From: an uncultured Rikenellaceae bacterium
Lineage (GTDB): Bacteria; Bacteroidota; Bacteroidia; Bacteroidales; Tenuifilaceae
Direction: 5' to 3'
NCBI GenBank assembly: GCA_964563065.1
Contig: CAZLXF010000002.1
Location: 1-33,381 of the forward strand
Length of the DNA stretch: 33,381 bases
In this document: positions 1-33,381 of the stretch, in pieces
Position numbering within the stretch: position 1 is the first letter of the stretch
Layout: every line of letters begins with the position of its first letter
The notes under the pieces: generated by a model
What the model saw: the letters and a program-made list of their open reading frames with translations, nothing else
Database searches by the model: none
Told to the model about the DNA's origin: nothing
Program-made: the position numbers and the translations under genes

Positions 1-127
1 CAAGCAAAACAAACCGATTGGCAACAGGCTTTTTCTGCCTTGCCAAAAGCAGCAAGTAGAAACCATACAGCAGCGAAAAGCAAGCGGTTACTTTTGCTAG
101 GTAGATAAACAAACTAGGAATTACCAT
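1..127 (-). CDS. BlaR1/M56-family signal-transducing peptidase, N-terminal fragment; the gene runs off the window edge
   Basis: My reverse-strand translation from the ATG at 127-125 gives MVIPSLFIYLAKVTACFSLLYGFYLLLLARQKKPVANRFVLL. This is a hydrophobic TM1 followed by an F..NR..LL pattern, typical of M56 BlaR1 N-termini. The start overlaps the blaI 3' end by 14 nt (ATGGTAATTCCTAG), which is the classic blaI-blaR1 arrangement. It is too short to appear in the ORF track. Confidence 0.55.
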   Translation of the reverse strand, partial: MVIPSLFIYLAKVTACFSLLYGFYLLLLARQKKPVANRFVLL

Positions 128-515
128 GGCTATCCTCCTCTCTTCTTTTAATAATTTCCTGCTCCAGCATTGCCTTCATCTCCTCAAGCTCGGTTAGGCT
201 TAAATCGTTATCGGCTGCAAAAAAAGAGGCAAATCGCTTTACTGAGCTATTAAAATGCTTAGCAAGCACATGCTTAAAACCCAGCCGTGCGTAATCCTTA
301 CGGCTAACAACCGGGTAGTACTGATGATTTTTACCATACGCCGTATGGTCCACCATTTCCTTTTGCTCCAAAATTCGCACAATGGTCGATACTGTTGTGT
401 AGGCTGGTTTGGGTTCAGGGAACAGTTCTAAAACATCGCGAACAAAGGCTCGCTCTAGCTTCCACAAGTATTCCATTACTTGCTCTTCGGCTTTGGTTAA
501 CTCTTTCGTTTTCAT
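114..515 (-). CDS. blaI: BlaI/MecI/CopY-family winged-helix transcriptional repressor
   Basis: The 133-aa product begins LTKAEEQVMEYLW...RDVLELFPEPKPAYTTVSTIVRILEQKEMV...YYPVVSRKDY. This is the characteristic penicillinase-repressor wHTH, followed by a C-terminal dimerisation helix. Confidence 0.85.
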   Translation of the reverse strand: MKTKELTKAEEQVMEYLWKLERAFVRDVLELFPEPKPAYTTVSTIVRILEQKEMVDHTAYGKNHQYYPVVSRKDYARLGFKHVLAKHFNSSVKRFASFFAADNDLSLTELEEMKAMLEQEIIKRREEDSHGNS

Positions 516-526
516 ACCACAAATAT

Positions 527-566
527 ATAACTATATTTTATAGTTATGCAACTATTTTTTATAGTT
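527..566. promoter_or_regulatory. Two adjacent palindromes, candidate BlaI operators
   Basis: ATAACTATA-ttt-TATAGTTAT (527-547) is a perfect 9-bp-arm inverted repeat. It is followed by AACTAT-ttttt-ATAGTT (550-566) with the same ACTAT/ATAGT core. The first palindrome begins 12 nt upstream of the blaI ATG, in the blaI/tonB divergent intergenic region. Confidence 0.45.
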
Positions 567-731
567 TTTAATTATATGCCTAAATAACAGGTATTTAAAT
601 TTTAAAATAAAAAGTATTCATATAATGATGCCTTTTTTATGGAATTAGCCCCTCCCTTGCATCATAATTACAAAGGCTGTTACGTTATAGTTAAAAGGCC
701 AGTATTTTCTAACCCCAAAAACCATAAAACT

Positions 732-1415
732 ATGAAAACAAAAAAGAGTAGAAAGGCCGACCTAGAAGGGAAAAAGGTAATCTTTTTTGAAATAGGATTA
801 ATCCTTGCCCTCAGCCTTGCCTTGGCTGCATTCGAATGGCCAAGCAAGGGCGATATAAACCTTCCCGACTTCGTTTTAAAAAATTTGCCTCCACCCGAAG
901 TTGATATTCCTCTGTACATCCCTGAAAAAATAAAAACGCCGCCACCTCCTTCAGTTGCCATTGAAGAAATTATTATCCATGAAGACACGAAGGATCTGGC
1001 TCCTGTTGATCTTAATCCCTTTGATGAGATTAACGAGGAAACCTACAAAAAAATTATTGAATTTGTAAACACCGACGAACCCGAGGTTGACGAAACTATT
1101 GATTTTACAATAATTGAAATAAAACCTACCTTTATGGGAGGCGGGTTCAACCGTTTTAACGAGTGGGTTTTCAGCAACCTTCGTTACCCCGAAGAAGCCA
1201 TTAAAAATGGCATTCAGGGTAGGGTTTACCTTGAGTTTATGATTGACAAAAATGGCAACGTTAAAAATGTTCGTGTTCTCAAGGGTATTGATGCGCTACT
1301 GGATGCTGAGGCAATAAGAGTTGTATCTTCATCGCCCCGTTGGGATCCCGGTTACCAGCGCGACAAGCCGGTAAATGTTATGTTTAAGTTTTCAATTAAT
1401 TTCAGGCTTAGGTAA
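732..1415 (+). CDS. TonB-family energy transducer (N-terminal TM anchor, Pro-rich linker, TonB C-terminal domain)
   Basis: I chose the internal ATG at 732 (MKTKKSRKADLEGKKVIFFEIGLILALSLALAAF = basic N-terminus plus TM). The linker is Pro-rich (LPPPEVDIPLYIPEKIKTPPPPS). The C-terminus reads KPTFMGGGFNRFNEWVFSNLRYPEEAIKNGIQGRVYLEFMIDKNGNV.NVRVLKG...LDAEAIRVV.SSPRWDPG, which is a TonB_C signature. Confidence 0.8.
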   Translation: MKTKKSRKADLEGKKVIFFEIGLILALSLALAAFEWPSKGDINLPDFVLKNLPPPEVDIPLYIPEKIKTPPPPSVAIEEIIIHEDTKDLAPVDLNPFDEINEETYKKIIEFVNTDEPEVDETIDFTIIEIKPTFMGGGFNRFNEWVFSNLRYPEEAIKNGIQGRVYLEFMIDKNGNVKNVRVLKGIDALLDAEAIRVVSSSPRWDPGYQRDKPVNVMFKFSINFRLR

Positions 1416-1449
1416 TCAAGTAAATAAAATTGATTAACACGAAAACTTT

Positions 1450-1477
1450 CCCGACCATCACGCGTCGGGATTTTTTT
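1450..1477 (+). terminator. Rho-independent terminator after the TonB-like gene
   Basis: Stem CCCGAC (1450-1455) pairs with GTCGGG (1464-1469), followed by a T7 run (1471-1477). Confidence 0.6.
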
Positions 1478-1605
1478 AGGTGTTATACTATTAATAAACA
1501 ACATTTTAAAAACAAATATTCGCTTGTTTTTAAAAGGGTAACAAGTAATGCATATATTTTTGAAAACTTAACATTCATAAAATTGGCTTTTGAACCAGAG
1601 ATTGC

Positions 1606-1613
1606 TAATTTTG
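1606..1613 (+). promoter_or_regulatory. Bacteroidota -7 box (TAnnTTTG)
   Basis: TAATTTTG lies 14 nt upstream of the ATG at 1628. Confidence 0.3.
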
Positions 1614-1627
1614 TTAGAAGATACAAC

Positions 1628-2707
1628 ATGGCAAAAAAACTGGTAAAAACCGAAAATCCGCTCAGCCAGATTAAACTCAGCAGGGCTATTTATCCAATAA
1701 TTATTGGACTGGGAGTTGTTGGCTACATGTTCTATCGAGAGTTTAACCCCGAGGCACTTACCCTACTTAACTTAACCGGATGGAGTTTCGTATGGATACT
1801 CGTTGCAATAACCCTAATGGCATTTCGCGATATTGGTTACATTATTCGCTTAATGCTACTTTCCGAAGGAAAACTTACCTTGAGGCAGGCGTTTAGAGTA
1901 ATTATGCTTTGGGAATTCACATCAGCAATTACTCCCTCGGCCATTGGAGGAACCAGCGTTGCCATTTTATACATAAACAAGGAAGGTCTTAGCGTAGGTC
2001 GCAGTTCTGCAGTAGTTATGGCCACGTCGTTACTCGATGAACTATACTTCATTCTAATGTTCCCACTGTTGCTCATTCTGGTTAAGGCAAAGGTTTTGTT
2101 TGGCATTAGCGGAATAGAGGGTGAAATGTCGTTCTCAAACGAACTTTTTCTCTTCGCAATTGTAGGCTACAGCCTAAAATTAATATACGTACTAATTCTT
2201 TCGTACGGGCTCTTTTTCAACCCTCGGGGGCTGAAATGGCTTATCCTAATGATTTTCAAACTCCCAATCCTCCGAAGGTGGAAGTACGATGCAAACGATG
2301 CAGGAACTGAAATTATTGAGAACTCGAAAGATTTTAAAAAGAAATCGCTTTCGTTTTGGCTAAAAGCGTTTGGTGCCACCATACTTTCGTGGACCTCACG
2401 CTACTGGGTTGTAAACGCATTGTTACTTTCGTTTTTTGCAGTTTCCGACCACTTCCTAATATTTGCTCGCCAGCTGGTAATGTGGATAATGATGCTGGTT
2501 AGTCCAACTCCCGGTGGCAGCGGCTTTGCCGAATTTGTTTTTAAAAGGTACCTTGGCGAGTTCATTCCTGTTGATGCGGCTTCACTGGGTGCAGTAGCCA
2601 TAGCCCTGGCCCTAGTTTGGCGACTCGCCACCTATTACCCGTACCTTATTGCCGGAGTTATTATTTTTCCGAGGTGGGTAAAAGCTAAATTTGGAAAGAA
2701 AACGTAA
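1628..2707 (+). CDS. Flippase-like / lysylphosphatidylglycerol-synthase-TM-region (UPF0104) family membrane protein
   Basis: I chose the start at MAKKLVKTENPL, because the upstream part of the ORF crosses the terminator and promoter region. The protein is polytopic, with the family-typical SPTPGGSGFAEF motif and a basic C-terminus. Confidence 0.7.
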   Translation: MAKKLVKTENPLSQIKLSRAIYPIIIGLGVVGYMFYREFNPEALTLLNLTGWSFVWILVAITLMAFRDIGYIIRLMLLSEGKLTLRQAFRVIMLWEFTSAITPSAIGGTSVAILYINKEGLSVGRSSAVVMATSLLDELYFILMFPLLLILVKAKVLFGISGIEGEMSFSNELFLFAIVGYSLKLIYVLILSYGLFFNPRGLKWLILMIFKLPILRRWKYDANDAGTEIIENSKDFKKKSLSFWLKAFGATILSWTSRYWVVNALLLSFFAVSDHFLIFARQLVMWIMMLVSPTPGGSGFAEFVFKRYLGEFIPVDAASLGAVAIALALVWRLATYYPYLIAGVIIFPRWVKAKFGKKT

Positions 2708-2735
2708 AAAACCCACAAACCGGTTGGCTTGTGGG
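2706..2735. terminator. Hairpin between convergent genes; likely the purQ terminator and possibly bidirectional
   Basis: CCCACAA (2712-2718) pairs with TTGTGGG (2729-2735). The A6 run at 2706-2711 becomes a U-run on the minus-strand transcript. Confidence 0.5.
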
Positions 2736-2759
2736 TAATTGTGTTTTTATAAATAAGGA

Positions 2760-3458
2760 CTAACCTTTTTCTTTAATAAACTTAATAAGCGATTCAAAAA
2801 TCAACCTTCCATCGGTATTTCCAAGCTCATCGTCGGCAGCTCGCTCGGGATGAGGCATCATACCAAAAACGTTGAAATTATCGTTGCAAACCCCAGCAAT
2901 ATTCTCCAACGATCCGTTAGGGTTAACTGACTCTGAAATTCCGCCATTCTCATCGCAGTAACGGAAAAGAATTTGACCATTAATTCTCATTACCGCAAGA
3001 ATTTCCTTGTCGGCATAGTAACGACCCTCGCCATGGGCAATAGGAATTTTTAGCGCTCTGTTTCGTGGTAAAAAAGCCGTTGGTGCTGCTGTTTTGCTAT
3101 CGGGAAGTATGAAAACATTTTTACACTCAAATTTTTGGCTGTTGTTATGAAGCAATGCACCTGGCAACAAACCAGCTTCACAAAGAATCTGGAAACCGTT
3201 GCATACTCCAAAAACATATCCACCAGCATTGGCAAACTCAATTACCTTGTCCATTATTGGCGAGAAACGTGCAAGAGCACCTGAGCGCAGATAATCTCCA
3301 TACGAGAACCCACCGGGCAACACAACTACATCAACGCCTTGCAGATCGGTATCCTTGTGCCAAAGTTCAACCACATCTTGCTCCATTATGTTGCGAAGCA
3401 CATAAATCATGTCGTGATCGCAGTTGGAACCTGGGAAAATCACCACTCCAAACTTCAT
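2760..3458 (-). CDS. purQ: Phosphoribosylformylglycinamidine synthase subunit PurQ (glutaminase)
   Basis: From the internal ATG the product reads MKFGVVIFPGSNCDHD...LPGGFSYGDYLRSGA...GVCNGFQIL.EAGLLPGAL...IPIAHGEGRY...NPNGS...IAG...GMMPHPER. This is a class-I amidotransferase with the PurQ-specific pattern. Confidence 0.93.
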   Translation of the reverse strand: MKFGVVIFPGSNCDHDMIYVLRNIMEQDVVELWHKDTDLQGVDVVVLPGGFSYGDYLRSGALARFSPIMDKVIEFANAGGYVFGVCNGFQILCEAGLLPGALLHNNSQKFECKNVFILPDSKTAAPTAFLPRNRALKIPIAHGEGRYYADKEILAVMRINGQILFRYCDENGGISESVNPNGSLENIAGVCNDNFNVFGMMPHPERAADDELGNTDGRLIFESLIKFIKEKG

Positions 3459-3482
3459 ATTTCCTAGTATAAATGATTTGCC

Positions 3483-3490
3483 CAAAGATA
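3483..3490 (-). promoter_or_regulatory. Bacteroidota -7 box for purQ
   Basis: The minus strand reads TATCTTTG, 25 nt upstream of the purQ ATG. Confidence 0.35.
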
Positions 3491-3774
3491 GAGATAAAAT
3501 AAATTTATGCAAGCAACAAAATACTCCTTTCTTAAGGGCATAATTCCTTAACAGCTTACAAATTCGCATTTAGTTATTCTTTCAAAAACCCAATTTTTTT
3601 TATCTAAACCAACTACTCTAACGCTCACGATTTTCATGTATTTGTTTATCTGGTACTTAACAAGCATATATGGCTTCAAAAACCAGCTTAATAACATATT
3701 CAAAACATTTAATTTTGTTACAAAATATTGGCTTTAGCTACTATTTTCGCAGCCAAATTTTAAAGTCTGAATCG

Positions 3775-4545
3775 ATGCGGGCTGTGTACATTTCAGTTTT
3801 GGCTGTGTTTTTTTTCGTTCATCCACTCTACCCGAGTGAAACTGAAAAAAAATCGCCTCTAACCGAGCCATCGGAGAAAATTCATATGGCATCGGATTCG
3901 CTGAAATTTGATATTTCGGCCGACTTTCGCTCACGGCACATATGGCGTGGCAGCCTCACATGCAGCGCATGGAACATTCAGCCCACCATGAATCTTAGCT
4001 CTTCAAACTTCCTAATTGGTGCTTGGGGTGCCTACACTGTTGACAACAGCTATACCGAGTTCGATCTTTACGCATCGTATACTTTTAAACGTTTTACCAT
4101 TGCTGTGCTCGACTATTTTTGCCCAAGCGAAACCGTTAGGTTCAACCATCTTTTCAACTTCAACAACAAAACAACAAAGCATACACTCGACGCAGTAATT
4201 AGCTACAACGGAACCGAAAAGTTTCCTTTTAGCATTTCGGCATCAACTCTCTTCTTTGGCGATGATAAAAACCCAAATACTGGAAATAACTACTTTTCAA
4301 CCTATATTGAAGCAAACTATAAATGGGAAATTTCCGAACTACTTAAAACCGATTTTCATGTTGGGTTCACCCCTTTCGAGGGCTACTACTCAACCGGGGC
4401 AAACGTGGTTAACTGTGGCTTGTCGGTTACTCAAAACCTGCGAGTTACATCAAATTTTACGATTCCAATTAACGGAAAACTTATAGTTAACCCTAACACG
4501 GAGAATGTTTTCTTTGTATTCGGTTTTACGCTGGGGTATCAGTAG
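3775..4545 (+). CDS. Secreted protein, probably an outer-membrane beta-barrel (TorF/Gcw_chp-like pattern; weak call)
   Basis: I chose the start at MRAVYISVLAVFFFVHPLY, which looks like a signal peptide. The body has alternating aromatic/polar beta-strand texture. The segment FRSRHIWRGS...NIQPTMNL....IGAWGAY......TEFDLYASY resembles TorF-family putative porins. A TAATTTTG box lies at 3710-3717. Confidence 0.6.
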   Translation: MRAVYISVLAVFFFVHPLYPSETEKKSPLTEPSEKIHMASDSLKFDISADFRSRHIWRGSLTCSAWNIQPTMNLSSSNFLIGAWGAYTVDNSYTEFDLYASYTFKRFTIAVLDYFCPSETVRFNHLFNFNNKTTKHTLDAVISYNGTEKFPFSISASTLFFGDDKNPNTGNNYFSTYIEANYKWEISELLKTDFHVGFTPFEGYYSTGANVVNCGLSVTQNLRVTSNFTIPINGKLIVNPNTENVFFVFGFTLGYQ

Positions 4546-4825
4546 TATTTCCAACAAAAAAATTATTTTCTTTTTGTCCTCCAAAATTAAATAACATAAG
4601 CCACCAATCACTTTCTTACATTTATTTATCGAACATTACCTCCTTTTCCCTCTTCATAACCATAAAAAAGCTTTTTAAACTTTGCAGATTAGCAAAGTAT
4701 TTATATTTTTAGCAAGTTAATTTAACACGAAATGCCAACGAGTTTGTTTGATTCTTTGGTGTTTTGGTTATTTATTTTTTTATCAAACTTAAAGATAATC
4801 AAGTAGAAAACACTTAGAGCCATCT

Positions 4826-5665
4826 ATGATAATTACAGATCAGGATCTTCAATACTTTGTTAGTGCTCTTAAAAATTCTTCTAAGTACGACTTTAGCGAG
4901 TACTCCGACAAGTCGCTAAAGCGTAGGCTGCAGAAGGTTTTAGAAGATTTTAATCTTGATATCACGGGACTTATCTCGGCTCTTCGTAACGACAGTGACT
5001 TTTCAGAGAAAATTGTTAAAGAAATTACCGTAAACACCACCGAACTGTTTCGTGACCCACAGGTTTGGCACACGCTACGTTCACGAATTCTACCTCGTTT
5101 CAAGAACAACAAAACCATTAACATTTGGCATGCTGGGTGCTCAACTGGCCAGGAGGTTTACTCCATGATGATTCTCCTGAACGAGATGGGAATGTTTGAC
5201 AAAGCAAAAATTTTTGCATCGGACCTAAACACCGATGTGCTTGAAGCAGCCAAAAAAGGACTTTACAAATACCGTTTCAACATTGGGTATCTCGATAATT
5301 TCGACAAGGTTATTAAGCAAAACCCGCTAAACTACGAAGAGTTTAACGATGTTCCCTACGAAACCTACTTCGATATCGATAAGGTTAGGGATGCCATAAC
5401 CATGAAAAAGTTTTTAACCGAAAAGCCCATTTTCAGAAAACACGATTTGGTAAAGGATGGGAACCTATTCTTCGCCAAATTCGACCTCATTCTGTGCAGA
5501 AACGTAATAATCTACTTTAACTACTCGTTGCAAAACAAAGTATTTGAACTTTTCCACACAAATCTCTACAACAAAGGGGTTCTGCTGCTTGGGATGCACG
5601 AAACAATACTTGGACCATGGGCTGCAAAGTTCGATAAAATGGGGCAAGCTTACATTAAAAAATAA
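4826..5665 (+). CDS. cheR: CheR-type protein-glutamate O-methyltransferase (motifs intact)
   Basis: The N-terminal helical domain reads YDFSEYSDKSLKRRL...TELFRDPQVW. Motif I is INIWHAGCSTGQEVYS, post-I is ASDLNTDVLEAAKKGLY, and CRNVIIYFN is present. Confidence 0.88.
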   Translation: MIITDQDLQYFVSALKNSSKYDFSEYSDKSLKRRLQKVLEDFNLDITGLISALRNDSDFSEKIVKEITVNTTELFRDPQVWHTLRSRILPRFKNNKTINIWHAGCSTGQEVYSMMILLNEMGMFDKAKIFASDLNTDVLEAAKKGLYKYRFNIGYLDNFDKVIKQNPLNYEEFNDVPYETYFDIDKVRDAITMKKFLTEKPIFRKHDLVKDGNLFFAKFDLILCRNVIIYFNYSLQNKVFELFHTNLYNKGVLLLGMHETILGPWAAKFDKMGQAYIKK

Positions 5666-5690
5666 TTTGGCAGTTTAATTAGTTATAGGC

Positions 5691-8060
5691 ATGAAGTTTT
5701 TAAAAAACATGAGCATAAATCGAAAAATTCAACTGGTTGTTGTTTCCCTGCTGGTTGTTCTCTTTGCTGCTTCTGCCATTGTAGTTTACTCAACTTCCTC
5801 CAAGCAATCAAAAGCCACTGTTGACAAGCAAATGATGCTGTACCTAAACCAACTTGACAACATAATTACACTGATTGAAAGGAATACCGAAACGGGCTTC
5901 AACCACAACGACTACATACAAATTAAACCGTACTTTAGCCAAAACCCATATTTTAAAACTGACTTCCCGTTTCTTATCGATATTTCTGGAAATTATCTGA
6001 TTCATCTATACAAAGAGGGGCAGAAATTCCCTCGCGAGCACCTAAAAGAAATGCTCACAAATCCTGAAAAGAAGGGAGTTATTACCTACGAAGAATACAA
6101 GAATTCGCAACGATATCAAGTTTCTCTCTACTTCAAAAAAATTGAGCCCTACAACTCATTCATTGCGGTTCCAGTAAACCAGCAGGAAACCTCATCTGCT
6201 TTAAGCAAAACCTTACTTCTTCTTATTATTCTAGTAATTGCTAGTTCACTAATATCCTTCTACGTAATACGAATAACCCTAAAACCATTCATGCTAGCAA
6301 TTGCTAAAATTAGCAATAATGTTGCACAACTGTCTAAAGGCCAAATAGCTTCTAAAGTAAGCCATTCGCACAACGACGAAGTAGGGCAAATAACGCAATA
6401 TCTTAACCAACTTATTGACGGAATTCAACGAACAACACACTTTGCGAAGAGCATAGGTAAAAACGAGCTGGATGTTGAGTTTATTCCCCTCAGCGAAAAC
6501 GATGAACTTGGAAACTCGTTGCTCGAATTGAAAAATGGCATGCTAAAAACAGCAAAGGAAAGCGAACAGCGAAAACAACAGGACGAACAACGAAACTGGA
6601 GCACCTCGGGAATTGCCAAGTTTGGCGACATACTACGTCAAAACAACAACAACCTGCAACTGCTTTCCGATAGCGTTATCCAAAACCTTGTAAACTACCT
6701 TGATGCTAACCAAGGGGGCTTGTTCATGCTTAACGAATCTGACAATAACAAACCATTCTTAGAACTCATTTCGGCCTTTGCCTTCAACCGGAAAAAAACC
6801 AAAACAAAAACCATTCTTTTGGGAGAAGGGCTAGTAGGAAATTGTGCTGTTGAAAAGCAATCCATTTACCTAAAAGAGATTCCCGAAGATTACATTGAAA
6901 TAACTTCTGGATTAGGCGATGCGCCTCCACGTTCGCTTTTAATTGTTCCTCTCAAACTTGAAGAAAAATTATTTGGAGTAATTGAGTTGGCCTCGTTTAA
7001 AGAGTTCCAGCCCCACGAAATAGAGTTCGTTGAAATTATTGGAGAAAGCATCGCCTCTACCCTCTCGGCTGTAAAAAACAACATCCGAACAAACGAGCTA
7101 CTAGAGCAATCGCAGCAACAACGCGAAGAAATGGCCGCTCAGGAGGAAGAAATGCGACAGAACATGGAGGAAATGCAGGCCACACAGGAAGAAATGGCTC
7201 GTAAAACCCTCGAAATGGAGGGTATGACTGCTGCCATTAACGAATCGCTCATTTTTGCCGAACTATCCGACGATGGCAACTTCCATATGGCTAATCCTAA
7301 CTTTATTAGCCTCACTGGCTATGGGAAAACAGAAATTGAAAGCAAGCGTATATCCGACTTTCTTCACCCCGAGGAAGCTGCAAACTTCCAAAAAGTATGG
7401 AAAAACATACTTACGGGCGAGCCATTTAAGGGAACTCTCAAGTGGATTAACCATAGCGATGAAGAAATTTATGTGCTAGCAAGTTTAAGTCCTGCCTTCG
7501 ACGAAAGTGGCCGCATTTTTAAAATATTCTTTCTAGGGCAAGATGTTAGCGAATCGAAAAAGCTTGAATTAAAAGCTCAGGCCCAAGCCGAAGAGATTGA
7601 ACAGAGCCTTATGGAGCTGGAAATGGAACAGGAGCTTTCCAAACAACGCGAACAAGAAATGGATGCCTTGCTTCAGGCGCTGGACACAACCTGCCTTGTA
7701 ACACAATTCGATCCGGATGGTCGCATAACATACATCAACAATAAGAATGTGGAAACCCTGGGTGATCCGAAAAGTAAAATCGAAGGGAAATTCCATGCCG
7801 AACTCGACCTACAGGCAAAAAGCAACCCTCAAGGGTACAAACAGTTCTGGGACGATCTGCTCCTTGGCATTCAGAAAATTAGGGAGTTTTCGCTTGATGT
7901 TAGCGGTAAAACTGTGTGGATATCAGAACACTATACTCCCATCAAAAACAAAGAGGGGAAAGTTATTAAAATTATAAATATTGGTATTGATATTTCTGCC
8001 TCAAAAGAAACAGAAAAAAAACTAAGAGAAGCTGTTAACGCTTTAAAGAAGGAGAAGTAA
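5691..8060 (+). CDS. Membrane sensor with no recognisable output domain: TM, extracytoplasmic domain, TM, HAMP, GAF, EE-heptad coiled coil, PAS, coiled coil, PAS
   Basis: Two TM segments (about residues 13-33 and 174-194) flank a region of about 140 aa. A HAMP-like segment follows (KPFMLAIAKISNNVAQLS...EVGQITQYLNQLIDGI). The GAF domain contains GLVGNCAVEKQSIYL...LLIVPLKLEEKLFGVIELASF. The coiled coil reads EEMAAQEEEMRQNMEEMQATQEEMARK. Two PAS-like modules follow. The protein ends without a kinase, MCP-signalling, cyclase or phosphatase domain. Confidence 0.8.
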   Translation: MKFLKNMSINRKIQLVVVSLLVVLFAASAIVVYSTSSKQSKATVDKQMMLYLNQLDNIITLIERNTETGFNHNDYIQIKPYFSQNPYFKTDFPFLIDISGNYLIHLYKEGQKFPREHLKEMLTNPEKKGVITYEEYKNSQRYQVSLYFKKIEPYNSFIAVPVNQQETSSALSKTLLLLIILVIASSLISFYVIRITLKPFMLAIAKISNNVAQLSKGQIASKVSHSHNDEVGQITQYLNQLIDGIQRTTHFAKSIGKNELDVEFIPLSENDELGNSLLELKNGMLKTAKESEQRKQQDEQRNWSTSGIAKFGDILRQNNNNLQLLSDSVIQNLVNYLDANQGGLFMLNESDNNKPFLELISAFAFNRKKTKTKTILLGEGLVGNCAVEKQSIYLKEIPEDYIEITSGLGDAPPRSLLIVPLKLEEKLFGVIELASFKEFQPHEIEFVEIIGESIASTLSAVKNNIRTNELLEQSQQQREEMAAQEEEMRQNMEEMQATQEEMARKTLEMEGMTAAINESLIFAELSDDGNFHMANPNFISLTGYGKTEIESKRISDFLHPEEAANFQKVWKNILTGEPFKGTLKWINHSDEEIYVLASLSPAFDESGRIFKIFFLGQDVSESKKLELKAQAQAEEIEQSLMELEMEQELSKQREQEMDALLQALDTTCLVTQFDPDGRITYINNKNVETLGDPKSKIEGKFHAELDLQAKSNPQGYKQFWDDLLLGIQKIREFSLDVSGKTVWISEHYTPIKNKEGKVIKIINIGIDISASKETEKKLREAVNALKKEK

Positions 8061-8084
8061 GGCAAAGTTTCAGACTACAAAGAA

Positions 8085-8918
8085 ATGATGACACGATACG
8101 AAATAGGCATAGTAGAAACCCGAAACGTAATCAAAACTTTACTTGAAACGTTTGATTACGATTTTAGCGATTATGCGCTTACTTCCTTCAAGCGAAGACT
8201 TGAGGATATTATCATAAATAACGGGTTAAAGGATGCTGAAGGACTTATTAACAGACTAAAAAACAACAAAGACTACTTTGAGCATTTCCTCCGTGAAATT
8301 ACCCCTGAAACTACCGAGATGTTTCGCGATCCATCGCTTTGGCGAGCTCTCCGCGATGATATTATTCCGGATATCACAAGAGCATCGGGTAAATTGAAGT
8401 TCTGGGTTGCCAATTTCGATTCGGGCGAGGATTTATACTCGCTTTGCATAACCCTGAAAGAAATGGGCATTCTAAAGGAATCAACTGTTTACTGCTCATC
8501 TATAAGCAATGTAGTTGAACAAAAAATAAAAAGCGGTAAAATTGACGTTAAGCAAATTGAAACTAACGAAGCTAACTATACTCGCTGTAACGGGGACAAC
8601 CAATATGCCGATTACGTTGCTGTTAACAACGGAATAGCTACAATTGATACTACACTAATAGAGAACGTAACCTTTCTGAAGCAAAATACGCTATTCAACA
8701 ATTGCCCCAACAGCATAAAACTTTTGCTCTTTAGGAACCAAATTATATACTACAACCAGTCGTTACAGGATAAGATAATTAACACCATTTCAAACAGCCT
8801 GGTTGGTGGTGGTTACTTCGCCATTGGAGCAAAAGAAACCTTGGATAATACGAACACAAGCAATAAATTTACCGTGGTTAACGATGGCGAAAAAATTTAC
8901 AAAAAGAAAACAGGTTAA
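8085..8918 (+). CDS. CheR-family paralog with divergent SAM-binding motifs
   Basis: The CheR N-terminal domain is conserved (YDFSDYALTSFKRRL...TEMFRDPSLW). Motif I reads FWVANFDSGEDLYS, where the first paralog has WHAGCSTGQEVYS. Post-I reads CSSISNVVE where the first paralog has ASDLNTDVLE. The last motif reads FRNQIIYYN. Confidence 0.75.
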   Translation: MMTRYEIGIVETRNVIKTLLETFDYDFSDYALTSFKRRLEDIIINNGLKDAEGLINRLKNNKDYFEHFLREITPETTEMFRDPSLWRALRDDIIPDITRASGKLKFWVANFDSGEDLYSLCITLKEMGILKESTVYCSSISNVVEQKIKSGKIDVKQIETNEANYTRCNGDNQYADYVAVNNGIATIDTTLIENVTFLKQNTLFNNCPNSIKLLLFRNQIIYYNQSLQDKIINTISNSLVGGGYFAIGAKETLDNTNTSNKFTVVNDGEKIYKKKTG

Positions 8919-8923
8919 ATACA

Positions 8924-9484
8924 ATGTATAAAGCAGTAATTATAGGTGGCTCGGCCGGAAGTTTTCAGGTAATAACTAAAATTTTAAGTTCATTACCTCC
9001 AAACTTTCATTTACCTGTTCTTCTTAGCCTTCACAGGCTAAAACATGTTCGAAGCGGGTTTGTTGAGGCACTATCCATTAAGGCATCAATACCTGTTATT
9101 GAACCATTCGATAAGGATCAGATAAAACCAGGAAAAGCATACTTGGCTCCGGCTAACTACCATATGTTTGTTGAGTTGGGAAACAAAATTGCTCTCTCAA
9201 CCGAGGAGCCCGTAAACCATTCTCGCCCATCTATCGACCTATCGTTTGTTACGGCAGCACAAGTTTACCGCGAAAAGCTAATCGGCATTATTCTTTCTGG
9301 AGCCAACAAGGATGGGGCTTACGGGTTAAAGAAAATTAAGGATTATGGCGGAATTACTATAGTTCAAGATCCGGAGGAATGTCAGGTAAAAACAATGACC
9401 GAATCATCGTTACGGCTCTCAAAAGCCGATCATATACTAAAAACCAATGAAATCATTAGATTTCTACAAAATCTTAAACCCTAA
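8924..9484 (+). CDS. cheB: CheB-type protein-glutamate methylesterase, catalytic domain only (no REC domain)
   Basis: This 186-aa product aligns by eye to the CheB C-terminal domain. VIIGGSAGS supplies the Ser, LSLHRLKH the His, RPSIDLSF is conserved, and LSGANKDGA supplies the Asp. There is no N-terminal receiver. Confidence 0.8.
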   Translation: MYKAVIIGGSAGSFQVITKILSSLPPNFHLPVLLSLHRLKHVRSGFVEALSIKASIPVIEPFDKDQIKPGKAYLAPANYHMFVELGNKIALSTEEPVNHSRPSIDLSFVTAAQVYREKLIGIILSGANKDGAYGLKKIKDYGGITIVQDPEECQVKTMTESSLRLSKADHILKTNEIIRFLQNLKP

Positions 9485-9496
9485 CCCCGATGCCCA

Positions 9497-10303
9497 ATGA
9501 AAAAACTCTCATTCAAATCGAGATTTAGCCACGGCATCCTGCTGTTAATACTCCTTGCCGGAGCAATTACATCGGCATTTGCCATGCATAACATCGTGTT
9601 GCAAAAGGGAGGCACACTAACCTTTTTCCCCATTCTTCTGATGCTTGTTGCAATTGCAGCAGGAATTATGCTTTACCAAAAAGCAGCATCGTACTACCGG
9701 TATTTCCATAAAAAGTCGGAAGAGTTAGACCACCTAAAAAAATCCATTGAGCAAGCACGGCAAGCAGAGGAAGAGGAGATAGCTAAAAGAAGCATGCAAA
9801 ATCAAGAACAGGTAATCGTTGATTTCGAAGCAGAAGCAAAATCTGTTATTCCAACCGAAACCTTCGAAAACACTGAACATTTTATCGAGAAATTGTTAGC
9901 TAACATTGCCAATAAGTTTGAAATAGTTCAGGGGCTTGTTTCTCTTTACAATACAGAAAAAGAAAAATTCGCTTTCTCTGGCGGTTACGCATACTTCTCC
10001 GAGGAACTTCCCCGCGAATTCATTGAAGGAGAAACTCTTTCGGGACAGGTTGCAAAAAATAAAGTTTTGCTAAACCTCAATAATGTTCCTGACGGTTACA
10101 TCACAATTCTTTCGGGACTTGGTAAAGGAACACCCAATAACCTAATTATAGCCCCTATACTAACAAACCAAAGCGAGTGCACTGGTGTAATTGAGTTGGC
10201 TTCATTTAAAACCTTCACCAAGAACGACGAGGAGGTTTTTCGGTACCTAGGCAAATCGCTTGGCGAACATTTTGAAAACGAAACACAAAGCAATGAGGAG
10301 TAA
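9497..10303 (+). CDS. Small membrane-anchored GAF-domain protein (2 TM, coiled coil, GAF; no output domain)
   Basis: The TM segments are [22 protein letters not shown] and [20 protein letters not shown]. The coiled coil reads [25 protein letters not shown]. The GAF core [22 protein letters not shown]....[10 protein letters not shown] is paralogous to the two neighbouring sensors. Confidence 0.75.
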   Translation: [268 protein letters not shown]

Positions 10304-10306
10304 TTT

Positions 10307-12919
10307 ATGGTAACTCATAGCAAAATATCTTCAACCACACAAACCAAGTTCATCTCCCACAAGGTAATGATGGCTGGCGTAATAGGTTTGCTCTTCCTCG
10401 TTCTTGCCTGGATTTTGGAGTTCACAGGACAAAACATTCCTTTCTCCATAAATGGTATTGGAAAAATACATTCCATCAACCCAGCCCTTTGGATAACTGA
10501 TATTCTTCCATTACTGTTTGCCTACGTAACTTGGATTCTCCTTTCAAAACATCAAGAAAAGGTTGTTTTCCTTGAAGAGGAAATTCAGCAACGCGACGAC
10601 GACATTAACAAAAACGCACTTTTCGCCAAAAAAATTGGCGAAGGCGATTACAATGCCATCCTTGAAATTAGCGATGAGGAGGACATCCTTGGGAAATCGC
10701 TCCTTGTGATGCGCGATAATCTTCTAGAAAACAATAAAAAGGAGTCGGAACAAAACTGGATTTCTACAGGAAAAGATGAAGTATCGCACATTCTTCGCCT
10801 GCATAACAACATCGATGAGTTAACCTATGAAGTTCTGGTTAAACTAATTAACTACATAAACGTAATTCAGGGAGCCCTGTACATTTTCGATGAGGATAAA
10901 AAAATCCTAAAAAACCTTTCCACATACGCATATTCTCGAAAAAAATTCATTAACCAAGAGTTTAAAATTGGGCAAGGTTTAATTGGACAATGTGCCTACG
11001 AACGCGATTTTATATACAGAACCGAGATTCCCGACAACTACATTTCAATAACATCGGGTATTCTGGGCGACAAGAAGCCCAAGAGCCTTCTGATAGTTCC
11101 CCTAATAACCGACGAGAAGCTACAGGGAGTTATCGAGTTTGCATCGCTTGACGATAGTATCCCCGAACTCACAATCCGTTTCTTAAAAGAAATGGGCGAA
11201 ATCATTGCCCGAACCATTTTCAACCTCAGGGTAAACCAAAAAACAGAAAGGTTACTGCAGGAAGCCCAGCAGATGACTCAGGAACTTAAGGAGAACGAAG
11301 AGGAACTTCGCCAGAATGCCGAAGAGATGAGGGCTACACACGAGGAACTTGAGAAATCGAACGCTCAACTCGAACAAAAAATTAAGGAGGTTGAAAACGC
11401 ACAGAAACGCCTGCACTCATTACTCGAAAATGCTTCAGAGATTATTTCGATATATAGCAGCAGCTTAAAGCTCACCTACATAAGTCCTTCGGTTACTAAA
11501 ATACTGGGTTACACCCCGCAGGAAATGATGAGCGGCAAGGACATTGACCGTCTCACTCGAAAAGGTGAACAGGATTTGAGCGAGATGTTCCACAAGCTGC
11601 TGGATTCGCCTCGCATGCCCATAACCATCCAGTACACTTTCATGAAGAAGGACGGGGAAAAAATATTCCTCGAGGTTACCGGCCGCAACCTGCTCGACGA
11701 TACTGCTATAAACGGCATAATACTTAATTCCCAAGATATTACCGAGCGTAAAAGAGCCGAAAAAGAAGAGCGCATGCGCAGTAAAATGCAGGCACTTTCG
11801 GAGAACTCGCCCGATATGATTATTCGCCTTAACACTGCCGGCCAATTCTTCTATGCTAACCCAATGGTTGAGCAGTACCTTGGCATTCCTGTAAAAGACT
11901 TGATTAACCAAACGTTAAACTCCATCGATATTAACGAAACCCTTCTTTCGTTCTTCAAGGAAGCAATAAAAACAATAAAAACAACCAAGCAGAAAGTTGA
12001 AGATGATTTAACGTTCGATACGAAAATTGGCCAAACCATAATGCACATTTCGGCAATCCCTGAATTTAACGAGAACGAACTTGAAACAATACTTTTTGTT
12101 AGCCACGATATTACCGAAGCCAAACGTATTGAACTGGAAATTCAGGATAAGAACAGGAAAATAACCGAGAGTATAAACTACGCACAACGCATTCAAACAT
12201 CAATACTACCTAACAACAAAATAATTCGACAGTATCTTCCAAAATCGTTCATTTACTATAAACCTCGCGATGTGGTTAGCGGCGATTTCCCTTGGTTCTT
12301 CATTAAGGAAGATTACATATACATTGCAGCAGTGGACTGTACAGGGCACGGGGTTCCTGGAGCACTTCTTTCGTTCATTGGTTACTTCACTCTCAACAAC
12401 GTTGTTGACCATGACATAACCTACAGTGCAGGAAAAATTCTCGATGTACTCCATTTTGGAGTCCGCAAAACCCTAAAACAGGATAGGCCGGATGCTGATG
12501 CTCGTGATGGAATGGACATTGCTCTTTGTAAAATAAACATAAAGAAAAAAGAGTTACAGTATTCTGGCGCCCACAGGCCACTTTACCTCCTGCGCAACAA
12601 AGAGTTACTAGAATATAAGGGTAATAGGAAGGCAATTGGAGGGATTCCTCATCCCAAAAAGGAGGAATCCGACTTTACCAACTATTTCATCGAGATAAAA
12701 CAGGGCGATAAAATTTTCTTCTTCTCAGATGGTATGCCCGACCAGGTTGGTGGTTCTGACTTAAAAAAATACGGACCAGCAAGGGTTCGGGACATTATTA
12801 CTGCGAATCCAAATATGACAATGCCCCAGTACAATGAGATTTTCTCAAAAGATTTTGAAGAGTACAAGGGTGAAAATAAGCAAATTGACGACGTTTTACT
12901 AATTGGTATCGAATTCTAA
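10307..12919 (+). CDS. SiaA-like membrane PP2C/SpoIIE phosphatase: 2 TM, HAMP-remnant, GAF, EE-heptad coiled coil, 2 PAS, PP2C
   Basis: The GAF domain contains GLIGQCAYERDFIY...LLIVPLITDEKLQGVIEFASL. The coiled coil reads QELKENEEELRQNAEEMRATHEELEKSN. Two PAS modules follow. The C-terminal SpoIIE/PP2C domain shows the metal-ligand pattern VSGDF...AAVDCTGHGVPGA...DGMDIAL...FFFSDGMPDQ...DDVLLIGIEF. Confidence 0.85.
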   Translation: MVTHSKISSTTQTKFISHKVMMAGVIGLLFLVLAWILEFTGQNIPFSINGIGKIHSINPALWITDILPLLFAYVTWILLSKHQEKVVFLEEEIQQRDDDINKNALFAKKIGEGDYNAILEISDEEDILGKSLLVMRDNLLENNKKESEQNWISTGKDEVSHILRLHNNIDELTYEVLVKLINYINVIQGALYIFDEDKKILKNLSTYAYSRKKFINQEFKIGQGLIGQCAYERDFIYRTEIPDNYISITSGILGDKKPKSLLIVPLITDEKLQGVIEFASLDDSIPELTIRFLKEMGEIIARTIFNLRVNQKTERLLQEAQQMTQELKENEEELRQNAEEMRATHEELEKSNAQLEQKIKEVENAQKRLHSLLENASEIISIYSSSLKLTYISPSVTKILGYTPQEMMSGKDIDRLTRKGEQDLSEMFHKLLDSPRMPITIQYTFMKKDGEKIFLEVTGRNLLDDTAINGIILNSQDITERKRAEKEERMRSKMQALSENSPDMIIRLNTAGQFFYANPMVEQYLGIPVKDLINQTLNSIDINETLLSFFKEAIKTIKTTKQKVEDDLTFDTKIGQTIMHISAIPEFNENELETILFVSHDITEAKRIELEIQDKNRKITESINYAQRIQTSILPNNKIIRQYLPKSFIYYKPRDVVSGDFPWFFIKEDYIYIAAVDCTGHGVPGALLSFIGYFTLNNVVDHDITYSAGKILDVLHFGVRKTLKQDRPDADARDGMDIALCKINIKKKELQYSGAHRPLYLLRNKELLEYKGNRKAIGGIPHPKKEESDFTNYFIEIKQGDKIFFFSDGMPDQVGGSDLKKYGPARVRDIITANPNMTMPQYNEIFSKDFEEYKGENKQIDDVLLIGIEF

Positions 12920-12957
12920 ATTGATTATTATCGGTAAATTATTTAATTTTACGGGCT

Positions 12958-13533
12958 ATGGACAAAAAGAATGTTAAAGGGTTTCTTGAGTTTGTTTACG
13001 ACTTTTACAAGTCGATGAAAGCTCATGAGATCACCCTTGTGTACGAGGGTGAAATTACCCACCAAATCACCAAGGCCTTTACCTCCCTAACCGAGTCGAA
13101 CATGGCAAAGGAGGAAGAGTCTAACTCTGTGCAGAAGAAAGTCTTCCATGTAATGGTTGAGTGCCTGCAAAACATCAGCAAGCACGCCGATAGCTTCGGA
13201 TCAGACGACTTTCTATTTGCCGGACGAGGAATCTTTATGGTGAGTAAAGGCGAAATTGAGTACCACGTTACTACTGGGAACGTGATTGAGAACACAAAAA
13301 TTGATGAACTTACTGGTATTCTCGACCACATCAACACCCTGGACAAGGACGGTTTGAAGGAGTTGTACAAAACACAGATGCGTGAAGGACGGCTCTCTGA
13401 AAAAGGTGGAGCAGGACTTGGGTTTATCGACATTGCCAGAAAAACTGGTCGTAAACTTGAGTACCACTTCCTCCCCATCGACGAGGAGAACCACTTCTTT
13501 ATTTTAACCTCAACCATTTCCAGAAACGAGTAA
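12958..13533 (+). CDS. SiaB-like GHKL-fold Ser/Thr protein kinase (partner-switch kinase)
   Basis: This 191-aa product has an N-box-like segment (VMVECLQNISKHA) and a G2-box-like segment (EKGGAGLGFIDIARKTG). Its position immediately between a PP2C phosphatase and a DUF1987 gene matches siaB. Confidence 0.7.
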   Translation: MDKKNVKGFLEFVYDFYKSMKAHEITLVYEGEITHQITKAFTSLTESNMAKEEESNSVQKKVFHVMVECLQNISKHADSFGSDDFLFAGRGIFMVSKGEIEYHVTTGNVIENTKIDELTGILDHINTLDKDGLKELYKTQMREGRLSEKGGAGLGFIDIARKTGRKLEYHFLPIDEENHFFILTSTISRNE

Positions 13534-13548
13534 GAAAATACAAGAGCT

Positions 13549-13932
13549 ATGGAAACCATAAAGATCATGGGTACCGATGATACCCCAACTGTTATACTTG
13601 ACGCGGACAACGATATCTTTGAGATATCAGGTCGCTCTCTTCCCGAGGATGTAACCGCATTTTACGAACCAATTCTTAACTGGCTCGACGATTACGCCAA
13701 CTCGCCTAACGCCAAAACCGTGTTTACCTTTAAACTTGTTTACTTTAACACAGCAAGTTCAAAACTTTTGCTCGATATACTTATGAAACTTGAGCAAATG
13801 CACGAAGATGGCAAGGAAGTGCTAATCCGATGGTTCTATCCTGAAGACGATGAGGACATGCAAGAAGCCGGCGAAGAATATGCCGACATTGTTGATATAC
13901 CATTTGAACAAGTAAGCTACACGCTAAGCTAA
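13549..13932 (+). CDS. SiaC-like regulatory phosphoprotein (DUF1987 family)
   Basis: This 127-aa product reads GTDDTPTVILDADNDIFEISGRSLPEDVTAFYEPILNWLDDY......FKLVYFNTASSKLLLDIL..L........V.IRWFYPEDDEDM.E.GEE. This matches the DUF1987 pattern, including the YxNT(S/A)S motif. Confidence 0.78.
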   Translation: METIKIMGTDDTPTVILDADNDIFEISGRSLPEDVTAFYEPILNWLDDYANSPNAKTVFTFKLVYFNTASSKLLLDILMKLEQMHEDGKEVLIRWFYPEDDEDMQEAGEEYADIVDIPFEQVSYTLS

Positions 13933-13971
13933 ACATATTGCCAGCGGGCTTGTCTTAACAAAACTTAAGCA

Positions 13972-16900
13972 ATGAGTGAAGAGATTCTCAAGGCTTTAAT
14001 GCAACTGTTTGCAATTATTGCAAAACAGGACGAAGGCGTTGAATCAAACGAACGCGACTTCGTTGTGAATTTCCTTACTCAACAACTCAACGATGAGGCT
14101 GTTAAAGAGTACATAAACCTTTTCGATCAGCATGCAGGCCTCAACGACGAAAAAGAAGAGGATGAAGGCGAAGAGGGAAAACCCAAAAAGGTAAAGCTTA
14201 CCTCGGTAAAAGACTCCGTAAAGATTCTGGGAATTTGTAAGAAGATTAACAAAACGCTTACCCAGGAACAAAAGGTTGTTGTACTGGTTCGCCTTTTCGA
14301 GCTGGTTAACGCCGACCGAAAATTTACCGACCAACGTATGGCCATTATCAACACAGTGGCCGAAGTTTTTAAGCTAACCAAAGAAGAGTTTCAGGATATC
14401 GAGAATTTCGTTATTAATAACGACCCCAAAGATCTCGATTACGCAAGCATCCTCAGCATTCATGACCAAGAAGAGCACGGTGTTCATTGCAAACACATAC
14501 CAACCGAAGCCCTAAACGGGCATCTGTTTATTCTGCAAATAAAAAGTGTTGACCTTTACTTCCTACGCTACACTGGAAATGAAGATATTTTTCTAAATGG
14601 GCTCCCAATTAACCACAAGCGTATCTACCTATTTGCTAGTGGCAGTTCCATTAAGCTACCCAAAGGTAAGCCAGTTTACTACACCGATGTAGTTGCTCAC
14701 TACCTTGCCGACCTTAGCGCCACCCGTATTTGCTATAACGTTCAAGATGTTGGTTTCCAATTCAAATCGGGCGACATTGGCCTACGAAATATCAGTTTCA
14801 AGGAGGAGCATGGCAAACTTATTGGGATAATGGGCGCCAGCGGCGCTGGTAAAACTACCCTTCTCAACGTTCTTGCTGGAGTTGAAAAGCCAACCAGCGG
14901 CAAAGTGCTTATAAACGGCTTCGACTTACATAATGAAAAAGATAAAATTGAAGGTGTTATTGGGTTAATCCCACAGGACGACCTGCTAATTGAAGAACTC
15001 ACGGTTTTCCAGAATCTATACTATAACGCCAAACTTTGCTTTAAAGACAAAACAGAAGAAGAACTAGTTGCACAGGTTGAAAAAACGCTAAATAGCCTTG
15101 GCCTACTTGAAAGAAAGGATCTTAAGGTTGGCTCGCCAATGAACAAGATGATTTCAGGCGGACAGCGGAAAAGATTGAACATAGCCCTCGAACTTATCCG
15201 TGAACCCTCCATCTTGTTTGTCGATGAACCAACTTCCGGACTTTCTTCTCGCGACTCAGAGAATGTTATGGACCTACTAAGGGAACTAACCCTTAAAGGC
15301 AAACTTATTTTTGTTGTTATCCACCAGCCATCGTCCGACATATACAAAATGTTCGACAATATGGCCATTCTCGATACTGGTGGATACCTTATTTATTATG
15401 GTAACCCAGTTGAGGCGGTTATGTACTTTAAACGCCTCGACATGCAAATAAACAGCGATGTGGGCGAATGTCCCACATGCGGTAACGTTAACCCTGAACT
15501 TATTTTCAACATAATTGAAGCAAAAGTTGTTGACGAATTTGGACGCTACACGCCCATACGTAAAGTTTCGCCACCAAAATGGGAGGACTATTACAAAGAT
15601 AATATTAAGCTGAGGGAGGTAACCGACGAAACTGAACCGCCACCAAAATCGCTCGACATTCCTTCCGCTTTCAAACAATTCTTAATTTACACCACCCGCG
15701 ACTTTCTTTCAAAAGTTAGTAACACACAGTACATCGTTTTAAACCTGCTTGAAACTCCCATTTTAGGATTTATACTAGCATTCGTAATTCGATACATTGC
15801 CGACCCGAACTCGAACATATACATTTTTCGTGAAAACGAAAACATACCTATATATATATTTATGGCGCTTATTGTTGCTCTTTTCATTGGGCTTACTGTT
15901 AGTGCCGAGGAAATATTTCGCGATAGAAAGATTTTGAAACGCGAAGCGTTTCTCAACCTTAGCCGGACATCGTACCTTTTCAGTAAAATTTCAATTCTTG
16001 TGGTTCTTTCGGCAATACAAAGCATAACCTTTGTTCTAATTGCAAACGGCATACTTCAACTCAAGGGAATGAACTTTGAATACTGGCTGGTTCTTTTCTC
16101 AACTGCTGTTTTTGCTAACTTGCTTGGCCTAAACATATCTGCAACATTTAACTCTGCCGTTACCATATACATAGTAATTCCTCTTTTAATGATTCCCATG
16201 ATGGTTCTTTCTGGAGCCATGTTTAGCTTCGAAAAGCTAAATAGAGCGGTTGGTAGTTTCAGCCGAGTGCCAGTTATTGCAGAATTCATGGTAACAAAAT
16301 GGGGCTACGAGGCCCTTGTCGTCCGGCAGTACAAGGATAATGATTTCCAGAAAAATTTCTACGAAATAGAAAAGGTTGAACGCAACGCAAACTATAAAAC
16401 GGTATACTACATCCCTGAAATTGAGAAGAAAGTACTCGAAACTTTAGATTTTCTTGAGAAAACAGATATCGAAACCCAGCAAAGGTTAAAAGAAGATTTA
16501 GGCACTATTCATAAAGCCATCTTCACTGAAACTAATTACTTAGCGCCTGGGGTTCCTTTCAGTTTCATTGATAGTATTAATATAAATAGCTATTCATTCG
16601 AAACGGCTTATGCTATTATTGACTATTTAGATGCGCTAAAAAATCATTATAGTAAGATTTTTCAGGGGGCAAACCAGAAACGCGACCGAATTATTAACCA
16701 CCTGGTTAGCACAAACCCCAAACTTTACGAAGCAAAAAGAAGAGCATACCATAACGAGAGCATTGCCGATTTGGCCGAAAAAGTATTCGAAAAAAATAAG
16801 ATACTTTTATACAAGGATGAATTTGTACAACAGTACGATCCAATTTATCGCGATCCCTTACCAAGACACGCACTTGATTTTCGTTCTCACTTTTTAGCTC

Positions 16901-17061
16901 CACGAAAATTCTTTTTAGGACAATTCTTCGATACATTTTGGTTCAATATTTGCTTTATGTGGTTTATGTCTATAGTTCTTTACATAACTCTTTACTTTGA
17001 ATCGTTAAAAAAACTGCTAGATCTTTCCTCTAAAATTAAAATACCATGGAGGAAAAAATAA
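13972..17061 (+). CDS. ABCG-type half-transporter (ATPase then ABC-2 permease) with an N-terminal TerB-like helical region and an FHA-like beta module
   Basis: Walker A is GASGAGKTTLLNVLAG, the Q-loop is IPQDD, the signature is ISGGQRKRLNIA, Walker B is ILFVDEPTSGLS and the H-loop is VIHQPS. About 6 TM segments follow. The N-terminal ~160 aa are helical with TerB-like segments (LFAIIAKQDEGVESNERDFV and LFELVNADRKFTDQRMAII). Residues ~175-235 (HLFILQIKSVDLYFLRYTGNEDIFLNGLPI...IYLFASGSSIKL) resemble the C-terminal half of an FHA fold. Confidence 0.85.
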   Translation: MSEEILKALMQLFAIIAKQDEGVESNERDFVVNFLTQQLNDEAVKEYINLFDQHAGLNDEKEEDEGEEGKPKKVKLTSVKDSVKILGICKKINKTLTQEQKVVVLVRLFELVNADRKFTDQRMAIINTVAEVFKLTKEEFQDIENFVINNDPKDLDYASILSIHDQEEHGVHCKHIPTEALNGHLFILQIKSVDLYFLRYTGNEDIFLNGLPINHKRIYLFASGSSIKLPKGKPVYYTDVVAHYLADLSATRICYNVQDVGFQFKSGDIGLRNISFKEEHGKLIGIMGASGAGKTTLLNVLAGVEKPTSGKVLINGFDLHNEKDKIEGVIGLIPQDDLLIEELTVFQNLYYNAKLCFKDKTEEELVAQVEKTLNSLGLLERKDLKVGSPMNKMISGGQRKRLNIALELIREPSILFVDEPTSGLSSRDSENVMDLLRELTLKGKLIFVVIHQPSSDIYKMFDNMAILDTGGYLIYYGNPVEAVMYFKRLDMQINSDVGECPTCGNVNPELIFNIIEAKVVDEFGRYTPIRKVSPPKWEDYYKDNIKLREVTDETEPPPKSLDIPSAFKQFLIYTTRDFLSKVSNTQYIVLNLLETPILGFILAFVIRYIADPNSNIYIFRENENIPIYIFMALIVALFIGLTVSAEEIFRDRKILKREAFLNLSRTSYLFSKISILVVLSAIQSITFVLIANGILQLKGMNFEYWLVLFSTAVFANLLGLNISATFNSAVTIYIVIPLLMIPMMVLSGAMFSFEKLNRAVGSFSRVPVIAEFMVTKWGYEALVVRQYKDNDFQKNFYEIEKVERNANYKTVYYIPEIEKKVLETLDFLEKTDIETQQRLKEDLGTIHKAIFTETNYLAPGVPFSFIDSININSYSFETAYAIIDYLDALKNHYSKIFQGANQKRDRIINHLVSTNPKLYEAKRRAYHNESIADLAEKVFEKNKILLYKDEFVQQYDPIYRDPLPRHALDFRSHFLAPRKFFLGQFFDTFWFNICFMWFMSIVLYITLYFESLKKLLDLSSKIKIPWRKK

Positions 17062-17117
17062 TTTTTTTTTATATATTTACTTGTTTAGAATTATAGTTTA
17101 ATACAAAAAACAAAGTT

Positions 17118-18029
17118 ATGGCAAGGATCATTCCAGTACTTCTAATAATATCTGTGTTACTGTCATCATGCAGGTCATGCAATAAAGATCAGGATGCTAA
17201 CAAGGAGTTTGATATCCCCGAAGAATTAATGAGCGATGAACAACCGCTACCAGTTTCCTCGGAAGTAATTGACGAGATAGTACAAAACGTTTCTTCGCCT
17301 GTTGAAACTGCGGCTCTTATCAAGGGTTTAAAAGTTCCGTTTAACAAGGACTATATGGCCACTACCGGTAGCGCCAAGAACATGAACACAAGTTTCCAAA
17401 AAGCGTTAGGGCTTGGCATATACGGAGCCGACCTAGGTTACCTAAACATGTATGAAAAAACAACTGTTGTAATTGACTACATATCTACGGTAAAGGAACT
17501 TGCCGATGGAATTCAAGTAGGTCAGTTTTTCGACTTCAACACCCTCCGTCGAATTGCTACAAACAAGGAGAACCTAGATTCATTGATGCTTATTTCTCAG
17601 CAAAGTTTCAATAAAATTGACAGCTACCTTCGAGAAACCAACCGTGCAAGCCTTAGCGTTGTTATTATTGCAGGCGTTTGGCTTGAGGGTCTTTACCTTT
17701 CTACCAGAGTTGCACAGGACGCAAATCACCCTCGAATTAACGAAACCATTGGTGAGCAAAAGGTTATTATGGGAACCTTAATGGCTCTTCTAAACAACTA
17801 CAAACGCGACCCCAACATTGCATCCTTAATTTCTGATTTTGAAGAAATTAAGGATCTATATAAAGATGTAACTATTACATACGAAATTGGAGGGGAACCA
17901 ACTCCCGTTGTAAAAGATGGTGTTCTCACTTTTACTCAAAATGATGTCCAAACCATTACAATGTCCGACGAAACGCTACAGGCCATTATTACAAAGGTGC
18001 AAACGTTAAGAAACAAATTAATTAGTTAA
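17118..18029 (+). CDS. Lipoprotein of unknown family
   Basis: The signal peptide carries a lipobox (VLLSSC). The mature part is predicted mostly helical. I recognise no motif. Confidence 0.65.
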   Translation: MARIIPVLLIISVLLSSCRSCNKDQDANKEFDIPEELMSDEQPLPVSSEVIDEIVQNVSSPVETAALIKGLKVPFNKDYMATTGSAKNMNTSFQKALGLGIYGADLGYLNMYEKTTVVIDYISTVKELADGIQVGQFFDFNTLRRIATNKENLDSLMLISQQSFNKIDSYLRETNRASLSVVIIAGVWLEGLYLSTRVAQDANHPRINETIGEQKVIMGTLMALLNNYKRDPNIASLISDFEEIKDLYKDVTITYEIGGEPTPVVKDGVLTFTQNDVQTITMSDETLQAIITKVQTLRNKLIS

Positions 18030-18048
18030 TCAGCGAAATTTAAAGGCT

Positions 18049-18486
18049 ATGAAAAACACATATTTAATTCTACTACTTACATTTTTTCTCTCCGGGGCCT
18101 CATCAATAACCTTTGCTCAATCGGAAGATGATTTAGTTGAAATCTGTGGAATGATTGCACAGGATGCAACCTACCTAAAAGATTTTAAGGTTAGGCTTGA
18201 TGCAGGAAATCCGCCACCAGTTCAACGTTTCTCTGTAATTCTGAAGAAAGGTATTAAGTACAGATTTTCCGTGTGCAACTCAAAGGATTACGAAGGAAAA
18301 GTTGTTCTTCAACTACTCGACAACAATCGCTTGCTAGCAACCACGCACGTTGTTGCCAGTGGTCAGGATTACCCATCAATTGATTATGTTTGTACAAAAA
18401 CTGGAGCTTACCACCTCTTTTTCAACTTTAAGGACGGAAAACCTGGATTGGCTGTGGGGCTACTTTCGCTGGTTGAAACCATATAG
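18049..18486 (+). CDS. Small secreted protein of unknown family
   Basis: The signal peptide is MKNTYLILLLTFFLSGASSITFAQ. The mature domain is beta-rich and about 120 aa, with 3 Cys. It is the last gene before a terminator. Confidence 0.6.
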   Translation: MKNTYLILLLTFFLSGASSITFAQSEDDLVEICGMIAQDATYLKDFKVRLDAGNPPPVQRFSVILKKGIKYRFSVCNSKDYEGKVVLQLLDNNRLLATTHVVASGQDYPSIDYVCTKTGAYHLFFNFKDGKPGLAVGLLSLVETI

Positions 18487-18507
18487 CCTTAATACAAATA
18501 TTAAGAA

Positions 18508-18535
18508 AGGGGTGCTTTTTGTGTACCCCTTTTTC
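18508..18535 (+). terminator. Rho-independent terminator ending the 4826-18486 gene string
   Basis: AGGGGT (18508-18513) pairs with ACCCCT (18525-18530), followed by a T-run. Confidence 0.6.
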
Positions 18536-18561
18536 GTTTAATAGAACTCTTATGCTATAAA

Positions 18562-18599
18562 AAACAAAAAAACCTGAAAAATCAATTTCAGGTTTTTTT
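18562..18599. terminator. Bidirectional-looking hairpin downstream of tRNA-Asn
   Basis: AACCTGAAA (18571-18579) pairs with TTTCAGGTT (18586-18594). An A-run flanks it on the left and a T7 run on the right. Confidence 0.55.
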
Positions 18600-18600
18600 G

Positions 18601-18674
18601 CTCCTCATCTAGGACTTGAACCTAGGACCCCCTGATTAACAGTCAGGTGCTCTAACCAACTGAGCTAATGAGGA
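18601..18674 (-). tRNA. tRNA-Asn (anticodon GTT)
   Basis: The minus strand reads TCCTCAT-TA-GCTC-AGTTGGTTA-GAGC-A-CCTGA-CTGTTAA-TCAGG-GGGTC-CTAGG-TTCAAGT-CCTAG-ATGAGGA-G. This folds into a 74-nt cloverleaf with a 7-bp acceptor stem and GTT in the anticodon loop. CCA is not encoded. Confidence 0.93.
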
Positions 18675-18800
18675 ATATGTGTTACAACAGATAAAACTCG
18701 TTCGTTTTGCGAGTGCAAATATACAAGCTTTTACTATTTGCACAAATTTTTTTGAAAAATTTATTCTGCTCTTTTTCCTTTTGAATAACCTTTAAAAAAC

Positions 18801-18808
18801 TACTTTTG
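18801..18808 (+). promoter_or_regulatory. Bacteroidota -7 box
   Basis: TACTTTTG lies 25 nt upstream of the ATG at 18833. Confidence 0.35.
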
Positions 18809-18832
18809 TGATTATAACATAAATACATAAAA

Positions 18833-19831
18833 ATGACGAAAATTTTAGCTATAGGAAATGCGCTGGTTGATGTTATGACCTCGCTTGAAAACGACTTGCT
18901 TCTCGAAAAATTAAACCTTCCGAAGGGTAGCATGCAGCTTGTTGATGATGCCACAATCGCAAAAGCAATGGAATCGACTAGGGGTTTAAAACAGGTTTTG
19001 GCCACTGGTGGAAGTGCCGCTAACACAACCAACGGGTTATCGAACCTTGGGATAGAAACATCATTTATTGGAAAGGTTGGTCAAGACGAGCTAGGCGATT
19101 TTTTTCGTGATGACATGAAAAAGAATGGCATAAACCCGATGCTGTTAAAGGGGAAATCGCCTACAGGTAAAGCCTTAGCACTTGTTTCGCCCGATTCAGA
19201 AAGAACTTTTGCAGTTAACCTCGGCGCTGCCATTGAAATGGTTCCCAGCGACCTAACCGAAGAAATGTTTAAAGGATACAACTACTTTCACATTGAAGGT
19301 TATTTGGTACAGAACCATAGTTTAATTGAAAAAGCATTAATTCTTGCGAAGAATGCGGGACTTGAAGTATCGCTCGACATGGCAAGTTTTAATGTTGTTG
19401 AGGCAAACCGTGATTTCTTGAAAAAAATAATTACGAACTACGTCGACATTGTTTTTGCAAACGAGGACGAATCGAAAGCATTCACCGGCTTGTCTCCCGA
19501 AGATTCGTTAGATGCTTTCGCTGAATTGGTGAAGATTGCTGTTGTTAAAGTTGGGTCGAAAGGTTCTATGATAAAATCTGGAAATGAAGTGCACAAAGTT
19601 GGCGTTATAAAAGCCAACCCTATTGATAGCACTGGTGCTGGTGATTTATACGCGTCGGGGTTTCTTTATGGTCTTTCAAAAGGATTAGGCTTAAAGCAGT
19701 GCGGTTCAATTGGGGCAGTGCTTTCCGGAAAGGTGATTGAAGTAATGGGGCCTAAGATGACACCCAATATCTGGGAAAATGTAACCGATTTAGTTAATCG
19801 TATTATTGCTGGCGAACAAATAGTGAATTAA
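18833..19831 (+). CDS. PfkB-family carbohydrate/nucleoside kinase (adenosine-kinase-like)
   Basis: The N-terminus is ILAIGNALVDV. GGSAANT is present. The C-terminal PfkB signature is DSTGAGDLYASGFLYG. Confidence 0.85.
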   Translation: MTKILAIGNALVDVMTSLENDLLLEKLNLPKGSMQLVDDATIAKAMESTRGLKQVLATGGSAANTTNGLSNLGIETSFIGKVGQDELGDFFRDDMKKNGINPMLLKGKSPTGKALALVSPDSERTFAVNLGAAIEMVPSDLTEEMFKGYNYFHIEGYLVQNHSLIEKALILAKNAGLEVSLDMASFNVVEANRDFLKKIITNYVDIVFANEDESKAFTGLSPEDSLDAFAELVKIAVVKVGSKGSMIKSGNEVHKVGVIKANPIDSTGAGDLYASGFLYGLSKGLGLKQCGSIGAVLSGKVIEVMGPKMTPNIWENVTDLVNRIIAGEQIVN

Positions 19832-20367
19832 TTGGTAAAACCCATTTCTGGTATTTCGCACCAGAAACGCCAAGGTTTATTTGCCCATACTGGCCCTGCA
19901 TAGTCAACACCTATGCGGGGTCCTTTATTTATAGAAACTTTCATCCCAGATTCAAACACCCAAATTCTTCGGGAGGTCATCAGGTCTTCTCCATAAAATG
20001 ATTTATCAATTTCCAGCAATCGCGATACTCTTCCTGGTCCTGTAACATTTTTCACGCCTCTAATCAAAATTGCCTGAGGATTATCGACCTCACCTGTTAC
20101 AAAGTTTAACATCCAGTGAATACCGTAAATAAAGTAAACATAAACTAACCCTCCTTTCTGGTACATAACTTCGGTACGGGATGTTCTCCCTTTGCTTGCA
20201 TGGCAAGCCTTATCCTCAAATCCACGGTAAGCCTCAACCTCTGTAATCAAATAGGTTTCAAGTCGCTTGTTCCCGAAGCTTCTGGCAATATATTTCCCAA
20301 GAAGTTCTGGAGCAACCGTTAACACATCGCGCTGAAAGAAAGATGAATCAAGCCTTGAGTTCTTCAT
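19828..20367 (-). CDS. mpg: DNA-3-methyladenine glycosylase (Mpg/AAG family)
   Basis: From the internal ATG the product reads MKNSRLDSSFFQRDVLTVAPELLGKYI...ITEVEAYRG.EDKACHASKGRT.RTEVMY..GG.VYVYFIYGIHWMLNFV. This is the MPG-family pattern. The longer ORF-track start would extend deep into the upstream gene. Confidence 0.85.
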   Translation of the reverse strand: MKNSRLDSSFFQRDVLTVAPELLGKYIARSFGNKRLETYLITEVEAYRGFEDKACHASKGRTSRTEVMYQKGGLVYVYFIYGIHWMLNFVTGEVDNPQAILIRGVKNVTGPGRVSRLLEIDKSFYGEDLMTSRRIWVFESGMKVSINKGPRIGVDYAGPVWANKPWRFWCEIPEMGFTN

Positions 20368-21955
20368 TAGAATTAAGAATTGACTGGTTTGATTCTTTTG
20401 AAAAAACAGTAATTCCGTAGAAGAGTGAAGCCAAACAAACACCAACGTGAGTTTGGAACGTATCCTCATTAAGCATGGAGAGGGTAAGGATGAAGAATAT
20501 TGACAAGCTTATAAAATCGAGATGTCTTTTCTCTCGAAAAAAAGGTACAAACCAGCCAATCATAAAGGCTAGGCAACCCAAAAAACCAGTCGCCACGCAT
20601 TGGGTAAGATACTGATTGTGGCTAAGGTACCAGTAGGGTTTCCCTAAGTTTGGTTCATTTTTCTCGTAATAATCGATGAATGAATCGGCCAAATCGCCTG
20701 TACCAACACCAAACCAAAAATTTTCACCTATAATATTTATGGCCGCTTTAATGTAAATATAACGCTGTACAAACGGACTTCCACTTACCTGCCCAAGATT
20801 CAAATACTGATCGATTTCCCATAGAAACTGATACATTCTAGGATAAATTCCAAAACGATGCTGCTTAAAGATTATGCTAGTTACCCCCGATTCAATTAAT
20901 TCAACATCAACTTCATCGAGTTTTGATATTCCAACCGAATCCTTTGTTAATCCCATCGATGATAGATAACGAATGAGCGTTGAATTAATCGGTTGTCCCA
21001 TTCTATCGTTTTCACTGAAAGGAATCTCACTTATCTTATTCCATTCAGAGTTTAACTCACCCCAGCATATGTTTAACCAAACCGCATAGCCATTTTCATA
21101 CTGCACTTTATGTATGTCGTGGAAGTATTGATTTCCGTTAACAGTAACTGAACGAAGGCTTTCGAAATCAACGGAGTATCTTGTAAAAAACTTATCAATT
21201 TGATGGGCAGTAAACGAAGCAACAAAAAGGAAAGAACAGCATAGAAGAACTAGCAACGCAAATCGTCCGATTACGTTCCTTATTGTAAATATCGAAATCA
21301 TTAAGAAAAAAAGTGTGGTTGAAACCAGAATAACAATTGCTGTTAACGACTGAAGAATCAGCACGAAAAAGAGGAACCAACCTATCGTGAATAAAAAAAC
21401 CCATCGAACATTCTTACTTAAAAAAGAGGGTGACTTTACAAAGTAAAAAACGCAAATAAAAAGAGCAATATTTACCATTAACCCAAACCTTATATGGGAA
21501 ATGAAGGGAGAAATTTCGCGAACGTTGGCTCCACCCAAATAAAAATATTTAAAAAAAAGAAAAGTGCTATAAAAAGAAGCTACTAATACTGAAAGAACGA
21601 AAATTGAAAGAATGTAAAATAGTTCCTTACTGCTTAAAGGTTTTGATGTGGCAAACACTAATGGCAGGATTAGCAAAGGAAGTTTCAAACGAAGCTCCGA
21701 TAAACCATAAGCAAAGTTGGAGGTATAAAACATGCCAACCAACAATGGTAAGTAAATTACCAGGAAAAAAAGAGACGATTTACTCCTAATTAGCAGATTC
21801 ATCTTTTGTTTAAACCTACCTTCTAAAACCCAGTTTACAGCAAGAGCAATTACTCCAACACTCAAAGCGTACTCAGAAAATGGTAAACTAATGAGCGATA
21901 TGACTAAAAACAAAAAAAATAGATTCCTGTGGATCGGTTCACTAAAAATGCTCAT
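20348..21955 (-). CDS. O-antigen ligase / Wzy_C-like polytopic membrane protein
   Basis: The 535-aa product has about 10-12 TM segments. A large soluble loop sits in the middle. The C-terminal part (HNQYLTQCVATGFLG) is typical of O-antigen-polymerase/ligase-like proteins. Confidence 0.65.
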   Translation of the reverse strand: MSIFSEPIHRNLFFLFLVISLISLPFSEYALSVGVIALAVNWVLEGRFKQKMNLLIRSKSSLFFLVIYLPLLVGMFYTSNFAYGLSELRLKLPLLILPLVFATSKPLSSKELFYILSIFVLSVLVASFYSTFLFFKYFYLGGANVREISPFISHIRFGLMVNIALFICVFYFVKSPSFLSKNVRWVFLFTIGWFLFFVLILQSLTAIVILVSTTLFFLMISIFTIRNVIGRFALLVLLCCSFLFVASFTAHQIDKFFTRYSVDFESLRSVTVNGNQYFHDIHKVQYENGYAVWLNICWGELNSEWNKISEIPFSENDRMGQPINSTLIRYLSSMGLTKDSVGISKLDEVDVELIESGVTSIIFKQHRFGIYPRMYQFLWEIDQYLNLGQVSGSPFVQRYIYIKAAINIIGENFWFGVGTGDLADSFIDYYEKNEPNLGKPYWYLSHNQYLTQCVATGFLGCLAFMIGWFVPFFREKRHLDFISLSIFFILTLSMLNEDTFQTHVGVCLASLFYGITVFSKESNQSILNSNEELKA

Positions 21956-21977
21956 AATTGGGTATTAAAAATCCTTT

Positions 21978-21985
21978 CAAAGGTA
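21978..21985 (-). promoter_or_regulatory. Bacteroidota -7 box
   Basis: The minus strand reads TACCTTTG, 23 nt upstream of the ATG at 21955. Confidence 0.35.
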
Positions 21986-22078
21986 GAAAAAATCTCTTTT
22001 TTTCAATCATCACAAAAAATGAGCCTGTTGCAAAAAAAATAAATTTACGGTAAGTATTGTAGTTTAAATAAATAGCTG

Positions 22079-22086
22079 TATTTTTG
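22079..22086 (+). promoter_or_regulatory. Bacteroidota -7 box for the rplM-rpsI operon
   Basis: TATTTTTG lies about 70 nt upstream of the rplM GTG start. Confidence 0.3.
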
Positions 22087-22155
22087 CAACCCGCTTATCA
22101 TAGCCGTTTGGATCACGGTAAAAAAAGGTATTAACTAAAAACAAAGGAAAGAGAC

Positions 22156-22611
22156 GTGGACACACTAAGCTACAAAACTGTATCGGCCAACGATGCCACC
22201 GTTAACAAAGAGTGGATTATGGTTGATGCTACCAACGAGGTTTTGGGGCGACTGGCCAGCAAAGTAGCAAAAATGCTACGCGGCAAGTACAAGCCAAGCT
22301 TCACACCACACGTTGACTGTGGTGATAACGTTATCGTTATCAATGCCGAGAGGGTACGCTTAACCGGTAAAAAACTTACCGACAAGCAGTACGTACACTA
22401 CACTGGTTATCCGGGAGGACAACGCTTTGGAACCCCAAAGGAGTGGCTACATCGTAAGCCCGCTGCAGTAATTGAACATGCAGTAAAAGGGATGCTTCCA
22501 AAGAACCGCCTTGGTTCTAAAATTTACGGAAACCTTCATGTATACGCAGGTTCTGAGCACCCACATGAAGCCCAAAAACCAAAGGAAATTAAACTAAACT
22601 CAATTAAATAG
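22156..22611 (+). CDS. rplM: 50S ribosomal protein L13
   Basis: The start is GTG. The N-terminus is MDTLSYKTVSAN....NKEW..VDA....LGRLAS.VAK.LRGK.KP.FTPHVDCGDNVIVINA. Confidence 0.96.
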   Translation: MDTLSYKTVSANDATVNKEWIMVDATNEVLGRLASKVAKMLRGKYKPSFTPHVDCGDNVIVINAERVRLTGKKLTDKQYVHYTGYPGGQRFGTPKEWLHRKPAAVIEHAVKGMLPKNRLGSKIYGNLHVYAGSEHPHEAQKPKEIKLNSIK

Positions 22612-22616
22612 AAGTT

Positions 22617-23003
22617 ATGCAGGTTTACAACGCAACAGGAAGAAGGAAAAGCGCTGTGGCTCGTGTTTACCTCCTCGAAGGCAAAGGAAACATAACCATC
22701 AACGGAAAAGATATTAAGGATTACTTCCCCTCAGAACTTATGCAGTATGTGGTTAAGCAACCTCTTGAAGTTCTGAACCTTTTGGGCAACTACGATGTTA
22801 AAGTTAACGTCGATGGTGGAGGAGTAAAAGGACAAGCCGAGGCTCTCCGTTTGGGCATAGCCCGTGCACTGGTTGAAATCAACCCTGAACACAAACCAAC
22901 CCTTAAGGCAAATGGTTTCATGACTCGCGATCCACGTGAAGTAGAACGTAAGAAACCTGGCCAACCAAAGGCAAGGAAGAGATTCCAGTTCAGCAAACGT
23001 TAA
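22617..23003 (+). CDS. rpsI: 30S ribosomal protein S9
   Basis: The product reads GRRK.AVARV.L..G.G.I.ING...DYF......GGG..GQA.A.R.GI.RAL and ends in ....RKKPGQPKARKRFQFSKR. Confidence 0.96.
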   Translation: MQVYNATGRRKSAVARVYLLEGKGNITINGKDIKDYFPSELMQYVVKQPLEVLNLLGNYDVKVNVDGGGVKGQAEALRLGIARALVEINPEHKPTLKANGFMTRDPREVERKKPGQPKARKRFQFSKR

Positions 23004-23112
23004 AATATTACTATTCATTTGGCAAACAGCTTACGCTGTAAATTGTTAGGACTTTCTTTTCAGAAGCTACCTAACGATTGCCATAATTTACAAACAATCA
23101 ATTTAAACTAAA

Positions 23113-23985
23113 ATGCCAAGAACCGATTTTAAAGAATTACTCGACGCTGGTGTACACTTTGGTCACCTTAAGCGCAAGTGGAATCCTAAAATGGCTCCCT
23201 ACATCTTCATGGAACGCAATGGGATCCATATTATTGACCTGCAGAAAACTGCAATAAAAGTTGAAGAAGCTGCCTCGGCTGTTAAGCAAATTGCCAAGTC
23301 GGGTCGTAAAGTACTTTTTGTTGCCACAAAAAAACAGGCAAAGGAAATTGTTTCCGAAAGAGTTAAGCAAGTTAACATGCCATACGTTACTGAGCGCTGG
23401 CCAGGTGGTATGCTCACCAACTTCCCCACAATCCGTAAGGCAGTTAAAAAAATGTCGTCAATTGATAAGATGTTAACCGACGGCACTTTCGATAACCTCT
23501 CAAAACGCGAGAAGCTACAAATTACTCGTCAGCGTGCTAAACTAGAAAAGAACCTTGGATCGATTGTAGATCTAAACCGTTTGCCTGCTGCACTTTTTGT
23601 TGTTGACGTACAGAAAGAATACATTGCTGTTAGAGAAGCAAAAAAATTGAATATCCCGGTATTTGCAATGGTTGATACCTGCTGTGATCCAACACCCATC
23701 GATTTTGTGATTCCGGCCAATGACGATGCTTCCAAGTCAATTTCTCTAATTGTCGACATCATGTCAAAAGCTATCGAGGAAGGTTTGAACGAACGTAAGG
23801 CGGAGAAGGAGAAAGAACCTACCAGTCAAGATAACGATGATTCTGATGTTCAGCCAAAAGTTGCACGCACAAGGGCAAGAAAAGGGCCAAAAACCGAGAA
23901 GCCAAAAGCACCTGTTGCAAAAAAGCAAGATGATGAAAACGTTGAGGCTAAAGAGGCTGACGACAAAAAACCAGCCGAAGAATAG
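23113..23985 (+). CDS. rpsB: 30S ribosomal protein S2, with a charged low-complexity C-terminal tail
   Basis: The product reads LLDAGVHFGH.KRKWNPKM.PYIF..RNGIHIIDL.KT....EEA...ERW.GGMLTN. The tail from about 23788 is K/E/D/P-rich. Confidence 0.96.
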   Translation: MPRTDFKELLDAGVHFGHLKRKWNPKMAPYIFMERNGIHIIDLQKTAIKVEEAASAVKQIAKSGRKVLFVATKKQAKEIVSERVKQVNMPYVTERWPGGMLTNFPTIRKAVKKMSSIDKMLTDGTFDNLSKREKLQITRQRAKLEKNLGSIVDLNRLPAALFVVDVQKEYIAVREAKKLNIPVFAMVDTCCDPTPIDFVIPANDDASKSISLIVDIMSKAIEEGLNERKAEKEKEPTSQDNDDSDVQPKVARTRARKGPKTEKPKAPVAKKQDDENVEAKEADDKKPAEE

Positions 23986-24025
23986 CATCAAAATCAACAT
24001 AATTTGTAATTAAAATATTTTAAAA

Positions 24026-24856
24026 ATGTCTCAAGTTAAAACCGCCGATATAGCCAAACTCCGCAAACTAACCGGAGCTGGTATGATGGATTGCAAAAAA
24101 GCCCTCGAGGAGTCAAATAACGATATCGATAAGGCTGTAGAACTTATCCGCGAACGCGGAAAAGCTATTGCAAATAAGCGTGCTGACCGCGAAGCTGGAG
24201 AAGGTGCTGCATTGGCAGCAACCAATGCTAACGCTACACATGGTGCAATAGTAGTTCTTAACTGCGAAACCGACTTTGTTGCTAAAAACGATGATTTCGT
24301 AGGTCTTACCAAAAAAATTCTAACTGCTGCAATCGACAACAAACCCGCAAACCTTGATGAGCTTAAAGAAATGCAAATTGAAGGTCGCAAGGTTGTTGAT
24401 ATGGTTACCGATCAATCAGGTATTACTGGTGAGAAGTTTGAACTATCATACTACGAAATGTTAGCAGCATCTAAGGTTGTTTTTTACATCCATCCAGGCA
24501 ACAAGCTGGCAACCATTGTTGGTTTCAACAAGGCTGATTTTGACGAGCAAGTTGGTAAAGATATCGCCATGCAAATTGCTGCAATGAACCCTGTATCGAT
24601 CGACAAAGAGGATGTTCCTGAGAAGGTTCGTAAGCAGGAGTTTGAAATAGGACGCGAGCAGGCTCGTTTGGAAGGAAAACCAGAAAATATGCTTGATAAA
24701 ATTGCTGAAGGTAAACTCAACAAATTCTTCAAGGAAAGTACTCTTATGAACCAAGACTTTATTAAGGATGGCAAAACTACCGTTCGCCAGCACCTCCAGT
24801 CGGTTGATAAGGATCTGAAAGTTACTGGATTCAAACGTGTTTCGTTAACAATGTAG
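24026..24856 (+). CDS. tsf: Translation elongation factor Ts
   Basis: The N-terminal UBA-like domain reads IAKLRKLTGAGMMDCKKALEESNNDIDKAVELIRERG. LNCETDFVAKNDDF follows. Confidence 0.96.
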   Translation: MSQVKTADIAKLRKLTGAGMMDCKKALEESNNDIDKAVELIRERGKAIANKRADREAGEGAALAATNANATHGAIVVLNCETDFVAKNDDFVGLTKKILTAAIDNKPANLDELKEMQIEGRKVVDMVTDQSGITGEKFELSYYEMLAASKVVFYIHPGNKLATIVGFNKADFDEQVGKDIAMQIAAMNPVSIDKEDVPEKVRKQEFEIGREQARLEGKPENMLDKIAEGKLNKFFKESTLMNQDFIKDGKTTVRQHLQSVDKDLKVTGFKRVSLTM

Positions 24857-24877
24857 TTTTCACCGAAATATATTAGG

Positions 24878-24903
24878 AGCCACCTTTGGGGTGGCTTTTT
24901 TTT
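24878..24903 (+). terminator. Rho-independent terminator after tsf
   Basis: AGCCACC (24878-24884) pairs with GGTGGCT (24890-24896), followed by a T8 run. Confidence 0.7.
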
Positions 24904-24994
24904 ATGCATATATTTGTTGTAGTAGAAAAATTTCATATCCATATAGGTACTTATTTTCCTGTTTTACTATTTTTACAAAATAATACAAAATCGC

Positions 24995-25705
24995 ATGATT
25001 AAATATAAAAGAGTTTTACTAAAACTTAGTGGCGAAGCACTAATGGGAAGCGATAAGTATGGAATAAACACCAACATACTTACAAGCTATGCTGAGCAGA
25101 TAAAAGAAATTTCCGATTTAGGAGTTGAGGTGGCCATAGTTATTGGAGGAGGAAATATTTTCAGGGGTTTAAGCGGCGTTTCGAAGGGGTTCGATAGGGT
25201 TAAGGGCGATCAAATGGGAATGCTTGCCACTGTAATTAACAGCTTGGCGCTACAAAGCGCCATTGAGGGAGTTGGAGGAAACGCAAAAGTTTTTACTGCA
25301 ACAAAAATGGAACCTGTAGGCGAACTTTACACCAAAGCAAAAGTACTTGAGGCATTCAAAAACGGGTACGTTTCAATTATTGCAGGCGGAACCGGAAACC
25401 CATATTTCACTACCGATACAGCGTCCTCGCTTCGAGGTGTTGAGATTGAAGCCGAAGCATTACTTAAAGGCACAAGGGTTGATGGGGTTTACACAGCCGA
25501 CCCTGAAAAGGACAAGAACGCTGTTAAGTTCGATGAAATTACCTTTGCAGAAGCATACGACAAGAAACTGAAAATAATGGATTTAACAGCATTCACTTTA
25601 TGTATAGAGAATAACCTTCCAATTATTGTTTTCGATATGAACACCCCGGGCAACCTAAAAAAAGTTGTTTTTGGTGAAAAAATTGGAACTTTGGTAAAAA
25701 ATTAA
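24995..25705 (+). CDS. pyrH: UMP kinase
   Basis: The product reads YKRVLLKLSGEAL..........I...A.QI.E....GVEVAIVIGGGNIFRG and contains IIAGGTGNPYFTTDTA..LRG.EI.A. Confidence 0.96.
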   Translation: MIKYKRVLLKLSGEALMGSDKYGINTNILTSYAEQIKEISDLGVEVAIVIGGGNIFRGLSGVSKGFDRVKGDQMGMLATVINSLALQSAIEGVGGNAKVFTATKMEPVGELYTKAKVLEAFKNGYVSIIAGGTGNPYFTTDTASSLRGVEIEAEALLKGTRVDGVYTADPEKDKNAVKFDEITFAEAYDKKLKIMDLTAFTLCIENNLPIIVFDMNTPGNLKKVVFGEKIGTLVKN

Positions 25706-25737
25706 ATATTTTTACCCTCGATAAAAACGAAAAACCA

Positions 25738-26301
25738 ATGAAAGAAGAAGCCAATTTATACATAGAAATGGCCGAAGAGCGTATGAATAAGGCCATAGAG
25801 CATCTGGACAATGAGCTTAGGATTATTAGAGCCGGCAAGGCAAATCCAGCAATGCTATCCGGAATTATGGTAGACTACTACGGAACCATGACTCCCCTAC
25901 AGCAAATTTCCAACGTTGGAGCACCCGATGCCCGCACAATTACCATTCAACCATGGGAAAAACCAATGATTGGACCCATTGAGAAAGCCATAATGGCTGC
26001 AAACCTAGGTTTCAACCCACAAAACAACGGGGAATTAGTTCGCATTTCAGTTCCCCCGCTAACTGAAGAACGCAGAAAATTACTTGTTAAACAAGTAAAA
26101 AATGAGGGTGAAAATGCACGGGTTAGCATTCGTAACGCCCGCCGTGATGCCAACGAGGAAATTAAGAAACTTCAAAAAAACGGACTAGCTGAAGATATCG
26201 CCAAGGATTGTGAAAATGATATCCAAAAACTAACCGACAACTACAACAAAAAGGTGGATGAACTCCTACTGAAAAAGGAACAAGAAATTTTAACCGTATA
26301 A
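25738..26301 (+). CDS. frr: Ribosome recycling factor
   Basis: The product reads L...L..IR.G.ANP.ML..I.VDYYG..TPL.Q......PDART..IQPWEK.....IEKAI..ANLG.NP.N.G...R...PPLTEERR..L.K. Confidence 0.96.
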   Translation: MKEEANLYIEMAEERMNKAIEHLDNELRIIRAGKANPAMLSGIMVDYYGTMTPLQQISNVGAPDARTITIQPWEKPMIGPIEKAIMAANLGFNPQNNGELVRISVPPLTEERRKLLVKQVKNEGENARVSIRNARRDANEEIKKLQKNGLAEDIAKDCENDIQKLTDNYNKKVDELLLKKEQEILTV

Positions 26302-26330
26302 AAAAGGCTGTTCACAGCCTTTTTCTTTTT
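26301..26330. terminator. Bidirectional terminator between the convergent frr and isomerase-like genes
   Basis: AAAAGGCTG (26302-26310) pairs with CAGCCTTTT (26315-26323). The stem is A-rich on the left and T-rich on the right. Confidence 0.65.
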
Positions 26331-27496
26331 TATACTATCTCCATTCCTAATAAAAGAGACATTACCTTTAGCTGCAATACATTGTTGCCGGGAATAATTA
26401 AATGATGATTACCAAGCGGATGATGTGTAAAGTAGCGATGCTGCTCCTTTTCAAATTTTAGGGCAAGTTGGGTTCTACATGCGTTCTTCGAGTAGGTGTG
26501 CTTTTCGGCAGTCCCCAAGCCAATAAAAATTTTCGAAAGAGACTTGTCAACCCTAAAAACAGTGAATTCGGTCCCTTTGAGTTTAGCGTTTATTGCAGCC
26601 CCTTTACCTGTTTCGAAATGGGTTTCAACAGAAAAATCGGAGATTAAGTTAGCAGGAATGGTACAATGGGCAAATAAAATATTTACATCGTTCACGTAGG
26701 CAACATTTGCCATCCATGGCGAAACGCCAAGAATTTCTTTACCTAACATCATTCCAATAACGCTGCAAATATCGCCTTCGCATCCAGCAGGAATCCCATC
26801 CATGCTCAACTTCGACAAACCCAAGCAAGCAGTTGTATTACAAGCATTCACAAGCGAAAAACATTCAACAGTAACTGCGCTCAGCTGTTTGTCAGCCACT
26901 TGCTTTGCAATGGCCTCGTAAACCTTCCCCGCCTTTTCAATACCACTGTTCTTGTCGGACTTGAAGAACGAGAGGAAATCGGCTGCAACATTCGTTTGCT
27001 CTAAAGGATTCACTTCATTCCAAGGAATGGAAACCTGGTCAACATCAAGTTTATCCTTTATTACCTGTGGATCAATTACTGAATTTATTAACCAATCGGA
27101 AGGTTGGCCGATCAATCCAAATCGTTTGCCTTTTAAGTTTTCAAGCCCTTTCCTAGCAGCGTATAACGATGCAACCAGCTGCACAGTTTCTGCCTTTGAT
27201 TGGTCGGCTAGCATACACGAAATATCGTTTGCATCCATCCATCCCTTAACTTCTGTTGCGGCTGCCCAAGAGTTTTCACTTGGAGATGCGATAAGAAGGT
27301 AAAATTTGTTGGGTTTCACCTCCTGAACAACCTGTGACTCGGAACCACCTGTAAGAAAAACGAAAATATCGGGGTTGGAGTCAACAAACTCAACCTTGTC
27401 CTGAGGAAAAAGGTGCAAAAGTTTCTTTTTTGCTCTAGAAAAAACACCAAGTTCGGCATTTGTATACGCCAGTAACTTTACCCTTAGCTTGTACAT
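26330..27496 (-). CDS. L-fucose/L-arabinose-isomerase-like family protein (weak call)
   Basis: The 388-aa product has a central GCEGDICSVIGMMLG segment and a C-terminal HHPLGNHHLIIPGN segment. These resemble the metal- and substrate-site segments of sugar isomerases of that superfamily. The N-terminal part looks like a Rossmann-like swivel domain. Confidence 0.45.
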   Translation of the reverse strand: MYKLRVKLLAYTNAELGVFSRAKKKLLHLFPQDKVEFVDSNPDIFVFLTGGSESQVVQEVKPNKFYLLIASPSENSWAAATEVKGWMDANDISCMLADQSKAETVQLVASLYAARKGLENLKGKRFGLIGQPSDWLINSVIDPQVIKDKLDVDQVSIPWNEVNPLEQTNVAADFLSFFKSDKNSGIEKAGKVYEAIAKQVADKQLSAVTVECFSLVNACNTTACLGLSKLSMDGIPAGCEGDICSVIGMMLGKEILGVSPWMANVAYVNDVNILFAHCTIPANLISDFSVETHFETGKGAAINAKLKGTEFTVFRVDKSLSKIFIGLGTAEKHTYSKNACRTQLALKFEKEQHRYFTHHPLGNHHLIIPGNNVLQLKVMSLLLGMEIV

Positions 27497-27584
27497 ATCA
27501 TTAATAGTTTGAAAACTAATTCCAAAGATGTAATATTTTGGTGAAAAAGTAAACAGATTTGCACTTCTTCAACACAAATAAATT

Positions 27585-28607
27585 TCACTTAATTGTAAAA
27601 TCGAGGGGAGTACGACCATAAGGGCAATCGGAACATACTGGCATTGCGCCCCTTCGGGTTAACAGGTTTTTCCTAAACCTACTATAATGCTTCGATTTCC
27701 ACGATTCTTTTAGTAAAGAAAACCGAATTGAGCCCATTACGTAGAAAGCGTTTTTATCGAAGCAGCAAGGTACAATCCATCCATCGTGAGTTACCGAAAG
27801 CTTAAACCAGGGAGCGCTACATGGTTTATTTGCATTCCCTTTAATTAATGCAGTTCCAACTTTGTTGGTACAATAACGACTATACTTGGTTCCCATAGGA
27901 ACCAAAACTTCAGGATCGATTCCCGAAATTACCTGAACCGTTTTTAGCCTTACCAAATCGGCGCCCAACTTTTTTGCTTCAACATTGAACTTCGATATGC
28001 TGTCAAGATTATTCTTAAACATCAGAAGTTCAAGAACAACTATTGGGTATTGGCTACCTAAACTTTTTTTTGCACTTACAATTGCATTAATTCCCAAAAT
28101 TGCAGCTTCTTTTTTGTCCCCGCGCCTGTATTGTCCCAGGTTATTAAAATCGGCCGAATCGAGCGAAACAACAATCTTTTTTAAACCCGATTTCACTAGC
28201 AGGGCAGCATTACTCTCATTAATAAGAGTAGCATTAGTAGCCATTTCAGTTATTAACCGTTTCGATGTGGCAAATGAGATAAATGGGATAATACTAGAAC
28301 TCATCATAGGTTCGCCCTGAAAATGGAGAAGAAGGGTATAGGCAAACCCCGAAACTTGGTTGACAATCGTTTTGAAGGTTTCAAAATCCATTTCGCCACC
28401 TCGTCTTTTAAGTTCTCCTCGTCCTGTGGTACACTCGGGGCACTTAAGGTTACATCGGGTTGTAGGCTCAAGCGAAATGCTGTATGGATTACCAAAAACA
28501 AGCGGCTTTCGAAATAAAACGGATGAAAAATACCCTATATAGCACATGAGAAGATTAATCAATCTTCTCAACGTAGTGTGCCGAATGTAAAGAAAAAGTT
28601 CCTTCAA
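27585..28607 (-). CDS. Radical SAM enzyme with a C-terminal SPASM/twitch-type Cys cluster
   Basis: The N-terminal segment is hydrophobic. The radical SAM motif is EPTTRCNLKCPEC (CX3CX2C). FQGEPMM is present. The C-terminal cysteines are C..PW..L.V..DG.IVPCCFD...CSDCPYG. Confidence 0.8.
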   Translation of the reverse strand: MKELFLYIRHTTLRRLINLLMCYIGYFSSVLFRKPLVFGNPYSISLEPTTRCNLKCPECTTGRGELKRRGGEMDFETFKTIVNQVSGFAYTLLLHFQGEPMMSSSIIPFISFATSKRLITEMATNATLINESNAALLVKSGLKKIVVSLDSADFNNLGQYRRGDKKEAAILGINAIVSAKKSLGSQYPIVVLELLMFKNNLDSISKFNVEAKKLGADLVRLKTVQVISGIDPEVLVPMGTKYSRYCTNKVGTALIKGNANKPCSAPWFKLSVTHDGWIVPCCFDKNAFYVMGSIRFSLLKESWKSKHYSRFRKNLLTRRGAMPVCSDCPYGRTPLDFTIK

Positions 28608-28658
28608 TATTGAAGTTGTTAAACTTTGAAGTACTTGTGGTTAGAACTAGCAAAGCAA

Positions 28659-29690
28659 CTAATTCCCTTCAAGTATTTCGAATATTTCGTCGAGTTTTGG
28701 AGTAAGTATAATTTCGGTTCTTCTGTTTTTCTGCCTGGCTTCGGGGGTTTTTGCTGGATCCACCGGATGATACTCACTACGTCCCGAAGCAGAAATTCGA
28801 GCCGGTGTTATATTTGAACCATCGAGAAGAATTCGAACAATTGAGGTTGCCCTCTTTACGCTTAAATCCCAGTTATCGAGGAGTTCCCCACGACCTGCAA
28901 ACCGAACATCGTCGGTATGGCCCTCAACCACAATGTTGATATCTGAGTTTTGCTCCAGAACGGGAATCAACTGCTTAAGGGCTGTAACCCCGTTTGCGTC
29001 AACAACGTGGCTCCCCGATTTAAACATCAGCTTCTCCTCCAGGGAAACGTAAACCTTACCGTTTTGTAGCTTCACGCTGAGTCCTTTGCCCTCAAACCCG
29101 AAAAGCGCATCGGCAACTTTGCGTCGAAGTGCCAGCACTGCCGAATCCTTTCGCGCCAGAATTTGCTCAAGTTCTGTGAGCCTTGCATTCCTTTCCTCAA
29201 GATCCTTCTTCAACGCTTCGAGGCTATCCTGAAGTGCATCCAGCTCACGGCTTCGAAGGTTTAACCTACGTTCCGATTCCTTAAGTGCGTCCTCCTTAAC
29301 CTGAAGTTCTTCCTGAGTTTTCTGAAGCTGAGCTAAAACCTTTCGGGTTTCCTTGTGGGTTCCCGACATTAAGCCCTCTTGAAGATGCTGCAATTCAGCA
29401 TATCTACTCGAGAGTTTCTGGTTCTCATCCTTTAACGATGCTAACTCCAACGATCGTGAAGCGCTATCGGCTAATAGCTTATCGACCTCGGTTTGTAAAA
29501 CCTCAACTTTGGTTGATAGCTCTGCTGATCTGACGTTTAGCGATTCATTTTCGGTTGAGAATCGTTCCCTCTCCTCCTCGCATTTAAGGTTTTTGTCCTG
29601 CAATGCCTGAAACTCTTTGGCAGGTACACAGGCAAAAAGCACTAACGATACCAAGCCGATTCCAATAAGATTTATCTTCATTTTTGTCAT
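28659..29690 (-). CDS. OmpA-family lipoprotein with a long coiled-coil spacer
   Basis: The lipobox is LVLFAC. About 170 aa of coiled coil follow (repeated LQ/EEL/LE heptads). The C-terminal OmpA_C-like domain reads VEGHTDDV.......DNWDLSVKRATSIVRIL...GRSEYHPV.......ARQKNRRTEI. Confidence 0.85.
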   Translation of the reverse strand: MTKMKINLIGIGLVSLVLFACVPAKEFQALQDKNLKCEEERERFSTENESLNVRSAELSTKVEVLQTEVDKLLADSASRSLELASLKDENQKLSSRYAELQHLQEGLMSGTHKETRKVLAQLQKTQEELQVKEDALKESERRLNLRSRELDALQDSLEALKKDLEERNARLTELEQILARKDSAVLALRRKVADALFGFEGKGLSVKLQNGKVYVSLEEKLMFKSGSHVVDANGVTALKQLIPVLEQNSDINIVVEGHTDDVRFAGRGELLDNWDLSVKRATSIVRILLDGSNITPARISASGRSEYHPVDPAKTPEARQKNRRTEIILTPKLDEIFEILEGN

Positions 29691-29712
29691 AATATCCTAG
29701 TTTTCTAAACAG

Positions 29713-29720
29713 CAAATATA
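29713..29720 (-). promoter_or_regulatory. Bacteroidota -7 box
   Basis: The minus strand reads TATATTTG, 23 nt upstream of the ATG at 29690. Confidence 0.35.
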
Positions 29721-29868
29721 AAAATACTAAGCATGCAATTGGCACTAAAAGCCAAAACATTATCCACAAAACAAAACTCAATTGTTAATAATTCGTATTA
29801 TGAATGATAGGGTCACTTTTCAACGAATCAAAAATGTGAGCCCAAACCTTTTTTTATTTTATTTGTTT

Positions 29869-29876
29869 TAACTTTG
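29869..29876 (+). promoter_or_regulatory. Bacteroidota -7 box for dxs
   Basis: TAACTTTG lies 19 nt upstream of the ATG at 29895. Confidence 0.35.
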
Positions 29877-29894
29877 CAGAAATTGAGTTAAAGA

Positions 29895-31814
29895 ATGGGA
29901 AATCAGCACCCTTTGCTAAACAAGATTAACTCACCCAATGACCTGAAGAAACTTAAGGTTGATGAGTTAGTTTCGCTTAGCGATGAGTTACGTCAGTTTA
30001 TAATCGATGTTGTATCATCGAATCCGGGGCATTTTGGAGCAAGCCTTGGTGTTGTGGAATTAACGGTTGCGTTGCATTACGTTTTCAACACACCTAACGA
30101 CCGAATTATTTGGGATGTTGGCCATCAGGCCTACGGGCACAAAATTTTAACCGGCCGACGCGATGCATTTCACACAAACCGTAAATATGGGGGAATTAGC
30201 GGTTTCCCAAAACGTAGCGAAAGCGAGTACGATGCATTTGGAACTGGACACAGTTCCACCTCAATTTCTGCGGGGCTTGGAATGGCATTAGCTTCAGCAA
30301 TAAAAGGCGAAGAGAGGCAAACCATTGCAGTAATTGGCGATGGCTCCTTGTCCGCCGGAATGGCATTCGAGGGGCTGAATAATGGCGGATCAATAAAATC
30401 GAATCTTCTGGTTATTCTCAACGACAACAACATGGCTATAGACCCAAATGTTGGTGCGCTTAAGGAATACCTGCTTGATATTACCACGTCGCAAACTTAC
30501 AATCGAATTAAAAAGGATGTTTGGAATTTGCTTGGGAAACTAGACAAGATTGCCCCGAGCACTCGTTCTGCAGTTCAGAAACTAGAGAATGCTATTAAGT
30601 CGGCTGTTCTCAAACAGAGTAATCTTTTTGAATCCCTAGGATTCAGATATTTCGGTCCAGTGGATGGACACGATGTTGTTTACCTAACTCAGGTTCTAAA
30701 TGATTTAAAGAATATTCCCGGACCTAAGCTTCTTCACTGTGTTACAGTAAAAGGGAAAGGATTTACTCCAGCAGAAAAAGATCAAACCATATGGCATGCA
30801 CCGGGGCTTTTCGACAAGAATACGGGAGAACGGATTGTTCTTAAAACCGACAAGCCCACTCCTCCCCGATTTCAGGATGTTTTTGGACACACGCTAGTTG
30901 AGCTCGCAGAGCAAAACCAAAAAATTGTGGGCATTACCCCAGCCATGCCCACTGGTTGTTCCATGAACATTATGATGGAAAAGATTCCAGATCGCACATT
31001 TGACGTTGGTATTGCCGAACAGCATGCAGTTACCTTTGCAGCCGGATTGGCTGCCGAAGGGCTGGTTCCGTTCTGTAACATATACTCATCGTTTATGCAG
31101 CGAGCATACGACCAGGTTGTGCACGATGCTGCACTTCAAAATCTAAACGTAATTTTCTGTCTCGACCGCGGCGGTTTGGTTGGTGACGATGGAGCAACAC
31201 ATCACGGAGTTTTCGATATCGCCTACATGCGAGCCATCCCAAATATTACCATTTGCTCGCCCATGAACGAGGAGGAACTGCGAAATATGATGTTCACTGC
31301 TCAGCAGGAAAACATGGGGACATGGAGCATTCGCTACCCACGCGGAAACGGCGTAATGGCAAACTGGCAAAAACCGTTCCGTGCATTAGAACCCGGTAAA
31401 GCACAACTTTTAAGAGATGGGCACGATATTGCCATTCTATCGCTTGGCCCGCTTGGAAACATTGCAGCAAAAGCTATTGAAAGGCTTGCTGAAGAGGGAA
31501 TAAGCGTTGCACACTTCGATATGCGATTCGTAAAGCCCCTCGACGAGCAGCTGCTAGCGCAGATTGGCAAACGCTTCAAAAATATTATTACCATTGAGGA
31601 TGGATGCCTACAGGGAGGTTTCGGCTCGGCTGTGCTGGAATGGCTAAACGATAATGGATTTAACACACAAGTTACTCGTTTGGGTATTCCCGACCGTTTT
31701 ATAGAACATGGAACCCAGTCCGAACTTTACCGCGAATGCGGTATTGATGCAGAAGGCATTTACAATGCCGCCAAAAAAATTGCCGCACCGAAGTTAATTG
31801 GGAAGGTTGTTTAA
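29895..31814 (+). CDS. dxs: 1-deoxy-D-xylulose-5-phosphate synthase
   Basis: The product reads [41 protein letters not shown]. The TPP motif is [17 protein letters not shown]...[24 protein letters not shown] is also present. Confidence 0.96.
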
Positions 31815-31883
31815 TTTCAACTCCCAACTTCTTGCCCAATCAAAAAAAGTAGCTATTTTTGCATTCCCAACAAACCAGCATTT

Positions 31884-31967
31884 GCCCGGATGGCGGAATT
31901 GGTAGACGCGCTGGTCTCAAACACCAGTGGTAGCAATACCGTGCCGGTTCGACCCCGGCTCCGGGTA
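31884..31967 (+). tRNA. tRNA-Leu (anticodon CAA), type II with a long variable arm
   Basis: The fold is GCCCGGA-TG-GCG-GAATTGGTAGA-CGC-G-CTGGT-CTCAAAC-ACCAG-T-GGTAGCAATACC-G-TGCCGG?TTCGACC-CCGGC-TCCGGGT-A. The acceptor has a G1-U72 wobble, the anticodon loop is CTCAAAC, and the variable arm stem is GGTA/TACC. Confidence 0.9.
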
Positions 31968-31976
31968 CAAAAAACG

Positions 31977-32004
31977 AAACCCTCAAGTATTTGAGGGTTT
32001 TTTT
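31977..32004 (+). terminator. Rho-independent terminator after tRNA-Leu
   Basis: AAACCCTCAA (31977-31986) pairs with TTGAGGGTTT (31991-32000), and the T-run continues to 32004. Confidence 0.7.
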
Positions 32005-32062
32005 GTATATTTCCCAATAATTACATTCCTCTTTTTTGCTGAATATCAAAACCGTAACCCAC

Positions 32063-32533
32063 ATGAACTCAGAATCAGAATTATACCCATACGGAGAGAA
32101 GCAACCCGACTTCGATAGGCGTTACCTTGAGATGGCCCATATTTGGTCCAAAAACTCGTACTGTAAACGCAGACAGGTTGGAGCGTTGATTGTTAAGAAC
32201 AGAATGATTATTTCCGATGGCTACAACGGAACGCCCAGCGGTTTCGAGAATGTTTGCGAGGACGAAAGCGGCAAAACCAAACCCTACGTTCTTCACGCCG
32301 AGGCCAACGCCATAACCAAAGTAGCAAAATCAAACAATAGCAGCGAGGGAGCAACTCTTTACGTTACCTCCTCACCTTGCATGGAATGCTCAAAGCTAAT
32401 TATTCAGGCTGGGGTTAAACGGGTGGTTTACAGTGATGATTACAGAGTTATGGAAGGCATTGAACTCTTGGAGCGAGCAGGCATTGAGATTGTAAAAATT
32501 GAAATGAACCCGCCAACTACTAAAAAAGGTTAA
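32063..32533 (+). CDS. Deoxycytidylate (dCMP) deaminase / ComEB-type CMP deaminase
   Basis: I prefer the ATG at 32063 to the TTG at 32036. The product reads YLEMAHIWSKNSYCKRRQVGALIV......SDGYNGTPSG. The zinc motifs are HAEANAI and SPCMECSKLI. Confidence 0.9.
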   Translation: MNSESELYPYGEKQPDFDRRYLEMAHIWSKNSYCKRRQVGALIVKNRMIISDGYNGTPSGFENVCEDESGKTKPYVLHAEANAITKVAKSNNSSEGATLYVTSSPCMECSKLIIQAGVKRVVYSDDYRVMEGIELLERAGIEIVKIEMNPPTTKKG

Positions 32534-32615
32534 ATACCCTAATTATTCTCCCAATACTTCAGCAAACAACCTACAAAAACATAACTTTGAAGGTTGAATA
32601 CAACAGTTGCTAAGC

Positions 32616-33381
32616 ATGAAATACAATAACAGTAAGCGCGATATAATATATCCAATAGCACTTGCCCTAGTTTTAGTGGTTGGTGTTATACTAGGAGTTA
32701 CGCTAAAAAAGGATCCGGGCAGAACTAGCTTAACCATCTACCCTCGCTCCGACAAACTATCGAACGTTTTGAAATACATTGAGGATCAGTATGTAGACAC
32801 CGTATCGATGAATGAACTGGTGGAAAACACCATTCCTACCATTCTTAAAAATCTCGATCCACACTCCATTTACATTCCCGCATCGGAGCTAAAGGAGGTG
32901 AACGAACCACTCGAAGGAGGTTTTGATGGAATTGGCATTTCTTTCAACATGCCCAACGACACAATCATTGTTATCAATGTAATTCAAGGCGGACCCTCGG
33001 AAAGAATTGGTTTGCTGGCTGGTGACCGAATTGTAACCATTGATGATTCAGTTATAGCCGGGAAGAAGGTTCCTCAGGACGATATTGTAAAAATGCTGAA
33101 GGGCCCAACCGGAACTAAAGTAAAAGTTGGAATAGCAAGGAAAGAGGTTGAAGAACTTATTGTTTTTGAGATTTCTCGCGACAAGATTCCCCTTTACAGC
33201 ATTGATGTTAGCTACATGCTAAACGAGAAGTTAGGTTACGTTAAAATTACACGTTTTGCCCGCACAACCTACCGGGAGTTCCTTGATGCAGTTGACAAGC
33301 TTCAAGCGCAAGGAATGACTGAACTAATTATTGACCTAAGAGGGAACAATGGCGGATACATGGATGCTGCTACAAACATTG
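32616..33381 (+). CDS. S41-family C-terminal processing peptidase (Ctp), N-terminal part; the gene runs off the window edge
   Basis: My translation from the ATG at 32616 gives MKYNNSKRDIIYPIALALVLVVGVILG (TM). It continues with ...LDPHSIYIPASELKEVNEPLEGGFDGIGISFNMPNDTIIVINVIQGGPSERIGLLAGDRIVTID (PDZ) and ends ...IIDLRGNNGGY. It is absent from the ORF track because there is no stop codon in the window. Confidence 0.88.
   Translation, partial: MKYNNSKRDIIYPIALALVLVVGVILGVTLKKDPGRTSLTIYPRSDKLSNVLKYIEDQYVDTVSMNELVENTIPTILKNLDPHSIYIPASELKEVNEPLEGGFDGIGISFNMPNDTIIVINVIQGGPSERIGLLAGDRIVTIDDSVIAGKKVPQDDIVKMLKGPTGTKVKVGIARKEVEELIVFEISRDKIPLYSIDVSYMLNEKLGYVKITRFARTTYREFLDAVDKLQAQGMTELIIDLRGNNGGYMDAATNI

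Follow-up and report, generated by a model that had tools for sequence, protein, structure and literature searches.

Why would an operon that encodes no chemoreceptor retain the two enzymes of chemoreceptor adaptation, and on what could they act? Methylation and demethylation by CheR and CheB are the textbook mechanism of sensory adaptation, understood almost entirely on methyl-accepting chemotaxis proteins (MCPs) that are coupled to CheA. To our knowledge Bacteroidota do not swim with flagella, and we know of no explanation for their retention of cheR and cheB. The stretch of Bacteroidota DNA analyzed here (33,381 nt, hereafter the window) encodes CheR and CheB beside a phosphatase partner switch (Table 1), and searches for MCP, CheA, CheW and CheY found none in the 33-kb window nor in five annotated ortholog loci. 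We propose that a tract of glutamate pairs in the linker of the sensor phosphatase is probably a chemotaxis-style methylation "memory" site, a candidate that lies on a non-chemotaxis switch.

Table 1. Features of the operon and of the phosphatase linker (positions in the window).
Feature	Position (nt)	Strand	Evidence
CheR-type methyltransferase 1 (CheR1)	4826..5665	+	Pfam CheR 4.7e-38 plus CheR_N
789-aa paralog: Cache-like, HAMP, GAF, tract, PAS, PAS, without output domain	5691..8060	+	Pfam
CheR-type methyltransferase 2 (CheR2), divergent	8085..8918	+	Pfam; alignment to B. subtilis CheR 5ftw, 4e-15
CheB methylesterase/deamidase catalytic domain	8924..9484	+	Pfam 7.3e-49; alignment to T. maritima CheB 3sft
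268-aa membrane mini-GAF protein	9497..10303	+	Pfam
870-aa membrane sensor phosphatase	10307..12919	+	Pfam; NCBIfam SiaA match 1.3e-49, aa 605-868
Predicted single continuous helix, aa 287-374	11165..11428	+	AlphaFold2 model mc9e90cc0fc22
EE-heptad tract QELKENEEELRQNAEEMRATHEELEKSNAQLEQKI	11279..11383	+	translation, heptad register
Tract conserved core EEELRQNAEEMRATHEEL, aa 331-348	11297..11350	+	position frequencies, ortholog tracts
EEMRAT, exact MCP-type EExxA[ST] match	11321..11338	+	motif scan, heptad register
SiaB-family protein kinase (DUF6272)	12958..13533	+	NCBIfam NF038262, 2.5e-52, 177 bits vs cutoff 85
SiaC-family phosphoprotein	13549..13932	+	Pfam SiaC 1.2e-42, 144.8 bits
TerB-ABC ATPase-ABC2 permease fusion	13972..17061	+	Pfam; synteny

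The operon runs in the order CheR, (HAMP-GAF-tract paralog), CheR, CheB, mini-GAF, tract-PP2C, SiaB, SiaC, TerB/ABC. Its modification enzymes appear intact by domain content and alignment: the N-terminal and SAM-binding domains of CheR are present (Pfam, PDB alignment), CheR2 has a divergent SAM-loop sequence and aligns to solved CheR structures, and the GxSxG Ser, His and Asp of CheB align with the catalytic triad of 3sft. This CheB, at 186 aa (197-198 aa in orthologs), consists of the esterase domain only (Pfam); in chemotaxis, CheA phosphorylates the CheB receiver domain, which is the part missing here. In the phosphatase, the PP2C domain matches Pfam SpoIIE at 2.7e-15 and the NCBIfam SiaA model at 169 bits, far under the equivalog cutoff of 700, and is therefore SiaA-like rather than a SiaA equivalog. 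With the SiaB-family kinase and a SiaC-family protein that conserves the phospho-acceptor Thr68 (VYFNT68ASSK), the partner switch to which a preliminary description of this DNA had linked the phosphatase is intact. The TerB-ABC fusion follows SiaC in every ortholog locus and, because the operon and the window contain no GGDEF domain or SiaD diguanylate cyclase, this co-conserved transporter is probably the output of the switch.

The 870-aa phosphatase is composed of a TM region, GAF (168-304), the tract, PAS (382-480), PAS (493-607) and SpoIIE/PP2C (668-869) (Pfam). These domain limits put the tract exactly between sensor and output, directly after the GAF and before PAS-PAS-PP2C, as the preliminary description had it. 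No HisKA, HATPase or REC domain was found in the protein by Pfam, and its output is PAS-PAS-SpoIIE/PP2C. AlphaFold2 predicts that the linker is an 88-residue helix (mean pLDDT 89 over model residues 148-235) extending from the final helix of the GAF as far as the first PAS; the model is of a monomer, from which we infer dimer geometry. A GAF followed by a signalling-helix-type linker and then an output is also the arrangement of the Bacillus cereus sensor RsbK, and a Foldseek search with the linker model matched solely generic GAF, PAS and phytochrome-like structures.

Within this helix, the tract spans aa 325-359 in the translation of the phosphatase gene; the start first given for it (nt 11279) stands, but the end at 11380 omitted the final Ile codon. 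Heptad position a is occupied by L327, L334, M341, L348 and L355, and position d by the polar residues N330, N337, T344 and S351. Three glutamate pairs (E332/E333, E339/E340 and E346/E347) fall at positions f and g; Glu recurs at g in five successive heptads (E319-E347) and at f in three (E332, E339, E346). Only the middle pair of the three, which are set at heptad spacing, carries the full EExxA[ST] consensus: EEMRAT (aa 339-344) is the sole [EQ][EQ]xx[AS][ST] match in the 870-aa protein. Judging from motif and register, E340 (heptad g) is the best candidate acceptor and E347 the next. In the 789-aa paralog, the tract core lies at nt 7131-7217, again directly after a GAF, with EEMQAT at aa 493-498 (nt 7167-7184); one exact EExxAT per protein in a register common to both is what had been described.

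How close is the tract to the methylation helices of MCPs? Like those of the Tar/Tsr type, it has Glu pairs seven residues apart on a helix, one exact Glu-Glu-x-x-Ala-Thr, a core of small or polar residues and a second pair position that alternates between E and Q; the genes for CheR and CheB are adjacent, and the wider tract family has MCP-type ligand-binding domains plus HAMP. Unlike MCPs, however, the phosphatase has no MCPsignal domain and no CheA/CheW partner, its output is a phosphatase, and the tract lies on one continuous helix (AlphaFold2) whereas MCPs form an antiparallel hairpin four-helix bundle; CheR and CheB normally recognize such a hairpin. At E<=0.01, MCPsignal (PF00015) matched neither the 870-aa protein nor its 789-aa paralog (Pfam), and homolog coils reached it only below threshold (E 0.009-0.09, 13-16 bits vs a cutoff of 34.6). 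The coil alone drew only sub-threshold coiled-coil matches from Pfam and NCBIfam, and a search of every PDB chain sequence with a profile built from 27 tracts returned no MCP and nothing under E = 0.06. The resemblance is therefore at the level of motif only: the EExxAT and heptad-spaced EE pairs of the proposed MCP likeness hold, whereas homology to MCP helices and the antiparallel hairpin do not. With no MCP homology and a single helix, RsbK and its methyltransferase RsbM are the better analogy.

In Bacillus cereus, the post-GAF signalling helix (S-helix) of RsbK is methylated by the CheR-type RsbM upstream of a PP2C partner switch, in a pathway that runs from RsbK through the PP2C RsbY and RsbV/RsbW to sigma-B (PMC4574943). 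By analogy, the RsbK signalling helix is the closest precedent for the tract, a likeness in domain order and gene neighbours. The RsbK methylation sites were reportedly mapped by Chen et al. in 2012. Both systems have a (HAMP-)GAF followed by a signalling helix, an adjacent CheR-family gene (two here) and no CheA or CheW, and in both methylation, whether proposed or shown, sets the activity of a pathway that ends in a PP2C-driven partner switch. Unlike RsbK, the tract helix feeds PAS-PAS-PP2C directly, without histidine kinase, receiver or response-regulator phosphatase; the switch is of SiaB/SiaC type rather than RsbW/RsbV-sigma, and the organism belongs to the Bacteroidota. A CheB esterase is also co-encoded here, so that the proposed modification would be reversible. 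The switch itself resembles Pseudomonas aeruginosa SiaABCD in its SiaA-like PP2C C-terminus, SiaB-family kinase and SiaC Thr68 (PMC7647112, PMC8457831), T68 being the phospho-acceptor of P. aeruginosa SiaC (PMC7647112). P. aeruginosa SiaA, however, is TM-HAMP-PP2C only, without the GAF, tract, PAS, CheR and CheB that are all present here, and in place of a SiaD diguanylate cyclase our operon has the TerB-ABC transporter after SiaC. A further precedent is Salmonella CheR, whose substrates include PhoP, a non-MCP protein methylated on E/D pairs (PMC8546571). As proposed here, CheR acts there on consecutive acidic residues of a signalling protein that is no chemoreceptor, but PhoP is a response regulator modified in trans by the chemotaxis CheR, with no dedicated operon and no helix tract. 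Full-text literature searches for tract strings (EEMRQN and similar) returned no match, and no relevant paper came from searches that combined CheR/CheB with Sia proteins or, for Bacteroidetes, with GAF.

Orthologs from Bacteroidales and Cytophagales share a near-invariant core with the consensus E-x-L-R-Q-N-[AM]-E-E-[ML]-x-A-T-[QH]-E-E-[LM], in proteins whose PP2C domains are only ~50-56% identical. E339/E340 are invariant in 43 PP2C-type orthologs found by pattern. In the third pair, the second residue alternates between E and Q (6/54) and the first never does, an alternation that resembles MCP sites encoded as Gln; residue 333, the second of the first pair, is E/Q in Bacteroidales and V/I in Cytophagales. 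Gene order is conserved too: CheR, CheB, mini-GAF, tract-PP2C, SiaB, SiaC and TerB-ABC occur together in 46/46 determinable species-genome loci of the two orders, with a single CheR in Cytophagales operons. The 789-aa paralog is optional and missing from many ortholog loci, which leaves the PP2C protein as the only tract-bearing protein of the conserved operon core.

The most informative variation among these operons is the presence or absence of cheB. We compared 52 operons found via homology to the GAF-coil, CheB or PP2C domain and not via the tract pattern. Where CheB is present (n=39), at least two EE pairs are kept in 36/39 loci and all three in 29/39, with a mean of 10.0 of 11 key residues; where it is absent (n=13), no locus keeps two pairs (0/13) and the mean falls to 4.2/11. 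The association is strong (Fisher 9e-10, Mann-Whitney 5e-8), although these values are not corrected for phylogeny and rest on about three independent events: CheB was lost in at least three separate lineages, namely a large clade, L145 (nested among CheB+ loci) and L082. Three further loci (P0096, P0030 and P0033) were left unscored for CheB as their contigs are too short upstream. The clades without CheB have lost CheR2 as well. Despite the erosion of the EE pairs, the a-position Leu/Met is retained in all CheB-less loci, and the CheB+ locus L118, one of the closest relatives of the CheB-less clade, keeps its PP2C tract. Within CheB+ loci, the middle pair is weakened in four (L123, L154, L159 and L166). 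General sequence divergence does not account for the erosion: the tract is kept in Cytophagales, whose orthologs have diverged no less, and the residues at position a are still in place. The comparison shows that, across these genomes, tract conservation depends on the presence of CheB.

A tract that is real, strongly conserved and decays where the neighbouring CheB gene is lost is probably a methylation site. We therefore read it, with a probability of roughly 0.6, as a face of the signalling helix that is most likely the substrate of the upstream CheR(s) and the receiver-less CheB, and comparative genomics supports the earlier suggestion that this candidate methyl-accepting segment could tune PP2C activity toward the SiaC-like protein. 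In mechanistic terms, the tract would be a conserved polar face of a helix that passes the GAF state to PAS-PAS-PP2C. In a parallel dimer, the glutamate ladder and polar core would leave the coiled coil marginally stable; CheR would methylate the pair glutamates (E340 first, then E347), neutralizing their charge and stabilizing or re-registering the helix pair, and the altered pair would change PP2C activity toward SiaC phosphorylated on Thr68, opposed by the SiaB-family kinase. CheB would reverse the modification. Since this CheB has no receiver, feedback would have to come from conformation-dependent access of CheR and CheB, through which the partner switch would acquire adaptation or memory.

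The tract could instead be a coiled coil that serves only structure or signal transmission (an S-helix or PAS N-cap), with CheR and CheB acting on some other protein, for example the 789-aa paralog, SiaC or the TerB domain of the transporter. One long helix with Leu/Met at every heptad position a and no detectable MCP homology would suit such a role, as would the wider family: GAF-PAS proteins that lack an output domain, hundreds of them, repeat the tract 2-9 times before PAS domains, and among orphan tract proteins about 30/32 lack a CheR or CheB gene within 10 kb. A CheR1-like gene also persists in the large CheB-less clade though both tracts are eroded, which counts against methylation. But packing leaves the near-invariant, solvent-exposed R335, Q336, E339, E340, A343, T344, E346 and E347 unexplained, and it is exactly these polar residues that erode on cheB loss while the a-position core is kept. 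Nor do other substrates fit well: operons without the 789-aa paralog still have CheR and CheB, and in L118 the paralog's tract is eroded while CheB and the PP2C tract are kept. The acidic coil of the mini-GAF protein (QAEEEEIAKRS), already described as lying before the GAF and lacking the EExxAT consensus, is not conserved among 37 orthologs and was rejected as a substrate on that ground. We consider a solely structural role unlikely.

Less probable still is a docking or tethering role, in which the tract would bind CheR, CheB or another conserved partner, like the C-terminal pentapeptide of MCPs, and the modified residues would lie elsewhere. Surface conservation and co-loss with CheB suit binding as well as they suit a substrate site, and tandem arrays such as the six near-identical tracts of P0311 could act as a scaffold for recruitment. 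EE pairs, heptad spacing, EExxAT and E/Q alternation, however, are signatures of substrate sites and not of known tethers, and apart from the tracts no conserved Glu-pair segment came to notice in the operon proteins, of which the mini-GAF coil was the one checked. A chance, low-complexity coil without specific function can be dismissed almost entirely. Coiled coils are often rich in E, Q and K, and the tract does give weak, non-significant Pfam matches to many coiled-coil families, but in shuffled sequences, even with the composition of a Glu-rich coil, an exact EExxAT arises in only 1-2% of trials per protein. The stronger argument is conservation, which refutes this reading: the 18-residue core is conserved across orders, and the tract family has 3776 representative clusters at E<=1e-3, of which 1822 reach E<=1e-10. 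That the tract is a functional element and no chance occurrence, as first proposed, is borne out by its near-invariant core in Bacteroidales and Cytophagales.

Taking the tract as a CheR/CheB substrate, a broader reading can be offered tentatively, at a little short of an even bet: Bacteroidota may have a second, MCP-independent class of methyl-accepting protein, defined by a portable tract of ~20 residues (QEEE[LM]RQN[MA]EE[LM]xATQEE[LM]) with dedicated CheR and receiver-less CheB. The tracts would sit on helices after GAF and before PAS, where CheR would write and CheB erase methyl groups, and a SiaABC-type switch, and through it the TerB-ABC transporter, would gain chemotaxis-style adaptation without CheA, CheW or flagella. 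The many orphan (tract-PAS)n proteins with MCP-type ligand-binding domains would be substrates in trans or would form methyl "memory" arrays. If the tracts are substrates, a partner switch built on a Ser/Thr phosphatase has acquired the CheR/CheB chemistry of adaptation; the principle would extend to a GAF-PAS sensor family of at least 1,800 representative clusters, and RsbK/RsbM, the one experimentally studied precedent, would be broadened into a general one. The short, well-defined motif and compact operon make the methylation idea directly testable.

Several features of the wider family bear on its relation to chemotaxis genes. The N-terminal halves of its members carry MCP-type ligand-binding domains (dCache, sCache, 4HB_MCP) plus HAMP; GAF-tract-PAS relatives lie inside two different, unrelated complete che clusters, adjoining CheR or CheB; and the genome of Marivirga atlantica combines the CheR/CheB operon with an orphan tract protein.

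In protein homology searches, a 52-aa tract profile matched fragments of <92 aa only, and PF28175.1 is annotated on the coil of several homologs.

The Glu-rich tract of the 870-aa GAF-PAS-PAS-PP2C protein, QELKENE-EELRQNA-EEMRATH-EELEKSN-AQLEQKI, is present as the preliminary description reported, at aa 325-359 (nt 11279-11383), with EEMRAT at aa 339-344; its start at 11279 was correctly placed, and its end, put at 11380, fell three bases short. Pfam assigns GAF to residues 168-304, PAS to 382-480 and 493-607, and SpoIIE/PP2C to 668-869, placing the tract, as proposed, between the sensory GAF and the PAS-PAS-PP2C output. The second copy, in the 789-aa paralog, was also found: Cache-like, HAMP and GAF (322-458) domains precede a 31-residue segment and two PAS domains, and EEMQAT lies after the GAF domain at aa 493-498. 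Shuffling either protein, or its coil, yields an exact EExxAT in 1-2% of trials.

The surrounding operon encodes two CheR proteins, a CheB and a Sia-type partner switch (table). GxSxG Ser, His and Asp of CheB line up with T. maritima CheB, and solved CheR structures can be aligned with CheR2; the operon CheR and CheB are apparently active. The SiaA model aligns with the PP2C part of the 870-aa protein at 1.3e-49, and SiaC keeps the phospho-acceptor Thr68 (VYFNT68ASSK; LLYLNT68SSIK in P. aeruginosa, PMC7647112); the SiaB/SiaC switch is predicted to be intact. With no SiaD and a SiaA score far under the equivalog cutoff, the operon does not qualify as an equivalog of SiaABCD. No diguanylate cyclase accompanies this Sia-type operon, and the transporter, not c-di-GMP, is probably the output of the switch; the TerB-ABC fusion and both unknown ORFs also lie 3' of SiaC in the ortholog operons examined. 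Elsewhere the 33-kb window carries housekeeping genes, among them ribosomal-protein genes, tsf, pyrH, frr and dxs, and no MCP, CheA, CheW or CheY was found there.

Features of the tract operon
Feature	Position	Strand	Basis
CheR (CheR1)	4826-5665	+	Pfam
789-aa paralog	5691-8060	+	Pfam
CheR, second (CheR2)	8085-8918	+	Pfam
CheB, esterase domain only	8924-9484	+	Pfam
TM mini-GAF protein	9497-10303	+	Pfam
Tract-PP2C protein, 870 aa	10307-12919	+	Pfam; translation of window
SiaB-family kinase	12958-13533	+	177 bits vs cutoff 85
SiaC	13549-13932	+	Pfam
TerB-ABC ATPase-ABC2 permease fusion, 1029 aa	13972-17061	+	Pfam
Two unknown ORFs	17118-18029 and 18049-18486		No Pfam match for either

CheB of the operon consists of the esterase domain alone (186-198 aa) and has no receiver domain, here and in homologs P0188-P0307. 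Organisms named among the best 120 CheB matches are mostly Marivirga, with Roseivirga and Bacteroidota or Cytophagales MAGs; the 6444 proteins at E<=1e-30 will take in canonical CheB too.

Among homologs found with a GAF-plus-coil query, the core E-x-L-R-Q-N-[AM]-E-E-[ML]-x-A-T-[QH]-E-E-[LM] is nearly constant. A one-genome-per-species scan, seeded with the tract itself and thus biased toward intact tracts, returned at least 328 relatives, of which 80 loci were kept. The same operon occurs in 46 of these (Bacteroidales, Salinivirgaceae, Tenuifilaceae, Cytophagales), all 46 with CheB. In Cytophagales the operon has a single CheR, and its PP2C protein is longer and contains dCache. The 789-aa paralog is often missing from ortholog operons, so the conserved core has one tract-bearing protein, the 870-aa PP2C type.

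Degenerate-tract homologs from the GAF-plus-coil query were traced to their contigs. In L081, L083 and L084 a CheR1-like gene is present, but CheR2 and CheB are missing; L082 has neither CheR nor CheB; L085 retains its EE pairs, and CheB is present. For tract-independent sampling, we searched metagenome contigs with a PP2C-domain alignment, the search patterns lying inside that domain, and scored only loci with >=3.6 kb upstream. All three EE pairs (332/333, 339/340, 346/347) were kept in 29/39 loci with CheB and 0/13 without, and at least two pairs in 36/39 and 0/13; of 11 key residues, means of 10.0 and 4.2 remained (Fisher 9e-10, Mann-Whitney 5e-8, both uncorrected for phylogeny). Four CheB-bearing exceptions (L123, L154, L159, L166) have a weakened middle pair. 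The CheB-less loci contain no CheB anywhere on either strand at E<=1e-3, and in a neighbour-joining tree of the PP2C domain they form one large clade plus L145, nested among CheB-bearing loci; L082 is a third case. The a-position Leu/Met is retained throughout, whereas R335, Q336, E339, A343, T344, E346 and E347 drift when CheB is absent, the large clade ending at QLQENAxEMxxAQxxL. General divergence was rejected as the cause: PP2C domains of the CheB-less clade are 54-57% identical to that of the window, about as close as those of Cytophagales orthologs with a canonical tract (50-56%), or closer. Judged from sequence, these comparisons show that polar-face conservation of the tract depends on cheB.

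The paralog tract is eroded in the same large clade. Locus L118, where the paralog tract is eroded, retains both CheB and the PP2C tract, a hint that the PP2C tract is the main partner of CheR2 and CheB; in L145 and L082, both without CheB, the PP2C tract is eroded and the paralog tract near-canonical. The two tracts can decay independently, which suggests that enzymes and substrates are specifically paired: the PP2C protein with CheR2/CheB, the paralog with CheR1. A CheR1-like gene (~50% identity) is kept in the CheB/CheR2-less clade despite erosion of both tracts (L081, L083, L084, L093, L098, L100, L103, L110, L111, L117, L164).

An AlphaFold2 model of aa 140-495 (mean pLDDT 89) makes the GAF-PAS connection one continuous helix, aa 287-374. 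Heptad a holds L327, L334, M341, L348, L355, V362 and L369; d within the tract N330, N337, T344 and S351; g E319, E326, E333, E340 and E347; and f E332, E339 and E346. As modelled, the helix is a linker of the signalling-helix type, its polar core weak and its flank acidic, and not a hairpin of the MCP kind. Searched against PDB sequences, a profile of 27 tracts gave no significant match and no MCP, and Foldseek returned generic GAF and PAS matches only. The protein is not an MCP, since signalling domain, hairpin and sequence homology are all absent.

The nearest precedent is B. cereus RsbK (CHASE3-HAMP-GAF-S-helix-HK-REC), whose S-helix is methylated by the CheR-type RsbM, controlling RsbY (PP2C) and the RsbV/RsbW switch (PMC4574943; PMC12848376). 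A post-GAF signalling helix with CheR-type methylation, predicted in our protein, is the shared feature, but here the helix is joined directly to PP2C, CheB is co-encoded, the switch is Sia-type and the lineage is Bacteroidota. Our literature search found no paper on this tract, and none in which CheR or CheB is tied to a Sia system.

Functional coupling of the tract to CheB is quite probable, and the CheR/CheB methylation proposed in the preliminary description is supported on comparative grounds; we put the probability that the tract is a CheR/CheB substrate at about 0.6. CheR would methylate pair glutamates, E340 ranking first among the candidates and E347 second; neutralising their charge would stabilise or re-register the dimeric helix and alter PP2C activity toward SiaC~P, and CheB would reverse the modification, with feedback, given no CheB receiver domain, arising from conformation-dependent enzyme access. 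A weak signature in favour of methylation comes from 54 HAMP-type tracts, where the third pair always begins with Glu and its second residue is Gln in six, as at MCP sites encoded as Gln.

The tract also recurs in a broader family. Run with the tract segment of the paralog, a full HMMER scan matched 3776 representative clusters at E<=1e-3 (1822 at E<=1e-10), and the best 150 matches carry 2-9 tracts per protein, as tract-PAS units ~155-170 aa apart or pure tandem arrays. The HAMP-GAF protein P0311 (925 aa) has six near-identical copies ~70 aa apart; P0308 (1989 aa) and P0316 (1053 aa) are also array proteins, and some proteins reach nine tract-PAS units. No output domain was seen by eye in these three, and such arrays could be high-capacity methyl-acceptor or memory arrays. 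Among 51 family members scanned, 50 have GAF and 49 PAS, many with HAMP and MCP-type ligand-binding domains (dCache, sCache, 4HB_MCP); the 25 families listed of 41 matched include no enzymatic output domain. Recurrence across these GAF/PAS proteins supports an autonomous functional module, although the recurrent tract-PAS pairing fits a structural PAS N-cap too, and we keep that reading alive beside methylation. Several homologs (P0001, P0002, P0037, P0039, P0105 and others) carry a precomputed PF28175.1 assignment on the coil; this Pfam accession may be a recent curated family that already includes the tract.

Orphan HAMP-GAF-tract-(PAS) proteins account for ~32 of the 80 kept loci, 30 of them with no CheR/CheB within reach. 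In a single genome of Marivirga atlantica, an orphan (L071) coexists with the complete operon (L092), much as MCP genes can be scattered at a distance from a che operon. The remaining two orphans sit within complete che clusters, ordered MCP-CheW-CheD-CheY-CheB-CheA-x-[GAF-tract-PAS4]-CheR (L054) and CheY-CheA-CheW-MCP-CheR-HK-CheD-CheB-[GAF-tract-PAS] (L062). Their tract proteins (L054:7253-10168, L062:9221-11503), from two unrelated Bacteroidota MAGs, have no MCP signalling domain, and CheB there is CheB-REC.

In three independent assemblies (JGI, NCBI, ENA; L088:1717-1830, L089, L090), an in-frame stop directly after the tract (KKSN*QLEAKV) divides the gene into GAF-tract and PAS-PAS-PP2C proteins; either a true split gene or a site of read-through could account for this. 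In one metagenomic locus (L087:120-1878), the gene for a truncated GAF-PAS protein whose tract is degenerate is directly followed by a SiaB-like gene; with the PP2C domain, SiaC and most of the transporter missing, the locus looks like a decayed operon.

Follow-up and report, generated by a model that had tools for sequence, protein, structure and literature searches.

Within its very large family, the SiaABC partner switch alone has been characterised, and the family is so far known solely for controlling a c-di-GMP cyclase in Pseudomonas, where the active form of SiaC is the unphosphorylated one. The SiaC family counts 4885 representatives in a library of 50%-identity cluster representatives. 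In the SiaABCD system of P. aeruginosa (PA0172-PA0169), SiaC adopts a STAS-like fold, its phosphosite T68 is the Thr of the peptide LYLNTSSIK, and the target of the switch is an enzyme and no transporter (PMC7647112, PMC8457831). The idea that DUF1987 proteins, the family to which SiaC belongs, modulate the proteins encoded next to them has also been published already (PMC8457831). An exporter under control by Thr phosphorylation is known from Mycobacterium tuberculosis: the ABC exporter Rv1747 has FHA domains and is regulated through the kinase PknF and through Rv2623, a small Thr-phosphorylated protein that binds its FHA domain (PMC3138270, PMC5549992).

Here we analysed a stretch of 33,381 nucleotides from an uncultured Rikenellaceae bacterium, which we refer to as the window, and in which the three Sia families occur together in an 11-gene operon (4826-18486). 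The position of this trio between chemotaxis-type methylation enzymes on one side and an ABC exporter on the other suggests an uncharacterised signalling route. Our main reading is that the operon encodes a SiaABC-type switch whose most likely output is the exporter, and we give this reading a probability of about 0.5. Both the input layer of CheR, CheB and sensors and the FHA-like domain on the exporter lie beyond what the original prediction on this DNA had described. The features are the following:

4826..5665, + strand: CheR-type methyltransferase 1, first operon gene (Pfam CheR 4.7e-38, plus CheR_N)
5691..8060, + strand: membrane sensor of 789 aa, Cache-like/HAMP/GAF/PAS/PAS, without an output domain (Pfam)
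7089-7208, + strand: E/Q-rich coiled coil of the 789-aa sensor (residues 467-506)
8085..8918, + strand: CheR-type methyltransferase 2 (Pfam CheR 8.6e-20)
8924..9484, + strand: CheB methylesterase, catalytic domain alone, without a receiver (Pfam CheB_methylest 7.3e-49, residues 5-179 of 186)
9497..10303, + strand: small membrane protein with a GAF domain, 268 aa (Pfam GAF_2 4.5e-06, slightly under the cut-off)
10307..12919, + strand: SiaA-like phosphatase with two TM segments, HAMP-like, GAF, coiled coil, PAS, PAS and PP2C (Pfam GAF, PAS, SpoIIE)
11243-11362, + strand: coiled coil TERLLQEAQQMTQELKENEEELRQNAEEMRATHEELEKSN of the SiaA-like phosphatase (residues 313-352)
about 12119-12919, + strand: PP2C domain of the SiaA-like phosphatase (SpoIIE 2.7e-15)
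12958..13533, + strand: SiaB-family Thr kinase, GHKL/RsbW-like, 191 aa (Pfam DUF6272 1e-43)
13549..13932, + strand: SiaC-family phosphoprotein (DUF1987, STAS-like), 127 aa (Pfam PF09345 1.2e-42)
13972..17061, + strand: ABCG-type half-transporter, 1029 aa, whose N-terminal region is cytoplasmic and putatively regulatory (Pfam TerB, ABC_tran, ABC2_membrane)
13972-14436, + strand: TerB helical bundle of the exporter (residues 1-155; Pfam TerB)
14437-14757, + strand: predicted FHA-like beta domain of the exporter (residues 156-262; AF2 model, Foldseek)
about 14758-15471, + strand: NBD of the exporter (Pfam ABC_tran 6.3e-33)
about 15649-16461, + strand: ABC-2 TMD of the exporter (Pfam ABC2_membrane 3.6e-21)
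17118..18029, + strand: conserved lipoprotein, 303 aa, with a lipobox at Cys18
18049..18486, + strand: conserved secreted protein, 145 aa, cysteines conserved, last operon gene
18504..18534, + strand: terminator-like hairpin and T-run at the operon end (RNAfold -17.7 kcal/mol)
18600-18674, opposite strand: tRNA-Asn, after the terminator

That the locus encodes a genuine relative of the SiaA/SiaB/SiaC switch is confirmed at the level of sequence, with E-values for the three assignments that lie far past the level of chance. The kinase reaches 177 bits against the NCBIfam model NF038262 ('SiaB family protein kinase', cut-off 85), its best PDB match is P. aeruginosa SiaB (6kko_A, E 7e-13), and its ATP-binding boxes, ExxQN and GAGLG, are retained even in distant homologues. 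The only PDB match of the phosphatase is the PP2C domain of P. aeruginosa SiaA (6k4e, E 1.8e-36), to which its motifs RDVVSGDF, VDCTGHGVPGAL, SDGMPDQ and DDV align, so that the metal-binding Asp motifs GDF, DCxGHG, DG and DD are all matched; these PP2C motifs are unchanged across 71 orthologues. The 127-aa protein scores 144.8 bits on PF09345 ('SiaC family regulatory phosphoprotein'; cut-off 24.5), over residues 6-123. The three ORFs are consecutive, PP2C first, then DUF6272 and DUF1987, which is the order of P. aeruginosa that had been predicted, and the prediction of a SiaB/SiaC-like kinase-substrate pair is borne out by the family matches and by the P. aeruginosa Sia proteins being the best or only relatives in the PDB. 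The PP2C phosphatase, the GHKL Ser/Thr kinase and a phospho-antagonist of STAS fold also follow the logic of RsbU/RsbV/RsbW and HptB-HsbR-HsbA-HsbD; unlike Rsb-type switches, the substrate here is a DUF1987 protein, the kinase belongs to DUF6272 and not to RsbW, and the locus has no sigma factor.

The phospho-acceptor position is equally well defined. The kinase and substrate ORFs are exactly as the original prediction described them, with the peptide VYFNTASSK in the 127-aa protein and Thr68 encoded by the codon ACA at 13750-13752. The homology of this Thr to the SiaC phosphosite, claimed there, holds in the alignment that had been called for: a phmmer search against the PDB places Thr68 on T68 in LYLNTSSIK of P. 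aeruginosa SiaC (6kko/6k4f) with no gap (E 3.5e-15). As in P. aeruginosa, the Thr stands at the N-terminus of helix alpha2, where the 127-aa protein carries the motif Y-x-N-T-(S/A)-S. The segment YFNTASSK, including Thr68, is unchanged in 81 of 81 orthologues, and seven distant members of the SiaC family have Thr or Ser at this position. The triad that contacts SiaD in P. aeruginosa SiaC (N67/T68/S69) is altered at its third residue, where S69 is replaced by Ala. The stricter NCBIfam equivalog models give scores under their cut-offs for all three proteins: 86 bits against 225 for the kinase (NF038264), 169 against 700 for the phosphatase (NF038263, with the match confined to the C-terminal 260 residues) and 88.5 against 150 for the substrate (NF038265, which describes the function of PA0170). 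We therefore regard the 127-aa protein as a member of the family and not as the functional equivalent of PA0170.

The limits of the operon are clear. No internal intergenic gap exceeds 56 bp, and a terminator occurs solely after the last gene. A search for TAnnTTTG found no intergenic site within the operon, a sigma-70 promoter scan returned 37 sites against 31 expected, with a consensus that differs from that of Bacteroidota, and an Rfam scan returned two tRNAs and nothing else. The gene order is maintained in all 80 Bacteroidales species, as far as their contigs reach. Around SiaC, we find the ABC exporter in 78/78 loci, SiaB in 76/76, SiaA in 71/71, CheB in 67/67, the second CheR in 64/64 and the first in 54/54 (loci with enough sequence), the lipoprotein in 62/62 and the secreted protein in 59/59; of 62 loci, 38 have the gene for the 789-aa sensor between the two CheR genes. 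The same cluster is present in Fulvivirga maritima, a member of the Cytophagales, and on three further metagenome contigs.

Because the equivalog scores fall below their cut-offs and the cyclase is absent, one could see in these genes a decayed, non-functional remnant of SiaABCD left after cyclase loss. Conservation in the operon is, however, highest in SiaB and SiaC, where 50-53% of the alignment columns do not vary over 77-80 species, and the kinase ranks first of all with a mean column identity of 0.90. Neither the catalytic boxes nor the phospho-acceptor motif vary, and the reading frames are unbroken in all loci compared. On these conservation data, the idea of a remnant is effectively refuted.

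The clearest departure from P. aeruginosa SiaABCD is the lack of a SiaD-type GGDEF cyclase. No GGDEF domain was found in the Pfam-scanned ORFs of the window (all but five peripheral ones), and a tblastn search of the full window at E<=1, with two SiaD-like GGDEF proteins as queries, was likewise negative. At the same threshold, tblastn detected none in the surroundings (to about 10 kb) of 84 related loci of Bacteroidota, some 1.4 Mb of sequence, whereas the proteobacterial controls, Paraburkholderia and Azospirillum, carry a GGDEF gene immediately 3' of siaC. The original prediction had stated that no GGDEF gene follows the substrate and that an ABC exporter stands in its place; both statements agree with what we find, since the ORF at 13972-17061 combines ABC_tran and ABC2_membrane and SiaC is followed by an ABC gene in each of 78 species. 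Its remark that c-di-GMP signalling is sparse in this phylum is consistent with an early census that found neither diguanylate cyclases nor MCPs in four Bacteroidetes genomes (Galperin 2005). We infer that the partner switch has probably been rewired to a different output.

The switch could be real and its target encoded elsewhere, for instance a transcription factor, a GGDEF cyclase at a distant locus or an enzyme of another kind, with the exporter merely sharing the promoter. Such an arrangement would agree with the enzyme target known from P. aeruginosa (PMC7647112, PMC8457831). The contexts of SiaC were surveyed among the best 120 homologues listed, all at least 83% identical, and their diversity was sampled by tblastn on plasmids and chromids, where the SiaB-SiaC pairs of Bernardetia and Persicobacter adjoin neither a cyclase nor this exporter; the members of the family thus clearly have partners that vary and at times lie far away. 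In addition, four loci carry the module of exporter, lipoprotein and secreted protein, with its FHA-like domain, without an adjacent Sia/Che module, and in one of these (L089) a SiaC-family gene lies about 10 kb off. The FHA-like domain is thus not reserved for a SiaC encoded next to it. Against a target elsewhere, the exporter starts 22-90 bp past the SiaC stop codon in 78 of 78 species, and this adjacency is invariant across two Bacteroidota classes, which makes a functional link between SiaC and the exporter hard to avoid; moreover, the 1.4 Mb flanking the 84 loci hold no GGDEF domain, and the first surveyed Bacteroidetes genomes had no diguanylate cyclases (Galperin 2005). We consider a target encoded elsewhere possible but rather unlikely.

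The exporter as the target of SiaC is favoured by this immediate adjacency, taken with the published proposal for DUF1987 proteins and their neighbours (PMC8457831), and by the predicted architecture of its N-terminal region, since an FHA-like fold recalls Rv1747, the FHA-bearing exporter regulated by Thr phosphorylation. The NBD precedes the ABC-2 membrane domain on one polypeptide (Pfam), and the best full-length PDB matches are ABCG1 and ABCG2 (residues 254-786, E about 1e-37 to 1e-41). The SiaC gene and the exporter N-terminus lie in one reading frame, with two stop codons on read-through. In front of the NBD, the AF2 model of residues 1-275 (pLDDT 87.6, pTM 0.80) places what appears to be a TerB bundle followed by an FHA-like beta domain, the latter by similarity of fold. 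FHA domains make up most of the 40 best PDB matches that Foldseek gives for this beta domain, with probabilities of 0.9-1.0 over 72-86 columns, an rmsd of 2.4-4 A and a target TM of about 0.45-0.58, at E-values of only about 1e-2. At the sequence level, Pfam PF00498 and its relatives gave no match to the segment at E<=10, none of 87 exporter homologues had a Pfam FHA match at E<=5, a profile of 23 exporter orthologues had no match among PDB sequences, and hhalign against Rad53 FHA1 gave a probability of 1.4%. As every sequence-level detection failed, the FHA assignment derives purely from likeness of fold.

The canonical phosphothreonine-binding residues of FHA domains (GR, SxxH) are likewise not demonstrably kept in the exporter. 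In a register taken from a weak alignment, Ser192 and Asn209-Gly210, the latter in place of the canonical Asn-Gly pair, are unchanged and the position of the His is occupied by Leu. Lys174 was considered as a stand-in for the phosphate-binding Arg and was downgraded, being absent in a SiaC-linked homologue (L092). The invariant N-terminal helix of TerB was also considered, as a docking site for SiaC, and rejected, as it is just as conserved in exporters without an adjacent SiaC. The likeness to the PknF/Rv1747 pair is one of architecture: in both cases an ABC-2/ABCG-like exporter with an N-terminal domain of FHA type, here a predicted one, shares an operon with genes for Thr phosphorylation. 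The kinase here is of the GHKL type, as opposed to a Hanks-type STPK in M. tuberculosis, and the exporter would have TerB and a single FHA-like domain recognised by fold, as opposed to the two bona fide FHA domains of Rv1747, which has no TerB.

The two genes after the exporter belong to families without assigned relatives. Neither the lipoprotein nor the 145-aa secreted protein matched any Pfam, NCBIfam or PDB profile, and the AF2 model of the lipoprotein (pLDDT 81.6) had no Foldseek match with E<1.

Rate covariation across 49 species offers a further view of the output. The FHA-like domain has the highest partial correlation with SiaC (0.38) and ranks top in 189 of 300 subsamples, followed by the PP2C domain (0.30); the same analysis, in which phylogeny is poorly controlled, does not recover the known partner SiaB (-0.09). 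SiaB itself covaries most strongly with the first CheR (0.75) and CheB (0.70), which could point to an output within the signalling layer, either as feedback of SiaC or SiaB on CheB, the CheR enzymes or the sensors, by which an adaptation loop would be closed, or with SiaB acting as an RsbW-type anti-sigma factor and SiaC as its antagonist. In line with the former, the CheB of this operon lacks the receiver domain, its normal control, and must therefore have some other regulator; in line with the latter, the kinase is the output-binding protein of classical partner switches, and SiaB and SiaC have been described as anti-sigma-factor-like and antagonist-like, respectively (PMC7647112). The covariation of SiaB with CheR and CheB, however, comes mostly from a few jointly divergent lineages (L051, L054), again with phylogeny poorly controlled, neither the operon nor the scanned ORFs of the window contain a sigma-factor gene, and no sigma partner is known for SiaB of P. 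aeruginosa. An output of this internal kind seems to us quite unlikely, and we retain the exporter as the preferred target.

The upstream genes set the locus further apart from P. aeruginosa SiaABCD, whose switch is not embedded among CheR, CheB and an ABC exporter. The sensor part of the phosphatase also differs from that of SiaA, as it consists of TM, HAMP-like, GAF, PAS and PAS segments, and the match to the SiaA model is limited to the PP2C part. The Wsp system of P. aeruginosa is a chemosensory pathway with a non-motility output, and the operon resembles pathways of this type in using CheR/CheB-type enzymes for what would be a non-flagellar output. Unlike them, it has no MCP, CheA or CheW, its CheB has no receiver, and a PP2C/kinase switch replaces the histidine kinase; indeed, neither MCPsignal, CheW nor CheA (Hpt/HATPase histidine kinase) was found in the operon or in the other scanned ORFs of the window. 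We would speculate that CheR and CheB methylate and demethylate the coiled coils, rich in Glu and Gln, that are conserved in the phosphatase and in the paralogous 789-aa sensor. The coiled coil is the best conserved stretch of that sensor, with 19 of 40 residues identical to the equivalent segment of the SiaA-like phosphatase, and both coiled coils show a loose fit to the chemoreceptor methylation consensus. Within the operon, conservation is lowest in the 268-aa TM-GAF protein.

Put together, the SiaB-like GHKL-type kinase would phosphorylate Thr68 of the STAS-like SiaC protein, the membrane-anchored SiaA-like PP2C phosphatase would take this phosphate off, and the phosphorylation state of SiaC would select its binding partner. 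This switch would form the middle layer of the operon and work without a SiaD cyclase. Its inputs would be the membrane Cache/HAMP/GAF/PAS sensors, including the sensor region of the phosphatase itself, and the two CheR enzymes and the receiver-less CheB probably modify the two coiled coils. Its output would be the co-transcribed ABCG-type exporter with the lipoprotein and the secreted partner: SiaC, in one of its phosphorylation states, may dock on the TerB/FHA-like region and so toggle transport. In its fullest form, the proposal would be a sensory pathway of an undescribed kind in non-flagellated Bacteroidota, where CheR and CheB adapt sensors that are not MCPs, the partner switch takes the place of CheA, and the FHA-like domain reads Thr68 and gates the export of an envelope component; with all of these parts included, we regard it as unlikely.

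The locus is a well-defined case of a SiaABC-type switch in a non-cyclase context, deeply conserved in 80 Bacteroidales species and in the Cytophagales, within a phylum where c-di-GMP enzymes and chemoreceptors are largely missing. It also offers candidates for the input, CheR/CheB acting on the coiled coils, and for the output, the TerB/FHA-like region of the exporter. If these assignments are right, partner-switch signalling would reach the direct control of transport, and the methylation enzymes of chemotaxis would be used outside chemoreceptor arrays. Both ideas can draw on cultured relatives, namely Fulvivirga maritima, Perlabentimonas gracilis and Tenuifilum, while the closest genome is a Tenuifilaceae MAG with 95-98% amino-acid identity for most of the operon proteins.

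The original prediction placed a SiaB/SiaC-like kinase-substrate pair at 12958-13932, and both ORFs were confirmed as members of these families. The first scores 177 bits against the NCBIfam model ‘SiaB family protein kinase’, above the curated cut-off of 85, and its sole PDB relative is SiaB itself (6kko_A, E 7e-13), while the second belongs to PF09345, presently named ‘SiaC family regulatory phosphoprotein’, and has P. aeruginosa SiaC as its best PDB match (6kko, 6k4f; phmmer, E 3.5e-15). As read from the ORF, Thr68 lies within VYFNTASSK (codon 13750-13752, ACA), and the ungapped phmmer alignment pairs it with the Thr of LYLNTSSIK, the T68 phosphosite of P. aeruginosa. In that species, T68 is phosphorylated by SiaB and dephosphorylated by SiaA, and unphosphorylated SiaC binds the SiaD stalk via N67, T68 and S69 (PMC7647112, PMC8457831), in agreement with the biochemistry on which the prediction drew. 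Given these family, PDB and alignment matches, the pair and its Thr68 are confirmed far beyond chance. The genes of the surrounding operon are listed here.

Features of the operon (coordinates, strand, description)
4826-5665, +, gene 1, CheR (Pfam)
5691-8060, +, gene 2, 789-aa Cache-like/HAMP/GAF/PAS/PAS sensor without output domain (Pfam)
8085-8918, +, gene 3, CheR (Pfam)
8924-9484, +, gene 4, CheB methylesterase without receiver domain (Pfam)
9497-10303, +, gene 5, small TM-GAF protein (Pfam)
10307-12919, +, gene 6, SiaA-like phosphatase, TM/HAMP-like/GAF/coiled coil/PAS/PAS/PP2C
12958-13533, +, gene 7, SiaB-like kinase, 191 aa (Pfam DUF6272, 1e-43)
13549-13932, +, gene 8, SiaC-like phosphoprotein, 127 aa (Pfam PF09345, 1.2e-42)
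13972-17061, +, gene 9, 1029-aa TerB/ABC_tran/ABC2_membrane protein (Pfam)
14437-14757, +, predicted FHA-like beta domain within gene 9 (AlphaFold2 model and Foldseek; unrecognised by sequence profiles)
17118-18029, +, gene 10, 303-aa lipoprotein
18049-18486, +, gene 11, 145-aa secreted protein

The predicted order of phosphatase, kinase and substrate also holds. The 870-aa protein upstream of the SiaB-like kinase ends in a PP2C domain, for which SiaA-PP2C (6k4e, E 1.8e-36) is the sole PDB relative; the metal-binding motifs align, and GDF, DCTGHG, DG and DD are all kept. The three core proteins thus belong to the SiaA-type PP2C, SiaB and SiaC families, and all three fall below the NCBIfam equivalog cut-offs. 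In L088, a metagenome relative, the phosphatase carries its own fused dCache/HAMP sensor region.

We compared the window with 80 loci, each from a different Bacteroidales species; its nearest relative among them is a Tenuifilaceae MAG. Y-F-N-T-A-S-S-K is unchanged in 81/81 SiaC-like sequences. Among seven distant family members (P. aeruginosa, Azospirillum, Paraburkholderia, Bernardetia, Persicobacter, Fulvivirga and a metagenome contig), the phospho-acceptor is Thr, with Ser once, and Y65, N67 and S70 are invariant. The SiaB-like kinase retains its ExxQN and GAGLG nucleotide-binding boxes, and mean column identity is the highest of the whole region for SiaB (0.90) and SiaC (0.86), against 0.36-0.81 for their neighbours. 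This conservation, together with the kept catalytic and phospho-acceptor motifs, rules out a decayed remnant.

In contrast to P. aeruginosa SiaABCD, the locus lacks the defining cyclase. As predicted, no GGDEF gene follows SiaC: Pfam found no such domain in most of the larger window ORFs, every operon gene included. SiaB-SiaC pairs on proteobacterial chromids served as a positive control; in Paraburkholderia, siaC is followed by a nominally hypothetical gene whose product is a GGDEF protein (4.6e-33), and in Azospirillum the genes next to siaC on that side encode a histidine kinase and a diguanylate cyclase. When these two GGDEF proteins were used as tblastn queries (E<=1) against the window and the collected loci (~1.46 Mb, including 84 Bacteroidota loci), matches appeared only in the two proteobacterial loci, with none in the window or the 84 Bacteroidota loci. 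The SiaB-SiaC pairs of two other Bacteroidota, Bernardetia and Persicobacter, are likewise without a cyclase. The suggestion that c-di-GMP signalling is sparse in this phylum fits the Galperin 2005 census, in which the first four Bacteroidetes genomes had neither diguanylate cyclases nor MCPs. As a side observation, the control locus of Paraburkholderia largidicola (L083) holds a complete but unannotated SiaABCD operon, with a ‘hypothetical protein’ ahead of SiaB that is a PP2C phosphatase and another after the DUF1987 gene (7398-8123) that is the SiaD-like GGDEF protein.

The operon spans 4826-18486, with every gene on the + strand and intergenic gaps of 3-56 bp. Only the last gene is followed by a strong hairpin plus T-run (18504-18534), and tRNA-Asn (18600-18674, -) lies beyond it on the opposite strand; promoter scans were uninformative. 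The expected ABC exporter follows SiaC in the window, and an ABC gene lies directly 3' of SiaC (gap 22-90 bp) in 78/78 loci, counting for each gene only those loci whose contig reaches its position. Counted in this way, synteny is perfect for SiaB (76/76), SiaA (71/71), CheB (67/67), CheR2 (64/64), CheR1 (54/54), the lipoprotein (62/62) and the secreted protein (59/59), the exception being the separate sensor gene (38/62). The same cluster occurs in Fulvivirga maritima (Cytophagales), which extends its range to two or more classes of the phylum, and in three further metagenome contigs.

On the input side (4826-9484), two CheR methyltransferases and a receiver-less CheB share the operon with the Sia switch, and no MCP, CheA or CheW was found in the operon or the other window ORFs scanned. 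The phosphatase (nt 11243-11362) and the 789-aa sensor (nt 7089-7208) both have, immediately after the GAF domain, a shared 40-residue coiled coil rich in Glu/Gln; the phosphatase copy reads TERLLQEAQQMTQELKENEEELRQNAEEMRATHEELEKSN, the copies are identical at 19/40 positions with the core EEELRQNxEEMxATxEE, and this is the most conserved stretch of the sensor. By pure inference from sequence, its EE and QE pairs, which resemble the methylation consensus of chemoreceptors only loosely, would be the obvious candidate sites of CheR/CheB methylation or deamidation.

Residues 254-786 of the exporter align to human ABCG1 and ABCG2, making it an ABCG-type half-transporter. Its first 275 residues were modelled confidently by AlphaFold2 (87 homologues; pLDDT 87.6, pTM 0.80) as a helical bundle (1-155), which matches the TerB-like structures 2h5n and 2ou3 in Foldseek, and a beta domain (~158-262). 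FHA domains, including those of Rad53 (FHA1), MEK1, CEP170, EssC and Bdellovibrio DgcB, made up most of the top 40 PDB matches of the latter (probability 0.9-1.0, 72-86 aligned columns, rmsd 2.4-4 A, target-normalised TM 0.43-0.58). Because E was only ~1e-2 and every sequence-level FHA test failed, we restrict the label FHA-like to the fold of the modelled domain. Its homologues all keep Ser192 and Asn209-Gly210; no clear equivalent of the canonical FHA Arg or His is seen, and Lys174, a candidate for the Arg, is missing from one SiaC-linked homologue. As modelled, the TerB bundle and the FHA-like domain together form the N-terminal regulatory region of the exporter. There is a precedent in M. 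tuberculosis, where Rv1747, an FHA-bearing ABC exporter, shares an operon with the Thr kinase PknF and is positively regulated by phosphorylation, and the small phosphoprotein Rv2623 docks on its FHA I domain via pT237 (PMC3138270, PMC5549992).

Weighing the evidence for and against, we give about an even chance (~0.5) to the exporter being the target of the switch. In its favour, the SiaC-ABC adjacency is unchanged across deep divergence, DUF1987 proteins have been suggested to modulate adjacent proteins (PMC8457831), and the exporter bears a cytoplasmic interaction domain of a phosphopeptide-binding fold family. Rate covariation across 49 species, with the shared background removed, may lend some support: SiaC covaried best with the FHA-like domain (partial r 0.38, top in 189/300 subsamples; 95th percentile of a label permutation ignoring phylogeny, 0.18), followed by the PP2C domain, a known partner (0.30). 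This is only a hint, since SiaB, also a known partner, was missed (-0.09) and the permutation control is blind to phylogeny.

Against this reading, the exporter/lipoprotein/secreted module, FHA-like domain included, also occurs without adjacent Sia/Che genes in four loci (L086, L087, L089 and L090; ~10001-14500 each), and in L089 a SiaC-family gene (1-124, -; cut by the locus end) lies ~10 kb upstream of the Sia-less exporter. A target encoded elsewhere, which could be a distant cyclase, is accordingly a serious but clearly less probable alternative; less probable still is that the switch feeds back on the sensory layer, or that SiaB acts in an anti-sigma-like way. An LPG_synthase_TM gene directly precedes the module in 3/4 of these loci (L086 has different upstream genes), and that of the window (1430-2707) is only ~2 kb upstream of the operon, which suggests that the eight regulatory genes moved in as one unit, or were lost as one unit in other lineages. 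Within the FHA-like domain, the Sia/Che-less exporters, which form a subfamily, bear a CxxC motif. The lipoprotein and the secreted Cys-containing protein (17118-18486) always follow the exporter, even in these lineages; no relatives of known function were detected for either by sequence or fold, and the lipoprotein was modelled confidently as a helical bundle with a four-stranded sheet, an arrangement without a counterpart in the PDB.

The SiaC family (4885 representatives at 50% clustering, tandem and fused forms among them) is essentially uncharacterised outside Pseudomonas, and a full-text literature search turned up a single paper that names DUF1987. Cyclase-less pairs as such are not new, since NCBI already annotates those of Bernardetia and Persicobacter as ‘SiaB family protein kinase’ and ‘DUF1987 domain-containing protein’. 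What is new is the conserved operon architecture, the association with CheR/CheB without chemoreceptors and the modelled TerB/FHA-like regulatory region on the adjoining ABCG exporter. Among the family matches listed (P0241-P0390), many are ~250-270 aa with two tandem SiaC domains, and fusions of ~305-715 aa include some sized as SiaB-SiaC fusions would be. Two entries are probable database errors: a Bacteroidales operon (L058, SiaC 84% identical) binned as a ‘Kosmotogales bacterium’ MAG, and a SiaC-like orthologue (P0016) annotated ‘nuclear pore complex subunit’. The genes at 114-1415 and 22156-26301 are ordinary flanking genes; the flanks hold a BlaI-type repressor beside a TonB_C protein, a housekeeping block (L13, S9, S2, EF-Ts, an amino-acid-kinase-family protein that is probably UMP kinase, and ribosome recycling factor) and tRNA-Leu (31884-31968, +).
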